DNA of 64,000 bases from an uncultured Candidatus Peribacteria bacterium (GTDB lineage: Bacteria > Patescibacteriota > Gracilibacteria > Peribacterales > Peribacteraceae): NCBI GenBank assembly GCA_964460475.1, contig CAYWPP010000004.1, positions 22,977 to 86,976 on the forward strand, read 5' to 3'. Position 1 is the first letter of the stretch. Each line of letters begins with the position of its first letter. The translations under genes were made by a program, and so were the position numbers. Below, one piece after another: positions 1 to 64,000 of the stretch. A model generated the notes under the pieces. The model made no database searches. It had not been told where the DNA came from and saw only the letters and a program-made list of their open reading frames with translations.

Positions 1-2
1 AA

Positions 3-1109
3 ATACGTACTGACTTCACGAGTCTTCCAGCAAAAGAAATACGAATGAAGTATGATTTGCCAGAAGATGGAAGAGACTGGAAAATAGAACTAGCCCAAAA
101 AGATTTGCAGCAAAATAATCCAATAGTTACAAGTATTACTTATCGGCTCTTTGATAAAAGAAAAACATTTTTTTCAGGAAAAACAAAGGGGTTCCTTGCT
201 TACCCCCGGAGAGAAACGATGCAGCATATGTTGCAAAAAAATGTAGGTCTAATTTTCAAAAGACAGGCGAAAGAAAGTGAAATTGAATATACACATGCAT
301 TGGTCAGTGCAGACCCAATATCTGAGGGTGTATTCGTTATTGATCCGAAGGGCAGAGAATTTATTGCGCCTCTATACCTTTATAGTAAGAATACTCAGCA
401 AACCTCTGTATTTGAGGGACAGGCAAAACTAGAAATTGAAGGCGAACAAATGGAATTGCATGGTGAAAGTGAAAAAATACTTAGAAAACCAAACTTCAAT
501 GCTGAGTTTATATCGTCAGTTATATCAGGAGTTGGTAATGGTAGATTTGATCCTACAGAAGTCTTCTTCTATATCTACGCAATTTTGCATTCTCCTTCCT
601 ACAGAAAACGATTCAATGACCTACTAAAAATTGATTTCCCACGCATTCCAGTAACAACCCAGTCCAAGCTTTTCAAGGCACTGGGAGTCCTTGGAAGAAG
701 TCTGGTTAATTTACATTTACTAGGTGAGAATCCGCTAGACAATGAACCCTCAATTTTTGAAGAAAGTGACCAGTGGAATATCCAAACAGGAAAGGTAGTG
801 GGGGCTAAAATTGATGACTGGAAGGTGCAAAAAATGAATGCGCAGGAGAGATACAACAAAGAACAGCAGCGAGTATTTGTGAATGAATCTCAGTACTTTG
901 ATGGCATAGAGTCAGAGGTCTGGGATTTCTTTATCGGCGGTTATCAAGTACTGGATAAATGGTTGTCCGAACGTGCTAAGGCAGGAAGATCAATTAAAGA
1001 CGAGCTAAAACACTTCATGAAAATAGCTGTGGCTTTGCGCGAGACCATCCGCCTTATGAAAGAAATTGATACTGCCATTGAGACACACGGAGGTTGGCCA
1101 ATTAAGTAA
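3..1109 (+). CDS. 5'-truncated (window edge) C-terminal part of a type ISP / YeeA-like N6-adenine DNA methyltransferase (target-recognition tail)
   Basis: The frame is open from base 3, with no stop before the first ATG at 45. Motifs FYIYAILHSPSYRKRFNDLLKIDFPRIP and GGYQVLDKWLSER match what I recall of the C-terminal domain of type ISP RM enzymes and YeeA-type methylases. The region is visibly AT-rich. Confidence 0.6.
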   Translation: MRTDFTSLPAKEIRMKYDLPEDGRDWKIELAQKDLQQNNPIVTSITYRLFDKRKTFFSGKTKGFLAYPRRETMQHMLQKNVGLIFKRQAKESEIEYTHALVSADPISEGVFVIDPKGREFIAPLYLYSKNTQQTSVFEGQAKLEIEGEQMELHGESEKILRKPNFNAEFISSVISGVGNGRFDPTEVFFYIYAILHSPSYRKRFNDLLKIDFPRIPVTTQSKLFKALGVLGRSLVNLHLLGENPLDNEPSIFEESDQWNIQTGKVVGAKIDDWKVQKMNAQERYNKEQQRVFVNESQYFDGIESEVWDFFIGGYQVLDKWLSERAKAGRSIKDELKHFMKIAVALRETIRLMKEIDTAIETHGGWPIK

Positions 1110-1121
1110 TTCTAAATAACC

Positions 1122-2279
1122 ATGCCTGATTCCTACCACATTCGCAGCACTTCCAGACAGTCAGCCGTCATACAAGACCGGGTGCTATCCGAAAACTCGA
1201 CTACGCGCAAAGTGTTGCGTCCGGAAGTTGTTAACAATCCGGGTGACGCATCTGCGAGTGTCAAAATTACTCTTGTATACCAAAGAAAGAGCCAGAGTGG
1301 AGAATGGGAAGACACACAGGCTATCAGAATGAATACACTACGTGCTGGTGAAGGCGTGAAGCTACATCTGGACACGCGGGAAACGAAGAAGCTGCATGAA
1401 GAACTTCAAAACTTATATGCCATTGGCGATGGTGGTGTACAGCTTGGAGAGCGTCGTTTGGTAGTAGCGGCAGAAGACCAAGTGATACTTGACGATCCGC
1501 AAAGGGCAGAAGCTATCAGAAAGTTGCTGGCACAGAGATATCCCGAAGAGGTATGGGATGATTTGATTGAAACTGATCCTGACCTTGTAACGAGACTTGC
1601 TTACGCACGGGTTCACACTAAAAGAAGCGAAGCACTGCAAGAGTTTGAACAAAGCTTGCAGTCTGAACAGCCCGAAGGTTACTGGCAGGAATTCTTTGAA
1701 AAGAATACGTGGATTTTCGGTTATGGGCTTGATTATCGGTTTTTAAACCATATACAAAGTCAGCCTAATTACGGAGGTGGAGATGTTGCTGGCAGAACAG
1801 GACACGAAGGCGACTTTTTACATCATTCGGACGGTAACATAAAATTCACCGTACTTGTTGAGATCAAAAAGCCTGATTCGCAGCTTGTTTCCGAATACAG
1901 AAGTGGCATTAACAAGCCCAGTGCTGAGCTATCAGGCGGCGTTTCACAGTTGCAAGTTTGCTGTAGGCAATGGGAGTTGGAAGGTGCGCCGAGCCAACAT
2001 AACCGAGAAATGGAATCGAGCCAGATATATACAATCAGCCCTCAGGGCATCCTGATCGTAGGCAACCTGGATCAGTTGAGTGATATTTCAGCCAGAAACT
2101 CGTTCGAGCTCTTTCGCCGCAGCCTTGCCAATCCTGAAATTCTGACATTCGACGAGTTGCTGCAAAGAGCCCGTTTTATTGTGGAGCATGGCAATGCACA
2201 GGAAGAATCTAGCAATACTACATCAGTTGCTGAAGAATCAGTAACGCCAGAAATAAACGTGGAAAAATTACCGTTTTAG
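1122..2279 (+). CDS. Shedu-like (DUF4263) PD-(D/E)xK nuclease with an unrecognised N-terminal domain
   Basis: The C-terminal half has WQEFFEKNTWIFGYG, then GDFLHH...KFTVLVEIKKP (a D...ExK core), then QLQ, ILIVGN and FELFRRSL..EILTFDELL. This order is typical of DUF4263/SduA. It starts 12 nt after the methylase gene and is AT-rich. Confidence 0.6.
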   Translation: MPDSYHIRSTSRQSAVIQDRVLSENSTTRKVLRPEVVNNPGDASASVKITLVYQRKSQSGEWEDTQAIRMNTLRAGEGVKLHLDTRETKKLHEELQNLYAIGDGGVQLGERRLVVAAEDQVILDDPQRAEAIRKLLAQRYPEEVWDDLIETDPDLVTRLAYARVHTKRSEALQEFEQSLQSEQPEGYWQEFFEKNTWIFGYGLDYRFLNHIQSQPNYGGGDVAGRTGHEGDFLHHSDGNIKFTVLVEIKKPDSQLVSEYRSGINKPSAELSGGVSQLQVCCRQWELEGAPSQHNREMESSQIYTISPQGILIVGNLDQLSDISARNSFELFRRSLANPEILTFDELLQRARFIVEHGNAQEESSNTTSVAEESVTPEINVEKLPF

Positions 2280-2577
2280 GCATCTTTTCATTTATTGAAA
2301 CTAGCAAAGTGTAATGTTTCCGTTTTTGAGCAGTATTCTACTTTTAACATCTTCCAGCAAAGCCCGATTCTTCACCATAGTCCCATTCCTCAACAGATAC
2401 TCCACGTACTTCCGCTGACTGACCTTCTTCTCTTTTTGTGAAATCACCATACACGCATCGCACAAATCAACATTCTTCACGGAGAAGGACACCTCCTCCC
2501 TGAGAGTCAACAACTTTTCCTGACAAGCGCAGGAGCGGAGAGTAGAATGAATCGTTGTTTTCTCCCCTCCCCCCAAC

Positions 2578-3054
2578 ATGGCACGCGCATCTCTCCTCTC
2601 CCTCGGCACGGCATCCTTGCTCCTTCTGGCAGCCTGCACGGCAAACGCACCGGACAACGGTGAGGAACCTGTCTCCACGGCGACGGGAGGCGAACAGACC
2701 GATACGAGCGGCGAGATGATGGACGGAGAAGAGACGAACGGAGACGTCATCATCCGCTACACCGACGACGGCTACTCGCCCTCCGCAGTCACGGTGGACA
2801 CGGGCACGACGGTCATCTTCGAAAACGAATCCGAAAACGCCATGTGGACGGCATCGGACGTGCATCCGACGCACCGGGACTATGCGGGAACGGAGCTCTC
2901 GGAACACTGCGGCGATGCAAACAGCGACGCCTTCGACGCATGCGAAGCGATTGCACCGGGAGACTCCTGGTCATTCGAGTTCGGCAAAGCGGGCACGTGG
3001 GGCTACCACAATCACCGTCTCCCCGCGCATACCGGCACCGTCACCGTCCGCTAA
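2578..3054 (+). CDS. cupredoxin-fold lipoprotein
   Basis: Signal peptide with a lipobox (LLLLAAC), followed by a single cupredoxin-like module (TVIFENESENAMW ... YHNHRLPAHTGTVTV). Confidence 0.7.
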   Translation: MARASLLSLGTASLLLLAACTANAPDNGEEPVSTATGGEQTDTSGEMMDGEETNGDVIIRYTDDGYSPSAVTVDTGTTVIFENESENAMWTASDVHPTHRDYAGTELSEHCGDANSDAFDACEAIAPGDSWSFEFGKAGTWGYHNHRLPAHTGTVTVR

Positions 3055-3064
3055 CGTTTCGATC

Positions 3065-3445
3065 ATGCTGCGAGTTCCCCTCCACCTTCTTCGGATCGGC
3101 CTCGGCATCATGTTCGTGTGGATCGGCGTGATGATCGTCCGGGCACCCGTGGCCTTCGGCGGCTACATGCAACCGTGGGCGGCGGACCTGCTCCCCGTGT
3201 CCATGGAACGGGCGATGCTCGGCACCGGCGCGCTCGACATCGTGATCGGACTGGCGCTTCTGCTCGGCTGGAAGCTTTGGATCACGGCGCTCGTCGCTTC
3301 CGTACACCTGCTGCTGATCCTCATCGTCAGCGGCGTCACGGACATCACCGTGCGCGATATCGGGCTTCTCGGCGGCACCATGGCGCTCTTCGTCGCGGAT
3401 GCACCGATGCTGCGCACCTGGCGGCAATCTCCCCCTTCCCACTAA
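3065..3445 (+). CDS. small four-TM membrane protein (DoxX/YkgB-like by appearance)
   Basis: Uses the internal ATG at 3065 of ORF 2882..3445 (MLRVPLHLLRIGLGIMFVWIGV...). The upstream 61 codons overlap the previous gene and are Arg/Ser-rich junk. Confidence 0.55.
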   Translation: MLRVPLHLLRIGLGIMFVWIGVMIVRAPVAFGGYMQPWAADLLPVSMERAMLGTGALDIVIGLALLLGWKLWITALVASVHLLLILIVSGVTDITVRDIGLLGGTMALFVADAPMLRTWRQSPPSH

Positions 3446-3458
3446 GAAGCCACGGAAG

Positions 3459-3467
3459 TGCTACACT
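3459..3467 (+). promoter_or_regulatory. extended -10 element TGCTACACT, 7 nt upstream of ATG 3475
   Basis: Read directly from the sequence. It belongs to the recurrent (TGn)TAnnnT-N5-8-start pattern (see findings). Confidence 0.45.
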
Positions 3468-3474
3468 CTCCCGC

Positions 3475-4497
3475 ATGAACGAATCCAGTCTCCGCACGGC
3501 ATTCTTCTTCGTGCTCCTCACGGGAGTCCTCATCCTGACGTTCTTCCTGTTCCGGCCGTTTCTGGTGATGTTCGCCATCGCCGCCACGGCGGTGGTCATC
3601 CTGCACCCCGTGCATGACAGAATCCTGAAGCGTGTCGGCAAGCGGCCGAGAACGGCTGCCTTCCTGACGGTCGCAATCACGATCCTGCTCGTCCTGATTC
3701 CGCTCACGCTCATCGGCACTCAAATTGCGACGGAGGCGGCGGATTTGTACGCGGACCTGCGCGACGGCACGGCGTCCCTGCCGACCGACGCACTGGGCGC
3801 ACTGGAAGATGTTGTCCAGCGGTACGTGCCGGGCATGGAGCTCGATGTGAACCGCTACGCGAGCCAGGGACTCAACTGGATCACCGATAATCTGCAGGCG
3901 CTCTTCGCGGGAACGTTCCATACTCTCTTCCTCATCTTCCTCGGCATCATCACCTACTACTACCTGCTCAAGGACGGCAAGACCTTCGTCCGGTCGCTTA
4001 TGGACTTAAGTCCGCTGAAGGAAGAGGAGAACCGCAAGCTGGTGCAGCGCCTGCATCTGGCGGTCAATTCCGTCATCCGGGGTTCGCTCATCATCGCCAT
4101 GCTCCAGGGAATCGCGACGGGCGTCGGCCTCTTGATCTTCGGCGTTCCGAGCGCCTTCCTGCTCGGCAGCATCGCGGGCGTCGGCGCACTGATCCCCACG
4201 GTGGGAACGAGCATCGTCATCGGTCCCGTCGTCCTGTACCTCGCGTTCATCGGCGAGTACGTCTCCGCGGCAGGATTCCTGGCGTGGGGCATCGTCGCGG
4301 TCGGACTCATCGACAATTTCCTCCACCCCATTCTCGTCGGCCGTGGCATGAAGATGCATCCGCTCTTCATCTTCTTCGCGGTCATCGGCGGCGTGAGCCT
4401 CTTCGGCATGGCGGGATTCATCTTGGGCCCGCTCGTCATCAGCCTGCTCTTCGGACTCCTGGACATCTTCCGGAAAGAGAAGAGTCACACGTCCTGA
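3475..4497 (+). CDS. AI-2E family transporter (PerM/UPF0118)
   Basis: Multi-TM protein starting MNESSLRTAFFFVLLTG. The overall layout and the C-terminal FILGPLV region are typical of AI-2E family permeases. The longer ORF from 3118 adds an Arg/His-rich non-coding-looking extension. Confidence 0.85.
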   Translation: MNESSLRTAFFFVLLTGVLILTFFLFRPFLVMFAIAATAVVILHPVHDRILKRVGKRPRTAAFLTVAITILLVLIPLTLIGTQIATEAADLYADLRDGTASLPTDALGALEDVVQRYVPGMELDVNRYASQGLNWITDNLQALFAGTFHTLFLIFLGIITYYYLLKDGKTFVRSLMDLSPLKEEENRKLVQRLHLAVNSVIRGSLIIAMLQGIATGVGLLIFGVPSAFLLGSIAGVGALIPTVGTSIVIGPVVLYLAFIGEYVSAAGFLAWGIVAVGLIDNFLHPILVGRGMKMHPLFIFFAVIGGVSLFGMAGFILGPLVISLLFGLLDIFRKEKSHTS

Positions 4498-4579
4498 CAT
4501 ACAGCGGGGCAAGACGTAACGCGTTGTCCTCACTCTTTGGACGGGAGCAGGGCGCTTTTCGTTGAATAGAGAAGAGGCA

Positions 4580-4930
4580 CTACGCCTCGACACCCGAGAA
4601 CGTATTGCCCGCCTCTTCCCAGCCCGCCAGACCTCCGGGAAAGTGCCGGACACGACGGTAACCCATCTCGACGAGTTGCTCTGCGGCCTGCGGCGACGCG
4701 TTGCAGTTCTCATCCGCGCAGTACACGATGAGCTCGGTGTCTTTGGAGGGCACTTCTCTCTCGATGCGCTCTCGTAGTTCATCCAAGGGAATATTCACGG
4801 AACCCGGAATGTGCATCGCATCGAACTTTTCCTTGGAGAGAACGTTGAGAACCACGGTGTCACCGCCGACTTCGAGTCGGTTCTTCACGTCGGCGGCGGA
4901 CACGGTCTGAATCATGGAGGTGGCGGGCAT
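4580..4930 (-). CDS. rhodanese-like domain protein
   Basis: Single rhodanese fold with an active-site loop (IVYCADENCNAS) and GGLAGW near the C-terminus. Confidence 0.85.
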   Translation of the reverse strand: MPATSMIQTVSAADVKNRLEVGGDTVVLNVLSKEKFDAMHIPGSVNIPLDELRERIEREVPSKDTELIVYCADENCNASPQAAEQLVEMGYRRVRHFPGGLAGWEEAGNTFSGVEA

Positions 4931-4963
4931 AATAAGGAGGGGGAAAGGGGAAGGGCACGTAAC

Positions 4964-5482
4964 TTATGCATGAGCATGCAACGTGCGTGCGCGGTGTGCG
5001 CTCGGCGCGTGCGCCCATGCGGACGCGATGTACAGGCCGAGGACCGTACCGAAGAAGAACGTGTGGTACACGAACTGCGAGAGCGGCGTCGTGCGGGTCG
5101 CGAACCACTCCACGTTCAGAATGGGCGCGAAGACGTAGAAATTCACGAGCCAGAGCGCGAAGCCGAAGAGAGTCATCGAGAAGATGACGCCGGCGTACGA
5201 GTGCAGCAAACCCATGGAACGGACGAGGAATGCGGCGAGAACGCCGAACGCGACCGAAGCGACGACGTGGAACGCCGTGCCTGCAAGAAGCGCTTCCGTC
5301 AGTGAAATGCCGACGGGATCGGTCTGGAGCGGCACGCTTGCGATCATGCGCAGCGGACCGAAGAATTCTCCGCCGAGCCAGACGGCTCCGAGCATTGCGG
5401 CAAGCGCGAAGACGACGCCTGCGATGAGGCCTCCGAGAGCCCCGTGCTTCCATGCCGACGATGCGGTGTGGGAGGTGTCCAT
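4964..5482 (-). CDS. hypothetical integral membrane protein
   Basis: Starts at MDTSHTASS (internal ATG). About 5 hydrophobic helices. No family recognised. Confidence 0.5.
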   Translation of the reverse strand: MDTSHTASSAWKHGALGGLIAGVVFALAAMLGAVWLGGEFFGPLRMIASVPLQTDPVGISLTEALLAGTAFHVVASVAFGVLAAFLVRSMGLLHSYAGVIFSMTLFGFALWLVNFYVFAPILNVEWFATRTTPLSQFVYHTFFFGTVLGLYIASAWAHAPSAHRARTLHAHA

Positions 5483-5597
5483 ACGAAAGAGGGGGAAGGG
5501 ATACGCAGGAGTGATGACGCGCGAACACCTCAAACCTTACGAAACAATCAACGCGATTCCCGCCGCATCGGTACCGATGTCCGGTGTATGGCGGCGA

Positions 5598-7397
5598 TCA
5601 GGCTTTCCCCGCCCTCTTGCGTTCGTTCTCGTTGAGCAGCTTCTTGCGGAGCCGAATACTCGACGGCGTGATTTCGACGAGTTCGTCGTCGGCAACGTAC
5701 TCCAGCGCCTGTTCCAATGTCATCTTCGCGATCGGCGTCAGCGTCAGCGCTTCATCGGTACCGGAGGCACGCACGTTCGTCAGCTTCTTGTTCTTCGACG
5801 GATTCACGACGAGATCGTCGCTCTTCGCGCTCTCGCCGATGATCATGCCTTCGTACACTTTCGTCTGGGGTTCGATGAAGAGCCTGCCGCGATCCTGCAG
5901 ATTCCAGAGCGAGTACGCCATCGCCTCGCCGCCGACCATGGAAATCATCGATCCGCGGGTGCGTCCGGGAAGCGGACCTTTGAAGGGTTCGTAACGGACG
6001 AACGAATGGGTCAGAATCCCCTCCCCGCGCGTTTCGATGACGAAGTCCCCGCGCAATCCGAGCAGACCACGCGTCGGGACGATGAACTCGACACGCGTGT
6101 GTCCTTCGTTCGTGCGCATGTCGACCATCTCGCCCTTGCGGCGCGACAGCATCTCGATGATGCCTCCCGCGTAGGCTTCCGGAACGTCCACGATCACCTG
6201 TTCCATCGGTTCCATCTTCTGACCGTTCTCCTCGCGCATGATCACTTGCGGACGCGATACCTGCAGTTCGAATCCTTCGCGGCGCATCTGCTCGATGAGG
6301 ACCGACAGGTGAAGCTCGCCGCGGCCGGAAACCTTGTAGGAATCCGTGCCGGGAATGTCCTCGACTTTCAGACCGACGTTCGTCTCCTTCTCTTTCTCCA
6401 GTCGCGCCTTGATGTGGCGGGTGGTGAGGAGTTTTCCTTCGCGCCCCGCGAACGGCGAATCGTTCACGAGGAAGTTCATGGAAATCGTCGGCGGATCGAT
6501 GGTGATCGCCGGAAGCGGCTCCGCATCGGGTGCGGTCGCGATGGTTTCGCCGACGTAGATGTCGGGGATGCCCGCGAGCACGACGATGTCGCCTGCACCG
6601 GCCTTCGGAACTTCGACGCGTCTCACGCCCTGAAACGCGAAGATCTTCGTGATTTTGCCGGAACGATCTTTGCCGTCGTGCGTCTTCACGTAGACGGTTT
6701 GCCCGACGGAGACGGTTCCCTCGTACACGCGACCGATGGCGAGGCGACCGACGTAGTTGTCGTAACCCAGGCTGCTCGGCTGCATGCGGAATTCCGTGTC
6801 TTCGCGCTGCGCCGCGGCCGGCACCTTCTCCATGATGGTCTCGAAGAGCGGCGTCAGGTCGGTCGCATCGTCCTCGAGAGACTTCTTCGCGATGCCCTCA
6901 CGCGCGACGGCGAAGAGGTATGGGAAATCAAGCTGCTCATCGGTCGCGCCGAGCGAGGAGAAGAGGTCGAACACCATGTCGACGACCTCGGTCGGGCGGG
7001 CCGCGGGCTTGTCGATCTTGTTGATGACGACGATGGGCTTGAGTCCCAGTTCGAGCGACTTCTTCAGCACGAACTTCGTCTGGGGCATGGGGCCCTCCTG
7101 CGCATCGACGAGCAGGAGCACGCTGTCGATGGTCCGCAGAATACGCTCGACCTCGCTGCCGAAGTCGGCATGGCCGGGCGTATCGACGATGTTGATCTTG
7201 CAGTCCTTGTAGGTGATGGAGGCATTCTTCGCGTAGATCGTGATGCCGCGCTCTTTCTCCTGGTCGTTGCTGTCCATAACGAGCTCTTCCACTTCCTCAT
7301 GTGCGGCAAACGCACCTCCCTGCTTCAGGAGCGCGTCCACGAGCGTGGTTTTGCCGTGGTCGACGTGCGCGATGATGGCGATGTTACGGATTGTCAT
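5598..7397 (-). CDS. typA: translational GTPase TypA/BipA
   Basis: GTPase motifs AIIAHVDHGKTTL, DTPGHADF and NKID. Full-length collinear EF-G-like domains. ATG at 7397 gives MTIRNIAII; the 664-aa ORF adds a non-conserved extension. Confidence 0.95.
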   Translation of the reverse strand: MTIRNIAIIAHVDHGKTTLVDALLKQGGAFAAHEEVEELVMDSNDQEKERGITIYAKNASITYKDCKINIVDTPGHADFGSEVERILRTIDSVLLLVDAQEGPMPQTKFVLKKSLELGLKPIVVINKIDKPAARPTEVVDMVFDLFSSLGATDEQLDFPYLFAVAREGIAKKSLEDDATDLTPLFETIMEKVPAAAQREDTEFRMQPSSLGYDNYVGRLAIGRVYEGTVSVGQTVYVKTHDGKDRSGKITKIFAFQGVRRVEVPKAGAGDIVVLAGIPDIYVGETIATAPDAEPLPAITIDPPTISMNFLVNDSPFAGREGKLLTTRHIKARLEKEKETNVGLKVEDIPGTDSYKVSGRGELHLSVLIEQMRREGFELQVSRPQVIMREENGQKMEPMEQVIVDVPEAYAGGIIEMLSRRKGEMVDMRTNEGHTRVEFIVPTRGLLGLRGDFVIETRGEGILTHSFVRYEPFKGPLPGRTRGSMISMVGGEAMAYSLWNLQDRGRLFIEPQTKVYEGMIIGESAKSDDLVVNPSKNKKLTNVRASGTDEALTLTPIAKMTLEQALEYVADDELVEITPSSIRLRKKLLNENERKRAGKA

Positions 7398-7520
7398 AAG
7401 GGAAAGAGGAAGCCGTGTGTTCGCCTCTACGCATCGCGAAGCGAAACCGTGCGGCGCGGAAGTGTAGCTGGTTTTTGAGGCCTTGGCCATGGTCTCTCCG
7501 CCATGGCGGATGAGAGACAC

Positions 7521-7553
7521 AAAAAAAGAAGGAGGGCGAGATGCCGCTCCTTC
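7521..7553 (-). terminator. Rho-independent terminator (minus strand)
   Basis: The minus strand reads GAAGGAGCGGCATCTCGCCCTCCTTC followed by TTTTTTT. The stem is about 10 bp with one bulge. It lies 124 nt upstream of the typA start. Confidence 0.6.
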
Positions 7554-7703
7554 CTTCTTGTTGAGTGTCGCGGACGACTTTAGCAGCCGCAACCGCAGTT
7601 ACCACCACCGGACATGGGATGTGGAAGGAAAAGAAGTAAGACGGACACATGATAGTTTACTACTAAACTACCTGTCAAGAGGAAGACATACACAGCATGA
7701 CAT

Positions 7704-7731
7704 AAAAAAAGAGGGGATGTCTCCCCTCTTT
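7704..7731 (-). terminator. Rho-independent terminator (minus strand; weaker on plus)
   Basis: AGAGGGGA-TGTC-TCCCCTCT hairpin. It is flanked by A7 on the plus strand (T7 after the hairpin on the minus strand) and by T4 on the other side. Confidence 0.65.
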
Positions 7732-7955
7732 TCACACATGAGCGAGCGAATTACATCGCACCGCCCTGAGCCGGAGCAGCCGGAGCGTCGCCACCCTCGG
7801 GAGCGGCAGGCGCATCGGTCGCGGGAGCGGCCGGAGAAGCTGCGGGCTCAGCCGGTGGCGTTCCCTCCGTGGGAGTCGTCGGTTCATCAAACATACGAAT
7901 GGGGGAAAGAAACAGATACCTTGCGATCCTACGGACTGAGCAGGTGAGGTCAACC

Positions 7956-8795
7956 CTAAAATTCGTGTTTTTTTCCGAGATCGTCGCGATGGTAGCGGCC
8001 GAATTCCTCGATCTGTACGCAGAGGTCGTTCTTCACGACCGGGCCTTCCGTGCACAGGCGGATACCGAGCGGATCAACGGTACAGTTCCCGCAGATGCCG
8101 TACCCGCACTTCATGTAGCGTTCCAAGGAGAGCTGACTCGGAATCTTGTGCTGCGCGGTGATCTCGGAAATGCGCTTGAGCATTCTCTCCGGTCCGCAGC
8201 CGAACACCTGGTCAATCGGCGAACATCCGTCCGCACCCACGGGGCAAGCCTCCAGCAGTTTCTCGAGCATCTGGGTGTTGTACCCCTTGAATCCCACGGA
8301 ACCGTCGTCGGTCGTAATGTGGAGCGAGACGTGCGGAAGCGCCTCCAGTTCCTTCAGGTAGAGGAGGTGTTCCTTGGAGCGCGCGCCGACGATCACTTCC
8401 AACGTACAGCCGTGATCCACGGTCTCACTCGCCACGAAGTACATGGGCGCGGCGCCGTAGCCGCCCGCGACGAGCGCGATGTGCTGGCCGGGTTTCCACT
8501 CGTAGCAGGTGCCGAACGGTCCGCGCAGTCCCACGAGATCTCCGACACCGCGACGCGCAAGCTCTTGGGTCATATCACCGACGGCGAAGAAGGTGATCTT
8601 CGTCACGGCACCGTCGTCGTATGCGACGCTCATCGGCACTTCGTCGACGCCGGGAAGCCACACCATCACGAACTGGCCCGGTCGTGCACCCAGCGATCCA
8701 TCGAAGGTGTACGTTCGTACCATGTCGGTTTCCTGCTGCACATGCTTGATGCGGTAGGTCTTCGGGAGCCTGCTTTGGAGGGCGATGCGCGTCAT
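7956..8795 (-). CDS. pyrK: dihydroorotate dehydrogenase (class 1B) electron-transfer subunit
   Basis: Ferredoxin-reductase-like FAD/NAD fold (RTYTF, GQFVMV, LVAGGYGAAP) plus a C-terminal 2Fe-2S cysteine cluster (CGYGICGNC...C). Confidence 0.9.
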   Translation of the reverse strand: MTRIALQSRLPKTYRIKHVQQETDMVRTYTFDGSLGARPGQFVMVWLPGVDEVPMSVAYDDGAVTKITFFAVGDMTQELARRGVGDLVGLRGPFGTCYEWKPGQHIALVAGGYGAAPMYFVASETVDHGCTLEVIVGARSKEHLLYLKELEALPHVSLHITTDDGSVGFKGYNTQMLEKLLEACPVGADGCSPIDQVFGCGPERMLKRISEITAQHKIPSQLSLERYMKCGYGICGNCTVDPLGIRLCTEGPVVKNDLCVQIEEFGRYHRDDLGKKHEF

Positions 8796-8805
8796 TGTAT
8801 TGAGG

Positions 8806-8924
8806 AGGAGTTAGGGATGAGGGATGAGGGATTAGGGATTAGAGACTAGGGATTAGAGATGAGGAAGTATGGAGTATGGAGTAGGTGATAACGCAGCCTT
8901 CATTCGTAATTCATGATTCATACT
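8806..8924. repeat. block of degenerate 7-nt tandem repeats (GGGATTA/GAGACTA type, then GTATGGA type) between pyrD and pyrK
   Basis: Read directly from the sequence. It contains the 18-mer GGGATTAGAGACTAGGGA (8835-8852), which is identical to 9932-9949. Confidence 0.8.
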
Positions 8925-9887
8925 TCACGATTCATTAGGAGCAGTATCTGCTCTCTTCAAGAGCTCCCGATGCATTCCCCCGACGAGCTCGTCGAGCGTT
9001 TCCACTCCTTCATTCGTGCACCAGAGCTGCATCTCGTCACAGATCTTCCGGAACACGTCGATCCCCCGCTCCCACACGGCCGTGCCGATGCCGATGAGGC
9101 TTGCGCCTGCAAGAATCAATTCGAGGGCATCTTCCCCCGTCGAAACGCCGCCCGTGCCGATGATGGGCAGCGCGCCGTCGGTCGCGGCATACACGTCGGC
9201 GATGCACTTCACCGCGAGAGGCTTGATCGCTTTGCCGGACAGGCCCCCGACCTTGTTCGCCAGAATCGGCATGCGGCTCCTCAGGTCGATCGCCATGCCG
9301 GGGCCGACCGTGTTGATGACCGTGAAGCCATCCGCGCCTTCCGCGGCGCACGCCTCGGCGATGGCGGCGATGCTGTCGACGTTCGGGGAGAGCTTGATGA
9401 AGACGGGAATCTTCTTGACGGCATTCTTCACCGCTTTCGTGACGGCGGCGGCATCGGGTGCCGAGCACGCGAAGGGCCGTCCGAATTCATCCTCCACATT
9501 CGGACAACTGATGTTCACTTCCAGAAAATCCGGCTTGAGCGCACTGATCTTCTCCGCGGTCTTTCCGAAGTTCTCGATCGATTCCGCGATGACGTTCGCG
9601 ATGAGCGGTACGGGTTTCTCGTTCATGTAGAGGCCGATCTCCTCCTTCGCTTTCTCCGGCCCCGCATCGGGCACCCCGACGGCATTGAGCGTCCACTCGG
9701 GCGTTGAGATGATGGTGGGATTGCGGTGGCCCTTATGCTCCTTGAGCCACAGGGACTTCGTGGTGATGCCTCCGGCACCGTTCTGCGCGACGAACTTCCA
9801 GCTGCTTGCGGTGATTCCCATGATGCCCGAGGCCAGGACCGTCGGATTTTTGAAGGTGACGCCGAGGACCTTTCGGGAGAGATTCAC
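8925..9887 (-). CDS. pyrD: dihydroorotate dehydrogenase class 1B catalytic subunit
   Basis: TIM-barrel DHODH motifs (EVNISCPN, GGLSGKAIKPLA, IIGTGGV). GTG start at 9887. Confidence 0.92.
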   Translation of the reverse strand: MNLSRKVLGVTFKNPTVLASGIMGITASSWKFVAQNGAGGITTKSLWLKEHKGHRNPTIISTPEWTLNAVGVPDAGPEKAKEEIGLYMNEKPVPLIANVIAESIENFGKTAEKISALKPDFLEVNISCPNVEDEFGRPFACSAPDAAAVTKAVKNAVKKIPVFIKLSPNVDSIAAIAEACAAEGADGFTVINTVGPGMAIDLRSRMPILANKVGGLSGKAIKPLAVKCIADVYAATDGALPIIGTGGVSTGEDALELILAGASLIGIGTAVWERGIDVFRKICDEMQLWCTNEGVETLDELVGGMHRELLKRADTAPNES

Positions 9888-9893
9888 GGTGAA

Positions 9894-9899
9894 ATGATA
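9894..9899 (-). promoter_or_regulatory. -10 hexamer TATCAT, 6 nt upstream of the pyrD GTG
   Basis: The minus strand reads CCTATCATTTCACC-GTG. Confidence 0.4.
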
Positions 9900-9920
9900 G
9901 GGAAGGGAGTGGGAGAGTGC

Positions 9921-9972
9921 TAGGGGGGTTAGGGATTAGAGACTAGGGACTAGGAATTAGGGATTAGGGAGG
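9921..9972. repeat. left arm of hairpin cassette 1 (heptad repeats GGGATTA GAGACTA GGGACTA GGAATTA GGGATTA)
   Basis: The terminal 19-mer TAGGGGGGTTAGGGATTAG (9921-9939) matches the reverse complement of 10482-10500 at 18/19 positions. Confidence 0.85.
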
Positions 9973-10347
9973 AGAAGAGGAGGGAGAACGGACGTTGTGC
10001 TTACTCACACGTATCAGGCCGGAGAGCATTTTTCCCGTTTCATCCGTGGAACGAAGCAAGGGCCTGGCCTCTTCCTTTCCGGCAAGTTGCAATCTCAAAG
10101 CAATAAGGAGGAGCGCCTTCAGTTCGGTACATTCACCTCTCGCAATCGTGTAGACACGTGCTTTGTCACGATACGTAAATCTTCCGAAGCCTTCAGCGAT
10201 GTTCGCGACAATGCTCACCGCTGATCTTCTCATCTGCGATGTAAGTCCAAAACGCTCATCGGGTGGAAATTTTTTTTTGAGAGCATAGATTCCCTCGACT
10301 ACATTCATTGCCATACGCCACACATGGAGATCTTCAAATGAGGCCAT
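9964..10347 (-). CDS. four-helix-bundle protein (23S rRNA intervening-sequence protein family)
   Basis: Family hallmarks FEDLHVWRMAMNVV, FGLTSQMRRSAVSIVANIAEGFGR and ARGECTELK. The 3' end runs into the repeat arm. Confidence 0.9.
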   Translation of the reverse strand: MASFEDLHVWRMAMNVVEGIYALKKKFPPDERFGLTSQMRRSAVSIVANIAEGFGRFTYRDKARVYTIARGECTELKALLLIALRLQLAGKEEARPLLRSTDETGKMLSGLIRVSKHNVRSPSSSPP

Positions 10348-10353
10348 AGGGAG

Positions 10354-10359
10354 ATACTA
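10354..10359 (-). promoter_or_regulatory. -10 hexamer TAGTAT, 6 nt upstream of ATG 10347
   Basis: The minus strand reads TTGTAGTATCTCCCT-ATG. Confidence 0.4.
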
Positions 10360-10431
10360 CAAAAAATCGACCGATCCACATGCTTTCCTACGCCGGTGTA
10401 ATGCATTTCCATCCTCACAAAACCCCACATA

Positions 10432-10505
10432 CCTAGTCTCTACTCTCTCATCCCTAGTATCTAATCTCTCATCCCTAACATCTAATCCCTACCCCCCCTA
10501 AACCG
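10432..10505. repeat. right arm of hairpin cassette 1 (inverted heptad repeats)
   Basis: CCTAGTCTC...CTAATCTCTCATCCCTAACATCTAATCCCTACCCCCCCTA is the reverse-complement flavour of the left arm. Confidence 0.85.
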
Positions 10506-10589
10506 CCCTCTGCTAAGGTGTCACATCCTTAACTGACCGTCTCCGGCAAACAAGAAAAGAAATGGCGAAGGAAAACGGACGTATGTATC

Positions 10590-11888
10590 ATGACAGAAAT
10601 GCTCAGGAGGACATTCTTCGCCGCCATACTCACGATTGTTGCACTCTGCGTGCTGACGGCTGGAGTGCTCCGTCTTTTTACCCGTGATTCCGATGGAGGA
10701 ACATCGGCATTCGTCGGCTCTCTCCTGTTCCGTCCTGATCCGGGGAAAATGTCCGGACATGCATTCGTGGTTGCCTCTCTTGCGCGGGATGATCAATTGG
10801 ATCTTCTTTCGGAGGAGCATGGCATTGTTAAATGTCCGGCTTTTCTGCAGGAGGGATATCGATGGAGTACTCCGCAAGACATTCTTGAAGAAGGCATGCG
10901 TTTGTACGAGTTCAGCGAAAACTACACGGAAAAAAGCGGGGTATGGACAGGAAAGCGATATGGATACGGAGAGCCTTCGCAACAGACCATTTCGCGCTTT
11001 CAACCGGGAAAAACCTACTATGTGTCAGGAGCTGCCGGTTCTTCCTTCAATTGCCAGACCGAAGATAACGAATCGGGCGGCTCTTCATCGTCTCTCTCAT
11101 CACCCTCTTCATCTTCCTCTTCCTCTTCCCACTCTTCATCGACTCCTTCTTCTCCACCACCATTGTCAACGGAATGCATCATTGTGTCCGCCGCTTCCGA
11201 CGACGGGAAAATGCCTCCGCTCTTCACCGATATCCCCTGCGAGAACCAAGCGATAAGCGGTACGCAATTTTCCTTCCAATTCACAAGCGAAAACGCGGGC
11301 GGCGAAGAAGTCGCATTCCACGTCTTTCCCCTCGATCCGTTTCTTGACGTAAACAAAGACGGATATGTGACGATAGCCGATATACGATTCATCTTTTCAC
11401 GCATAAACATACCTGGTGCATACCATCCTGCCGCCGATCTCAATATCGAAGGACCTGACGGGTACATTTCGCCCATTGATGCATTGATATGGAGTAACTA
11501 TGCACGCAGCGCTCTTCCGACAGGCATGGTGCTGCATCCCTCTTCAGGCCTTCTGACATGGACACCCACCACCGAACAAGAAGGCACACACTATGTTGCC
11601 GTCAATATGTACACTCCCGCTCCGGATTATCGCAGTCCGTATTCCTCGGCGGTAATCAGGATTGCCGTCGCGGAAAATGACGGTACAACGATTCCGCCGG
11701 CATCATCGTCGTCTTCGTCTTTCTCACTCTCCTCCTTCTCCTCGTCTTTCTCCTCTTCCTCCTCAGCACCGGCTCTCTGTGGAAACGGAATGATCGAAGC
11801 GGGCGAGGAATGCGATGACGGAAACGCCGTCGACGGAGACGGCTGTTTCTCCACCTGCGTTTTCATGTTGCCTCCCACGCAACCATGA
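10590..11888 (+). CDS. secreted or anchored multidomain protein: novel Cys-bounded N-domain, Ser-rich linkers, dockerin-like and He_PIG/Ig-like segments, C-terminal Myxococcus-type Cys-rich repeat
   Basis: N-terminal signal anchor. Poly-Ser linkers. DVNKDGYVTIADIRFIF (dockerin/EF-hand-like). LPTGMVLHPSSGLLTWTPT (putative Ig). CGNGMIEAGEECDDGNAVDGDGC (Cys-rich repeat). ATGA overlap with the next gene. Confidence 0.7.
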   Translation: MTEMLRRTFFAAILTIVALCVLTAGVLRLFTRDSDGGTSAFVGSLLFRPDPGKMSGHAFVVASLARDDQLDLLSEEHGIVKCPAFLQEGYRWSTPQDILEEGMRLYEFSENYTEKSGVWTGKRYGYGEPSQQTISRFQPGKTYYVSGAAGSSFNCQTEDNESGGSSSSLSSPSSSSSSSSHSSSTPSSPPPLSTECIIVSAASDDGKMPPLFTDIPCENQAISGTQFSFQFTSENAGGEEVAFHVFPLDPFLDVNKDGYVTIADIRFIFSRINIPGAYHPAADLNIEGPDGYISPIDALIWSNYARSALPTGMVLHPSSGLLTWTPTTEQEGTHYVAVNMYTPAPDYRSPYSSAVIRIAVAENDGTTIPPASSSSSSFSLSSFSSSFSSSSSAPALCGNGMIEAGEECDDGNAVDGDGCFSTCVFMLPPTQP

Positions 11889-14800
11889 TGTCCACGCAAG
11901 TCCGCTCCCGGCTGCCTTTCATTGTCATATCGATCGCCATCGGACTGACAATCTTGCTTGCATTGAGCGTGTTCCCACAACAGGGAACGAATATTCTCGG
12001 CACCCTCACCGCTCCTCCAAATCCGCATATCGTACGCACCGTAAACAACGAAAACTTCCTGCCAAACATGGTGCTGTCACACGGAGAAAGTCGCTATATT
12101 CCCAAGAATATTCATACGTTTATCACATGTCCCGCCTCGCCGTTGCCACCCGGATACCGTTGGAGCACTCCGCAAGAATATGCGTCATCGCATCTTCTCA
12201 TGTATGAATTTTCTCCGGATGCCGATCAGGAAAAAAGCATAATGAATCAGGATTGGCCCGGTTTGCGCTACGGCTACGCGTCTTTCGAAGATACGCTCGG
12301 TTCGTTGCGGTCTGACCGCACATACTACGTATATGCATCGGAAGAAATCTTCTCTTTCCAGTGCAGCAGGCAAGTGAATGACTCGTGTACGAACATCTAT
12401 TTCGCAGATGCATTGAATAACGCTCTGCATGTGATTGGTACCGATGGAATCACGGTGCAAGACATCCCTCTGGAAATACCCGCGACGGAAAGACTCTCAG
12501 CGAGCGCCGTCGATTTGGAACGGAATACTCTGTATTGGGGCCATAAGAACACGGTATACAAATCTTCATTACTCACAGGAGAGACTGCATTCGTAGCATT
12601 ATTGCCAAACGCCGCTGTCATCAGGGAAATACATGCGGACCCGCGCCTTGATATGCTGCATATCCATGCAGCGGAAGTCGATCCGAGCGGAAGTCCAACC
12701 GGCAATGAATTGGCATACGAAATACGGAATGCATCCGCGTCTGCAACTGCACATGAAATGGGACAAGGCTTCCGCGCGGTTGATGCAAAAAACCGCATCG
12801 GTTACATGCTGACAAAAAATGCCAATAGCATGGAACTGCGGGCCGTGCACTTGGATACATTTACCGAGAACGTTCTTTACTCTTTAAGCGAGACAACCGG
12901 TCTGACCGTGCAGAGGGTCGCGGCATCGGAAGGAAAAGTGTATTGGCTCAACGTGCCGCTTATCGAGCCTTCGGCATTAAAGCCCACATTTTGGCGCATG
13001 GATAGTGAAGGAGGTGATCCGGAACAATTGTTTGCAATTCATTCCCCGAAAAATGCCATTCGTTCCTTCACGACGGACGGCATCAACGAAAAAGTGTACT
13101 GGACTCAACAACAGTCGAATATCTCTCGAGTATACCGTGCGAACATGGACGGCTCGGAAGCGGAACAAGTCTTTTCGGGACAATCGTGGATCTTCTCGGT
13201 TCAGGCGATCGACTCTTGTTGGTCTTCTGCCGTCAACCCCGTTGTGCATGCCGACGAAATATGGGCAAGATTTAGCGGAACGACGATAATGCTGGGCTCG
13301 GCATCGGATCCTTCGATGAGGAAGTATGATTTCTCGGATCTTATGGGCGGATTTGCGGTGAAAGAGTTGACCATTGATACGTTGAATCAACGCATGTTCT
13401 GGCTTTCGGAAAATGATTATCTCTTCGGAGCATATCTGGACGGTTCCGACGCCTTTGTCATAAGCCACGGCCCGTTGATTCAAGAAACATCGATCACGGT
13501 AGATCCGGTCGGCAAGCGACTGTACTCTACTCAAAGAGATACACGCATCGTAAGCAGGGCATACGATGCAACCGAATTCCGTGTCGAGTATGAAACGGGC
13601 AATGCTCTTCTTTTTGTTTCCGAACTCGTCGCTGACGGACCGGGTCGTAAGATATTTTTCATCGAAGCACTCCCTCCTCCGGGTAGGCAGGAAGCAATTG
13701 GCATTCTGGATTTGAACGGAGGAAGCAAGCGTACGCTTCCCGGATCGGCATCCAACTTCCCCCTCTCTTACTTGACCGTCGATAGTGAGGAGGAAAGGCT
13801 CTATTGGAAGAACGGAAGACTTGCAACGTATGTGGATCTTGCGACTGAATCACCGATAGAAACTCTGGATATTCCGGACGGAGCGGCCTTTGCCGTTCGT
13901 GGCGATCTTTTCCATTGGCTGGACTGGCATTATCGCCTGTGGCAGGGAAAAATCCTTGCCGGAAAGGTTCTAGAAAGAATAATGGTGCTCGACGAATCGT
14001 TTGCACGATTCCCTGCCGTGGCTATAGGCCAAGTACAACATGTGTCAAGGAGTACGGAATTATCGGTCGAACTGTCAGCTCCGGACTTCACCGTTCCGAC
14101 ACGATCCGATGAGTACAGGATAATACTGAAGAATACGGGGGACTACGTTGCGCTGAATCCGAAAATCACCTTGGAAATTCCCGATACAGTTACCCCAATC
14201 AACCCGTGTCCATCGACACAGAATGCTCAGGGGAGAACGCAGATGACTTGCGACCTATCGATCCTCGGCGCCCAGCAGGAATCAGTGATCACATTCATAA
14301 TGAATGCATCGGCCGACACGTCCTGTGATTCCCCTCTCTCTTTCCTTCTTCGTGCCGAAGCCGACAATGCCACGACTCAATCTTCGGTCGTGGAAGTTCC
14401 AATGGAATGCCAGCAACTGGAACTTGCCGTGAACGGTCCATCTCAACTGACTCACGAAACAAACATTTTGTATTCTTTCTCGCTCAGGAATAACGGACCG
14501 AAAACGACAAATGAGACTCGCGTCGTCAACTACATTCCGGATCAACTTGAATTCCTTCCGGAAGAAAGTGCTGCGGAATGCGTCGTCGGATCTTTAGCTG
14601 GAAGCAGGGTTCTGACATGCACTTATGACAGTCTTTCACCTCTTGAGCAAATCACGAGCGTGCTGCATTTTCGGGTGCGTTATCATCGCGATGTGTATCC
14701 ATGCGGGGAAATACAGAATCCTTTCGTGGCCGAAGCGGCAGATGCCCCTCCCGTGGAATCGGTGCATATCACGAATCTTCTCTGTCCGGCGGAACCTGAT

Positions 14801-15220
14801 TTGCGTATCAGCGCATTTCAAGGACCTGCACTGCAAGGTCTCAACCAACTCGAAACATATTCTTACACCATCGAAAACAGGGGCGGCAGAGTTGCGAACA
14901 ATGTAATCGTGTCCGTTTCCTATCCTGCTGACGGCGTTACAAGAGTGCTGCCTGCTCATTGCAAAGGAGTGAACTGGATGGGACAGGGTCCTCGCAAAAT
15001 TGAGTGCACGATCGGCGATGTGTTTCCGGCTCAACCCAGAAGCGGTACCATCGAATTTGAACTGCTCTACTGTGCCTCGCCTTGGAACAATAGTTCAGTG
15101 TTTCCCTTGCACATACAGGTAGCTTCGGATGAAGCGTACCCATTGCAGGGTGTATCAACTCGCAGAATTCATGATGGAAGACAACTATCGGGGACTGAGT
15201 GGGTATGCAATGGGCAATAG
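11885..15220 (+). CDS. large secreted protein: paralogous N-domain, YWTD-like beta-propeller repeats, C-terminal DUF11-type repeats
   Basis: Eight spaced [KR]x[YF]W-type motifs (TLYWGH, KVYWLN, KVYWTQ, RMFWLS, RLYSTQ, KIFFIE, RLYWKN, LFHWLD). Three repeats of the YxxxLxNxGxxxxxN type (DUF11-like). Signal anchor at the N-terminus. Confidence 0.75.
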   Translation: MMSTQVRSRLPFIVISIAIGLTILLALSVFPQQGTNILGTLTAPPNPHIVRTVNNENFLPNMVLSHGESRYIPKNIHTFITCPASPLPPGYRWSTPQEYASSHLLMYEFSPDADQEKSIMNQDWPGLRYGYASFEDTLGSLRSDRTYYVYASEEIFSFQCSRQVNDSCTNIYFADALNNALHVIGTDGITVQDIPLEIPATERLSASAVDLERNTLYWGHKNTVYKSSLLTGETAFVALLPNAAVIREIHADPRLDMLHIHAAEVDPSGSPTGNELAYEIRNASASATAHEMGQGFRAVDAKNRIGYMLTKNANSMELRAVHLDTFTENVLYSLSETTGLTVQRVAASEGKVYWLNVPLIEPSALKPTFWRMDSEGGDPEQLFAIHSPKNAIRSFTTDGINEKVYWTQQQSNISRVYRANMDGSEAEQVFSGQSWIFSVQAIDSCWSSAVNPVVHADEIWARFSGTTIMLGSASDPSMRKYDFSDLMGGFAVKELTIDTLNQRMFWLSENDYLFGAYLDGSDAFVISHGPLIQETSITVDPVGKRLYSTQRDTRIVSRAYDATEFRVEYETGNALLFVSELVADGPGRKIFFIEALPPPGRQEAIGILDLNGGSKRTLPGSASNFPLSYLTVDSEEERLYWKNGRLATYVDLATESPIETLDIPDGAAFAVRGDLFHWLDWHYRLWQGKILAGKVLERIMVLDESFARFPAVAIGQVQHVSRSTELSVELSAPDFTVPTRSDEYRIILKNTGDYVALNPKITLEIPDTVTPINPCPSTQNAQGRTQMTCDLSILGAQQESVITFIMNASADTSCDSPLSFLLRAEADNATTQSSVVEVPMECQQLELAVNGPSQLTHETNILYSFSLRNNGPKTTNETRVVNYIPDQLEFLPEESAAECVVGSLAGSRVLTCTYDSLSPLEQITSVLHFRVRYHRDVYPCGEIQNPFVAEAADAPPVESVHITNLLCPAEPDLRISAFQGPALQGLNQLETYSYTIENRGGRVANNVIVSVSYPADGVTRVLPAHCKGVNWMGQGPRKIECTIGDVFPAQPRSGTIEFELLYCASPWNNSSVFPLHIQVASDEAYPLQGVSTRRIHDGRQLSGTEWVCNGQ

Positions 15221-15251
15221 CAAAGCAGACCTCCGATTTGAGATCGCCCTC

Positions 15252-16112
15252 TTACACATCCCTTTGCTTCGGAAAGAGCCTGTCCCTCCGCAAGAACACG
15301 ACCGCAGAGAGAATCACTCCATAGAGCAGCAGACGAACGGGGCCGAGAATGTCGGGCGGCAGATCGACGAACCGGAGTCCTTCACGCAGGAAGACGAGCA
15401 CGATCGTGGAAACCGTGACCCCGAGCACGCGCCCCGGACCTCCGGCAAGGACGCACATGATGAAGAAAATCATCACCGGAAAGTTGTAATTGCCCGGACT
15501 GAGCAGGTGAATGTACGGCGGAAAGAGAATCGCGGAGACCACGGAGCCGAATCCGGCGATGAGAAAGGCAATCGTATGGAGTTTCCTGCGGGAGACGCCG
15601 AGTGATTCCGCATGCCACTCGTGCTCGGAGAGCGCCGCCATGCCGCGGCCGAACGAACTGCGATCAAGAAGGACAAGCGCGGTGATCCACAGGAGAACGA
15701 GAACGATGACGAGGGCTGCAAACGCCTCCGTACTTGCGGGGAGGAAAAGCCGGGGCACCCGCGGAATGCCGAGTGCACCGCGCGTGACGGACTGCCAGTT
15801 CAAGACGACGGCGAGCACGGCAAGGTGTACGGCGATGGAGAGCACGCCGAGGCCGTCGGGGTCCAGCCGGAACGAGAGCCACGCGAAGAAGAGCGCGCAG
15901 AGCGCAGTCGCGGCTATGCAGAGCGCGAGAGACGGAATGAACGCGTACCCGTAACGCATGAGCGGCACCCAGAGCGCGTACGCCGCGATGATCGAAAACG
16001 CCTCCTGTCCGAAGTGCAGGATTTTCCCTTTTCCGAAGACGACGTTGTACCCGAGCACCGGGAACAGCGTGATGCCCGCCAGAATCGTGGTGTGCAGGAG
16101 AAACTGCGTCAT
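15252..16112 (-). CDS. livM: branched-chain amino acid ABC transporter permease
   Basis: Starts at MTQFLLHTTILAGITLF (ATG 16112, ATGA overlap with livH). LivM-type multi-TM protein. Confidence 0.85.
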   Translation of the reverse strand: MTQFLLHTTILAGITLFPVLGYNVVFGKGKILHFGQEAFSIIAAYALWVPLMRYGYAFIPSLALCIAATALCALFFAWLSFRLDPDGLGVLSIAVHLAVLAVVLNWQSVTRGALGIPRVPRLFLPASTEAFAALVIVLVLLWITALVLLDRSSFGRGMAALSEHEWHAESLGVSRRKLHTIAFLIAGFGSVVSAILFPPYIHLLSPGNYNFPVMIFFIMCVLAGGPGRVLGVTVSTIVLVFLREGLRFVDLPPDILGPVRLLLYGVILSAVVFLRRDRLFPKQRDV

Positions 16113-16987
16113 GCGGTACGGGAGGATGATGCGAACATGCCGGCAGGTTTCAGGAGCAGGAAGAAGATAATGAAGAGGAGCGCGACGGTATTCTGGTATC
16201 CCGCAGGCACGTAGAACAGCCGGAACCAGTGAATGCCGATGACAAGTTGCTCCAGAAGGGCGATCAGGTAGGCGGCGGCGATGGCTCCCCAGAAGTTCCC
16301 CTTCCCTCCCGCGATGATCGCCGCGTATGCCTTGATGGTAATGGAGAACGCGAGCGTCGGTGTCAGGCTCTGATCGATGCCGATGAAGATGCCGCCGCAC
16401 GCCGCAAGCACACCGCTCAGAATGAAGATGATGCGATGGAGCATCGGCGCGTGGATACCGAGGCTCATGGCCGCGTGATCGTGCTGCACGACTGCACGGA
16501 TACGGCGTCCGAGGAACGTGGAGTGCAGAACGTACGCGAAGAGGACGAGCAGCAACAGCGTGAAACCGATCAGTGCGATCTGTTCGGAAGAGATGCGCGC
16601 GCCGAGAAGAGTCATCGTCTGCTTCGTTCCGGACAGAATGCCGCGGGGACGTTCTTCAAAGAGGAGCAGAATAACCGCATCGAGGATCATGCTGAGTGCG
16701 ATCGTCGTGACGAGCGGCAAGAAGCGGTGGTGCTTGTAGAACGGACGAATGAAGAATTCAAACGTCATCCATGCGATGAGTGCACCCGTCACAAGTCCGC
16801 CGAGAAGACTCAGGGCGAACGGAAGCTCGAGGACGCTTGCGAGCCACCACGTCGCGTAGCCGCCGATGAGCACCATCTGGCCAAGCGCGAGGTTAAAGAC
16901 GCCGAGGGTGCCATACACCAACGACAGGCCCCCCGCGATCAGAGCCGCAAGGGAGCCTGCGATGAGCGCATTTGCGAGGAGCTGCAT
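16109..16987 (-). CDS. livH: branched-chain amino acid ABC transporter permease
   Basis: MQLLANALIAGSLAALIAGGLSLVYGTLGVFNLALGQ is a typical LivH N-terminus. Multi-TM protein. Confidence 0.9.
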   Translation of the reverse strand: MQLLANALIAGSLAALIAGGLSLVYGTLGVFNLALGQMVLIGGYATWWLASVLELPFALSLLGGLVTGALIAWMTFEFFIRPFYKHHRFLPLVTTIALSMILDAVILLLFEERPRGILSGTKQTMTLLGARISSEQIALIGFTLLLLVLFAYVLHSTFLGRRIRAVVQHDHAAMSLGIHAPMLHRIIFILSGVLAACGGIFIGIDQSLTPTLAFSITIKAYAAIIAGGKGNFWGAIAAAYLIALLEQLVIGIHWFRLFYVPAGYQNTVALLFIIFFLLLKPAGMFASSSRTA

Positions 16988-16992
16988 CCCGT

Positions 16993-18147
16993 TCAGTCTA
17001 CGTCAATATCCCGGAGCGTCACGAATGCACCGTCCTGTACCTCCTTGAGTACGTACGGAATACCGACGACGTCCCCGTTCTCATCAAACCGGAACGAACC
17101 GACGACGCCGTCGTATTCCGGAAGCGCGTACAGGGCATCGCGGATGGCCGTGCCGTTCGTCCCGACGTCCTCCATGACCTGAGCGAGCACGTTCATCGCA
17201 TCGTATGCGTGAGCCGCAAAGGCGAGCGCCTGCTGCGGTGTTCCGTAGGCCGCCGTGAACGCGGTTTCGAAGGAGCCTCCCTCGCCCGCCGACGGAACGT
17301 TGATCACGCGCAGTCCCTCCACGGCCTCTCCCGCGATGGAAATGAGGTCGAGCGAATCGGCGACGTCATGGCTGATTGCCGGCTGCGTGAATCCCTGCTC
17401 GCGGAACTGCTGCATCATCGCCGCGATGGTCGCCGGTGCCTGCCCGTTCGGGAAGAAGATATCGAACTCGGCATCCTGCAACCGCGTGAGAAGGGTTCGG
17501 AAATCCTTGGTGCCGGGCTCCACGACTTCATCAAGCACGAGTGCGTCGTCGCCGAGCGTTTCGCGAAGTGCATCGCGGAACGCGACCGCGAAATCCGTGT
17601 TCTCCGTGATCACGGCGACGGTTGCGATGCCCTCATCCTCGAAGTGCCTGCCCATGGCTACGGTCTTGAGCGCGTCGCTGGGGTAGTCACGGAAGATGAA
17701 GTCGCCGGCGTCGGTCACGTCGGGACTGCTGGAAAGCGGCGAGATCATCACGACCTCCGCCGCATCGGCGATGGGAGCGGCTGCAAGCGTTTCGCCGCTG
17801 CACTGTCCGCCGATGATCGCCACCACGCTATCGACATTCACGAGCTTCTGTGCGGCGCTCGCGGCGTCCGTTCCCGTGCAGCGCGCATCTTCGGAGATGA
17901 TGCGGATCATGCGGCCGTCGATGCCGCCGGCGTCGTTGATTTCCTGCGCAGCGAGCAGGACGCCGTTGAGCGTATCGATGCCGTAGGCGGCGGCGTCTCC
18001 GGTCAACGGGCCGATGTAGCCGATGGCGATGTCATCATCGACAGACGGTTCCGCGGCCTGCTGGCACGCCGCAAGGAACAGAGAAGAGAGGAGGAACAGC
18101 GAGAGCTTCTTCATAGGAAGGATGAGGAAGAGAGTGAGAAATCTCAT
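16993..18147 (-). CDS. ABC transporter substrate-binding lipoprotein (LivJ/LivK-like, type I periplasmic binding fold)
   Basis: Lipobox LFLAAC. IGYIGPLTGDAAAYG and EINDAGGIDGR are typical of Leu/Ile/Val-binding proteins. Alternative start at 18114 (MKKLSLF). Confidence 0.85.
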   Translation of the reverse strand: MRFLTLFLILPMKKLSLFLLSSLFLAACQQAAEPSVDDDIAIGYIGPLTGDAAAYGIDTLNGVLLAAQEINDAGGIDGRMIRIISEDARCTGTDAASAAQKLVNVDSVVAIIGGQCSGETLAAAPIADAAEVVMISPLSSSPDVTDAGDFIFRDYPSDALKTVAMGRHFEDEGIATVAVITENTDFAVAFRDALRETLGDDALVLDEVVEPGTKDFRTLLTRLQDAEFDIFFPNGQAPATIAAMMQQFREQGFTQPAISHDVADSLDLISIAGEAVEGLRVINVPSAGEGGSFETAFTAAYGTPQQALAFAAHAYDAMNVLAQVMEDVGTNGTAIRDALYALPEYDGVVGSFRFDENGDVVGIPYVLKEVQDGAFVTLRDIDVD

Positions 18148-18182
18148 GCATCATCCAATAATCCTGCCAGAGGCGCAAGTTT

Positions 18183-18917
18183 CTACGTCGTCGGATCGGC
18201 ACCGAAGTAAATCTGCTGCAGCTCGCGCGATTTCTGCACGTCTTGGGGCTTACCGGTCAGCACGACCTCCCCCACGTCGAGGACGATGACGCGGTCGCAG
18301 ATCTTCGCGATGAACGGCAGATCATGTTCGATGATGAGTACGGTCTTCCCCTCCTCCTTCAGGGAGGCGATGAGATCCGCCACTTGATGCGTCATCTTCG
18401 GAGAGACGCCGGCGGTCGGTTCATCGAGGAGGAAGAGTTCCTTGCCTGCCTTCAGCGTCCGTGCGATTTCCAGAAGCCGCATCTGCCCGCCGGAGAGCGA
18501 GCCCGCCTTCTTCTTCGCATGTGCGGTGAGCCCGACCATGTCGAGCGTGCCCGCAACCGCCTCCTGCATGTTTCCAAGGAGGTCGCGCTGATCCTTTGGA
18601 AGAGATTCGAGCGCGACGAGCACGTTTTCTTCCAGTGTCATCTCGCGGAAAATGCCGAAGTTCTGGAACACGCGTCCGATGCCGAGCTGCGCGCGCTTCG
18701 CGGGTGACAGCTGCGTGATGTCATGACCGTGAAACAGAATCCTCCCGCTCTGAGGACGCAAGAAGCCCGAGAGCACATTGAAGAGCGTCGTCTTGCCCGA
18801 TCCGTTCGGACCGATGATGCCGATTACGTCGCCTTTGGGAATGTCGCAGGTGATCTCCTTGAGAATCCGGTGTTCCCCGATGGAGAAGCTGACGTGCGAG
18901 AGTGAGAGCAGAGCCAT
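18183..18917 (-). CDS. livG: ABC transporter ATP-binding protein (LivG-like)
   Basis: Walker A GPNGSGKTT, signature LSGGQMRLLEIAR, Walker B LFLLDEP. ATG 18917 gives MALLSLSHVSF. Confidence 0.9.
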   Translation of the reverse strand: MALLSLSHVSFSIGEHRILKEITCDIPKGDVIGIIGPNGSGKTTLFNVLSGFLRPQSGRILFHGHDITQLSPAKRAQLGIGRVFQNFGIFREMTLEENVLVALESLPKDQRDLLGNMQEAVAGTLDMVGLTAHAKKKAGSLSGGQMRLLEIARTLKAGKELFLLDEPTAGVSPKMTHQVADLIASLKEEGKTVLIIEHDLPFIAKICDRVIVLDVGEVVLTGKPQDVQKSRELQQIYFGADPTT

Positions 18918-18963
18918 TGGGGGAGAGAATAAACTGTTTGAAGAGAAAGAAACACCTTCAGGT

Positions 18964-19008
18964 GAAAATACGAGAATACTAAAATGCGAAAATACTAAAA
19001 AAAACATG
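18964..19008. repeat. left terminal inverted repeat of hairpin cassette 2
   Basis: GAAAATACGAGAATACTAAAATGCGAAAATACTAAAAAAAACATG. Its reverse complement occurs at 19460-19503, differing only in run length (A8 versus T7). Confidence 0.9.
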
Positions 19009-19075
19009 TGGAGGCGCTTTAAAGCACTAATGTGCAAAAGCAGACAACACACATGGCGCAGGATACCGTGACTCC

Positions 19076-19435
19076 ATGCCTGCACCGTACAAGTACGAAG
19101 CATTGGAAGAGCGCACGCTGGCGTTTGCCGCAGCCGTCCGTAAGTTTGCGAAGAATATTCCTCTCCATCACTACTCGGATGATTTGAGACAGCTACTCCG
19201 TTCCTCCGGTTCCGTGGGTGCAAACTACATCGAGGCGAATGAATCGTTGGGAAGAAAGGACTTCGTCATGCGTATACGGCTATGCAAAAAGGGGGCAAAG
19301 GAAAGCGCATACTGGCTCCGGCTTCTCGCTTTAGATGACACACATGGCAGTGCATACAGAAAACTGCGAAAGGAAGCACGCGAGCTGATGCTTATTTTTG
19401 CGGCCATTCTTCGGAAATGCGATAAGAAGAAATGA
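19076..19435 (+). CDS. four-helix-bundle protein (23S rRNA intervening-sequence protein family)
   Basis: LRSSGSVGANYIEANESLGRKDF and KGAKESAYWLRLL are family hallmarks. It lies inside the inverted-repeat cassette. Confidence 0.9.
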   Translation: MPAPYKYEALEERTLAFAAAVRKFAKNIPLHHYSDDLRQLLRSSGSVGANYIEANESLGRKDFVMRIRLCKKGAKESAYWLRLLALDDTHGSAYRKLRKEARELMLIFAAILRKCDKKK

Positions 19436-19459
19436 GTTTTCCCCTCTTTTGATGTTTCG

Positions 19460-19503
19460 CATGTTTTTTTAGTATTTTCGCATTTTAGTATTCTCGTATT
19501 TTC
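19460..19503. repeat. right terminal inverted repeat of hairpin cassette 2
   Basis: CATGTTTTTTTAGTATTTTCGCATTTTAGTATTCTCGTATTTTC. Confidence 0.9.
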
Positions 19504-19532
19504 ATCTTCGTTCTTCTCATTCCTCAAAAGAA

Positions 19533-21242
19533 CTACTTCTTTCTCGTGCAGGCCTTCATAAATGCATTAAATAACGGATGCGGTCTGTGCGGTCTGCTCT
19601 TGAATTCGGGGTGGAACTGCGACCCGAGCATGAAGGGATGATTCTTGACCTCCACGATTTCCATGATGCCGGTTCCGGGCCACTCGCCGGAGAAGACGAG
19701 TCCTTTCTCTTCCAGCTTCTTCTTGAGGGCGTTGTTGAACTCATAGCGATGGCGATGGCGCTCGGAGATCGTCTTCGTACCGTATGCCTCGTGAGCCTTC
19801 GTGCCGGGCTTCAGTTCGCACTCGTACGCACCGAGCCTGAGCGTGCCTCCTTTCGCTTTGCCTTTGTGCTGATCGGGGAGGAAGTGCACCACGTACTTCG
19901 AACGTGAACGCTCGCCGTCTTCATCGAATTCCTCGCTCGTGAGTGCCGGGTCCTTGAGCATGGCGCGTGCGAATTCAATGGCGAGAATCTGCGAACCCAG
20001 GCAGAGGCCGAGGTACGGAATCTTATGAGTACGGGCATGGCGGGCGGCTGCGATCTTTCCCTCGATACCGCGGATGCCGAATCCGCCCGGCACGAGGATG
20101 CCGTCGCAAGACCTGAGCGCATCCCATGTCTCTTTGTCGTTCTCTTCGAGCTTCTCGCTGCTCACCCAGACGATTTCGGCTTTGCGTCCGTAGTGGACGG
20201 CCGCCGACTTCAGCGCCTCGATCACGCTCAGGTACGCATCATCAAGTCCGGTGTACTTGCCGACGAGCGCAATCTTCACATCGCCATCCGCATCCTCGTA
20301 CCGACCCCTGCCCTTCTCCCACTCCGACATATCGGGCGCAATGTGGCCGAGCGCAAGCCGTGACCCGATGATCTGCGCGATGTCGTACTTCTGAAGATTG
20401 AGCGGCACATCGTAAATCGAGTTCACGGTCTGGGCGGGAATGACCGCACGACGGTCCACGTCGCAGAACCGGGCGATCTTGTCGAGGAGTTCGGCGGGAA
20501 TCTTGTAGTCCGCACGCGCGAGGATCATGTCGGGTTGCAGGCCGATGCGCCGAAGTTCACGCACGGAAAGCTGCGTCGGCTTCGTCTTCAGTTCCTTGGA
20601 ACCCTTCAGGTACGGCAGGAGCGTCAGATGCACGTGGAAGATGCGATCGTTGCCGAGATCGGAACGCATTTGCCGGATCGCCTCCAGAAACGGCTCGCCT
20701 TCGATGTCGCCGACCGTGCCACCGACCTCCACCATCATAATGTCGGCTCCGTTCTTCTCGGCTGCCTGCATGATGGAACGCTTGATGGCATCCGTGATGT
20801 GCGGCACCACCTGAATCGTCCCGCCGAGGAAGTCGCCTTTCCTCTCGCGCGCGAGCACGTCGGTGTAGATCTTTCCCGTGGTCACCGTGGAGAGTTTGCT
20901 CATCGGTTCGTCGATGAACCGTTCGTAGTGCCCCAGGTCGAGGTCGGTTTCCGCGCCGTCGTCCGTGACGAAGACTTCGCCGTGTTGGAACGGACTCATG
21001 GTACCGGGGTCGACGTTCAGGTACGGATCGAGCTTCTGCACGAACACTTTGAACCCGCAGGCCTTCATGATCGCACCGATACTGGCGGTCGCGATACCTT
21101 TTCCGAGCGAACTGCACACCCCGCCCGTCACGATGATGTAGCGCGAAGAGGCGGGAGCGCGTCCCGCGGCCGGAGTCTTCTTCTCGTTCTTCCCTTGCGG
21201 GATCTCTGGGGGTGTCCGTGTCTTCTGCTTCGGTGGAATCAT
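19533..21242 (-). CDS. pyrG: CTP synthase
   Basis: Synthetase domain (YIIVTGGVCSSLGKGI) plus glutaminase domain (GLCLGSQ, HRHRYEFN). ATG 21242 preferred; TTG 21257 possible. Confidence 0.95.
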   Translation of the reverse strand: MIPPKQKTRTPPEIPQGKNEKKTPAAGRAPASSRYIIVTGGVCSSLGKGIATASIGAIMKACGFKVFVQKLDPYLNVDPGTMSPFQHGEVFVTDDGAETDLDLGHYERFIDEPMSKLSTVTTGKIYTDVLARERKGDFLGGTIQVVPHITDAIKRSIMQAAEKNGADIMMVEVGGTVGDIEGEPFLEAIRQMRSDLGNDRIFHVHLTLLPYLKGSKELKTKPTQLSVRELRRIGLQPDMILARADYKIPAELLDKIARFCDVDRRAVIPAQTVNSIYDVPLNLQKYDIAQIIGSRLALGHIAPDMSEWEKGRGRYEDADGDVKIALVGKYTGLDDAYLSVIEALKSAAVHYGRKAEIVWVSSEKLEENDKETWDALRSCDGILVPGGFGIRGIEGKIAAARHARTHKIPYLGLCLGSQILAIEFARAMLKDPALTSEEFDEDGERSRSKYVVHFLPDQHKGKAKGGTLRLGAYECELKPGTKAHEAYGTKTISERHRHRYEFNNALKKKLEEKGLVFSGEWPGTGIMEIVEVKNHPFMLGSQFHPEFKSRPHRPHPLFNAFMKACTRKK

Positions 21243-21538
21243 AGAAAACCTGGGCAATCCTTCCGGGGGAGTGGTTCGACCTCGTTCACCACAAGAGGAG
21301 CCCGCCGAGAATTATACGGAGGAAAACGCCAAAATCAAGTTGAAACAGGTGTTGCGCCGGGCGGCGAATTTCCTATGATGGAACCACAAGAAAGAACATG
21401 ATGTTCCTTCTTGTACAGGGTCTCTTCGTTCTAGCACCACCGGGTATCATCCATTCATTGGAATCACCAGGTGCTAGGCGTAAGAGACTCTCTTTTTGCG
21501 TGTTGCGAGAGAGTCTCCACGCACCGGCATATCCGTCA

Positions 21539-23614
21539 TTATGAGTACAACCCCACCGTCAGGAGCGAGATGATCGTCATCAGCTTGATGAGGATGTTGA
21601 TGGACGGTCCCGACGTGTCCTTGAAGGGATCGCCCACCGTGTCGCCCACGACCGCGGCTTTGTGCTCGTCGCTTCCCTTCCCGCCGTGATGTCCGGCCTC
21701 AATGTACTTCTTCGCGTTGTCCCACGCACCGCCGCTGTTCGCCATGGAAATCGCAAGCAGCACGCCCGCAAGAAGCGAACCTGCAAGCAATCCGCCGAGC
21801 GCTTCCGCGCCGAGCGTCAGGCCCGTGAGGACCGGAGCGGCCACGGCCAGAAGACCGGGCAGCACCATCTCGCGAATCGCCGCACCCGTCGCGATAGATA
21901 CGCAACGAGCGGGATCGCCTTCCGCCTTGCCTTCCATGAGGCCTTTGATCGTTTTGAACTGGTGGCGCACCTCCTCGATCATGGCGAACGCCGCGCGTCC
22001 GACCGCGTTCATGGTCATGGCGGTGAAGACGAACGGCAACATGCCGCCGATGAAGAAGCCGATCAGCACGAACGGACTCGAGATGTCGATACTTTCAAGC
22101 TGTGCGCTTCCCGTGTACGCCGAGAAGAGCGCAAGCGCGGTGAGCGCCGCGGAGCCGATGGCGAAGCCCTTGCCGATCGCCGCGGTGGTATTGCCCGCCG
22201 AATCCAGTTCGTCCGTGCGGGCGCGCACCTGCTTCGGCAGCTTGCTCATTTCGGCGATGCCGCCGGCGTTGTCCGCGACGGGACCGTACGCATCGATGGC
22301 AAGCGATATGCCGAGCGTCGAGAGCATGCCGACCGCGCTGATGGCGATGCCGTAGAGCCCCGCCTGCATGAAGGCGATGGCGATGGCGATACAGATGAAG
22401 ATGATGGGCAGGGCGGTGGACATGTAGCCGAGCGCCAGTCCGCTGATGATGATGGTCGCGGCGCCGGTTTTGGAGGCTGCGGCGAGTTTCTTCACGGGTC
22501 CGTACTCGGCGGACGTGTAGTACTCGGTGAGCCAGCCGATAATCACGCCGACCACGAGGCCCGAGACGAAAGCGGTGAAGACGGAGAAAGCGATGATGGA
22601 GCTGTCGAAGACACGCTGACTCAGCACGTACGCCGCGATGACGACGAGGAAGGAGCTGATCAGGAGCCCGCGCTTCAGGGCGCCGTGCACGTTCTTGCTG
22701 CCCTTGCGGGTGCGAACGAAGAACGTACCGATGATGCTGCAGATGATGCCGATGCCGGCCATGAGCAGCGGGAAGATCACGGCACCGTTCTCTACGGTGT
22801 TGCCCGGGAACGTGAGCCCGAGAATCATGGCCGCGATGAGCGAGCCGACGTAGCTCTCGAACAGGTCCGCGCCCATGCCCGACACGTCACCGACGTTGTC
22901 ACCGACGTTGTCGGCGATGACCGCCGGATTCCTGGGATCATCTTCGGGAATGTTTTTCTCCACTTTTCCGACGAGGTCCGCACCCACGTCCGCCGCCTTC
23001 GTGTAGATGCCGCCGCCCACGCGGGCGAAGAGCGCGACCGACGACGCGCCGAAGCTGAAGCCGGTCATCACGCGAAGCGCATCCTCAAGAAGAAGTCCGT
23101 ACCGCTGCATGAGGATCATCAAGCATCCGACGAGGCCGAGCAGACCGAGACCGACGACGGAGAGCCCCATGTTGGCCCCCGAGAGGAACGCGACCCGAAG
23201 CGCCGCGCTAAGGCTCGAACGTGCCGCGTTCGTCGTCCTGACGTTGGCGGCGGTTGCGGTGCGCATGCCGATGAAGCCCGCAAGGACCGAGAGGAGCGCG
23301 CCCGCGATGAAGCTGCACATGGTGAGCGGCAGCTGCCATGCGCCGTTCTGCACTCCCTCGAAACCGGTATCGATAAAGAGGTAAAGCAGTCCTCCGACAA
23401 CGAGGATGAAGAGCATGATCACCTGGTACTCCTTCCACAGGAACGCCATGGCTCCCGCGCGGATGGCCGACGCGATAGTGCGCATCTTCTCCGTTCCCGC
23501 ATCCATCAAACCGATCTGAATGCGGAAGACGAACGCGGTGAAGAGCGCCAGCACGCCGCAGGCAAGAACGGCGACGAGCAGGGAAGAGAACGGATCGACG
23601 GCGAAAGCGTACAT
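21539..23614 (-). CDS. hppA: membrane-bound ion-translocating pyrophosphatase
   Basis: About 16 TM helices. Signature segments [28 protein letters not shown] and [11 protein letters not shown]. Confidence 0.95.
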
Positions 23615-23705
23615 GTGAAAAAGTGGAAGAAGTAAGAAGAATTCCCGCCTATCCTACCGAAGAGGAAGGAAGGCGGGGAAGGGAAAATCGTCGGAAAGAT
23701 GCCGT

Positions 23706-24071
23706 TTACTTCGCGGAACCCACTACGCGCACCTTGGACGTGATCTTTCTCTTGGCTTTGCGCGCCGTGGACTTGGCGGCCGTGGCTCCTTCGGAACCGA
23801 GCTTCTTGATTTCGGTCTTCGCCTTCTTGTACTGATCATTGGCGTACTTCTTCGCATTCTTGATGCCGCCCTGCACGGTATCGCTCTCGACGAACTCCTT
23901 CACGTCTTTCGCGATGCGTTCGCCGTCTTTGGCAAGATGCTTGCCGAGGATCTGTGCCGCGGCTTTCGCGTCTTTCGTCTTCGCAAGTTGATCGCGAAGC
24001 GGCTTATTCGAGAACAGGTATCCTGCAAGACCGCCGCCGAGCGCACCAAGGAGGAGAGGAAGTTTTTTCAT
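23706..24071 (-). CDS. YtxH-like small protein (N-terminal anchor plus Lys/Ala-rich helices)
   Basis: MKKLPLLLGALGGGLAGYLFS followed by amphipathic KAAAQ/KKAK helices. Confidence 0.6.
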   Translation of the reverse strand: MKKLPLLLGALGGGLAGYLFSNKPLRDQLAKTKDAKAAAQILGKHLAKDGERIAKDVKEFVESDTVQGGIKNAKKYANDQYKKAKTEIKKLGSEGATAAKSTARKAKRKITSKVRVVGSAK

Positions 24072-24189
24072 AGTGAGGAGTGGGAAAAGTGAGGGAGAAA
24101 ACAGACAATTATCTTATGCCGCCTCGGTGAGTGACGCAACAAATCCGTCTTGCACGCAGGCAGCAGACGGTCGTCCCGTAGGGGAAACA

Positions 24190-26592
24190 TCACGGTCGCT
24201 CTTCCTCATGCCGCAACGCGACGTGCAGGGCAGAAAGTTGCGCCGCGGAGAGAATCGTCAGGAGCGACTCGTCATCGGCATTCCGGAGGGAAGAGATCGT
24301 AGGATGCATCTTCTGCAACTTCTTCTTCGTCGCGGGACCGATACCGGGGATCGTATCGAGCACCGACCGGCGACCCGCGGCAAGACCCTTCTTCTCGCGG
24401 AGCGAGTTCGCGAAACGATGCGCTTCGTCACGCAGACGACGAAGCAGGAAGAGCGCCGGCGCGTCCTTGGGGAAATCGACGGGGTGACTGTTCCCCGGCA
24501 CGAAGAGCTCCTCTTCCCTCTTCGCGAGCGCCGCGACGGGAATGGAGAGCGACAGGTAATCGAGAACCTCGACGGCGACGCCGAGTTGGCCCTTTCCCCC
24601 GTCGATCAGCAGAAGATCGGGGCGCTGCGTGAAGGAAGGGTCCGGGGCATTGGACTTCGCTTGGTACATCATGGCGAGGCCGCGCGGTTGTGCCGCATCG
24701 GCTTTATGATGCGTATCCAACCGCTCGCGAAGCACGGACGGCTCGGTGATAACGTGTTGAAAACCGAGCGACGCGTAGTACTGTTCCGACGCAACGTCGA
24801 TCGTGACGTACACTTTCCCCTTCTTGACGCGGCGCAGCATGAGGCGCGCGAGCAATCTGCCGAGTCCCTTGCCCCTGAGGGAAGCATGAACCCACAGGGA
24901 TGTGAGCTCGGTGACACTCTTGGGATGCGCAAAGAGACGGACGCACCCGACGATCTCGTCGCCTCTGCGCGCGACGAGAAGATCCGCCGGCTTCAAATCG
25001 GCGGCCTCGAATATCTTCTCCTCTTTCAGAATTTCCTTCACGCGGGCAACGTCCGCCTTGCGCGCCTTGCCGATGACGACTCCTTCATCTTTCCATCGTT
25101 GCTGCTCGGTTTTCAGATCGAGGGACAGGTACGCGAGTCTGCGTCGGAGTACCTCCCGCAAGGAGGCGTAGTCATCGATGTCCCCTTCCTTCAGGGACCG
25201 GATCGTGAACGAACGGTAGTGGTCGCGACGCGGCTTACCGTCGATCATCACGGTCATGCTTCCAACGGTCTCGGTGCCGCCGAGATGCGAGATGTCGTAC
25301 CCCTCGATGCGACGCGGCGGGGCCGACAGTTCGAGAGCCTCCTGCAGTCCGGTGAGCGCGGCATCGACGCGGCGGGCATCCGCCTCCCACTTCGCCTCGC
25401 TCTGCTCGGCCTTCCACCGTGCGTTCTTTTCCGCAAGAAGAAGGAGAGAGGATTTTTTGCCGCGCTGCGGAACGCGGATGGTCGTTTTCTTCCCGCGCCT
25501 TTCGTTCAGAAGTCGCACGAGAGCGTCGGCTTCGCCGGGTTCATCCGAGAGAATGATCTGATCGGGAAGATCCGAAGCGGCGAGATAGTACTGCGGCAGA
25601 AACTGATCGAGCACTTCGGCGACGCTGTCGGCATTTCCTTGCAGGGAAAAATTCTCCTCGGCGAGGAGTTTGCCGTCGCGCTGGCGAAACAGGACGACCG
25701 TCGCGCGGTTCGTATGCAGCGCGACGCCGATGATGTCGGCGTCATCGCCGGACGTATCGGACGCGAGCTGCTTTTCGTTCATGGCACGCAGCGATTGCAG
25801 CTGATTGCGCAGCTCCGCGGCCCGCTCGAATTTTCTCTCTTCCGCGGCTTGCTTCATCTTCGCCTCCAGCATTCTCTCGGCATCGTCACGTTTGCCGGAC
25901 AGAAACGCAATGACGCCGTCGATGGCACGCTCGCGATACTGTGCCGGAGTCACTTTGCCGACGCACGGCGCACAGCACTGCTTGATGTGGTGATCGAGGC
26001 ACGGCGTCGGACGGTCGCGGTGCAGGCAGGTAACGGCCAGAGGAATCGTCGCCTCGGATGAGGGTTCCTTCGGCATGATCTCCATGGTGCACGTGCGAAA
26101 CGGAAAAAGTTTGCGGAGGAACCCCAGCGTCGACCGCGCCTGCTCTGCGCTCGTCTTCGGACCGAAGTACAGCGCGCCGTCGTCTTCCATTTTCCTGACG
26201 ATATCGATCCGTGGATACGGATCCTTCATCGTGATGCGTACGTACACGTAGTGCTTGTCGTCCTTCATCATGATGTTGTACTTGGGTTTGAGTTCTTTGA
26301 TGAGATTGGTTTCGAGGACGATTGCTTCCAGATCGGAATTCACCACGGTCGTATCCACGTCGCGGATTTGGCGCACCATCATGTCTTTCCATGGCGAGTG
26401 TTTCTGCCCCGGCTGTACGTAACTCCTGAGCCTGTTGCGCAGATTCTTCGCCTTGCCGACGTAGAGCACCGCGCCGTCCTTATCGAGCCACTTGTAGATG
26501 CCGGGGCTCTGCGGAGCCTGCGCGATGCGTTGACGGAGAATCGCAAGCGCATCCTCCTGCTTCTTGCCGACACGTTTCTTTTTGGAAACCAT
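24190..26592 (-). CDS. uvrC: excinuclease ABC subunit C with an inserted GNAT-like domain
   Basis: GIY-YIG (GIYKWLDKDGAVLYVGKAKNLRNRL). UVR motif (ERKFERAAELRNQLQSL). C-terminal nuclease (EGYDISHLGG ... LLLIDGGKGQL). HhH (IPGIGPATKKKL). See the finding for the insertion. Confidence 0.9.
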   Translation of the reverse strand: MVSKKKRVGKKQEDALAILRQRIAQAPQSPGIYKWLDKDGAVLYVGKAKNLRNRLRSYVQPGQKHSPWKDMMVRQIRDVDTTVVNSDLEAIVLETNLIKELKPKYNIMMKDDKHYVYVRITMKDPYPRIDIVRKMEDDGALYFGPKTSAEQARSTLGFLRKLFPFRTCTMEIMPKEPSSEATIPLAVTCLHRDRPTPCLDHHIKQCCAPCVGKVTPAQYRERAIDGVIAFLSGKRDDAERMLEAKMKQAAEERKFERAAELRNQLQSLRAMNEKQLASDTSGDDADIIGVALHTNRATVVLFRQRDGKLLAEENFSLQGNADSVAEVLDQFLPQYYLAASDLPDQIILSDEPGEADALVRLLNERRGKKTTIRVPQRGKKSSLLLLAEKNARWKAEQSEAKWEADARRVDAALTGLQEALELSAPPRRIEGYDISHLGGTETVGSMTVMIDGKPRRDHYRSFTIRSLKEGDIDDYASLREVLRRRLAYLSLDLKTEQQRWKDEGVVIGKARKADVARVKEILKEEKIFEAADLKPADLLVARRGDEIVGCVRLFAHPKSVTELTSLWVHASLRGKGLGRLLARLMLRRVKKGKVYVTIDVASEQYYASLGFQHVITEPSVLRERLDTHHKADAAQPRGLAMMYQAKSNAPDPSFTQRPDLLLIDGGKGQLGVAVEVLDYLSLSIPVAALAKREEELFVPGNSHPVDFPKDAPALFLLRRLRDEAHRFANSLREKKGLAAGRRSVLDTIPGIGPATKKKLQKMHPTISSLRNADDESLLTILSAAQLSALHVALRHEEERP

Positions 26593-26594
26593 CA

Positions 26595-26848
26595 GAGAGA
26601 AAAATGCTAAAATGCTAGAGCACTAAAATGCTAGAGCACTAAAATACTAGAGAAAGGGGGAAAGAACGAAAGGCAGAAAGGGCGAAAGAAGCTTCTCAAT
26701 ATGGGAAAAGAATGAAAAACAAAAAAATATTTGTTTCTTCTCTCATATAGCTGTTTCGCATCTTTTTTCGTCTATCTCGGACTTTCGAACGTCTTTTTAG
26801 TATTCTAGTACTTTAGTATTTTAGTATTTTTTACCTCTAGCATTCTCC
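26595..26848. repeat. ORF-less hairpin cassette of the AATACTA/GCTAGAG repeat family
   Basis: The left arm has AAAATGCTAAAATGCTAGAGCACTAAAATGCTAGAGCACTAAAATACTAGAG. The right arm has TTTTTAGTATTCTAGTACTTTAGTATTTTAGTATTTTTTACCTCTAGCATTCTC, an imperfect inverse of the left arm. Confidence 0.7.
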
Positions 26849-26869
26849 TGTATCTGTATCATAGCAGCC

Positions 26870-27691
26870 GTGAACCCCAGCGTTTCCGCCATTGTCCTCA
26901 ACTATCGTTCGCCGAAGGACACCCTGACGTGCGTGCGTGCCCTGCTCCGGCAAACGATGGCAGACGAACTGGAAATCATCGTGGTGGACAATCACTCGGA
27001 CGATGAGTCCATCGGAGTATTTCGCGCCGCATGGAAGGATGAGCCGCGGGTGCGCGTCGTCGAGTGCGGGCGCAACGTCGGGTATGCGCGCGGCAACGCC
27101 GTCGGTATGCGCGCGGCACGAGGCCGGTATGTACTCTTCATCAACCCGGACAATACTCCGCCCGAGACTGCGGTACGGGATCTTGCGGACATACTGCAAG
27201 GCCATCCGGACATCGGCATCGTGGCCCCTGCACTCCTCTATCCGGACGGAACCGTCCGCCCGTCCGCCCGCTCGTTTCCGACCGTGCTCGAGCTCTTCAT
27301 GAAGCGCATCGCGGCAAAAACGTGGCACGAAAGACACAAGAACACTCCGGTCTCCGGCGGCATGTCCGCGATGCAGGACGTCGACTGGGTGGCCGGAGCA
27401 TGCCTCATGATCGAAAAGTCGTTCTTCGAGCAGCTGGGCGGATTCGACGGGCGCTTCTTCCTGTTCTTCGAGGACATCGACCTCTGCCGACGCGTGTGGC
27501 AAGCGGGCAAACGCGTCGTGTACGCACCGGGCATACATGTCTCCGATAAACCGCGGCGCTTGAGCGAAGGAGGCATTCTCTCCCTCCTCTGGAAGAAAAC
27601 GGGCAGGATTCACCTGCGAAGCGGCATCCGGTACTTCCGGAAATGGCCGCGAGCGCAGGAAGAACGCCGTAAAGCCCTTACCGGGTCTTGA
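26870..27691 (+). CDS. family 2 glycosyltransferase
   Basis: VSAIVLNYRSPKDTLTCVRAL, VVDNHSDD and LFINPDN are typical GT2 (GT-A) motifs. GTG start. Confidence 0.85.
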   Translation: MNPSVSAIVLNYRSPKDTLTCVRALLRQTMADELEIIVVDNHSDDESIGVFRAAWKDEPRVRVVECGRNVGYARGNAVGMRAARGRYVLFINPDNTPPETAVRDLADILQGHPDIGIVAPALLYPDGTVRPSARSFPTVLELFMKRIAAKTWHERHKNTPVSGGMSAMQDVDWVAGACLMIEKSFFEQLGGFDGRFFLFFEDIDLCRRVWQAGKRVVYAPGIHVSDKPRRLSEGGILSLLWKKTGRIHLRSGIRYFRKWPRAQEERRKALTGS

Positions 27692-27728
27692 CCGGAATGA
27701 GGCGTTCGCCTAGGCTGCATGAACCTTT

Positions 27729-28415
27729 ATGGCCGATGTACTCACCCTGACCGTACAAGAGCGCAAGACCGATGCGCGCGCGAAGCAGCTTCGAGCGCAG
27801 AACATCGTGCCGTGCGTGGTGTACGGAAACGTGAAGAATACGCTCCTGCAGTGTCGCGAGCAGGATGTGCACCGCGTGTACGCCAAGGCGGGGGAAAACA
27901 CCATCGTGGAGCTGGAATTCGACGGAAAGAACATTCCCGTGCTCTTCCACAGTATCGAGTGGAATCCGATCTCCGACCGGTACGACCACATCGATTTCCT
28001 CGCCGTCGATATGAGCAAGGAAGTCACCACGCATGTGCCCGTGCGCTTCATCGACGAATCCCCCGCCGTGAAGAACCTCGGGGCGATCTTCGTGACGGTC
28101 CTCGGCGAACTGACCGTGACGTGTCTGCCAAAGGATATCCCTCACGATTTCCAGGTCAGCATCGCGAAGCTGGAGAATTTCCACGACAGCATCACCGTCG
28201 CCGACATCGCCGTGCCGCAGGGCGTGACGGTCAAGGAATCCACGGACAAGGTCGTCGCGACCGTACAGGAACCGCGTGCGATTGAAGAGGAGCCGAAGCC
28301 CGCCGCGGAGGGAGAAGAAGGAGCCGGCGAGAAAGCCGAAGGCGAAGGTGGAGAGAAGCAGACCGAAGAGGGCGAGAAGGAAGGAGCGACGGAGAAGAGC
28401 GACAAAAAGGAGTAG
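27729..28415 (+). CDS. rplY: 50S ribosomal protein L25 / general stress protein Ctc form
   Basis: N-terminal L25 domain (RAQNIVPCVVYG) plus a Ctc-type C-domain and an acidic Glu/Lys-rich tail. Confidence 0.9.
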   Translation: MADVLTLTVQERKTDARAKQLRAQNIVPCVVYGNVKNTLLQCREQDVHRVYAKAGENTIVELEFDGKNIPVLFHSIEWNPISDRYDHIDFLAVDMSKEVTTHVPVRFIDESPAVKNLGAIFVTVLGELTVTCLPKDIPHDFQVSIAKLENFHDSITVADIAVPQGVTVKESTDKVVATVQEPRAIEEEPKPAAEGEEGAGEKAEGEGGEKQTEEGEKEGATEKSDKKE

Positions 28416-28437
28416 CGACTCACATCAGCGCTTGCGC

Positions 28438-29463
28438 ATGCGCCTGTTCCCCGCTCTTGCCATTGGCATTGCGACCGCGGTCACCGCATTGATCGTAGCT
28501 GCGCACGTGCGATTCGCGGGTTCGGTGCCACGCGAAGATCTGTCGTCGGAAACGCGGCAAGAACAGCGCCTTTCCATCAGGAACGTTCTTTCGAAGCTCA
28601 GCCTCTTTCCTCCCGGTCGGTCGGAACGCGCGCTCGTCGCCGTCATCGTCGAGAACCAGGAAGATGCCCGCCCGCATCAGGAAGGATTGGCGGATGCACT
28701 GCTCATCGAGGAGATGGTCGTGGAAGGAGGCATCACGCGATTCGCGGTCTTCTTCGACATCAACCGTCTTCCCTCGTCCGTCGGACCGATACGCTCGTTG
28801 CGACCGTACTTCGTGAGCGGCGCGCTCCCCTACGCGGGCACGATCATCCATGCCGGCGGCAGTCCGGAAGCCTTCGAGAAAGCCCGGCTGTACGGGGAGG
28901 AATTGACGACGGTTAATCTTCTGTCCTTCGGCGGCGGTCGCGCCAATTATCGCCGCAGCGACATTCCCGCTCCCCACAACGTCTTCCTCTCCGAGGAACA
29001 GCTCTCCCTGGCGCTTCCGGAGGAATCGCCGACGTCGGCATGGCCGCTCTTCGAGGAGGGATCACGGCGGGGATCGCAGGAAGACGCGCGGAACATCGAC
29101 GTGAATTTCTTCAGCAGCCTGCACAACGTCTCCTTCTCCTTCGACGCGAGGAAGCAAACCTACACCCGCACGAACGGAGGGATCGTGACCGATGCGCGAC
29201 CCGCGAATGTTTTGATCCTCGAATCCCCCATTACCGGCGTGGGGGAATTCGGGCGCTTGACGATCCCCCTACGGGGAAGCGGGGAAGCGCTTCTCTTCCG
29301 CAACGGTAACGTCATTCGCGCCACGTGGGAGAAAGAGGATGACGCGGGACGCTTTCGGATTCTCGACAAACAGGGGGAGAACGTGAGATTCGCAAAAGGG
29401 CAGACATGGATGCTGGTTCTGCCGGAACTCGACAGAGTGTCGTGGAGCGGGGAGGAGAACTGA
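28438..29463 (+). CDS. DUF3048 domain protein (membrane-anchored)
   Basis: VAVIVENQEDARPHQEGL..VVEGGITRFAVFF..VGPIRSLRPYF..HAGGSPEA is the DUF3048 signature order. ATG 28438 gives MRLFPALAIG. Confidence 0.75.
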   Translation: MRLFPALAIGIATAVTALIVAAHVRFAGSVPREDLSSETRQEQRLSIRNVLSKLSLFPPGRSERALVAVIVENQEDARPHQEGLADALLIEEMVVEGGITRFAVFFDINRLPSSVGPIRSLRPYFVSGALPYAGTIIHAGGSPEAFEKARLYGEELTTVNLLSFGGGRANYRRSDIPAPHNVFLSEEQLSLALPEESPTSAWPLFEEGSRRGSQEDARNIDVNFFSSLHNVSFSFDARKQTYTRTNGGIVTDARPANVLILESPITGVGEFGRLTIPLRGSGEALLFRNGNVIRATWEKEDDAGRFRILDKQGENVRFAKGQTWMLVLPELDRVSWSGEEN

Positions 29464-29567
29464 TCACTCGGCGTTGCAGGAAGCTCCGATCGTCAGATCG
29501 GGGACGCATGTGTCCTCATGATCTCGGCAAATCTTTCGAATGCCACGATCGTGAAGGCAGGAGGGCT

Positions 29568-31970
29568 TCACTTCTTACGCTCGTTCTTCTTGCGCTCTTT
29601 CGGCCGCAGGAAGTCGGGTAGCAGAATGGGCGGAACGATGCCGGGGAGCGATTCGATGACGGGAAGATCGTTGAGCGCAAGACGTCCCACGTACAGACGC
29701 CGCAAATCCCCGCCGCTGTCGGCAAACGCGGCGATATCCCGGTATCCACGGAAGTACGCAACGTCCTTGGTGAAGGCGCCGGGCTGCGCGGTGTCGCCCA
29801 TTCCCCGCTTGAGCGTCCAGGCTTTCCGCAAAGCTTTCTCCGGAGAGAAGCCGAGTTCTTCCAGATATTCCCGCGTCTCCCGGAAACCGTGGTGGAGCGC
29901 GTACTCGACGCCGAGCGTGCCGCGGGGGGCCCAGTATCGCTTATCATGCGAATCGGGAAGCACGCGATTCTGCAGATACACCGCAAGCCCCTCTTGCGTA
30001 TCGAGGTATCCGGCACAACCGACCTGCAGCAATTGGTAGGGCTGATGCCCGGCATTCTCCGATGTCAGGACGTGCGCTTCGATCTCGTGCGCGATGAGGG
30101 CGTCGACGTGCACCGGCTCGAACATCGCGTCCTCCCGCAGAAAGACGCTGCGGCCTCCCACCGCACAATCCGCGGAAAGCTGCGCTTTGATCCGCACCTC
30201 CCAGTCATGCAATCCGTAGCGTTCCAGCACCGCGGCGAATCGTTTCTGCACTTTCTGTGCCGAGAGGAGATCTTTCTCGCGCGGAGGCAGATCGCATGCG
30301 TCGCGATGTCGGAGCGCGCGCTCCGCCTCTCCGATAAGATCGGGAGTAGGAACGCCGTACAGATCCGTCGAGAAATGCGTGAATGCGTCATTATTGCCGC
30401 GTGACTCCAGGAGATCGAGACGCAGCAGCAGCTCTCGCTTCTTCTTACCGAGCAGAGTGCCGAGCGGCGTGTCATCGGTACGGACTGCGCGCACTCTCTC
30501 GCGTGTTTCCGGGAAATCGAGTTCCGTCGGCGCGTAGGAGAAGTGGGGCTCATAGGCGCAATCCGTGCGAAGGCGCGCGAGGTGTGTCGACGCTTCCAGC
30601 GGGCGCAACGCTTTCAGGAGCGGAATTTCACGATGCAACTCGGCAAGCTGCCTGTCCGCGCTGTGCAGATCGGCTTTGATTTTCGTTCTCGGTCCGGCGA
30701 TGCTCCGGGGCTCCCGCCTGTTCGGATCGATGAGGAATCCCTTCAGATCGCGCCTGCCGAGCGACACGCGCACCGGCGAATCGATGTGCTTGCTGACGAT
30801 AATCGTCTGGATTTTCTTGCCGCCAAGCAGGAACCGCACGCGATACGTGCCCTCCGTTTCGTTCTCCGGTTCCAGAACGCCGCGCTCCAGAAGCTCATCC
30901 ACGAGATCGGGGGCGAAAGCCGTTCGCTCATGTTTGGCATGGATGTGGCAGGCGATTTCGATGTTCTCATCCTCATCGGGAATGGTGATGGTTTCCGTCA
31001 GTCCCAGCGTGGGCATGTCGACCTGCGATGCGCGCGGCGCGGACGTCTGGCCGAAGAGTTCCTTGCCGAGCAGCACGCCTTTCTCCGGAGTCGGCACACT
31101 GAGGCCTGCAACACGTTCCAGACGGGAGCGGAGCGGAGCGAGATTCGCAATCTGCACGCTGAGTCCAGCACGGGCATTGACCTCCAGAAGCTTGGGGCCA
31201 CCCTCTTCATCAATCGTCATGTCCACCGCGAGATACCCGATATTCGTCACCTGCTGAATACGGGAACATGCGAGGAGGATGTCGTCCCAGAAGGGAATCT
31301 TCATGCCGGCGAACTCTCCGCCGTGCGGCAGCGCCTGAATGGTCTTGTTCCGCTGCGCCGCGAACGTGGTGGCGCCCTTCGCGAGATCGATGCCGATGCC
31401 GATACCGCCCAAATGCATGTTTGCCTTGCCGCCGCTCTCGGCCGTGGGAATACGCAGCATGGCCATAATCGGCACGAGGTTGAAGACCACGATGCGAAGG
31501 TCCGGCAATCCGGCGGGGCGGAAACGCGCGAAGCAGGAGTGGGGAATGAGAAGTTCCTCGAAGAACGCCGTATCGTTGCGTCCGTTCACGGAAAATTTTC
31601 CGTCGAGAATATCCTCGATGTGCTCGAAGAGGTTTTGCCGCGTCACCGGATGTTTTCCCTTCTCAAGAAACATTCCTTTCTTCTTTCCGCGCAGGATACG
31701 AATCCCCTCGCCGCCGTACCCGTAGTTCGGCTTCAGCACGCACTCGTCGGGCAGCTTGGAAAAATCGAACGCGCGGAGTTCGTCGCGCGAGGAGATGGTC
31801 GCATACACCTTCGGCACGGGGATGCCGCGCGTCGCCAAAAACAGCTTCGTACGCAACTTGTCATCGGCGAACGCCGTCACCGAACGCGGATTGAAGGGTT
31901 TGACGTAGAGGAGATTGCGGGCGTTGAGACCGAGGACGCCGCGCGTGGAGAGGAACGGGAGAACGGCCAT
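29568..31970 (-). CDS. triple-fusion protein: RimK-related ATP-grasp (alpha-L-glutamate ligase-like), RimB-like (retropepsin-like 'Zn-protease') module, DUF1704 / QEGLA-motif carboxypeptidase-like domain
   Basis: N-terminus: LGLNARNLLYVKPFNPRS..ADDKLRTKLFL and EVNARAGL (ATP-grasp). Middle: ...RVSLGRRDLKGFLIDPNR (RimB-like end). C-terminus: HEIEAHV ... DTQEGLAVY (QEGLA motif). Confidence 0.8.
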   Translation of the reverse strand: MAVLPFLSTRGVLGLNARNLLYVKPFNPRSVTAFADDKLRTKLFLATRGIPVPKVYATISSRDELRAFDFSKLPDECVLKPNYGYGGEGIRILRGKKKGMFLEKGKHPVTRQNLFEHIEDILDGKFSVNGRNDTAFFEELLIPHSCFARFRPAGLPDLRIVVFNLVPIMAMLRIPTAESGGKANMHLGGIGIGIDLAKGATTFAAQRNKTIQALPHGGEFAGMKIPFWDDILLACSRIQQVTNIGYLAVDMTIDEEGGPKLLEVNARAGLSVQIANLAPLRSRLERVAGLSVPTPEKGVLLGKELFGQTSAPRASQVDMPTLGLTETITIPDEDENIEIACHIHAKHERTAFAPDLVDELLERGVLEPENETEGTYRVRFLLGGKKIQTIIVSKHIDSPVRVSLGRRDLKGFLIDPNRREPRSIAGPRTKIKADLHSADRQLAELHREIPLLKALRPLEASTHLARLRTDCAYEPHFSYAPTELDFPETRERVRAVRTDDTPLGTLLGKKKRELLLRLDLLESRGNNDAFTHFSTDLYGVPTPDLIGEAERALRHRDACDLPPREKDLLSAQKVQKRFAAVLERYGLHDWEVRIKAQLSADCAVGGRSVFLREDAMFEPVHVDALIAHEIEAHVLTSENAGHQPYQLLQVGCAGYLDTQEGLAVYLQNRVLPDSHDKRYWAPRGTLGVEYALHHGFRETREYLEELGFSPEKALRKAWTLKRGMGDTAQPGAFTKDVAYFRGYRDIAAFADSGGDLRRLYVGRLALNDLPVIESLPGIVPPILLPDFLRPKERKKNERKK

Positions 31971-31978
31971 GAGGGATC

Positions 31979-31987
31979 AGTATAGCA
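31979..31987 (-). promoter_or_regulatory. extended -10 TGCTATACT, 8 nt upstream of ATG 31970
   Basis: The minus strand reads CTCTGCTATACTGATCCCTC-ATG. The same 12-mer CTCTGCTATACT occurs upstream of the gene at 40650. Confidence 0.5.
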
Positions 31988-32056
31988 GAGAAAAAGTGCT
32001 TTCCTCGGAACCCTACAAGCTCACAACGTTGCAGGCGGTAGCGTGCAGGCGACGAG

Positions 32057-33568
32057 TCATTCCTGGAGATGCGAGAACACTTCGCGGAAGCGGAAGTACT
32101 CGATGAGTCGCAGACCGGAGTAGCGGCCGAGGAGGAAGTTGAGCGGCAGCGTCATGAGGATGCTCTCGGGGTACGCGAGGATGAACGACTGCAACATGGG
32201 AAGACGCACGATGAAGACGCAGAGCAGCGCGGCGAGAACGGTTTCGACGATGCCGTAGAGAGCGGACAGCATGCCCTCGGTCCCTTCGAGCGTCAGGAAG
32301 CTTTCCGAGAGCGTCGACATGATGAGCAGGACGAAAATCGTATCCGGCGCCAGCACGATGCCGAATGACGCACCGAGCGCAAGCGCGAGAAGGAGGATGA
32401 TGCTCACGACGCTCAGGACGATGGCGATTTTGGGGATGTAGAGAATACGCCACCGCTTCATGACTTTGCGGGAGACGTAACTGCCGAAGAGAATGAAGGA
32501 GAGGAACACGATGCCGATGGGCCAGCCGAGCGCCAAGAAGCTGAGTGCGATGATCGACGGCGTGTAGAGACCGAAGGTCGTCACGCCGATCACCTGCTTT
32601 AAGAACGCGAGGATCGTCGCGATGACGGGAAGCATGAGCAGAAGAATCACGGTCTGACTGGAAATGCCGTGCATCAACATGTAGTTCACGAGGAGCGACA
32701 GCACGTTCCACGGACGCACGGAGAGCGAAGACGCATCGAGCGCCACCGTCTCGATGTCGCGCTGCTGCAGCGTGTCGATGAAGTTCGTGATGTCGGTCGC
32801 CGAGAGGAGCGGATTGATCGATTCGTTGCGCGTCAGCAGGAGATTCGCGGGCTGCATGACGGAAAACGGACCGCGCACGGCACGGCCCAACGTGTGCAGA
32901 CTCCCCTCGCTGATGACGACGAGCGAGAGATTCTGCAGCGTCTGCAGGCGCTCGGCATCGCTACGCGAGGCGCGCATGAGCGCCTGCATGCCTGCGATGG
33001 GATCGCCCGTCCACAGCACGACCGCGTCGGCGTTCGCAAGCCTGTCGAACTGATCGCCCAGAAGCTGCACCAGAGACTCTTCGACACCGAGCGGAATGGC
33101 CGACACGGGAGGCTTGAGTACCTGCAGGAAGACGCCTTGCTCCGCGGCGGTTTCCTGATGCACGGAGAGCTTGTCCGACGAGACGCTCTGGTCGGCGATG
33201 ACGACGATTTTGCGCGTGAAAACGGTAATCGTGCGCTCCGTCTCGGACTCGAACGTTTCCCCGTCGATCTCCTGTCTGACGACGAGGCGGATGACGAACT
33301 CGCCCGGTTCCTCGGGCGTGAACAGCGCTTCCACGGAACGGCTGATCGACTGGGTAAACTGGTCCTGATGCCATTCGTACGTGATTGCTCCGCTTGCGGT
33401 TCTACTCGCCGACGCGTCGAGAACGATCGTGCGTCCCACCTGCACTTCGGACGGTCCCGAGATAACTGCGCGCGGCACGTCCGGCGGCGCATCTTGCGCC
33501 ACGGCAAGAAAAGACGGAACAAGGAACGTTCCGAGCGTGCCCGCGAGAACGGCAAGCGAGCGCGTCAC
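32057..33568 (-). CDS. PKD-like ectodomain fused to the 7TM module usually found fused to inactive transglutaminases
   Basis: Signal peptide. PKD-like segment (ISGPSEVQVGRTIVLDASAS...YEW). C-terminal 7 TM helices ending LLGRYSGLRLIEYFRF. GTG start overlaps the hpf stop (GTGA). Confidence 0.7.
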   Translation of the reverse strand: MTRSLAVLAGTLGTFLVPSFLAVAQDAPPDVPRAVISGPSEVQVGRTIVLDASASRTASGAITYEWHQDQFTQSISRSVEALFTPEEPGEFVIRLVVRQEIDGETFESETERTITVFTRKIVVIADQSVSSDKLSVHQETAAEQGVFLQVLKPPVSAIPLGVEESLVQLLGDQFDRLANADAVVLWTGDPIAGMQALMRASRSDAERLQTLQNLSLVVISEGSLHTLGRAVRGPFSVMQPANLLLTRNESINPLLSATDITNFIDTLQQRDIETVALDASSLSVRPWNVLSLLVNYMLMHGISSQTVILLLMLPVIATILAFLKQVIGVTTFGLYTPSIIALSFLALGWPIGIVFLSFILFGSYVSRKVMKRWRILYIPKIAIVLSVVSIILLLALALGASFGIVLAPDTIFVLLIMSTLSESFLTLEGTEGMLSALYGIVETVLAALLCVFIVRLPMLQSFILAYPESILMTLPLNFLLGRYSGLRLIEYFRFREVFSHLQE

Positions 33569-33918
33569 GAGCGGCGGAACGCGGAACGAAGTTTCTGCAT
33601 TCGACCCCGTTGTGTGTGCGATTCCTTGTACCGTTTGATCTGCGGTTCGAGCTTCTCGATACAGCGATCAAGAGCATCGAGCGCACGCGGCTTCCTGGAT
33701 TCCGCGCGGAGAATCTTCTTCGGAAGGTGAACCGTCACCATCACTTTCACCTGGTCGTTCTGCTTCTTCGTGTTCCTGCTTTCGGATTCCACGCGGATCT
33801 TCGATCCCTCGTCCTTCAGACGACGGCAGTAGGTGGCGAGCTTGCCGAGCTTCTTGGCAAGCAGCAGAAGGTCTTTATCGGTGTATCGGACGCCTTTTTC
33901 GTAGTGTTCGACATGCAT
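33565..33918 (-). CDS. hpf: ribosome hibernation promoting factor / RaiA family (short form)
   Basis: S30EA fold pattern: LAKKLGKL...VKVMVTVHLPKKILRAES..RALDALDRCIEKLEPQIKRYKE. ATG 33918 gives MHVEHYEK. Confidence 0.8.
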   Translation of the reverse strand: MHVEHYEKGVRYTDKDLLLLAKKLGKLATYCRRLKDEGSKIRVESESRNTKKQNDQVKVMVTVHLPKKILRAESRKPRALDALDRCIEKLEPQIKRYKESHTQRGRMQKLRSAFRRS

Positions 33919-34064
33919 GGGAAAACGCGGGGGAAGAACGCGCGATATCCTAGCAAAAAGAATGGTGAAGGAATAGTGAAGAAGGGCCGACATGCGCCGA
34001 TGTAGTCGTACTGCGACTGACTCTCTTTGCCGTTCGGGAAGTCCTTTTAAAAGAGAGAAAAATC

Positions 34065-35546
34065 ATGTATAATACTAAGAAATTCACATCCACTCCTATG
34101 CCTGAAGGTTTTGAGTCCTTATCGGAACACGCCGGTGACGTGCGTGACGAACTGGAGCGTCTGCGCGCGCAGATAGCTGCGAACGAGGCGGCGGACGCAC
34201 TGCAGGAAGAAGAGAGCGATGAGCCTCGGGAGACTGACGAAGCGTCAACGGAGAGCGACGAACAGGTCCGCAAGATTCTCACGGAAGGCCTGACGCCCGC
34301 GGTTAAGAAGTACGTCGAAGCCGTACAGGGCATTGAGGTGGAATCTTCGCATCTTGCGCGGAACGAGAGGTTCGCGAAGTTTCTGGAGATCAAAAATGCG
34401 CTCGTTGACGAAGCATTGTCGGGCATTGATCTCGATCCCGCTGCACTCGTAAGTGGCCTCACCGAAGGAAGAGTGACGCTGGACAGCCTGCGGCAGATGA
34501 CCGTCACGGACACGAATGACGAGAAGGAAGCACTGCGATCGGTGATGACGCTCGGCGAAAAAGTTCGCGAAGGCCTCGGTTCCTTCCTGGAAAAAAGCGG
34601 CCTCGGCAGAATGGCGGAAGGATTCGGCATGGATGTCTCTTCCCTCTTCCCGTTGCTTATCCCCCTTCTGGCCGGAAAGCTGGATGCAATGGGCGCCACA
34701 CCCGGCATGACCTTCTTCCGCAATGCTGCGTTCAAGATGCGCGCATACGAAGCTCGTGAACAGGCGAAAGCCGAAGGGTACGATCGTGAGACGATCAGCG
34801 CGGCAATGCCCGCGTGGGAAACGGCGTACAAAGAGTGGATGAAGAATCCGCCGGAATCCGCAGGGCCGCCGCCGGACTTTTCCTCGATGATCGCACAGCA
34901 GGCAGCGGAGACGGCACAGCAGGAACAGGAACGCGTACAGACGGAAGCACGCGAAGAGCTTGCCTCCGCATTCAGGGAATACGCGACGACGCACGGACTC
35001 CTTCCCGGCACATCCGCCATCGAAGTTACCGAGAGCGAAGCGACTCTGGAACGGAAGGACGGAGGTATCACGGCACGTCTGCCGGAAGCCGCATTCGCAA
35101 AGCAGGAAGACGGAAGCTTCACGCTCACGGCGCAGGGCGAAGCGCTCCGAAATCTGTTGCCCGTCATCGCGGAACACGAGAACGTGAAAACGATCACGCC
35201 GTCGGACACATTGGAAGTGTCGGGAGGTGAACAGGGCATCGACGTGAAGGCTTCGATCGACGGTACGAACATGACGCAAGAACGTCTGGCACACGCCCTT
35301 ACGTTCCTGCCGAGCACGCGCATCCGCTCGGTGAAACTCGACGCGCTGAATGCCGGCACGAACGCCGGCTTCGCGAAGCTGGAAAACGGAACGCTCTTCG
35401 TGAACTACAAAGCGCTCGACGGTGATATGAATCAGGCGGCGCTGAAAGAGAAGGTGGAGAATTTCGCCGTGATCAGCGAAACCGACGTGCATCTGTGGGA
35501 GCACGACGGAAGAGAATGGAATGAACATTCCCCCGCCCAAGCATGA
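34065..35546 (+). CDS. hypothetical acidic protein (493 aa)
   Basis: Coding-like codon usage, whereas the two long antisense ORFs are Ser/Arg/Cys-rich junk. ATGA overlap with the next ORF. No domain recognised. Confidence 0.6.
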   Translation: MYNTKKFTSTPMPEGFESLSEHAGDVRDELERLRAQIAANEAADALQEEESDEPRETDEASTESDEQVRKILTEGLTPAVKKYVEAVQGIEVESSHLARNERFAKFLEIKNALVDEALSGIDLDPAALVSGLTEGRVTLDSLRQMTVTDTNDEKEALRSVMTLGEKVREGLGSFLEKSGLGRMAEGFGMDVSSLFPLLIPLLAGKLDAMGATPGMTFFRNAAFKMRAYEAREQAKAEGYDRETISAAMPAWETAYKEWMKNPPESAGPPPDFSSMIAQQAAETAQQEQERVQTEAREELASAFREYATTHGLLPGTSAIEVTESEATLERKDGGITARLPEAAFAKQEDGSFTLTAQGEALRNLLPVIAEHENVKTITPSDTLEVSGGEQGIDVKASIDGTNMTQERLAHALTFLPSTRIRSVKLDALNAGTNAGFAKLENGTLFVNYKALDGDMNQAALKEKVENFAVISETDVHLWEHDGREWNEHSPAQA

Positions 35547-35788
35547 CGCATGAGCGATTGCCAACGTCAGAAGTGCCGGCATCGGACGTCGTGGAGACAG
35601 CCTCGATGCGCACACGCGACAAAATCTTTCGCGCTATCGGTAATACCGTGGAAATCACGACGGACACGGCCGTCTTCGGAGCGAAAGCGACGGGCTACTC
35701 CCTTGGGAAAACACTCCAGGGAATAGGTCAGAGCATCTACGGCCTTCTCAAAGGCATCACGGACAAGGAATTCCCCCACTCCCGATGA
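35543..35788 (+). CDS. hypothetical small protein (81 aa)
   Basis: ATGA overlaps at both ends. Gly/Thr-rich central segment. Confidence 0.5.
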   Translation: MTHERLPTSEVPASDVVETASMRTRDKIFRAIGNTVEITTDTAVFGAKATGYSLGKTLQGIGQSIYGLLKGITDKEFPHSR

Positions 35789-38700
35789 GAAACAATCCTG
35801 CGGCACAACAGGAAGCGGCCGTGTTCCTGGAAGCGCTCCGCGCCGAGGAACCGGTGAATGCGCGCGATCTTCTTGATAAGCACAAAGATGCGCCCGACAT
35901 TCTCGATGCGGTCGGCGAAGAACTTTCGAAGCTCGACAAAAAGCAGCAGGAGTTGATCTCTCTCAATCTGCGGAACCTGGAAAAGCAGATCAGCGCGACG
36001 GAACAAAATGAAGAGACATCGCGATTGAAGGCACAGGTGGAAACATGGAGAAAGTCATTGGAGACGGCACACGTATCGGTATCGGCCGAAGCACGTGCGA
36101 GCGAAACGACACAGACGGAAGAAACCAACGAGGAATTACCGAGCACGCCTCCTCAAGGATTCGTTGACACCATGAAAGTGTACGCGTCGAAAACGAAGGA
36201 ATGGGCCAAGGAACAGCTCGATGTCACAAAGTGGTCATCCACAAAGAAGGCAACGGTTGCGACTCTGACATTGGGAGCGGCGGCACTGCTTGCCTATCTT
36301 GCCTTCCGTAAATCAAAGGCAGAAGGAGGAGAACGAGAAAAAGAACGCAACGGTTTTCCAAAATGGCTCCTGTGGGTACCGGTACTTGGCATTGCGAGTT
36401 GGGGAGCATATAAGCTCTATCAGCACTCGCAATCCATCAATGACATCACTGAGAACCTCCAAAGCACATCAGAGAATATTGCAGGCGGTGCAGGTGCAAT
36501 AAGGGACATAGCAACTGGAGCTGGTACAGAACTCGCATCTACCGGCGCAGAAGTGGCTGACACTCTCTACCGAGATGGAAAATTTTGGATTGATCTTTTC
36601 AGCAAAGACGATCTATCAGAAGCGATGCAACACTTCATCGTATCTGGCGCCATTCTTGCAGTAGAAAATGGCATGACTGTTCTTCATGTTGCTAGCAGAA
36701 CAATTGTCCTTCCAGGGCTCTCGATAGAAAAATTCCTCAAGTGGGGTGCAACGGGAGAAAAAGACGAGGACATATGGCTTGTGTATGGGCAGGCAGGAGC
36801 TGCTTACTTTATGGGAAAAACCGCCTTTAATCTTCTCGCAAGAGGTCATTTGCAAATCCCACTTACCAGGAAAGACGCACTTTTCACTGCATTAAAAATT
36901 GGAAGCGGGCCTCTTGATATGGTTGCAGATGCTCTCAGCATCGGTGGGACTGCCGCTAGGGGAGCTCATGGAAGAGAGGCGGTATACATTCGATATGCTC
37001 GACAAAACATTGTCGCCAAAGGAATGAGGAAATATCGAATGTGGAGATTAAGTGGTAAGCCAGAAGGTATTCAAAGAGGTCTCAAGTATTGGAAGAGCCT
37101 TATGCGAGACTGCGACATCATGCAAATGTTCAAAGGCGAAGGTAAGCTCTTTTCAGAGCAGGAGTATGAAAAAGCAGTCAATGCAAGGAAGGCATTGGCA
37201 AATAAGATTGCAAAGGCTCTCAACAGACTTAGCCCGAAAGACTTGGAAAAATCAGGTCTAAAAGAATTAAAAAAATACAGCAATTTGGAGGTTGCCGAAT
37301 TTGAAAAATGGACCGATAAGTACATCAATGATCTCATTCCTTCCCAAGCCAAAAACACTGTCACTACAAGTGCTGCTACATCTCCCCATATTCCCGGGGA
37401 ATTGACTGAAGCATCTCCAGTCCGCAAGGCCGCAGGTGCGGAACGCATGACTCCGGAGCCTGCTCCACGTACGTCCGCTCCATCCTCGGAAGGTCCGCGG
37501 CTGTATGATCCCGACAATCTGCTGGATAAAGAAGCGCGAACAGCTTCGGATGCCGTGACGGAAAGTGCCGACGCCATGCCCCGGACGACAGATGAACTCT
37601 TCAGTGCCATTGCGGATGCACGCAACGCGGGCGACGATGCAAGGCTCGCGAAGTTGATGGAAAGTCCGCTCCTCCGGGAAACGGCAAAAAACGGAAACAA
37701 GGAAGCACAGGCATTGCTGCGAGCCAGGACGTTCGCGGCGCGCGCTCTCTCCAGAGGAAAGGAAACCGCAAGAATCGCGGGGAAAGTGGCGGGACCCGCA
37801 CTCGCGGGATTCGGCATCCTGCTCGATACGTATCTGGTCATCGATAACGAAGTGCAGCTGGCGGAAGCCCGAAAGAAGCAAGATGCCCTTGAAATCGACA
37901 GGCTGGAAGCAAGAGGACGGAGCTTGAAAGCCGCGGGTATCGGCGGCGTCGCCACTCTTGCGCTTGCCGGTCCTGCCGGACTCGTCGTCGGGGCGGCGGT
38001 AGCTGCCGCATCCGTCTACACCGAAGCCGTCTACGCATCCGTGGAAGAATGGAACAGAACCGCCGAATCGTGGAAGAAACTCGATACCGCCACGCTCCTG
38101 CAGGAAATCGAACGGTACGTCGGCGAAGTGAGTGCGGCGAACGTCACCGCATCGCCCGGGGTGCTCGCGGGAAATCTGGAAGGAGTGAACGCGGTGAACA
38201 GCGATGTCCGCTCCGAGATCTATGCCGCCTATCTCGTCAGATCCACATTGCTTCCGAAAATGCATGCCGAAACGGACGCGCAGTACGCGGACCGCGTGAA
38301 GCTCGCGGTGAGAAGTAAGCTCGCCTACATCAGCAACGTGACGGGCCGATCATTCGACAGAGTCACGACGGACACGTTACGCAATGCGGATGCCTACGCG
38401 GAGCTCGTTGCCCTCAAGGAAAAACGCAGGAGCATGAATCTCCCCCTGACCGTCACGTTCCCGTCGATCGGCGGCGACATGACCATCGATCTGGAGAAAG
38501 TCGACGTCACGCGAACCGAGCGGGGCGAACTCTGGAAGATGCTCAATGAGTACGAGAAATCCATCAAGCCGATGATGACGGCAATCGAGATGCAAGCCGC
38601 GTTCGAAGCGGGCCGGGATGCCGGAATCGACTATCGTGAAAAGACGAAAGCCGCCCTGCACGAAGCGGTACTTGCGGAAATCCGCCATGATGTTCATCGT

Positions 38701-38997
38701 GCGGAACAATCGCTGAGAAACGTGAATTTCAGCGGCATCGCCGACGAGCACGAACGTACGGTTGTACGCATGCTCATCGCGGCCGAGCAGGAGAAAAGCG
38801 TCGCAACACTGACGGAGCTTGTGGGAACTGAAACATTCACGGGGGAACAATTTGCGAAGACGATCGATACGCTGCGATCGAACATTCAAGGCATGACGGC
38901 CAATGCGCAAACGACATACGACAATGCTCCCGATTCCATGAAGAAACAAACATACGGAGAAGAGCAGTCCAACATCCTGATCGCGTTGACGTCCTAG
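35785..38997 (+). CDS. hypothetical large membrane protein (1070 aa, coiled-coil regions plus two TM clusters)
   Basis: TM pairs at about residues 160-215 and 690-760, with long helical Glu/Lys/Ala-rich stretches. No catalytic motif recognised. Confidence 0.65.
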   Translation: MRNNPAAQQEAAVFLEALRAEEPVNARDLLDKHKDAPDILDAVGEELSKLDKKQQELISLNLRNLEKQISATEQNEETSRLKAQVETWRKSLETAHVSVSAEARASETTQTEETNEELPSTPPQGFVDTMKVYASKTKEWAKEQLDVTKWSSTKKATVATLTLGAAALLAYLAFRKSKAEGGEREKERNGFPKWLLWVPVLGIASWGAYKLYQHSQSINDITENLQSTSENIAGGAGAIRDIATGAGTELASTGAEVADTLYRDGKFWIDLFSKDDLSEAMQHFIVSGAILAVENGMTVLHVASRTIVLPGLSIEKFLKWGATGEKDEDIWLVYGQAGAAYFMGKTAFNLLARGHLQIPLTRKDALFTALKIGSGPLDMVADALSIGGTAARGAHGREAVYIRYARQNIVAKGMRKYRMWRLSGKPEGIQRGLKYWKSLMRDCDIMQMFKGEGKLFSEQEYEKAVNARKALANKIAKALNRLSPKDLEKSGLKELKKYSNLEVAEFEKWTDKYINDLIPSQAKNTVTTSAATSPHIPGELTEASPVRKAAGAERMTPEPAPRTSAPSSEGPRLYDPDNLLDKEARTASDAVTESADAMPRTTDELFSAIADARNAGDDARLAKLMESPLLRETAKNGNKEAQALLRARTFAARALSRGKETARIAGKVAGPALAGFGILLDTYLVIDNEVQLAEARKKQDALEIDRLEARGRSLKAAGIGGVATLALAGPAGLVVGAAVAAASVYTEAVYASVEEWNRTAESWKKLDTATLLQEIERYVGEVSAANVTASPGVLAGNLEGVNAVNSDVRSEIYAAYLVRSTLLPKMHAETDAQYADRVKLAVRSKLAYISNVTGRSFDRVTTDTLRNADAYAELVALKEKRRSMNLPLTVTFPSIGGDMTIDLEKVDVTRTERGELWKMLNEYEKSIKPMMTAIEMQAAFEAGRDAGIDYREKTKAALHEAVLAEIRHDVHRAEQSLRNVNFSGIADEHERTVVRMLIAAEQEKSVATLTELVGTETFTGEQFAKTIDTLRSNIQGMTANAQTTYDNAPDSMKKQTYGEEQSNILIALTS

Positions 38998-39010
38998 ACG
39001 GCGCTCGGGC

Positions 39011-39019
39011 GGCTATACT
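39011..39019 (+). promoter_or_regulatory. -10 element GGCTATACT, 6 nt upstream of GTG 39026
   Basis: Read directly from the sequence. Confidence 0.45.
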
Positions 39020-39025
39020 GTCCCC

Positions 39026-39826
39026 GTGCCCCTCTCCTACTCCCAGCTGCAGACGTACAGGCGCTGCCCGCGGCAGTATGAGTATGCATACGTGAAGAAG
39101 TTGCCTGCGCCGCTGTCGGCGGGTGAGAGCTTCGGCTCCAGCATTCATAACACGCTCAAGAAGTGGGGCGAATTAGAATTGATGGAGAGTTCCGCGTTAC
39201 GGGTTGATTCCACAAATCAACTGGCATTGTTTATTGAAAAAAACGATCAACCCGTAACGCGCAACGCGCTGACCGAAGAAACATTATTACGCCTCTGGCA
39301 CCAATCGTTCATTGTCGAAGGATATGCGACGCGCGTGGAGGCGGATTTCCAGAGGAGCATCGGCGAGAACATCCTGCGCGATTTCTTCGCCTGGTGGAGC
39401 ACCGAACCGCACGAGGTCGTCGTGATCGAGAAGGGATTCACCTGCACGCTCGAAGGCGGCGAAACGCTGAGCGGAAGATTCGACCGCGTCGAGAGGACGG
39501 AACACGGCCTTCGCATCATCGACTTCAAGACCGGCGATCCCCGCCCGCAGGAGAGCGTGGATGCGGACCTGCAGCTCTCCATCTACGCGCTCGCCGCGCG
39601 GGATCTCTGGGAAGAGCCCGTGGAAGAACTGGTGTTTCTGTTTCTGAATCGTGACGGAATCACGGCTCTCTCAACCACGCGCAACGCATCGCAACTGCAT
39701 GATGCGGCAAAGAGCATTCGCGTTCTTGCCGAGAGAATCACGGAAAAGGACTTCCGGCCGACACCGGCCCTTGAGAAGTGCAGACGCTGTCCGTACAGAC
39801 GCGTGTGTGATGTGGCAGCTGTGTAA
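39026..39826 (+). CDS. PD-(D/E)xK nuclease, Cas4/AddB-like with a Cys cluster
   Basis: N-terminal SYSQLQTYRRCPRQY. Core FDRVE...LRIIDFKTG and QLSIYALA. C-terminal CRRCPYRRVC, completing the 4-Cys arrangement typical of Cas4-like nucleases. Confidence 0.8.
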   Translation: MPLSYSQLQTYRRCPRQYEYAYVKKLPAPLSAGESFGSSIHNTLKKWGELELMESSALRVDSTNQLALFIEKNDQPVTRNALTEETLLRLWHQSFIVEGYATRVEADFQRSIGENILRDFFAWWSTEPHEVVVIEKGFTCTLEGGETLSGRFDRVERTEHGLRIIDFKTGDPRPQESVDADLQLSIYALAARDLWEEPVEELVFLFLNRDGITALSTTRNASQLHDAAKSIRVLAERITEKDFRPTPALEKCRRCPYRRVCDVAAV

Positions 39827-39897
39827 AAATAAAATAAAAAATAAGAAATAAGAAAATAAAAAACGTTTCTTATTTCTTATTTCTAATTTTTTATTTC
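39827..39897. terminator. AT-rich palindrome, likely a bidirectional terminator between convergent genes
   Basis: Perfect 14-bp stem TAAGAAATAAGAAA (39842-39855) pairs with TTTCTTATTTCTTA (39866-39879), with a 10-nt loop. A-rich upstream and T-rich downstream. Confidence 0.7.
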
Positions 39898-39900
39898 TCT

Positions 39901-40650
39901 TTAGAGAGCAACTCCCACGATCCCCTTCAGTCCCACTCCGATGGCGTACGCGATGATCGCGCCGATCGCGCCCACGCCAACGATCTCCACGGCACCGCGG
40001 ATGAGCCGTTCACGCGTCACGTAACTTCGCGCCAAGCCGAGCAGGGCGAGTGCGAAGAAGGTCGAGGCGATCGCCACGGGGAAGCGTCGTTCTTCGGGAA
40101 GATTGAAGAGGTAGGGAATGAGCGGAATCGCGCCGAAGAAGACGAACGAACAGAACGTACTGACCGCGTGCAGCAGCGGCTTCTCATCGGTATCGGACAC
40201 GATCCCGTGTTCCTCGATGAGCATCGTATCGGCCCAGACGTCCTTATCGGAGGTGATCACCGAAACAACCCGGTCGAGATTCTCGCCTTCGAATCCTTTC
40301 TTGCCGTAAGCCCGCTTGATCTCCAGTTTCTCGGCTTCCGGTTCCGCGTCGATCTCGGCAAGTTCCTCCTTGCGCAATCGCGCGCGCTGGTCAACTTCGG
40401 ATTTGAGCGAGAGAAACGCGCCCGTTGCCATCGACGAGGCATCCGCAAACAGGTTCGCGAGACCGAGGATGATCACCACGTACCGTTCCATGCCCGCGCC
40501 GACGGTGCCGGCGACGACCGCGAACGTCGTGACGATACCGTCGTTCCCTCCGTACACGATGTCGTGAATGATGGGACCGAGGCGGTGGCCGTGCGACATC
40601 CGGGATTCATGTTCCCGGAGCAGCTGCTTTTCCTGTGGCGTCAGAGGCAT
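39901..40650 (-). CDS. VIT1/CCC1 family iron/manganese transporter
   Basis: [19 protein letters not shown], a central acidic helix region, and C-terminal TM helices. Confidence 0.85.
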
Positions 40651-40657
40651 GTCGAAG

Positions 40658-40666
40658 AGTATAGCA
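40658..40666 (-). promoter_or_regulatory. extended -10 TGCTATACT, 7 nt upstream of ATG 40650
   Basis: The minus strand reads CTCTGCTATACTCTTCGAC-ATG. Confidence 0.5.
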
Positions 40667-40696
40667 GAGTATCTTTTCAGGCGCCGTCTTGCGTTC

Positions 40697-40702
40697 TATA
40701 CT
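40697..40702 (+). promoter_or_regulatory. -10 hexamer TATACT, 29 nt upstream of tRNA-Glu
   Basis: Read directly from the sequence (GTTCTATACTCTGCG). Confidence 0.4.
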
Positions 40703-40731
40703 CTGCGTCCGTCGCTCATTGCGTCTTTAAC

Positions 40732-40806
40732 GGCCTCATCGTCTAACGGTTAGGACAGCAGGTTCTCATCCTGCAAATCGGGGTTCGATTCCCCGTGAGG
40801 CTGCCA
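40732..40806 (+). tRNA. tRNA-Glu (anticodon CUC), CCA encoded
   Basis: Hand-folded cloverleaf. Acceptor GGCCTCA/TGAGGCT (G1:U72 wobble). D-arm GTCTAACGGTTAGGAC. Anticodon stem GCAGG/CCTGC with loop TTCTCAT. T-arm CGGGG-TTCGATT-CCCCG. Discriminator G, then CCA. Confidence 0.9.
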
Positions 40807-40808
40807 GT
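40791..40808 (+). repeat. direct repeat copy 1 (tRNA-Glu 3' end, CCCCGTGAGGCTGCCAGT)
   Basis: The identical 18-mer recurs at 40883-40900. Confidence 0.9.
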
Positions 40809-40882
40809 CATCTCCACTCACCTCAATTCAATCAAAATGTCCGCGGGGCGCGGCGCAGTTCGGCAAAGCCGAACGAAGACGG

Positions 40883-40900
40883 CCCCGTGAGGCTGCCAGT
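40883..40900 (+). repeat. direct repeat copy 2 (duplicate of the tRNA-Glu 3' end)
   Basis: Identical 18-mer. The sequence upstream of it does not fold as a tRNA. Confidence 0.9.
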
Positions 40901-41279
40901 TTCTGTGGACATTGACGACTGCAAGTATATGATTTGCGCATGAGTTTCACATCCGAGCAAAACGATCGAATCGAACAAGAGCCTGATTTCAATGCATTGG
41001 TGCGACAAGTTCGCGACTCACTCAAAGCCAAAGAAGAAGACTTCAGATTTCGAATGGCTGTAAGAGTTGCATGTCCGGATAAACGATCTTGAGGGTAGTA
41101 AACGAATGCATGATTTCGGTAATCAAAGAGTTCTCGTGGAGAACCCCAAGGACTGCCATAACAAATAAGCAAACACCGAAGGTGCCGGCATGAGAGAATC
41201 TATAAATCATCCTAATTCTTGGCCTTGCAACAACGCTACGATTGACTTTCATCCACGATAGTTCGCGTCTTCATACTCC

Positions 41280-41522
41280 TCACTCCCCCTGACACGGAGC
41301 AAATTCACAGTTGGGAAGCGTCCGTCCGACATAGGAACCGTCGGGGCATAACTTCGCTTCCATAGTGCACGCTATCGGAGACGATGCATCCGAGGAAGAG
41401 GAAGAGCTCACAGGCGAGGAGACGGACGAAGACGACGAGGACGAGACGTTCCCGTTCGTGTCCGGCCCCGGCGCACAGCCGACGACAAGAAGAGCAGCGA
41501 CGACCAGAGGAAGACAACGCAT
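41280..41522 (-). CDS. small lipoprotein with poly-Ser linker and a C-terminal 4-Cys module
   Basis: Lipobox LLVVGC. Ser-rich linker. CTMEAKLCPDGSYVGRTLPNCEFAPC. Confidence 0.6.
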   Translation of the reverse strand: MRCLPLVVAALLVVGCAPGPDTNGNVSSSSSSSVSSPVSSSSSSDASSPIACTMEAKLCPDGSYVGRTLPNCEFAPCQGE

Positions 41523-41705
41523 GAGAAGAAGCGAAGCGGCAGAAACAAAAGGCGCGCGAGGAGACGGAAGAATGACGCCATACTACAGAGGACGGATGAC
41601 GGATCGAAATCTTGCAGCGCAGACACGCAAAAGATGCACACAGAACGACGGGGAAGCTTCGATTGAACTGACGGACGCGATGCCCTACCCTCGTCACCCG
41701 AAACA

Positions 41706-42122
41706 TTGCCGCTTTCACTCATGCCTTACCACTTTCCGCGTCGCACCAAACACACGTTCCGCGTGAAAAAATCGAGAGCGGGCTTGGGGCTCTTCGCACA
41801 AACCCCCGTCAAACGCGGCGAATTCGTCATCGAGTACTTCGGACCCATCCTCACGGATGAGGAAGCGGAGAGAAAGGGCGGGAAATACTTGATAGACATT
41901 GCGGGGACGAAGCTGAACATCGACGGCAGCACGAGGGAGAATCTCGCGCGCTACATCAACCATTCCTGCAAGCCGAACTGCGAAGCGGTGGCGGAGGGAA
42001 AGCGGGTGTTCATCTACGCGATTCGCAGCATCAAGGTCGGCGATGAGCTGAGCTACGATTACGGCAAAGACTACTACGACGACATGATCAAGCCGCGCGG
42101 CTGCAAGTGCGGGAATCACTGA
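41706..42122 (+). CDS. SET-domain protein (putative protein-lysine methyltransferase)
   Basis: GLGLFA, RYINHSCKPN, ELSYDYG, and a post-SET-like CKCG. Alternative start at 41721. Confidence 0.85.
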   Translation: MPLSLMPYHFPRRTKHTFRVKKSRAGLGLFAQTPVKRGEFVIEYFGPILTDEEAERKGGKYLIDIAGTKLNIDGSTRENLARYINHSCKPNCEAVAEGKRVFIYAIRSIKVGDELSYDYGKDYYDDMIKPRGCKCGNH

Positions 42123-42249
42123 GTCATAGACCGGGCGGGCACACGATCGCAGGAGCATGATGACGCACGGATTTCGGGAAAGAATCCTTGAGGGTGAAAC
42201 ATCGGAGTACTTGTGGTACGGTAGGATTTTGACACTTCCCTTCTCCCGT

Positions 42250-42621
42250 ATGCTCACGTTTCTCGGTTCGTATCCCGACATCGGCGTCATCGCCCTTCGC
42301 ATCGCGCTCTGTGCGATCTTCCTCGCGCACGGACCGAAGAAGCTCAATGGTTCGATGGGCACATTCATGTTAGCAATCGGCGTCATCGAAACCGCCGGAG
42401 CCGCCGCGGTGCTCATGGGTATTGTGACCCGATGGGCGGCCGTCGCGCTGGGTATCGTGATGATCGGCGCCATCTACAAGAAGGTCGTCGAGTGGCACGT
42501 GCCGTTTGCCGCCATGGACAAGAACGGCTGGGAATTCGATCTTATGATCCTCGCGGGCTGCATCGCGCTTGCGGTGTTCGGAGCCGGCACGTTCTCCCTG
42601 GACGCGGTCTGGTTCGCGTAA
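42250..42621 (+). CDS. DoxX family membrane protein
   Basis: LRIALCAIFLAHGPKKL and four TM helices. Uses the internal ATG 42250. Confidence 0.8.
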   Translation: MLTFLGSYPDIGVIALRIALCAIFLAHGPKKLNGSMGTFMLAIGVIETAGAAAVLMGIVTRWAAVALGIVMIGAIYKKVVEWHVPFAAMDKNGWEFDLMILAGCIALAVFGAGTFSLDAVWFA

Positions 42622-42655
42622 TCATGTTTTCTCTCTTCATCCTCGAACGCTCTTC

Positions 42656-43792
42656 ATGTCTCACGTTGCTCACCGCCTTGCCCTTGCACTGATCCTGTCT
42701 CTCGCCATGGCGGGATGCGCCACGCCCGCCGTTCCTTCCGAGGAGCCCGAGCGCGACACGGAATCCGCAGGGGAATCCTCGGAGTCGGTGCAGGAGGTGG
42801 TGAAGGGAGAGCAGCTCATCGTCGGAAATCTTGTCGTGCCCTGGGACATCGCCTTCCTCCCCTCCGGCGATCTGCTCGTGACCGAGAGACCGGGCAGGCT
42901 CGTGCGCATCGGGGAAGGTCGCCGCGTCTATGAGATCGAAGGAGTGCTGCATCGCGGGGAGGGTGGACTGCTCGGCGTCGCGCTCCATCCGGACTTTGAA
43001 GACAACCGATGGCTCTACCTCTACCTGACGACGCAGGGCGAGAACGGAACAGTGAACCGCGTGGAACGCTACCGATACGCGGATGATGCGCTGACGGATC
43101 GGACGGACATTCTCACGGGCATTCCGGGCGCGCTGTACCACGACGGAGGGCAGATCGCCTTCGGGCCGGACGGATTCCTGTACGTGACGACGGGCGACGC
43201 GGGCAATCCTGACGCGGCGCAGAACGTCGACTCTCTGGCCGGGAAAATCCTGCGCCTGCGCGACGACGGCTCCGTGCCGGACGAGAATCCCTTCGGGAAC
43301 GCCGTCTACTCCTACGGTCACCGCAATCCGCAGGGACTCGCATGGGATGACGGCGGGCGGCTGTGGAGCACGGAGCACGGCAGGAGCGGACTCTCCTCCG
43401 GATACGACGAGTTGAACCTGATCGAAGCGGGAGGAAATTACGGCTGGCCCGTCATCCAAGGTGACGAAACGCGCGACGGAATGATCGCTCCCGTGATGCA
43501 TTCCGGACCGCGCACGACGTGGGCGCCGGCATCCGCTGCGTACGCGCGCGGATCGATCTTCTTCGGCGGACTGAGAGGCGAAACGCTCTACGAAGCCGTA
43601 TTGAGCGGCGACGGCGTCGCAGAGCTGCGCACGCATCTTGCGGGAGAGTACGGCAGACTGCGCGCTATAGTGACGGATCCCGACGGAATGCTCTTCCTCA
43701 CGACGAGCAACACGGACGGTCGCGGCTCGCCGGACGGCACCGATGACAGAGTCCTGCGTCTTGATCCGTCGCGACTGGAACGCGCGGAATGA
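42656..43792 (+). CDS. PQQ-dependent sugar dehydrogenase (soluble glucose/sorbosone dehydrogenase family) lipoprotein
   Basis: Lipobox LAMAGC. PWDIAFLPSGDLLVTERPGRL, GLLGVALHPDF, HDGGQIAFGPDGFLYVTTGD, GHRNPQGLAWD. Confidence 0.85.
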   Translation: MSHVAHRLALALILSLAMAGCATPAVPSEEPERDTESAGESSESVQEVVKGEQLIVGNLVVPWDIAFLPSGDLLVTERPGRLVRIGEGRRVYEIEGVLHRGEGGLLGVALHPDFEDNRWLYLYLTTQGENGTVNRVERYRYADDALTDRTDILTGIPGALYHDGGQIAFGPDGFLYVTTGDAGNPDAAQNVDSLAGKILRLRDDGSVPDENPFGNAVYSYGHRNPQGLAWDDGGRLWSTEHGRSGLSSGYDELNLIEAGGNYGWPVIQGDETRDGMIAPVMHSGPRTTWAPASAAYARGSIFFGGLRGETLYEAVLSGDGVAELRTHLAGEYGRLRAIVTDPDGMLFLTTSNTDGRGSPDGTDDRVLRLDPSRLERAE

Positions 43793-43804
43793 ATACGATC
43801 GGAT

Positions 43805-44074
43805 ATGATCCGTATGCCCATGCCGCACTTCTTCTACCTCGCCCGCTGCAGCGACGGATCGCTGTATGCCGGCACATGCGTCGACCTCGCCGCGCGCGAG
43901 GCGAAGCACAACGACGGGACGGGCGCCAAGTACACGCGATCACGGAGGCCGGTGCGGATCGTGCATCACGAAGCGTTCGCCTCCCTGGCGGAAGCCCGCA
44001 GTCGCGAAGCCAAGGTCAAGCGAATGAAGAAAGCCGAGAAAGAGCGTTTGGCGGAGACACGACACGGCAGATGA
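43805..44074 (+). CDS. GIY-YIG nuclease family protein (UPF0213-like)
   Basis: FFYLARCSDGSLYAGTCVDLAAREAKHN...YTR. Confidence 0.85.
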   Translation: MIRMPMPHFFYLARCSDGSLYAGTCVDLAAREAKHNDGTGAKYTRSRRPVRIVHHEAFASLAEARSREAKVKRMKKAEKERLAETRHGR

Positions 44075-44114
44075 TCCGCTCCTCGCCGGGTCCGTGCCGT
44101 AGTATCATACGGAC

Positions 44115-44735
44115 ATGATGAAGAACGTCCCTGCTCTGTTCCTCGCATCGGCTTTGCTCGCTGCCTGCGGATTCCTCGGAGCCGAGCCCGCCGTGAATCC
44201 CGATCCGAACCACACGCATGCCGATTTCCTCATGGTGATCGAGGGGCGCATGATCGACTTCTCGGACGAGAAGTACATGTCCGAAGCGGTCACGGACGAA
44301 ACGGAACCGCATGAGCACGAAGAGGGATACCTGCATCAGTACCTCCATCTGCATGACGGCGTCGGTCATGTCATTCACCGACATAAACCGGGGCTGACGA
44401 TCGGAGAATTTTTCGACTCTATCGGCGTCACCATGACGGAGAACTGCGTCACGCTCGATAACGGAGCCTCCTACTGCAACGATGCCGAGAACCGATGGCG
44501 GATGCTCGTGAACGGAGAGGAGAGAGCGCTCGATCCCGCGTATACCTTCGAGGATCTGGACCGGCTGCTCTTCGTCTACGGAGCCGATGACGCAACGCTG
44601 ACACGACTGACGGAAGAAGTGTCCGATGATGCGTGTCTCTTCTCCCGCACCTGTCCAGAACGAGGCGATCCTCCCGCGGAAAACTGCGTGGCCGATCCGT
44701 CGGTACCGTGCGTTGTTCCGCCGGAGGAACTGTAG
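44115..44735 (+). CDS. His-rich lipoprotein, function unknown
   Basis: Lipobox LLAACG. HTHADF, HEHEEGYLHQYLHLHDGVGHVIHRH. Confidence 0.6.
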   Translation: MMKNVPALFLASALLAACGFLGAEPAVNPDPNHTHADFLMVIEGRMIDFSDEKYMSEAVTDETEPHEHEEGYLHQYLHLHDGVGHVIHRHKPGLTIGEFFDSIGVTMTENCVTLDNGASYCNDAENRWRMLVNGEERALDPAYTFEDLDRLLFVYGADDATLTRLTEEVSDDACLFSRTCPERGDPPAENCVADPSVPCVVPPEEL

Positions 44736-44882
44736 AAAATACTAAAATACTAGAATACTATGCGAAAGAAACGCATAAACATGCGAAAGAACGAGAGATG
44801 AAACATGTTTATTGCTTTTCTCCCTTCGTTGTTTTGCATCTTTTTTTAGTATTTTAGTATTTTAGTATTCTAGTATTTTTAC
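44735..44882. repeat. ORF-less hairpin cassette of the AATACTA/TGCGAAA family
   Basis: The arms are GAAAATACTAAAATACTAGAATACTATGCGAAAG... and ...GCATCTTTTTTTAGTATTTTAGTATTTTAGTATTCTAGTATTTTTAC. They are centred on the palindrome AAACATGTTT (44801-44810). Confidence 0.8.
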
Positions 44883-44884
44883 TG

Positions 44885-44910
44885 AAAAAGCCGACGATAG
44901 ACTCGTCGGC
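44885..44910 (-). terminator. Rho-independent terminator of the zinc-ribbon gene
   Basis: The minus strand reads GCCGACGA-GTCTA-TCGTCGGC followed by TTTTT. Confidence 0.75.
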
Positions 44911-44940
44911 CCTTTCGAAACACCTTTCGATGTTCTGCAT

Positions 44941-45216
44941 TTAGCTGCGCTTCGCCATGAAGCACGGCTTGCAGAGGATGGGCTTGCCTCCTTCCTCGAC
45001 GGGGCGAGGCTTGAAGGGAACCTGGCAGGCGGCACCGCACTCCGCGCAAACCGCGTCGTGCATTTCACCGCTGCCCCGCTGCTGCTTTCGCTGCGCGCGG
45101 CAATCCTTGCAGCGCTGAGGTGCGCTCAAACCCTTGGAGTTGTAGAACTCCTGTTCGCCTTCCGTGAAGGTGAACGTGGCACCGCAGTCGCGGCATGTGA
45201 TCTCCTGATCGGCCAT
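44941..45216 (-). CDS. zinc-ribbon domain protein (two CxxC pairs, duplicated)
   Basis: CRDCGATFTFTEGEQEFY...CKDC and CAECGAACQVPF...CKPC. Confidence 0.75.
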   Translation of the reverse strand: MADQEITCRDCGATFTFTEGEQEFYNSKGLSAPQRCKDCRAQRKQQRGSGEMHDAVCAECGAACQVPFKPRPVEEGGKPILCKPCFMAKRS

Positions 45217-45339
45217 AATGGGAATAAGGATGAAGGAAATAAAGTGACAGTAATTCCTTCTCCCAGTTTCTCGGTTCTAGACGATAGGACGTGTTCGAAG
45301 GGCACTGCGCTCTCATGATCGCAACGATTGCCATCTTTG

Positions 45340-46860
45340 TCAAGAAGACGCGCGCAGGAGCGAGCGGAGAATGCGCCTGCTTCGCGCGTGCCTGCACGCC
45401 GAGAGCCATTCCTTGGCGACCGTCCGCGTGCGTGCGTAGAAAGGCTCGACCGTGTCGCCGTCGTGGAGGGGTGCGTGCAACACCGACATGCGACCGTTCA
45501 CTCGGACGCCCTTCAGCCGGGGCAGGCGCCTGTCCTTTGCAAGACACAGGAAGTCGAGCACGGTTGCCGGACGCTTCAGATGAAAGAGATTGTTCTGCAC
45601 ATCGAACACGGGCACATGATCGTCCCGAAAGTACTGTCGAAGCGCCACTGCGAACTGCTGCGGCGACCGCGATTCTTCCCGGAGACTCTCCAGATTCCGA
45701 AACAGATGTACGCGGGCCGGCGGGCAGTGCAGGGAGTAGAGAAAATGCTTGTAATCGCAGTGCGACGCTACCCCGTGTTCGGCGCGGTCATGCATGTCGC
45801 GCGTACGGATCTGAATTTCGAGCGGCTGCTCGGTCACGCCGGGGAGCGGAAACACGACGGTATGGATCGAGCGGTAGCCGTTCTCCTTCGGCGCACCGAT
45901 GTAGTCCTTCAGCTTTCCCGGAATCGGATGCATGCGCGCATGCACGATGGACAGGGCTAGGTAACATTCGTCGAGGGAAGACACGATGATGCGCAATGCA
46001 AGGCGATCGGTAATCTCCTCAAAACTCCGGCGCTTGAGCGACATTTTCCGGTAGGTGGAGTAGAGCCCCTTGATGCGCGAATCGATGTCGCAGTCAATCC
46101 CCTTCTCGCGAAGATGACGAAGGAGAAACGTACGCGCATGACGCAGGCAGACGTCATCAAGCTTCTTCATCCGCAGAAATTTTCCGCGCAGGTGTTTCGA
46201 GATCGTAGGATAGAGGTAAGAGAAGCACAGGTCTTCCATCTCGTAGCGCCACGCGTACATGCCGAGCCTGCCTGCGATGGCGGTGTACATGTGCAGCGTT
46301 TCACGGGCGATGGCACGCCGCAGGCCGGGAGCAAATCGGGCGAGGTGACGCACGTCATTCAGGCGATGCGCCATGCGCAGCGGCAGCAATCGCTCATCGG
46401 AAGAAAAGGCCGCGATGACGGTATCAAGATCCTTCGTTTTCTCATCAATGTGGAGCCGGCGCAGCGTGTGCATCCGCCGCACGAGTTCTCTCTCTCCGGC
46501 GGTGAGCGGGGAAGTACGCAGGAGCCGTTCACCCTCGGGATGGATGAGAACGTCATGCAAATGCGCGACGGCGCGGAGCGATGCATCGTCGGTAATTTCG
46601 GAGAGCGCCCGGGCAATCTCTTCGCCGTGCGCGGCGTATGATTCTCCGCTGCGCCGCAGCAGGGAAGAGAGATGCGTACGCGCAAAAGAACGCGCGCGAC
46701 GTACGTGATCCGTTGCCGCGGATGCCGTCCTTCCTGCGGGCACGATGCAAGTATACCAGCACATGCACGCGGGAAGCGGAACGAAAATTCTTGCCTTCAC
46801 GCGAAAAGTCGCAGCAGGCATAACTGGCTCTTTTCTCAAGGAAAATCCGTCTGCCCGCAC
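45340..46860 (-). CDS. RelA/SpoT homologue (HD, synthetase and TGS domains; no ACT/C-terminal region)
   Basis: RSGESYAAHGEEIA...HLHDV (HD). RIKGLYSTYRKM...DRLALRIIV...DYIGAPKENGYRSIHTVV...EIQIRTRDMHDRAEHGVASHCDYK (synthetase). A TGS-like C-terminus. The start is uncertain (GTG 46860 or a downstream ATG). Confidence 0.85.
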   Translation of the reverse strand: MRADGFSLRKEPVMPAATFRVKARIFVPLPACMCWYTCIVPAGRTASAATDHVRRARSFARTHLSSLLRRSGESYAAHGEEIARALSEITDDASLRAVAHLHDVLIHPEGERLLRTSPLTAGERELVRRMHTLRRLHIDEKTKDLDTVIAAFSSDERLLPLRMAHRLNDVRHLARFAPGLRRAIARETLHMYTAIAGRLGMYAWRYEMEDLCFSYLYPTISKHLRGKFLRMKKLDDVCLRHARTFLLRHLREKGIDCDIDSRIKGLYSTYRKMSLKRRSFEEITDRLALRIIVSSLDECYLALSIVHARMHPIPGKLKDYIGAPKENGYRSIHTVVFPLPGVTEQPLEIQIRTRDMHDRAEHGVASHCDYKHFLYSLHCPPARVHLFRNLESLREESRSPQQFAVALRQYFRDDHVPVFDVQNNLFHLKRPATVLDFLCLAKDRRLPRLKGVRVNGRMSVLHAPLHDGDTVEPFYARTRTVAKEWLSACRHARSRRILRSLLRASS

Positions 46861-46930
46861 GACGGCGAGACGAACGAAACGCGCGGCATATTGACAGTCG
46901 ACGCGCGAGGAGTAGCGTGAATCCTAACCT

Positions 46931-47764
46931 ATGGAACATCACATCTCACATCATCGGCAGGACATGCAGGAAGCACGAGCCGAGAGAGCGGAACAAATGG
47001 AAGGAACGCCAAAACAAATCGCGCCGAGGGGAAGAATCACGAGGACGGCACTCGCCGCCATCGCGGGGTTGGGAGTGCTCGGCACGGGGAATGACGCATG
47101 CGCCGATGAGAAGCAAAATACTGCGCCGGTAGAAAAGCGCACTGCAGAGAATACAAATAGATCGCTTCCCGATCACGCGGTGAGCAATGAGCACACGATA
47201 CAGTGGACCGCACCTGTTTCCTCCGAAGAAGAGGAACGCTTTCAGAGCGCCGTGCTGACCTTCGTCAGGCTGCGTGCCCGCGCACATGCCGAGTGGAAGG
47301 CGGAGGTGGAGGAAGCGAAGCTTGCCGAGCGTGCATTGGGAAAGGACGGAAACCTGCAAGCGCTGCACACATTGGTTGCTCGTCACATTGAGGAGAACGC
47401 ATACGGCGAGAGGCTGAAACCCTTGCGCGCAGCCGCCAAGAAGGGAGACGTAGAGGCGATTGCGGCGGAAGGGAAGGTGGACGACTGGCTTGCGGAACAA
47501 GCGAACAGGACCGTCGGCAATACTATTAAAAAAGCTGTTGCAATCAGACTGATAGAGGACAGATACAGAAAAGGGCTCACCATACGAGCGGAACAACTCT
47601 CGGAACGCATCGGGAAGAGAGAGGTGACGGTCGAAGACTTGCGCCGCGCAATCCGCACGCTCATCCGAGAGGAAGACACACGGAGAGAGTCACTCCTCGT
47701 GCAGGACGCTCCCGTCGTCGCACAACCTGTCTCGGCCACCGTGCAGAGCGAAGCCGGCAACTGA
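46931..47764 (+). CDS. hypothetical exported protein (possible Tat-like signal)
   Basis: RGRITRTALAAIAGLGVLG, followed by helical Glu/Ala/Arg-rich sequence. Confidence 0.5.
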   Translation: MEHHISHHRQDMQEARAERAEQMEGTPKQIAPRGRITRTALAAIAGLGVLGTGNDACADEKQNTAPVEKRTAENTNRSLPDHAVSNEHTIQWTAPVSSEEEERFQSAVLTFVRLRARAHAEWKAEVEEAKLAERALGKDGNLQALHTLVARHIEENAYGERLKPLRAAAKKGDVEAIAAEGKVDDWLAEQANRTVGNTIKKAVAIRLIEDRYRKGLTIRAEQLSERIGKREVTVEDLRRAIRTLIREEDTRRESLLVQDAPVVAQPVSATVQSEAGN

Positions 47765-47790
47765 CGTTCCTGTTGCCTCACGATCCCCCG

Positions 47791-47799
47791 TGGTATGAT
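47791..47799 (+). promoter_or_regulatory. extended -10 TGGTATGAT, 6 nt upstream of ATG 47806
   Basis: Read directly from the sequence. Confidence 0.45.
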
Positions 47800-47805
47800 C
47801 GGCGC

Positions 47806-48321
47806 ATGCGTCGCATGATCGCCGCCACCGTGGTCAGTCTCGGACTGTTGCCCGCCCTCGCGCTTGCAACCGAAACAACGGAACGGCGCGGAGCCGTGAG
47901 GCGGCCCCCGACAACGATTCGTCATGTCCCGAACCTCGTTCCGCACGATGCCGATGCGGCCGAGGAGACGAGACGGGCGCTGGATTCGTTCTGGATGCTC
48001 AAGAAAGGAATCACCTCTCCCGACAACCCCGTCATCAGGCAACGTACGCGGGAGATCGCTCCGTCACGCGTGCGCGCACCCGCAACCGAGGTACGCTCAC
48101 TCACAAACCCGCTGCTGGAACGGTTCTGGCTCCTGAAGAAAGGCGAAGCTCAGCGCGAGCCGGGAAGTCCGCGCACGGCACCGGGCATTCCGCGTTCCGT
48201 TCCGCCGGCGACGAAACGGGGTGATGCGAACGAACGGCAGCGTGATGCGCTGCATGAGTTGTGGCTGAAGAAGAAAAACGGTTCCCTCGACGTGTCGACC
48301 TTCCGGCGGCGACGGGATTAA
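47806..48321 (+). CDS. hypothetical exported protein with three FW(M/L)LKKG-type repeats
   Basis: Signal peptide MRRMIAATVVSLGLLPALALA. Repeats DSFWMLKKG, ERFWLLKKG and ELWLKKKNG. Confidence 0.5.
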   Translation: MRRMIAATVVSLGLLPALALATETTERRGAVRRPPTTIRHVPNLVPHDADAAEETRRALDSFWMLKKGITSPDNPVIRQRTREIAPSRVRAPATEVRSLTNPLLERFWLLKKGEAQREPGSPRTAPGIPRSVPPATKRGDANERQRDALHELWLKKKNGSLDVSTFRRRRD

Positions 48322-48767
48322 TGGTGGTAGCCGCTGCCCGCGAGAATCGCATGGGCGCGATAGAGTTGTTCCGTGAACACGAGTTGCGCAAGTTCGTGCG
48401 GGAACGTCATGGAGGAAAGTGAGAGGAGCAGATCCGCCGCCTTTCTGACATCGTCGGAAAACCCATACGCACCGCCGATTGCGAACACGAGCGGCAGTCC
48501 CCCGTCCCGCTCCCGACCGACGAATGCGGCAAGATCCGCCGAGGTCATGGCCTTGCCGGTTTCATCGAGGACGATCTTCGTGCCTTCGCGCTTCGTCATC
48601 GCCTCCGTCATGCGCGCGGACTCTTCCTCAGGAGCACCCGGACGCAACACGACACGCTCGAAGCGTGCGAGCGGTGCGAGACGTGACAAGTAAAAGTCGA
48701 TGCCATCCGCGATCCACGGCGTCTTTACCTTGCCGACGGAGAGCAGCGTGATCGACTGCATGATCAC
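48318..48767 (-). CDS. rlmH: 23S rRNA (pseudouridine1915-N3)-methyltransferase
   Basis: SPOUT fold. Typical length, with a C-terminal FPHELAQLVFTEQLYRA motif. Confidence 0.9.
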   Translation of the reverse strand: MIMQSITLLSVGKVKTPWIADGIDFYLSRLAPLARFERVVLRPGAPEEESARMTEAMTKREGTKIVLDETGKAMTSADLAAFVGRERDGGLPLVFAIGGAYGFSDDVRKAADLLLSLSSMTFPHELAQLVFTEQLYRAHAILAGSGYHH

Positions 48768-50224
48768 TTCCTGCTGAGCGACGCGACGAGCTCGATGTGT
48801 GCGGTGTGCGGGAACATGTCCACGGGTTGCACTGCGCGCAGGTCGTAGCCGCCCTTCAGGAGTTGGCCCAGATCGCGCGCGAACGTCGCGGGATTGCAGG
48901 AAACGTACACCACTTTTTCCGGACGATGCGCGAGGATCGCATCGAGCGCGCGGGGATGAAGACCGGCACGGGGCGGATCGACGACCATCGTGTTGAACGC
49001 GTACTTCCCGCCGGGCTTCAGCTGCAGGTGCAGCACCTGTTCGGCGCGTCCCTTGTAGAAACTGATGTTGCCGATCTTGTTCTTTCCGGCGCTCTTGAGC
49101 GCATCGTCGATGGCCGCAGGATGCGATTCGATTCCCACGACTTTCTCGCAGTAGCGCGCGAGGTACTGTCCGATGGTTCCCATGCCGCAGTACGCATCCA
49201 GCACCGTATCGCGCGGCGACAAATCCGCGGCATCACGTATGGCCTGATAGAGCTTCTCCGCACCGAGCGTGTTGGTCTGGAAAAACGAGAACGGATGAAT
49301 CTCGAACGTAAGGTCAAAGAGGCGCTCGCGGACGAAGGGATCGCCCGTCAGCGTGTGTATCTTCGGATTCTCCGGCTTGTCGTTGAGGCCGAAGTGCTCC
49401 ACGAGCAGGAGGGACGTGAGATGCGGCCTCCCCGCGAAACGCATGAAGTGCTGCATGAGCGGTTCCAGCTCCTTCTTCCGCGCCTGCACGATGAAACAAA
49501 TCATGTGTTCGCCGGTGTTCACGCCCCGCCGGAGGAGCAGGTGTCGCAACATGCCCTTGTGCGTCTTCGGATTGTAGACGGGAAGGTTCTTCTCCTTCAT
49601 GAATTTGCGTACGTCCGACAGAAGTGAGGGAAGCTGCTCATCGTAGAGATGGCATTCATGCACCGGAAGGATGGTCGACCATTGTCCGGGACGATGGAAA
49701 CCGATATCCGGATTCTCGTCGAAGTAGACGCGTTTCGTCTTGCCGCCCTGCATCTCGCGGTCCTCATGTCGCATGTTCGCGTATCCGAACGTCAGCTCCA
49801 ACTTATTTCGGTAGTTGAAGACCTGGGGACTCGGAATGATTTTCACCACGCGTTTGCCGAGCGTCTTACGAATCGCGTCGTCGACCGGCGTCAGGTGTTC
49901 CAGCGTCTCGCGCACGATGTTCTCCTTGTACTCGACCTGCTTCACGTAGTGCAGGTTCTGCCACGTGCAACCGCCGCACTCACCGAAGTGCGGACACTTC
50001 GCGGCGATTTCGTCTTTGGAACGCTTGAGCACTTTCTCCACCGTGGCCTCTGCGAAGGTCCCTTTTCGCTTTCGAATCACGACCGACACCTTCTGCCCCG
50101 GAATGGCCCCGGCCACGAAGACCGGAAACCCGTTTACCCGACCCAATCCGGCTCCGCCGTGGGTCAGTGCTTCAATAGTGAGTTCAAGCCGCTCACCGGG
50201 CGCTGGAAGACCGTCTGTTGACAT
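48764..50224 (-). CDS. RumA/TrmA-family RNA (uracil-5)-methyltransferase
   Basis: TRAM-like N-terminus, Fe-S Cys cluster CPHFGECGGCTWQ, SAM-binding DAYCGMGTIG, catalytic VYVSCNPATFARD. ATG 50224. Confidence 0.88.
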   Translation of the reverse strand: MSTDGLPAPGERLELTIEALTHGGAGLGRVNGFPVFVAGAIPGQKVSVVIRKRKGTFAEATVEKVLKRSKDEIAAKCPHFGECGGCTWQNLHYVKQVEYKENIVRETLEHLTPVDDAIRKTLGKRVVKIIPSPQVFNYRNKLELTFGYANMRHEDREMQGGKTKRVYFDENPDIGFHRPGQWSTILPVHECHLYDEQLPSLLSDVRKFMKEKNLPVYNPKTHKGMLRHLLLRRGVNTGEHMICFIVQARKKELEPLMQHFMRFAGRPHLTSLLLVEHFGLNDKPENPKIHTLTGDPFVRERLFDLTFEIHPFSFFQTNTLGAEKLYQAIRDAADLSPRDTVLDAYCGMGTIGQYLARYCEKVVGIESHPAAIDDALKSAGKNKIGNISFYKGRAEQVLHLQLKPGGKYAFNTMVVDPPRAGLHPRALDAILAHRPEKVVYVSCNPATFARDLGQLLKGGYDLRAVQPVDMFPHTAHIELVASLSRK

Positions 50225-50267
50225 TATATAAGATATATAGTATAAATAACAACTTTCTGACCCACTC

Positions 50268-51173
50268 ATGCGAGAAACCCGCGTCCTCCTCTCCGCTCTC
50301 ACCATCGGTATCGTAAGCCTCGCGGCGGCTCACGCGAGCAGTGTGACAGAAACGGCACCGGTTTCACAAGTCAAAATCGAGGCGATACCTGCGGAGCCAC
50401 AACCTTCCGCACAAGAACGCCTGGCGGTAGAAAGGGGGCAGAAGGCGACGACTCCGACGCTCTCACTCTCCGTTGACGATCACGCCTCCCTCCACATTCA
50501 TGCCGCCGACGTTCGTGAGGAGAGCACGCTCCTCAGCGCGGTGGATCATGAGGATATTCAGGAACGACACCGGATCATCGCCGACGAAACGTTGCGGGTG
50601 ATCGACGCGCGATGCAGGGAACACCTCACGGATTTCTACGTTCGGTACGACAATCCGAAGAGTCGGGGTCTTGGCGGAGGCAGCACGATCATTCTGTCGG
50701 GCAACGTGTCGGATGACGAATTCCGCGCCCTTCTGATTCACGAGTGCGCGCACGTGATCGACACGGGATCATGGAACGGCACGGCGGCTGCCGGAGTCTC
50801 CGCATTCACCGACCACGGCAATCCGATTTACGAGGATGATCCCAGCCTCGGTTTCTACCGCATCAGCTGGATCGACGAGGAGACCAAGAAGGAAGGATCG
50901 AAGAAGGAAGATTTCGCCTCGGGATACGGTGCATGGAATCCCTTCGAGGACTTTGCCGAAAGCTTCGCGCTCTTTACTCTCCATAAAGGTGAATTCCTGC
51001 GTCGCGCGCAGGCGAACGACGTCATGATGCAGAAGTACCTATGGTTGTCCGGATACGTCGGACAGGAAGAAGAAGTAAGTGTGCTCAGCGGTTACGCCTG
51101 GGACGGCACGGTGCCGTGGGACATCACGAAGCTCGCCTATCGATGGATGGCCGAAGCGGTGACCGCGCGCTGA
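50268..51173 (+). CDS. exported HExxH protein (putative zinc metallopeptidase-like)
   Basis: Signal peptide. LLIHECAHVID plus a downstream NPFEDFAESF. Confidence 0.55.
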   Translation: MRETRVLLSALTIGIVSLAAAHASSVTETAPVSQVKIEAIPAEPQPSAQERLAVERGQKATTPTLSLSVDDHASLHIHAADVREESTLLSAVDHEDIQERHRIIADETLRVIDARCREHLTDFYVRYDNPKSRGLGGGSTIILSGNVSDDEFRALLIHECAHVIDTGSWNGTAAAGVSAFTDHGNPIYEDDPSLGFYRISWIDEETKKEGSKKEDFASGYGAWNPFEDFAESFALFTLHKGEFLRRAQANDVMMQKYLWLSGYVGQEEEVSVLSGYAWDGTVPWDITKLAYRWMAEAVTAR

Positions 51174-51180
51174 AGCGGTC

Positions 51181-51189
51181 TGCTATCAT
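51181..51189 (+). promoter_or_regulatory. extended -10 TGCTATCAT, 6 nt upstream of ATG 51196
   Basis: Read directly from the sequence. Confidence 0.45.
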
Positions 51190-51195
51190 GCCGTC

Positions 51196-51999
51196 ATGCG
51201 ACGGACCATCCTGCTCCTCGTCTGGCTTACGGCCGATCTGTGTCTGTTCATCGGCGCGTACTTGGCGGCGTACTTACTGAGGGTCGGCCCGATCAACTCC
51301 ACGGATTATCCTCTGCCGCCGTACGTACGCACCGTCCTGATCATCGCTCCTCTGTGGCTTGCGGTTATGATGACGCTGCGCATTTACGGACTGACGAGAA
51401 TCCAAACCTCTGCCAGGAACATTCTGCATATCCTGTTTGCCTGTGCGATGGGACTTGCGATGTTCAATCTCACTCATTACTTCCTCACGCAGTTGATTTC
51501 CAGCAGGTTGCTCCTCGTCATCGCGGGATCGATGCACACCGTGACGGTCGTGGTCTGGCATTTGGCATTCGATCAGTGGCAGCGACGCATCCTCCGCAGG
51601 TCCCCGCCTGCCTATCCGATGCTCATCATCGGGGCGAACAGGGAAGCGGAGAGGCTGATCGCGTTGACGCGGGAGAAGAATTCCGTGTTCACGCCCGTCG
51701 CCGTCTTGGACAGCAGCGGCACGCAGAAAGCTGATATAGACGGCGTGCCCGTTCTGGGGAAACTCAACAAGCTGGAAGACGTGATCCGCACGAAGAAGAT
51801 CACGCATCTCGCACAGTGCGCCGATCTGGAACACACGTTGAATCTCCTCGGCGCCTGTCGGCAGCACGGCATTACGTACTTCCTGCTGCCGTCGGTACTC
51901 GGCATCGTGGAAGGCGACGAGAAGACGGAATCGCTGGAAGGCGTGCAGCCGGTCACGATGGTGTCGCAGTCGCCGAAGTGGATGTGGATGTTTCAATAG
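51196..51999 (+). CDS. N-terminal (TM plus CoA-binding-like) portion of a WbaP/WcaJ-type polyprenyl glycosylphosphotransferase; catalytic domain absent
   Basis: Four or five TM helices. Then MLIIGANREAERLI...GVPVLGKLNKLEDVIR...ITHLA, typical of the region that precedes the Bac_transf domain. The ORF stops before that domain. Confidence 0.6.
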   Translation: MRRTILLLVWLTADLCLFIGAYLAAYLLRVGPINSTDYPLPPYVRTVLIIAPLWLAVMMTLRIYGLTRIQTSARNILHILFACAMGLAMFNLTHYFLTQLISSRLLLVIAGSMHTVTVVVWHLAFDQWQRRILRRSPPAYPMLIIGANREAERLIALTREKNSVFTPVAVLDSSGTQKADIDGVPVLGKLNKLEDVIRTKKITHLAQCADLEHTLNLLGACRQHGITYFLLPSVLGIVEGDEKTESLEGVQPVTMVSQSPKWMWMFQ

Positions 52000-52035
52000 A
52001 TAGGAACCTCCTGTCAGATCGGTTACTCTGAACCC

Positions 52036-53004
52036 ATGCAGTGCCTCATTCTCGCCGGCGGTTTCGCCACGCGCCTGTGGCCGATCACGGAGAAACGCGC
52101 GAAGCCGCTCCTGCCGCTTGCCGGAGCGCCGATCCTCACGCATCTCGTCGGGAAGATCCCGGCGACGATTCCGGTAACCGTGAGCACGAACGCCGTCTTC
52201 GGCAAAGATATGCAGGCATGGGCGAAAACGATCGAAGGACGCGGCATCACGGTGTACATCGAGGACGCGGGACACGAAGAGGAAAAGCTCGGTGCGCTCG
52301 GTGCAATCCGGCGGTGGATGAAGGACGAGAATATCGATGACGATCTGTTGTTGGTGGCGGGTGACAACGTCGTCGGCTTCGGGCTCGACGCGCTGCTCGC
52401 TTCCTACCGCGGCACCACGCTGATCGCGGCGCATGACGTGGGCGATACCGAACAGGCGAAGCGATTCGGCACCATCGTCGTGCGCAAAGACGATACCGGG
52501 GACGCTAAAAGCGTCGTGACATTCGAGGAGAAGCCGGAACGCCCCTCTTCCACGCTCATCTCGACGGGATGCTCCGTCCTGCCGCGCGAGACGTTGCCGA
52601 TTCTCGCCGAGTATGCGGAAGAACACCCCGACAACATCGGTGGAATTTTCGAAGAGCTCTTGAAGCGCGGCGTGGGCGTCGATTGCAAGGTCTTCACGGA
52701 ACCGTGGCGGGATATCGGTTCGTTCGAGGCGTACTTGCAATCCCACAAGGACCTGGTGGGAGAGAACACGATGCTCGACGAAACGTCGGCCGTGGATGAG
52801 CGGAGCACGCTTGAAGGGAGCGTCGCGATCGGTCCGAAGTGCAAGGTGAGCGACAGCTCGATCAAGAACTGCGTTCTCTTCGGCAACACCGTGGTCGACG
52901 ACTGCATCCTGGAAGACTGCGTGATCGACGTCGGGTGCGTACTGAGGGGAATCGACGCCAGGGGAAAGATGCTGCGCGCCGGAACGGTGCTGCAGAGGCG
53001 GTGA
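52036..53004 (+). CDS. sugar-phosphate nucleotidyltransferase with a C-terminal left-handed beta-helix
   Basis: LILAGGFATRLWPIT..KPLLPLAG, with hexapeptide-repeat-like C-terminal segments. Confidence 0.85.
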   Translation: MQCLILAGGFATRLWPITEKRAKPLLPLAGAPILTHLVGKIPATIPVTVSTNAVFGKDMQAWAKTIEGRGITVYIEDAGHEEEKLGALGAIRRWMKDENIDDDLLLVAGDNVVGFGLDALLASYRGTTLIAAHDVGDTEQAKRFGTIVVRKDDTGDAKSVVTFEEKPERPSSTLISTGCSVLPRETLPILAEYAEEHPDNIGGIFEELLKRGVGVDCKVFTEPWRDIGSFEAYLQSHKDLVGENTMLDETSAVDERSTLEGSVAIGPKCKVSDSSIKNCVLFGNTVVDDCILEDCVIDVGCVLRGIDARGKMLRAGTVLQRR

Positions 53005-53053
53005 CCGGACGGTCGCATTGCTTCACATCGGCCTGTTCCCTACACTGCGGATC

Positions 53054-53722
53054 ATGCGCAGAACATCGATCATGATCGCCTCTCTCCTCTCCGTGACCGT
53101 CGTCGCATGCGGCGGCACGTGGCAGAGACAAACGTATGACGTCGCGCTGGATACGGATACCGCCGCACGGCGCGTGGAGCTGCTCATGGCATTGGAACAA
53201 GTGGCGACCCGCCGTCTGCTCTCCCGCGGCATCGAGGCCGTGGCGCTGACCTCACCGAAAGGAAACGGCGGCACGCTCACGATCAGCAACATCGCCACGG
53301 AGGAAGCCGGGGAGGAGATACGCGCGTTGCTCGCGGAACCCTTCACGTTCGACGTGCGCTACGAGGTGATTCCCGAAGCGACAGAAGAAGACGCGGAGCA
53401 GCCTGTGCCTGCTTGGGAATCGACGCCGCTCAACGGATCGCACCTCACGTGGATAGAAGTTCTTCCGCAGGAAGACGGTACGGCATCGGCCGAGCTGCAG
53501 TTTAACGAGGAGGGCAGAAGAATCTTCAACGAGCTGCTTGCCGAAGAAGATAAAGACACGCTCGGCATCTTCGTCCGCGATTTCCTCGTCTCGAAAGTCA
53601 CCATCAGCGCTTCGCAGTTGCAGGAGAGAATTTTGATCTCCGGCATCCCTTCCGTGGGGATGGCAACGGTCTTTGCGGAAGACGTCAATGTGGGTTTGCA
53701 TGTCAAACTCACTCCCCGCTAA
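53054..53722 (+). CDS. lipoprotein resembling the SecD periplasmic P1 head domain
   Basis: Lipobox VVACG. LQFNEEGRRIFNELLA...LGIFVRDFLVSKVTI...ISGIPS...A parallels SecD IQFDSEGARIFEELTA...IAIFVGGELISAPTV...ITGVGS...A. Confidence 0.5.
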   Translation: MRRTSIMIASLLSVTVVACGGTWQRQTYDVALDTDTAARRVELLMALEQVATRRLLSRGIEAVALTSPKGNGGTLTISNIATEEAGEEIRALLAEPFTFDVRYEVIPEATEEDAEQPVPAWESTPLNGSHLTWIEVLPQEDGTASAELQFNEEGRRIFNELLAEEDKDTLGIFVRDFLVSKVTISASQLQERILISGIPSVGMATVFAEDVNVGLHVKLTPR

Positions 53723-53733
53723 GCTAGAGCGCC

Positions 53734-56145
53734 ATGGCGGAACGCTCCCACTCTTTCTGGCCTGCCGTCACGCTCTGCGTGGCCGGCGTCAGCGTACTGC
53801 TCGCTCTTCCCGAAAGCTGGAAGCAGTGGGCGCCCTCCTTCGCGCGACCGGCATTGCACCTAGGGCTTGATTTGGCCGGCGGCACGCAACTTGATTTCCG
53901 CATCTCGGAGCGTGAGATCGCCGAGCGTATTCAGGCACTCGAAACGGAAATTGATGCCCTGGAACGAAGCGGCGCCACGAATGACCTCATCGCCAAACAG
54001 AATGAGCTTCTCAGCCTGCAGGAACAGGAGCGAAATCTGACGGAAGCCATTCGTACCGTGCTGGAGAGGCGCATCAACGCACTGGGCGTGAGCGAAGCGA
54101 CCATCACTCCTTCCTACTTCGGAGAGGAGAAGCATCTGCTCGTGGACTGTCCGGGTGTGATCGACACGCAGGAATGCATCGATACGGTCGGCAAGACGAT
54201 TCGGCTCGAATTTAAAGAAGAATTCACGGAAGCGACGGACGAGTATAAAGCGACGGTCCGCACGCGGGCGGAGCAGACCTTCGCAGCCATCCAGAGCGGT
54301 TCGGGTACGTTGCAGACCCACGGAGAAGATTTGAGCGGCCAGCTGGGGATCGGCTACCAGGACGAAGCGAAGTACTTCCAAAACGAACTGCCCGATGCAA
54401 TTGCCGACTTGTGGACACGGGCCCCGGGTTCTCCCGCGGTCATAAGGGACGGCACTCTTGAGACGCCGCGCCCCGACGCAGAGGGCCAGTACCAGCTCGT
54501 GGAGATCGAAGGCATCTTCATCGCGGAAGTGGTCGATTCGCCCGTCCCCGTCGAACGGACGATTCTCAATCCGCCGGACGCCTTGCAGGAACTGCAGACG
54601 CGTGCCGCGGGCTCACGCTACCAATCATTCCTGCAGGAACCCCTCACCTCTCTGTCGGGTCCGCTCGCACAGGAGCTTCTCACGGCGACCATCGGCAACA
54701 TCTTCATCAGCACCGCGACCGATGCCCCTTCGCTCATCTACTTGGCGGGAAGGACGGAAGGAACCGCGCGCATGGACGTCAGTCACATCCTCGTCTCGTA
54801 CGCGGGAGCCTCGCAGGCGGAAGCCTCCGTCACCCGCACGCGCGAGGAAGCGCTGGAACGCGCCGATAATCTGAAGATCAGGCTGACGAACGGCGAGAAC
54901 TTCGCAAACCTCGCGCGCGGCGAATCCGACGGTCCGTCGGCGGCACAGGGCGGCAGCCTGGGCACGATCGCACGCGGCGACGTGGCGCCGGCGTTCGAGA
55001 CGGCGGCTTTCGGCCTCCAGCAAGGGGGAATCAGCGACGTCGTCGAAACCGAGTTCGGCTTCCACATCATCCGCGCCGATTCGTCGCCGCGGCTGGAGGG
55101 CGCCGCGGTGTCGTACGATATTCTGACCCTCGCGGGAGCGGATGCCGAAACGCAGGCGCAGAACTTCCTCACGCTGCTCGTCAACGATGCCGTACAGGTC
55201 ACGGAAGATCAGATCACCCTGCGGGTCGTCTTCTTCTCGATGGAACCGACGGGATGGAAAGATACGGAGCTGACGGGCGAGTACTTCCGCTCCGCATCCG
55301 TTACGGTGGATACGTTCACGAACGTGCCCGTCGTGCAGATTCAATTCGACAGCGAGGGTGCAAGAATCTTCGAAGAGCTCACGGCGCGGAACATCGGCAA
55401 GAGCATCGCCATCTTCGTCGGTGGAGAGCTCATCTCCGCACCGACGGTGCAGCAGCGCATTGCGGGCGGCACGGCGGTCATCACGGGCGTGGGATCGTTT
55501 GAGGAAGCGAAACTGCTGGCACAGGACCTGAATACCGGCGCCATCCCCGCCCCTATTCATCTCTCCGGCCAACGCACGATCGAGGCGACGCTCGGAGCGG
55601 ATGCCCTCCGCAGTTCCGTCACGGCGGGAATGATCGGCATCGTCCTCCTCATTCTCTTCATGATCTCGGTGTACAGAATCCTCGGGGCCGTGGCGGGTGT
55701 CACGCTGCTCTTCTACCTGGTGCTGCTCGTGACCCTGATGAAGCTGCCGCTGTTCCTCGTTACCGACCAGTACATCGTTCTCACGCTCGCGGGCATCGCG
55801 GGCATCATTCTGAGCCTCGGCATGGCGGTGGACGCGAACGTGCTCATCTTCGAGCGTATGAAGGAAGAATTGCGAAAAGGAAAGCCGCTGTCCATTGCGG
55901 CGGAAACGGGCTTCAAACGAGCCTGGCCCAGCATCCGCGACGGGAACGTGTCCACGCTCATCACCTGCGCCATCCTCTTCATGATCGGCACCAGCATCGT
56001 GCGCGGCTTCGCCATCACGCTGTCGCTCGGTATCGTGCTCTCGCTCTTCACTGCCATCGTAGTCACGCGCTGGCTCATCGAGAGAATCGCACAGTCCCCC
56101 CTCGCGCAGCGGACGGAGTTGTTCGCCGGCGGGAAGAGGGAGTAA
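53734..56145 (+). CDS. secD: protein translocase subunit SecD with an inserted parvulin-type PPIase domain
   Basis: LGLDLAGGTQL. P1 head (see above). Six C-terminal TM helices with GMAVDANVLIFERMKEE. See the finding for the insertion. Confidence 0.88.
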   Translation: MAERSHSFWPAVTLCVAGVSVLLALPESWKQWAPSFARPALHLGLDLAGGTQLDFRISEREIAERIQALETEIDALERSGATNDLIAKQNELLSLQEQERNLTEAIRTVLERRINALGVSEATITPSYFGEEKHLLVDCPGVIDTQECIDTVGKTIRLEFKEEFTEATDEYKATVRTRAEQTFAAIQSGSGTLQTHGEDLSGQLGIGYQDEAKYFQNELPDAIADLWTRAPGSPAVIRDGTLETPRPDAEGQYQLVEIEGIFIAEVVDSPVPVERTILNPPDALQELQTRAAGSRYQSFLQEPLTSLSGPLAQELLTATIGNIFISTATDAPSLIYLAGRTEGTARMDVSHILVSYAGASQAEASVTRTREEALERADNLKIRLTNGENFANLARGESDGPSAAQGGSLGTIARGDVAPAFETAAFGLQQGGISDVVETEFGFHIIRADSSPRLEGAAVSYDILTLAGADAETQAQNFLTLLVNDAVQVTEDQITLRVVFFSMEPTGWKDTELTGEYFRSASVTVDTFTNVPVVQIQFDSEGARIFEELTARNIGKSIAIFVGGELISAPTVQQRIAGGTAVITGVGSFEEAKLLAQDLNTGAIPAPIHLSGQRTIEATLGADALRSSVTAGMIGIVLLILFMISVYRILGAVAGVTLLFYLVLLVTLMKLPLFLVTDQYIVLTLAGIAGIILSLGMAVDANVLIFERMKEELRKGKPLSIAAETGFKRAWPSIRDGNVSTLITCAILFMIGTSIVRGFAITLSLGIVLSLFTAIVVTRWLIERIAQSPLAQRTELFAGGKRE

Positions 56146-56154
56146 TCCGTCGTC

Positions 56155-56496
56155 ATGGACATGATCACCATCAACGAAGCGGAATGCAGAACGCACATCG
56201 GCGTGACCGAGGACGAACGTTCGCGGGAACAGCGGGTGACGGTTTCCGTATCATTCCTGCTCAATACGAGAGAAGCGGCGCGTGCGGATGACGTCGCAAA
56301 GACCATCGACTACGAGGCGGCACTCAGCCTGATTCGCTCGCTCATGCAGGAGGAGCGTCGGACCATCGAACGGCTTGCGGAAGACATTGCCGCGGCGCTG
56401 TTGCGGCGCTTTACGCCCGACGCGGTGGAAGTGACGGTACGGAAGTTCGTGCTGCCGGAGACGAAAGACGTATCCGTTACAATCACGCGGCCATAG
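56155..56496 (+). CDS. folB: dihydroneopterin aldolase
   Basis: [22 protein letters not shown]...[10 protein letters not shown] is typical of FolB. Confidence 0.88.
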
Positions 56497-57026
56497 CGCA
56501 CGCGTACATCGGCATCGGCTCCAACATCGATCCGGAAGAGAATCTGAGCGCTTGCGCCGGGCTCCTGCGGAAGGCATGGCCGGACGTACGCTTCTCCGCA
56601 ATCTATCGCACCGCGCCCCGCGAAGCGGTCGAGCAGGACGAATTTCTGAACGCCGCGGCGACGGTGGAGACAGAAGAGACGCCTATGGAGATCATGGAGA
56701 AACTTGGCGCCATCGAGGCGGAACGAAAGAAGAGTCCGCCGTACCGCTTCGGTCCCCGCACCATCGACCTCGATCTCCTGCTCTACGACGACCTCGTCCT
56801 TCCCTCGCGAGAGGAGTGGCTCAGGCTGAGGGAAGACGTGAGGCGCGGAAGAGAAGAAGGTCTGGTGATCCCCCACCCGCGCATGCACGAACGTCGCTTC
56901 GTGCTGGAGCCGCTCTGCGAACTCCTGGATTACCGGGCAAGCCATCCGGTCCTGGGACCGTCGTGGGAAACGTTCCTCCGGGAGACTCGCGACCAGCATG
57001 TGGAGAAGACGGCGATGACGCTGTAG
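56493..57026 (+). CDS. folK: 2-amino-4-hydroxy-6-hydroxymethyldihydropteridine pyrophosphokinase (start codon unresolved)
   Basis: Frame-0 translation from 56496 reads [17 protein letters not shown]...[10 protein letters not shown]...[15 protein letters not shown]...[16 protein letters not shown], a full-length FolK. There is no ATG/GTG/TTG in this frame before 56664. Confidence 0.75.
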
Positions 57027-57043
57027 AGCGGAGCGCTTGCCGC

Positions 57044-57616
57044 ATGCCGCCTTCCCATGCACAATCGCCCTCCATGGAAGACGTCATCACGGAACTGCTA
57101 CAGACTCTCGATGAGAACCCGAATCGGGAGGGACTCGCGCACACGCCGAAGCGGGTCGCGGAGGCGTACCGTTTCCTGACGTCGGGACGACAGATGAAGC
57201 TCAATGACATCGTGAACGGCGCGCTCTTCGACGCCGACACGAACGGCATGATCATCGTGAAGGACATCGAATGCTACTCACTCTGTGAGCATCACCTGTT
57301 GCCGTTCATCGGCAACATCCACGTGGCGTACGTCCCGGACAGGAAGATGATCGGGCTGAGCAAAATCGCACGGATCGTCGACATGTTCGCACGCCGCCTG
57401 CAGGTGCAGGAGCGCCTCGGTCAGCAGGTATGCGACGCGCTCCATGAAGTTCTCGCGCCGAAGGGTGTCGGCGTGGTGATCGAGGCGAACCACCTCTGCA
57501 TGATGATGCGTGGGGTGGAGAAGCAGCATTCCAAGGCCATCACGAGTCACGTGACGGGCCTCTTTAAGGAGGATGCGAAGACGCGCGAGGAATTTCTCTC
57601 GCTCATCCGGTCTTAG
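57044..57616 (+). CDS. folE: GTP cyclohydrolase I
   Basis: [43 protein letters not shown], and [12 protein letters not shown]. Confidence 0.92.
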
Positions 57617-58251
57617 CGCAGAGCGGCATCCGCGGATGCCTGTTCATCAAGAATCTTCTGCAGCGCCTGCAGGTCTCCCGTACGCAGCGCCTGGCGAAGT
57701 CTCGCCTCGCCGACATGGCCCGCGAGCGCATCGCCGATTTCCCGGTGCCGGACGTACGCGGCGGTCAGATCGCCATCGGGCTGACGCGCAGTCGTGATGG
57801 CGTACCACTCGACGAGATTCGTGATCGTCGCGAACGTTTCGCCGAAGCGGATGCCCGGCGCATTGAACGAAGCGGCGTGCGTGCCGTGGCCCTCTTCTTC
57901 ATGCGCCTTCACGCGGGTCCAGTATCCGCGATCGGCGTCGAGCATCACGGCGCCTTCGGCAAGAGCGGATTGCCTTGATCCCATCTGGTGCTCGCCCGCG
58001 TTGCCGCGATCCTCCATGGAAGCATCAATGAGCGTGTCGTCGCTCAGGGAGAGCGAGTCTTTCCATGCACGCAGCACGGCATCCGTCGCCTCCGCAGGAA
58101 CGTTCTCTGCGCCGTCGGATCCGGCGTTCTCGAACAGGTCGTGTACGCGCCGTTCGACGCCCGCCTTGATCGTACCGACGGTTTTCCTCTTTGTGCCTTC
58201 CGAGACTTCTTCTTCGATGCGTTCCGCCAGGAATTCTCTCACGGCTTCCAT
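57613..58251 (-). CDS. hypothetical protein (212 aa)
   Basis: Coding-like composition. No domain recognised. Confidence 0.45.
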
Positions 58252-58282
58252 GAAATCATCATGAGGGAAAACGGTTGAGTAG

Positions 58283-59773
58283 TCAACCAGTGTGACCGTT
58301 CATCGCCAGCTTCTCCATCTTCTTCTTGCGACGCAGCGCCTCCTGCTCCTTCGCGATGCGGTCGACGTTCACGCGATAGAGATTGTGGTAGTCTTCCAGC
58401 TCGTTCGGCGCGGCGACCTTCAGCACGTCGAGTTCCGGCGCGAACATCTCGCCGAACCGTTCGCGGCGGCGCACCAGCCGCGTCTGGGCATTCGGTCCCA
58501 CCATGATCATCGAGGCGCGCTTGATCGTGTTGAAGTTACTCGCCATGACGGACGCGTACGCGCCGATGTCCATGATCGCGAGCAAGTCCCCCGCTTCCAG
58601 TTTCGGCATTTCCAGGGCCTTCACGATCAGGTCCCAGCAGTCGCAGGTGTTGCCGGCAATGGTGACTTTGTGGATACGAGGGCGTTTGAGCTTGTTCGCG
58701 GGCAACACGTCGTAGTGGACTTCCTGCACCAGCGCGTCGGGGACGAAGTTGTAGGAAGAACCGTCCGCGATGACGACGCGGTTGTTGCGCCCCAGCCGCT
58801 TCTTCGAAATCACGCGCACCAGACCGATGCCGGCGTTCAGAACGATACTCTTGCCGGGCTCGAAGATGAGCGTGATGTCCGGCAAGTCGTACTGGCGGAG
58901 CAGGCGCTCGAAGTACTGGTTGAAGCCGCGCATTCTCTCGATGGGAAACGCGGTCTCGTCGCCGATGGCCGCGGGAAATCCCCCGCCGAGGGAGAGTGTT
59001 TTCGGCTTCAGGCCACGGTCGTAGCATTTCTTGATGAGCTTCACGAGGGACCGCGCCGCCATCTTGTAGACGCGCGGATTGTGAACGTACCCGCCCATGA
59101 AGTGGAAGCCGCGGAAATCGACGTACGGACTCTTCGCGACCATGTCGAGCGCATGATCGATGTAGTTGATGGGAATCCCGTACTTGTTTCCTTTCGTGGA
59201 GTACGCGCCGAGTTCAAGCATGGGATTCACGCGAATCACGGTGCGGATCTGCTGCTTGAGTTTCTTTGCGGTCTTCGCAATGGCTTCGATGTCTTCATAG
59301 CTGTCGGTGGTGATCGACTGGATGCCGACCTTGGCGGCAAAGTGAATATCCTGTTCCGACTTGTAGAGGTTCGTGAACGAGATCTGCTTCGGCTTAAAGT
59401 CGGAAAGCAGTCCCAGAATGATTTCACCGACGCTGGAGCAGTCGAGCTCGAAGCCTTCCTCACGGACGATGTTGAGAATTTCCAGGTTGCTGTTGCACTT
59501 CGCGGCATACTGGAGCGGCACCTTGTCGCCGAACACTTTCTTGAAACGCTTGCAGCGCCTGCGGATCTCGCTCTCAACCATCACATACACGGGCGTTCCG
59601 TACTTGGCGACGATGTCATCCGCGCGTACGCCGTCGATCATGAGCATGCCTTCCGCATTCTGCGACAGAAATTTCTTCCACCTGTCGCGCGCGTAACGCG
59701 GCGAGAGAGGAAGCAACTTCTCGGTGTTCCCGGCCGGTGTTTTCTTCACGCGCTTCGCGCGTTGCTTGATCAT
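58283..59773 (-). CDS. PLP-dependent decarboxylase, Orn/DAP/Arg decarboxylase (fold III) family
   Basis: YAAKCNSN (PLP-Lys region), SLGGGFP, and a C-terminal beta-barrel with CDCWD-like segment (AGNTCDCWDLI). Confidence 0.85.
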   Translation of the reverse strand: MIKQRAKRVKKTPAGNTEKLLPLSPRYARDRWKKFLSQNAEGMLMIDGVRADDIVAKYGTPVYVMVESEIRRRCKRFKKVFGDKVPLQYAAKCNSNLEILNIVREEGFELDCSSVGEIILGLLSDFKPKQISFTNLYKSEQDIHFAAKVGIQSITTDSYEDIEAIAKTAKKLKQQIRTVIRVNPMLELGAYSTKGNKYGIPINYIDHALDMVAKSPYVDFRGFHFMGGYVHNPRVYKMAARSLVKLIKKCYDRGLKPKTLSLGGGFPAAIGDETAFPIERMRGFNQYFERLLRQYDLPDITLIFEPGKSIVLNAGIGLVRVISKKRLGRNNRVVIADGSSYNFVPDALVQEVHYDVLPANKLKRPRIHKVTIAGNTCDCWDLIVKALEMPKLEAGDLLAIMDIGAYASVMASNFNTIKRASMIMVGPNAQTRLVRRRERFGEMFAPELDVLKVAAPNELEDYHNLYRVNVDRIAKEQEALRRKKKMEKLAMNGHTG

Positions 59774-59976
59774 GAATGAAAGACCTCAAGTATGCACAGA
59801 GGACGAGTATAACTCTGCATCATCCGTTGTAAACACTTTACCCGACTTCGCGGAAAATTCCGATCTTCAGATCGGGAATGAATGCGCACTCGTGCAGAGA
59901 AGGACAGCTACGCCGGGTTTCGCATTCTTGTCTCTGCGAACCCTTGAGATGCCACTGCCTTCAAAGCCGTGGAGCT

Positions 59977-60942
59977 TCACCGGCCCAAAACGTACGAGAA
60001 GATGAGCGGCGCGACGATCGTCGCGTCGGAATTGATCATGAATTTCGGCGTGTCGGGCTCCAGCTTTCCCCACGTGATCTTCTCGTTCGGCACTGCACCG
60101 GAGTACGAACCGTACGACGTGGTGGAGTCGCCGATCTGGCAGAAGTATCCCCAGAACGGGCACTTCTTCTTCAGGTCCTGAATGATCATCGGCACGACGC
60201 AGATGGGGAAGTCCCCCGCGATGCCGCCGCCGATCTGGAAGAAACCGATCGAGGACTTCGCGCTCTCCTTCACATACCAATCTGCCAGGTAGCGCATCTG
60301 TTAGAAGGCGCCCTTGATCACGCCGATAGAGTTGACGTCACCCGCCATGACGCACGCGACGAAGATGTTTCCCGTCGTGCAGTCCTCGAACCCGGGCGTG
60401 AAAATAGGAATGTTCTTCTCGCACGCGGCCACGACCCAGGAATCCTTCGGATCGATCTGGTAGAACTTCTCAAGCGCGCCCGTACGGATGAGTTCGTAGA
60501 TGTACTCGTACGGGAAGTAGCTTTTCTTCTCTTCGGCGGCCTTCTTCCAGAGCGGAATCAGCACGCTCTCGATGCGGCGAAACGCTTCATCCTCCGGAAT
60601 GCAGGTGTCGGTCACGCGGTTGAATTTGTCGTTGTAGAGCTGCTTCTCTTCCTTCGCGGTCAGGTCACGGTAGCCGGGCAGCATCTTGTAGAAATCATGA
60701 GCGACGAGATTGTAAATATCCTCCTCCAGATTGTTCGCGCTGCACGAAACTGCGTGGATTTTGTCCTGACGGATCATCTCCGCAAGCGTGAGTCCGAGTT
60801 CGGCGGTGCTCATCGCGCCGCCCATGGCGAGGAACATCTTGCCGCCCTTCTCCAGATGCGCTTTCCACCCTCGCGCGGCGTCGCGGGTTTCGCGCGCGTT
60901 GAAGTGACGGAAGTTGTGATCCATGAATGCCGAGACGCTCAT
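59977..60942 (-). pseudogene. deoxyhypusine synthase-like gene interrupted by one in-frame TAA (60301-60303), or a split gene
   Basis: The N-part runs MSVSAFMDHNFRHFN...GVIKGAF. Then comes TAA-CAG-ATG. The C-part runs MRYLADWYVK...FFQIGGGIAGDF...SGAVPNEKITWGKL. Together they make about 320 aa, collinear with the DHS family. Confidence 0.7.
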
Positions 60943-60995
60943 GACAGACACGGGGGAAAAGTATCGAGAAGAGCATGCCAAACTTGCGGCGAGTG

Positions 60996-61493
60996 TCAAA
61001 GTTTTTTTCGCTCGTACCGCAGGAACGAGAACGCGTGCGCGTGGCGGTCGTCGCTCTCGTGGAGTTCTTCGGACACCAGATCCCACTCCTCGGAGGGAAG
61101 CGCGGGGAAGAACGCGTCGCCGTTGCCGACGGATGCATGGACGCGCGTGAGGAAAACCTGCGCGGCATGCGGAAGCGCTTGAGCATAGATGTCCGCGCCG
61201 CCGATCACGAACACGGTCCCGTCCAGGGAACCGCCGAGTGCGAGCGCGTCGTCGAGGGAGTGCACGACGTCGCAGCCCTCCGCACGGTAGGAACGATTAC
61301 GCGTGACGACGATGTTCCGCCTCTTCGGAAGGGGCCTGCCGATCGACTCGAACGTCTTCCTGCCCATGATGACGGGATGCCCTTTCGTGAGCGTCTTGAA
61401 ATGCGCAAGGTCATCGGGCAGATGCCACGGCAAACGGTTGTCCGTGCCGATCACGTTCTGTTCATCCGCGGCAGCGACGAGGGCGACGGTCAT
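60996..61493 (-). CDS. folA: dihydrofolate reductase
   Basis: VIGTDNRLPWHLPDDLAHFKTLTKGHPVIMGRKTFESIG; VIGGADIY. Confidence 0.92.
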   Translation of the reverse strand: MTVALVAAADEQNVIGTDNRLPWHLPDDLAHFKTLTKGHPVIMGRKTFESIGRPLPKRRNIVVTRNRSYRAEGCDVVHSLDDALALGGSLDGTVFVIGGADIYAQALPHAAQVFLTRVHASVGNGDAFFPALPSEEWDLVSEELHESDDRHAHAFSFLRYERKKL

Positions 61494-61550
61494 GACCGTA
61501 GCTTATCGCTATAAACAGAATTCTTCGAGGTGTTCCTTCTTTGGTGACGG

Positions 61551-61663
61551 GTGTGAGGGTTGCGAGTTTGAGGGTTACGGGTTACGGGTTACGTGCTTAC
61601 TCACAACTCGTCAACTCGCTAACTCGCTAACTCGTCAACTCGCCAACCCGCCAACCCGCTAAC
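61551..61663. repeat. decayed hairpin cassette (GGGTTAC heptads, CGCTAACT octads) between thyA and folA
   Basis: Arms built of short tandem repeats flank GTGCTTACTCACA (61593-61605), which is identical to 9997-10009 inside the four-helix gene of cassette 1. Confidence 0.65.
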
Positions 61664-61665
61664 AA

Positions 61666-62457
61666 TCAAACAGCGATGGGCGCCTTGATACTCGGATGCG
61701 GATCGTAGTGTTCGATGACGAAGTCCTCAAACGCATACGCGAAGATCGAATCTTTCTTCGGCAGCATGAGCGTGGGCAGCGCGCGAGGTTCCCGCGTGAG
61801 CTGCTCTTCGGCCTGGTCCAGGTGATTGAGGTACAGGTGTGCATCTCCGAGCGTGTGGACGAAATCCCCGGGTTCCAGATCGGTCACCTTTGCGATCATG
61901 TGGGTGAGCAGCGCGTAGGACGCAATGTTGAACGGCACGCCGAGGAAGATGTCGGCGCTGCGCTGGTAGAGCTGGCACGAAAGTCGGCCGTCGGCGACGT
62001 AGAACTGAAAGAGGCAGTGACACGGCGGCAAGGCCATCTTCTCGATCTCCGCCACGTTCCACGCCGACACAATGAGCCTGCGTGAATCGGGATTCGTCTT
62101 GATCTGCTTGATGAGCGTCGAGATCTGATCGTGCGTTCGGCCGTCCGGCCCGGGCCAACTGCGCCACTGGTAGCCGTACACGGGACCGAGGTTTCCTTCG
62201 TCATCCGCCCACTCGTCCCAGATCGTCACTTTGTTCTCTTTCAGGTACCCGATATTCGTCTCGCCTTTCAGGAACCACAGGAGCTCGTGGATGATGGAGC
62301 GCGTGTGCAACTTCTTCGTGGTGAGAAGCGGAAAGCCGTCCGCGAGGTTGAAACGCATTTGATACCCGAAGACCGAGAGCGTCCCCGTTCCGGTGCGATC
62401 ATCTTTCTTCGTGCCGTGCTCCCGCACATGCCGGAGGAGATCCAAGTACTGCTGCAC
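61666..62457 (-). CDS. thyA: thymidylate synthase
   Basis: [19 protein letters not shown], and DAHLY. GTG start, TGA stop. Confidence 0.95.
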
Positions 62458-62463
62458 GGGCGC

Positions 62464-62469
62464 ATTCTA
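62464..62469 (-). promoter_or_regulatory. -10 hexamer TAGAAT, 6 nt upstream of the thyA GTG
   Basis: The minus strand reads CCCGTAGAATGCGCCC-GTG. Confidence 0.45.
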
Positions 62470-62519
62470 CGGGGATTTCACATTGAAACAATGGATGCGT
62501 TTTTTGAAGATAAGAAGAC

Positions 62520-62552
62520 AAAAAAGGAGCCACCGCACATGGCGGCAGCTCC
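62520..62552 (-). terminator. Rho-independent terminator (minus strand) after the orphan gene
   Basis: The minus strand reads GGAGCTGCCGCCATGTGCGGTGGCTCC followed by TTTTTT. The stem is interrupted by a 2x2 internal loop. Confidence 0.6.
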
Positions 62553-62587
62553 CATGGAGTAACGAACATTCCGTCACTCAGGCAAGG

Positions 62588-63310
62588 TCAGGAGGAAATC
62601 CACCGGGCAATAGACGACCAAATGTGGTCTTCAGAAACATAATCCCAATTCATATTGCGAATGGAAAGCTCGCCGATAACGAAATTGAGACCGACATGGC
62701 GACCGGGAGAGGATTCATCCGGGCAACGAACCCAACCATGTTTGAGCAAATCCTCGCCAGTAGCCTTCTTGTGGACAGCCAACAAGAGGCTATCTACAAG
62801 CATCGGCGTGCGATGAAATCCCTCAGGAGCGAAGACGGCAATGTGCTTATCCTGCCCCTGATCAGTTCTTCGATTGGAATTGGGAAAAGGAAGGAGGACT
62901 TCCCAGTATCCCGGCTTCGCCGTGTATCCCTTGTGATCATACCAATTTTGATCCTTACATATCGGCGCTTGCGTTCGGCGAAGTTCGGTAGGACCAGTAA
63001 TGCGGGGAGGAAGGAAAATGATCCTTCCGCCCTTGATAGTCGGCTTGGGCGAGGGAAGATTTTCGACACTGATTCCCAAGAGTTCGCCAACGCGTTTTGC
63101 GTTGTACACGAATTCCGAATAGGAAGCAGTGACGGAAACGGAGGGAGCTTGCGGCCATCCGGCCACCAGTGTGTTCATTGCGTCATCCGACGCACCCAAC
63201 ATTGCCAGCCATCTTTCCGGCGTGATGCCAAAGCGCTGAAGTTTGTTCCGGCCTGCGCGGAGCTTCTTTTCAGGCAACCCGGAGAGGCTTGCGGGCGATT
63301 GACGTGTCAT
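62588..63310 (-). CDS. hypothetical protein (240 aa) in an AT-richer segment
   Basis: Only long ORF here. GAGG lies about 10 nt upstream of the ATG. It has its own terminator. No domain recognised. Confidence 0.55.
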   Translation of the reverse strand: MTRQSPASLSGLPEKKLRAGRNKLQRFGITPERWLAMLGASDDAMNTLVAGWPQAPSVSVTASYSEFVYNAKRVGELLGISVENLPSPKPTIKGGRIIFLPPRITGPTELRRTQAPICKDQNWYDHKGYTAKPGYWEVLLPFPNSNRRTDQGQDKHIAVFAPEGFHRTPMLVDSLLLAVHKKATGEDLLKHGWVRCPDESSPGRHVGLNFVIGELSIRNMNWDYVSEDHIWSSIARWISS

Positions 63311-63560
63311 TGCATGTACCTCAAAAAATGCTACCGGTAACCCGCCGGCTCGGGCTTTCCTCGTTAAGTGAGAGAAGCACGATATTCACCGTCAACAACC
63401 GTGAACATCCTGCTTCCCTCAACATGAAACCTTGACGATGCTCTAAAAGAACACTCTGGTATTGTTCTCTGTACTTTGTATTCCGTCAAATAAAGATCAG
63501 ATACGTCGACATGTACATCATGACGTACATGTTCGAACGGACGCGAAACAGTACAACTCT

Positions 63561-64000
63561 TTACCTGCTCCCGAACGTGAACGCATACGCTGCGACGCCG
63601 CTGCCCTTCAGACGCAGGGTGAGACGGTGTTCACCGTAGTCGCCCGTGAAGAGCACGAAGAGATCGTTGCGATCGATGGTGAACGTCTCCGTGACGTTCC
63701 CGTCCATGATGACCTCCGCTTCGACGGGATCGGCACCCTCCTCCAGACCGAGCACGAGATTCGCCTCGGAACCGAGGAATCGCAGGTGGATCGATCCTTC
63801 CTCACTGACGAGCACCTGGCGCTCTTCATCATCACTGAGCCGCCACGTCCCCTCCAGACCATACCGATGGAGCGGCAGATCCTCCGGTGCGTCGTACGCG
63901 ATATCCTCGCCCGGCGAGGGGTCTCCTTCGGCATTGAAAAACGCGGGCCAGCTGCGTTCCCCCACGTAGAGTTCCGGCGTTTGATCGCGGCGTTCACCGT
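63561..64000 (-). CDS. 3' end of a DipZ-like (thiol:disulfide / cytochrome c biogenesis-associated) protein, C-terminal jelly-roll domain; 5' part outside the window
   Basis: TPELYVGERSW...LEGTWRL...IHLRFLGSEANLVLG...AYAFTFG is the pattern I recall for the DipZ C-terminal domain. The frame stays open to the window edge. Confidence 0.6.
   Translation of the reverse strand, partial: GERRDQTPELYVGERSWPAFFNAEGDPSPGEDIAYDAPEDLPLHRYGLEGTWRLSDDEERQVLVSEEGSIHLRFLGSEANLVLGLEEGADPVEAEVIMDGNVTETFTIDRNDLFVLFTGDYGEHRLTLRLKGSGVAAYAFTFGSR

Follow-up and report, generated by a model that had tools for sequence, protein, structure and literature searches.

The window, which is the whole 64,000-nucleotide stretch of DNA analysed here, comes from an ultra-small, uncultured Candidatus Peribacteria bacterium (Peribacterales, candidate phyla radiation) and includes three genes, here called A, B, and C, that lie on the plus strand and run in the same direction: A at 34065-35546 (493 aa), B at 35543-35788 (81 aa), and C at 35785-38997 (1070 aa). 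Reading the sequence directly, we find that both internal junctions are ATGA overlaps, at 35543-35546 between A and B and at 35785-35788 between B and C, just as the first-pass annotation of this DNA had stated. The features of the locus are as follows.

34046-34073, plus strand: promoter-like site TTTAAA-16-TATAAT, 10/12 consensus matches (consensus match only)
34098-35546, plus strand: gene A, 482 aa (493 aa with a start at 34065); a 482-aa public gene call, homologues, and an AF2 model
35543-35788, plus strand: gene B, 81 aa; its ATG overlaps the A stop codon (ATGA)
35785-38997, plus strand: gene C, 1070 aa; its ATG overlaps the B stop codon (ATGA); homologues and an AlphaFold model
36247-36420, plus strand: predicted transmembrane hairpin 1 of C (aa 155-173 and 194-212, 20-aa loop), from hydrophobicity averaged over 30 family members
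36502-37344, plus strand: middle helical domain of C (aa 240-520), a putative exchangeable cassette within a low-GC3 patch at ~36200-37350
37357-37569, plus strand: disordered linker of C rich in Pro, Ser, Thr, and Ala (aa 525-595), with pLDDT 30-37 and low alignment occupancy
37786-38004, plus strand: predicted transmembrane hairpin 2 of C (aa 668-686 and 722-740, conserved 35-aa loop), from family hydrophobicity and conservation
38062-38949, plus strand: conserved C-terminal helical domain of C (aa 760-1055), the family core, with pLDDT 80-95
39026-39826, plus strand: Cas4-like PD-(D/E)XK nuclease (PF12705, 3e-38)
39832-39896, no strand assigned: AT-rich 31-nt inverted repeat with 87% complementary arms and a 3-nt loop

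The start of gene A is more likely at 34098 than at 34065. The public gene call is 482 aa long and begins at M12 (34098), and three shorter A-like proteins in neighbouring genomes start with MPTPE, MSTPE, and MPPPD, resembling the MPEGF found at M12 of A. The later start also fits the promoter-like site, which lies upstream of the operon and overlaps the 34065 ATG. An operon of 493, 81, and 1070 aa had been described for this locus; the layout and the lengths of B and C stand, while A is probably 482 aa. Together, the ATGA overlaps, the single upstream promoter-like site, and a consensus and terminator scan that found no internal terminator on the plus strand suggest that A, B, and C form one operon. 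They are real genes and not chance ORFs, given that all three have homologues and that GC content by codon position follows the order GC3>GC1>GC2 in A, with GC3 again highest in B and C but the full order not kept. The 5′ leader did not fold better than shuffled sequence, and an Rfam search returned tRNA-Glu as its sole match. Nothing points to a mobile element, as no repeats were found flanking the three genes.

Immediately downstream, the Cas4-like nuclease recognised in the first-pass annotation is confirmed by its PF12705 match. The promoter of its own with which it had been credited did not hold up, as the scans gave neither a promoter site in the 28-nt gap that separates it from C nor a terminator there. 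At the present locus the nuclease is probably co-transcribed with A, B, and C. The inverted repeat that follows sits where the nuclease and VIT1 genes converge, and it probably closes the transcription unit as a bidirectional terminator. More broadly, the three genes are surrounded by hpf, an ATP-grasp/MATCAP fusion, a 7TM protein, the nuclease, VIT1, and tRNA-Glu, with synteny conserved across genera. The nuclease is 41-63% identical among relatives, and in one genome (G022) it directly follows hpf with the three genes missing between them as a whole. Because it is kept beside hpf when the trio is absent, we consider the nuclease to be a gene of the chromosomal backbone and not part of the unit, and a functional link between the two was rejected on the same grounds.

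The trio had been described as having no recognisable domains, and searches of A, B, and C against Pfam, NCBIfam, PADLOC, and PHROGs yielded nothing but noise, far below the family cut-offs. The same family searches detected no ATPase, nuclease, or protease domain, in agreement with the lack of NTPase, nuclease, and peptidase motifs noted earlier. In PADLOC-DB v2, which includes Zorya ZorA/ZorB, the best matches were DpdH for A (E 0.012, over 31 aa) and Csx1 for C (E 0.14), neither of them credible. Sequence-profile searches of the PDB gave nothing below E 0.026. By Foldseek, the model of A had no fold match in the PDB (best E 0.28), and neither did that of C in the PDB (best E 0.46, not significant) or in BFVD (best E 5.5e-3, with a TM of 0.06). 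Sensitive profile searches (A, B, and C) and Foldseek (A and C), proposed at the outset as the check on whether the proteins could be placed in a known family, therefore assigned none of them to a known system. Relatives of C were equally silent: 30 homologues had no family match at E<=0.001 and no recurrent weak match at E<=1, Pfam had no match in 30+5+4 family members, and the long C paralogues matched only a low-complexity repeat. Word-indexed homologue searches with A and with C recovered nothing beyond the query itself or its gene call.

Homologues of C are numerous. Using phmmer against 1.84 billion representative proteins, we found 104 at E<1e-3, 60 of them below 1e-10; one example is a 1332-aa protein (P0054, E=1e-13). 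The family comprises ~100 representative proteins of 1000-2000 aa, among which C is one of the shorter full-length members, and public records annotate it solely as 'hypothetical protein'. Source names of the matches are 'Candidatus Peregrinibacteria' and 'Candidatus Peribacterales'. Within a single GTDB family (Peribacterales/Peregrinibacteria), an HMM search detected C in 82 of 151 genomes, spread over 53 of 84 genera, and its presence varies within genera. Among 300 genomes sampled across the class, with the window's own added, 28 matches fell in that family (f1) and one outside; the latter (G304) drew nothing from Pfam, NCBIfam, PADLOC, or PHROGs. The C family is restricted to one lineage, Peregrinibacteria/Peribacterales, with this single exception in the class sample.

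Within that lineage, the genes travel together. An A-like gene precedes C at most loci examined, B homologues occupy the position immediately before C in other genomes, and small B-like ORFs were seen at 16 loci, that is, at least 16 of the ~24 loci examined. The order A-like, small B-like, C recurs in many genera at the same site, with hpf on one side and nuclease, DUF212, or ProRS genes on the other, and six genomes without C have no C-like ORF adjoining hpf. The first-pass annotation had suggested a check of co-occurrence, and the trio indeed is kept as a unit across genera and is missing as a block where absent. Genomes carry one to four C paralogues, in one case as a tandem triplication (G088), and where the flanking genes share 48-72% identity, C shares ~25%. 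From its patchy presence, its paralogues, and a divergence above that of its flanks, we conclude that the operon is accessory and fast-evolving.

Protein C, the defining member of the family, is predicted to be an all-alpha membrane protein. The two clusters of TM helices reported earlier correspond to two Gly/Ala-rich hydrophobic hairpins conserved across the family (aa 155-212 and 668-740), which makes four hydrophobic segments in all. Hairpin 2 contains the conserved residues G670, G677, N688, and P738. The C-terminal domain carries the signature N805-x3-R809-x5-A815-Y816, in which R809, A815, and Y816 are 94-98% conserved over 104 family sequences (P0003 included). Conserved residues across the family are R809, A815, Y816, A868, A872, and R995, and none is His, Cys, or Ser. 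C is without a signal peptide, and the stretch preceding TM3 is strongly positive (KR 5.8 vs DE 1.3); a prediction from hydrophobicity and charge alone puts the bulk of the protein on the cytoplasmic side. Two more moderately hydrophobic helices, at aa 284-302 and 330-350, could alter this predicted topology. The AlphaFold models of C and A have only moderate overall pLDDT (68 and 65), with conserved domains at 80-95 and the hairpins of C modelled at low pLDDT. BLAST with aa 531-600 of C, within the disordered linker, gave zero matches. A Walker-A-like AAYFMGKT (aa 339-346) was rejected as a P-loop, since it lies in a predicted hydrophobic helix and is not conserved among relatives, and an internal duplication was rejected by an hhalign comparison of the N-module with the C-module (probability 0.1%).

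C is also chimeric, its middle domain having a foreign GC3 and showing similarity to another relative than its flanks do. The first-pass annotation had entered this point under a separate item, as an AT-rich segment. Over aa ~150-520, GC3 is ~0.40 (0.39-0.42) vs 0.58-0.79 over most of the remaining gene and a genome mean of 0.71, values that put this patch among the lowest 1.6% of the genome's coding windows. The middle domain shares 44% identity with one relative (P0006/L018) and is unrelated to the corresponding region of another (P0005), while hairpin 1 is 51% identical to the hairpin of the latter (P0005/L017), which the C-module also resembles. Across the family, the N-module is found in ~55% of members and the C-module in ~83%.

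The two smaller products fit their earlier descriptions. A had been called acidic and cytoplasmic-looking, and it is very acidic, with a net charge of -37 (493-aa form) and no signal peptide. In its AF2 model the N-terminal half is helical at low confidence, helices occupy ~aa 205-300, and a C-terminal alpha/beta domain spans ~aa 300-480 (482-aa form) with pLDDT 80-90. Full-length homologues of A are 24-29% identical. At many loci, homology between the A-like protein and the A of this operon could not be demonstrated. Covariation of A type with the middle-domain type of C was looked for and not seen; the closest A (G102) is paired with a C that lacks that middle domain. B, described as small and Gly/Thr-rich, has an acidic N-terminus, after which comes an amphipathic helical stretch rich in Gly, Thr, and Ala (TRDKIFRAIG...GAKATGYSLGKTLQGIGQSIYGLLKGI).

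We tentatively propose that the operon encodes a Peribacterales-specific, non-enzymatic accessory membrane complex, a scaffold with an exchangeable specificity cassette. C would be its anchor, held in the cytoplasmic membrane by the two Gly/Ala-rich transmembrane hairpins, while its helical bulk, in three large stretches (aa 1-150, 213-665, and 745-1070), would remain in the cytoplasm. B, whose synthesis would be tied to that of C by the ATGA overlap, could be a small amphipathic-helix partner that packs on the hairpins of C or on the inner membrane surface, and A an acidic soluble partner supplying a novel alpha/beta domain; the three proteins would physically associate. Hairpin 2 and the C-terminal domain of C would make up the constant core, and the middle domain would be a cassette exchanged between lineages by recombination, most likely setting the binding target of the complex. 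A scaffold or binding role in place of catalysis is suggested by exclusion, since the lack of any Pfam match in the family and of His, Cys, or Ser among the conserved residues leaves no catalytic signature. Bacteria have coiled-coil membrane scaffolds and polar organisers such as TipN, EzrA, and the Mycoplasma HMW proteins, which are anchored in the membrane but lie mostly in the cytoplasm, are rich in helices, lack enzymatic function, have poorly conserved sequences, and are usually kept lineage-wide. As an analogy, C may resemble these scaffolds in anchoring, predicted cytoplasmic bulk, helix content, apparent lack of enzymatic function, and low sequence conservation. Unlike them, the operon is absent from ~45% of family genomes and C has an exchanged internal domain, and homology between them was not detected. 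A role in conflict or host interaction would account for the patchy distribution, the multiplied paralogues, and the recombination as well as a structural role would.

On one hand, a conflict system, either anti-phage/abortive infection or inter-bacterial, is an unlikely alternative to the scaffold, in which A would sense the invader, C would act as a membrane-perturbing effector via its glycine-rich hairpins, and B would restrain C. Patchiness even within genera, one to four paralogues that are in some cases in tandem, extreme divergence of C relative to its flanks, an exchanged intragenic cassette of foreign composition, and a nuclease gene immediately after C with no terminator between are all in line with such a role. 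However, A, B, and C went unmatched by the PADLOC models, and searches of them turned up no sensor or effector domain, whether ATPase, nuclease, protease, or other. The site is a fixed chromosomal one among housekeeping genes and not a defence island, and the nuclease is retained where the operon is absent.

On the other hand, C might be exported into a host-cell membrane in the manner of chlamydial Inc proteins or translocators, with B and perhaps A as chaperones and a swapped middle domain that tracks host targets, which we regard as improbable. Inc proteins are 100-400 aa long and exported by a type III system. By analogy C is like them in its closely spaced paired hydrophobic helices (the 'bilobed' hairpin of Inc proteins, of which C has two), in its large helical and coiled-coil regions, predicted to share one face of the membrane, and in being lineage-specific, fast-evolving, and free of enzymatic domains; the coupling of a small helical partner, B, through an ATGA overlap is also suggestive, as is the symbiotic lifestyle inferred for Peribacteria (PMC4736985). 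But C differs from Inc proteins in being 1070 aa long with two hairpins, and has no sequence or fold similarity to them. The type III export gate (FHIPEP) and VirB4 were not found in the 96%-complete genome, in which controls were positive. C also lacks a signal peptide, no known route exists for a 1070-aa protein with four hydrophobic helices, and the greater part of its conserved regions is predicted to lie in the cytoplasm. Finally, a remnant phage tail module, in which two chaperone-like genes would precede one for a tape-measure protein, is very hard to credit: C is long, helical, mosaic, and preceded by smaller genes, with hydrophobic segments, as tape-measure proteins are, and such proteins appear in a weak PHROG match (C aa 1-74, E 0.006) and among its top BFVD Foldseek matches, but the matches are non-significant and at noise level (TM-scores <0.12, the PHROG match spanning only a coiled coil), the flanks (hpf, the ATP-grasp system, nuclease, VIT1, and tRNA-Glu) hold conserved synteny and no other phage gene, flanking repeats are absent, and the same chromosomal site is used across genera.

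What is new in the proposed accessory scaffold is that its components match no described family (A, B, and C) or solved fold (A and C), and two confidently modelled domains without known fold relatives are now on offer. Genomes of Peribacteria and other candidate-phyla-radiation bacteria are tiny, at ~1.1-1.25 Mb, and orphan operons are numerous in them. Since this operon takes up ~5 kb of such a genome and some relatives keep up to four copies of its large gene, it is unlikely to be junk. Exchanging an internal domain is how proteins evolve when the partner they face, whether host, phage, or neighbour, keeps changing. As a long shot, the C family and its small partners may even be the core of an undescribed Peribacteria-specific apparatus for cell contact or host interaction, in which the recombining middle cassette and an equally variable A would choose the partner or target while the constant hairpin and C-terminal module would build the machine. 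If true, this would be a new symbiont interface, independent of Sec and T3SS and evolving like a surface-antigen system. Given its fixed position, its confinement to one lineage, its lack of known domains, and its domain exchange, the family is a testable entry into the biology of uncultured symbionts.

The three overlapping genes, A, B and C, lie on the + strand with ATGA at both junctions, just as the first-pass annotation had described them from the sequence. Antisense ORFs, some of them long, are also present in the 58% G+C DNA here. The + strand ORFs are the real genes, since A, B and C all have homologues and GC3 is the highest of the codon positions in each. A search of 1.84 billion representative proteins with C gave 104 homologues at E<1e-3, of which 60 pass E<1e-10. 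Homologues that cover the whole of A are 24-29% identical to it, and homologues of B sit immediately 5' of C homologues. The 493-aa ORF proposed for A exists, but its start is probably further in: the public gene call (482 aa, starting at M12), the N-termini of three shorter A-like proteins from neighboring genomes (MPTPE, MSTPE and MPPPD, compared with MPEGF at M12) and a promoter-like site overlapping the upstream ATG all point to 34098. The features are as follows.

34065-35546, + strand: ORF A, by ORF call and translation
35543-35788, + strand: ORF B, by ORF call and translation
35785-38997, + strand: ORF C, by ORF call and translation
34046-34073: sigma-70-like site TTTAAA-16-TATAAT, overlapping the 34065 ATG; the sole such site in the region
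39832-39896: AT-rich inverted repeat of 31 nt, 87% complementary, 3-nt loop, between the convergent nuclease and VIT1 genes

The source genome (1.10 Mb, 27 contigs, 96% complete) agrees in size and G+C with Peribacter genomes (1.25 Mb, 58.5% G+C; PMC4736985), and homologues carry the source names 'Candidatus Peregrinibacteria' and 'Candidatus Peribacterales'. On the 5' side of ABC, on the opposite strand, are hpf, a 7TM protein and an ATP-grasp/MATCAP fusion, and on the 3' side a Cas4-like PD-(D/E)XK nuclease (PF12705, 3e-38), a VIT1 transporter and tRNA-Glu. The divergent cluster of hpf, the PKD/7TM protein and the 800-aa fusion (29568-33993, - strand) is kept across genera at 48-71% identity; no tie between it and ABC was found, and ABC can be absent. 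Elsewhere in the window, Pfam places a GNAT acetyltransferase domain between the nuclease domains of UvrC (24190-26592, - strand), and this insertion is also present in a relative, G004 (54% identity over 787 aa).

Using an HMM built from 21 C homologues, we find the C family in 82 of 151 genomes and 53 of 84 genera of the source genome's GTDB family, at one to four copies per genome, and a class-wide sample of 300 genomes gave one match outside that family. C occupies the same chromosomal site in the more than 20 loci inspected. The usual order on one side is L25, DUF3048, ATP-grasp/MATCAP, 7TM and hpf, followed by a gene of 190-680 aa in the A position, a small one of 60-175 aa and C itself, and then by the Cas4-like nuclease or DUF212 and ProRS or VIT1; at a few loci, the A-position or small ORF is absent or doubtful. 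At 16 loci the small protein is organized like B: the N-terminus is charged, and a [TS]R motif precedes a Gly/Ala/Thr-rich amphipathic segment. A-position proteins are far more varied, and clear homologues of A were found in five genomes (G102, G020, G088, G113 and G131), directly 5' of C genes in G102 and G088. Between genera, flanking genes are 48-72% identical, compared with ~25% for C and 30-38% for B. Six family genomes without a match to the C profile have no C-like ORF adjoining hpf either, and in one relative, G022, the nuclease and then ProRS come straight after hpf, indicating that ABC is gained or lost as a block. The trio is thus kept as a unit and confined to one lineage. At another locus without C (L047, G001:C1:377001-389500, 913-4066), three other orphan ORFs of 304, 383 and 356 aa, with no TM segments or Pfam matches, adjoin hpf; the site is a possible hotspot of lineage-specific genes. 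In G088 (L054, G088:C8, 4302-18623), one A gene precedes tandem C paralogues of 1694, 1450 and 1419 aa, with the same nuclease, DUF212 and ProRS beyond.

Because it is retained in G022 without ABC, the nuclease is a backbone gene outside the unit. It had been credited with its own promoter; a consensus scan of the 28-nt gap between C and the nuclease does not support this, with no promoter-like site and no terminator, and the nuclease is therefore probably co-transcribed with ABC in the window. The repeat at 39832-39896 is probably a bidirectional terminator. A 20-nt inverted repeat also lies within the nuclease coding region (39189-39208 and 39246-39265; 95% complementary, 37 nt between arms).

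Searches of A, B and C against Pfam, NCBIfam, PADLOC and PHROGs returned only noise, bearing out the earlier statement that they lack recognizable domains. Thirty C homologues gave no Pfam match at E<=0.001 and no recurrent weak match at E<=1, long C paralogues (1600-2300 aa) added nothing except a low-complexity repeat, and profiles of the three families matched no PDB sequences. AlphaFold models C as an all-alpha protein (mean pLDDT 68; 80-95 at aa 760-1055, 65-92 at aa 235-520 and 69-85 at aa 1-95). Its best Foldseek matches are not significant, with E 0.46 in the PDB and E 5.5e-3 (TM 0.06) in BFVD, where they are long-helix proteins of a generic kind, tape measures among them. The model of A (mean pLDDT 65, with a C-terminal alpha/beta domain at 80-90) likewise had no PDB match (best E 0.28). 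With profile and Foldseek checks of C and A and a profile check of B all ending without assignment, the trio is as unplaceable as first described, and no published family or system resembles ABC.

Hydrophobicity averaged over 30 C-family members resolves the two previously noted TM clusters as two hairpins, formed by conserved segments at aa 155-173 and 194-212 and at aa 668-686 and 722-740, whose loops are 20 and 35 residues long. Given the absence of a signal peptide and the strongly basic region ahead of TM3, the simplest topology would place aa 1-150, 213-665 and 745-1070 in the cytoplasm. Hairpin 2 and the C-terminal domain are the most widely shared part (~83% of members), while the N-terminal module occurs in ~55%. 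In this core, R809, A815 and Y816 are near-invariant and W756, N805, A868, A872 and R995 are also conserved, but a catalytic-type signature of His, Cys or Ser is not. Comparison of the N- and C-modules ruled out an internal duplication.

GC3 is 0.39-0.42 at aa ~150-520 of C, compared with 0.58-0.79 in most of the remaining gene and 0.66-0.82 in adjoining genes, placing this segment in the lowest 1.6% of the genome's 1150-nt coding windows (mean 0.71, sd 0.10). P0005, the nearest overall relative of C, aligns with it at hairpin 1 (51% identity) and over aa 590-1070, with no meaningful alignment in its middle region, whereas P0006, from a lower-G+C genome, is 44% identical to the middle domain (aa 240-520) over 283 residues, with no BLAST similarity in its C-terminal half. 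Among 24 homologues, almost none that matches the middle domain also matches hairpin 1 or the C-module, and GC3 steps also occur within family members at L027 and L016. Judged by composition and similarity, C is a chimera. Given the GC3 step and the split similarity to P0005 and P0006, the middle domain acts as a cassette that lineages swap by recombination, which also explains an 'AT-rich segment' annotated separately at first. The genome's lowest-GC3 coding windows (0.32-0.45 vs mean 0.71) are at C4:20747-24085, C10:~5000-22600 and C20:5086-9258, likely horizontally acquired islands; the first overlaps window positions 1-1109, and composition also dips at 1-2000.

We tentatively read ABC as a non-enzymatic, accessory, membrane-anchored complex, in which C would be anchor and scaffold, B a stoichiometric amphipathic partner and A an acidic soluble partner, with the constant core of C combined with a swappable specificity cassette. 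Patchy distribution, paralogues and recombination would also fit a conflict or defense system, but we consider this unlikely given the lack of PADLOC matches and enzymatic domains and a context other than a defense island. Export of C as an Inc-like effector of host membranes, aided by chaperones, would suit its hairpins and small partner, yet is improbable in a genome lacking the type III gate and VirB4. A phage tail remnant is hardly credible, contradicted by the conserved housekeeping context. The rest of the probability lies with functions other than these four. ABC, which we favor as an accessory membrane complex, is a real, conserved, modular orphan operon; what is new for this family is that the trio is present or absent block-wise, that the nuclease lies outside the unit, and that domain-cassette exchange in C is demonstrable.
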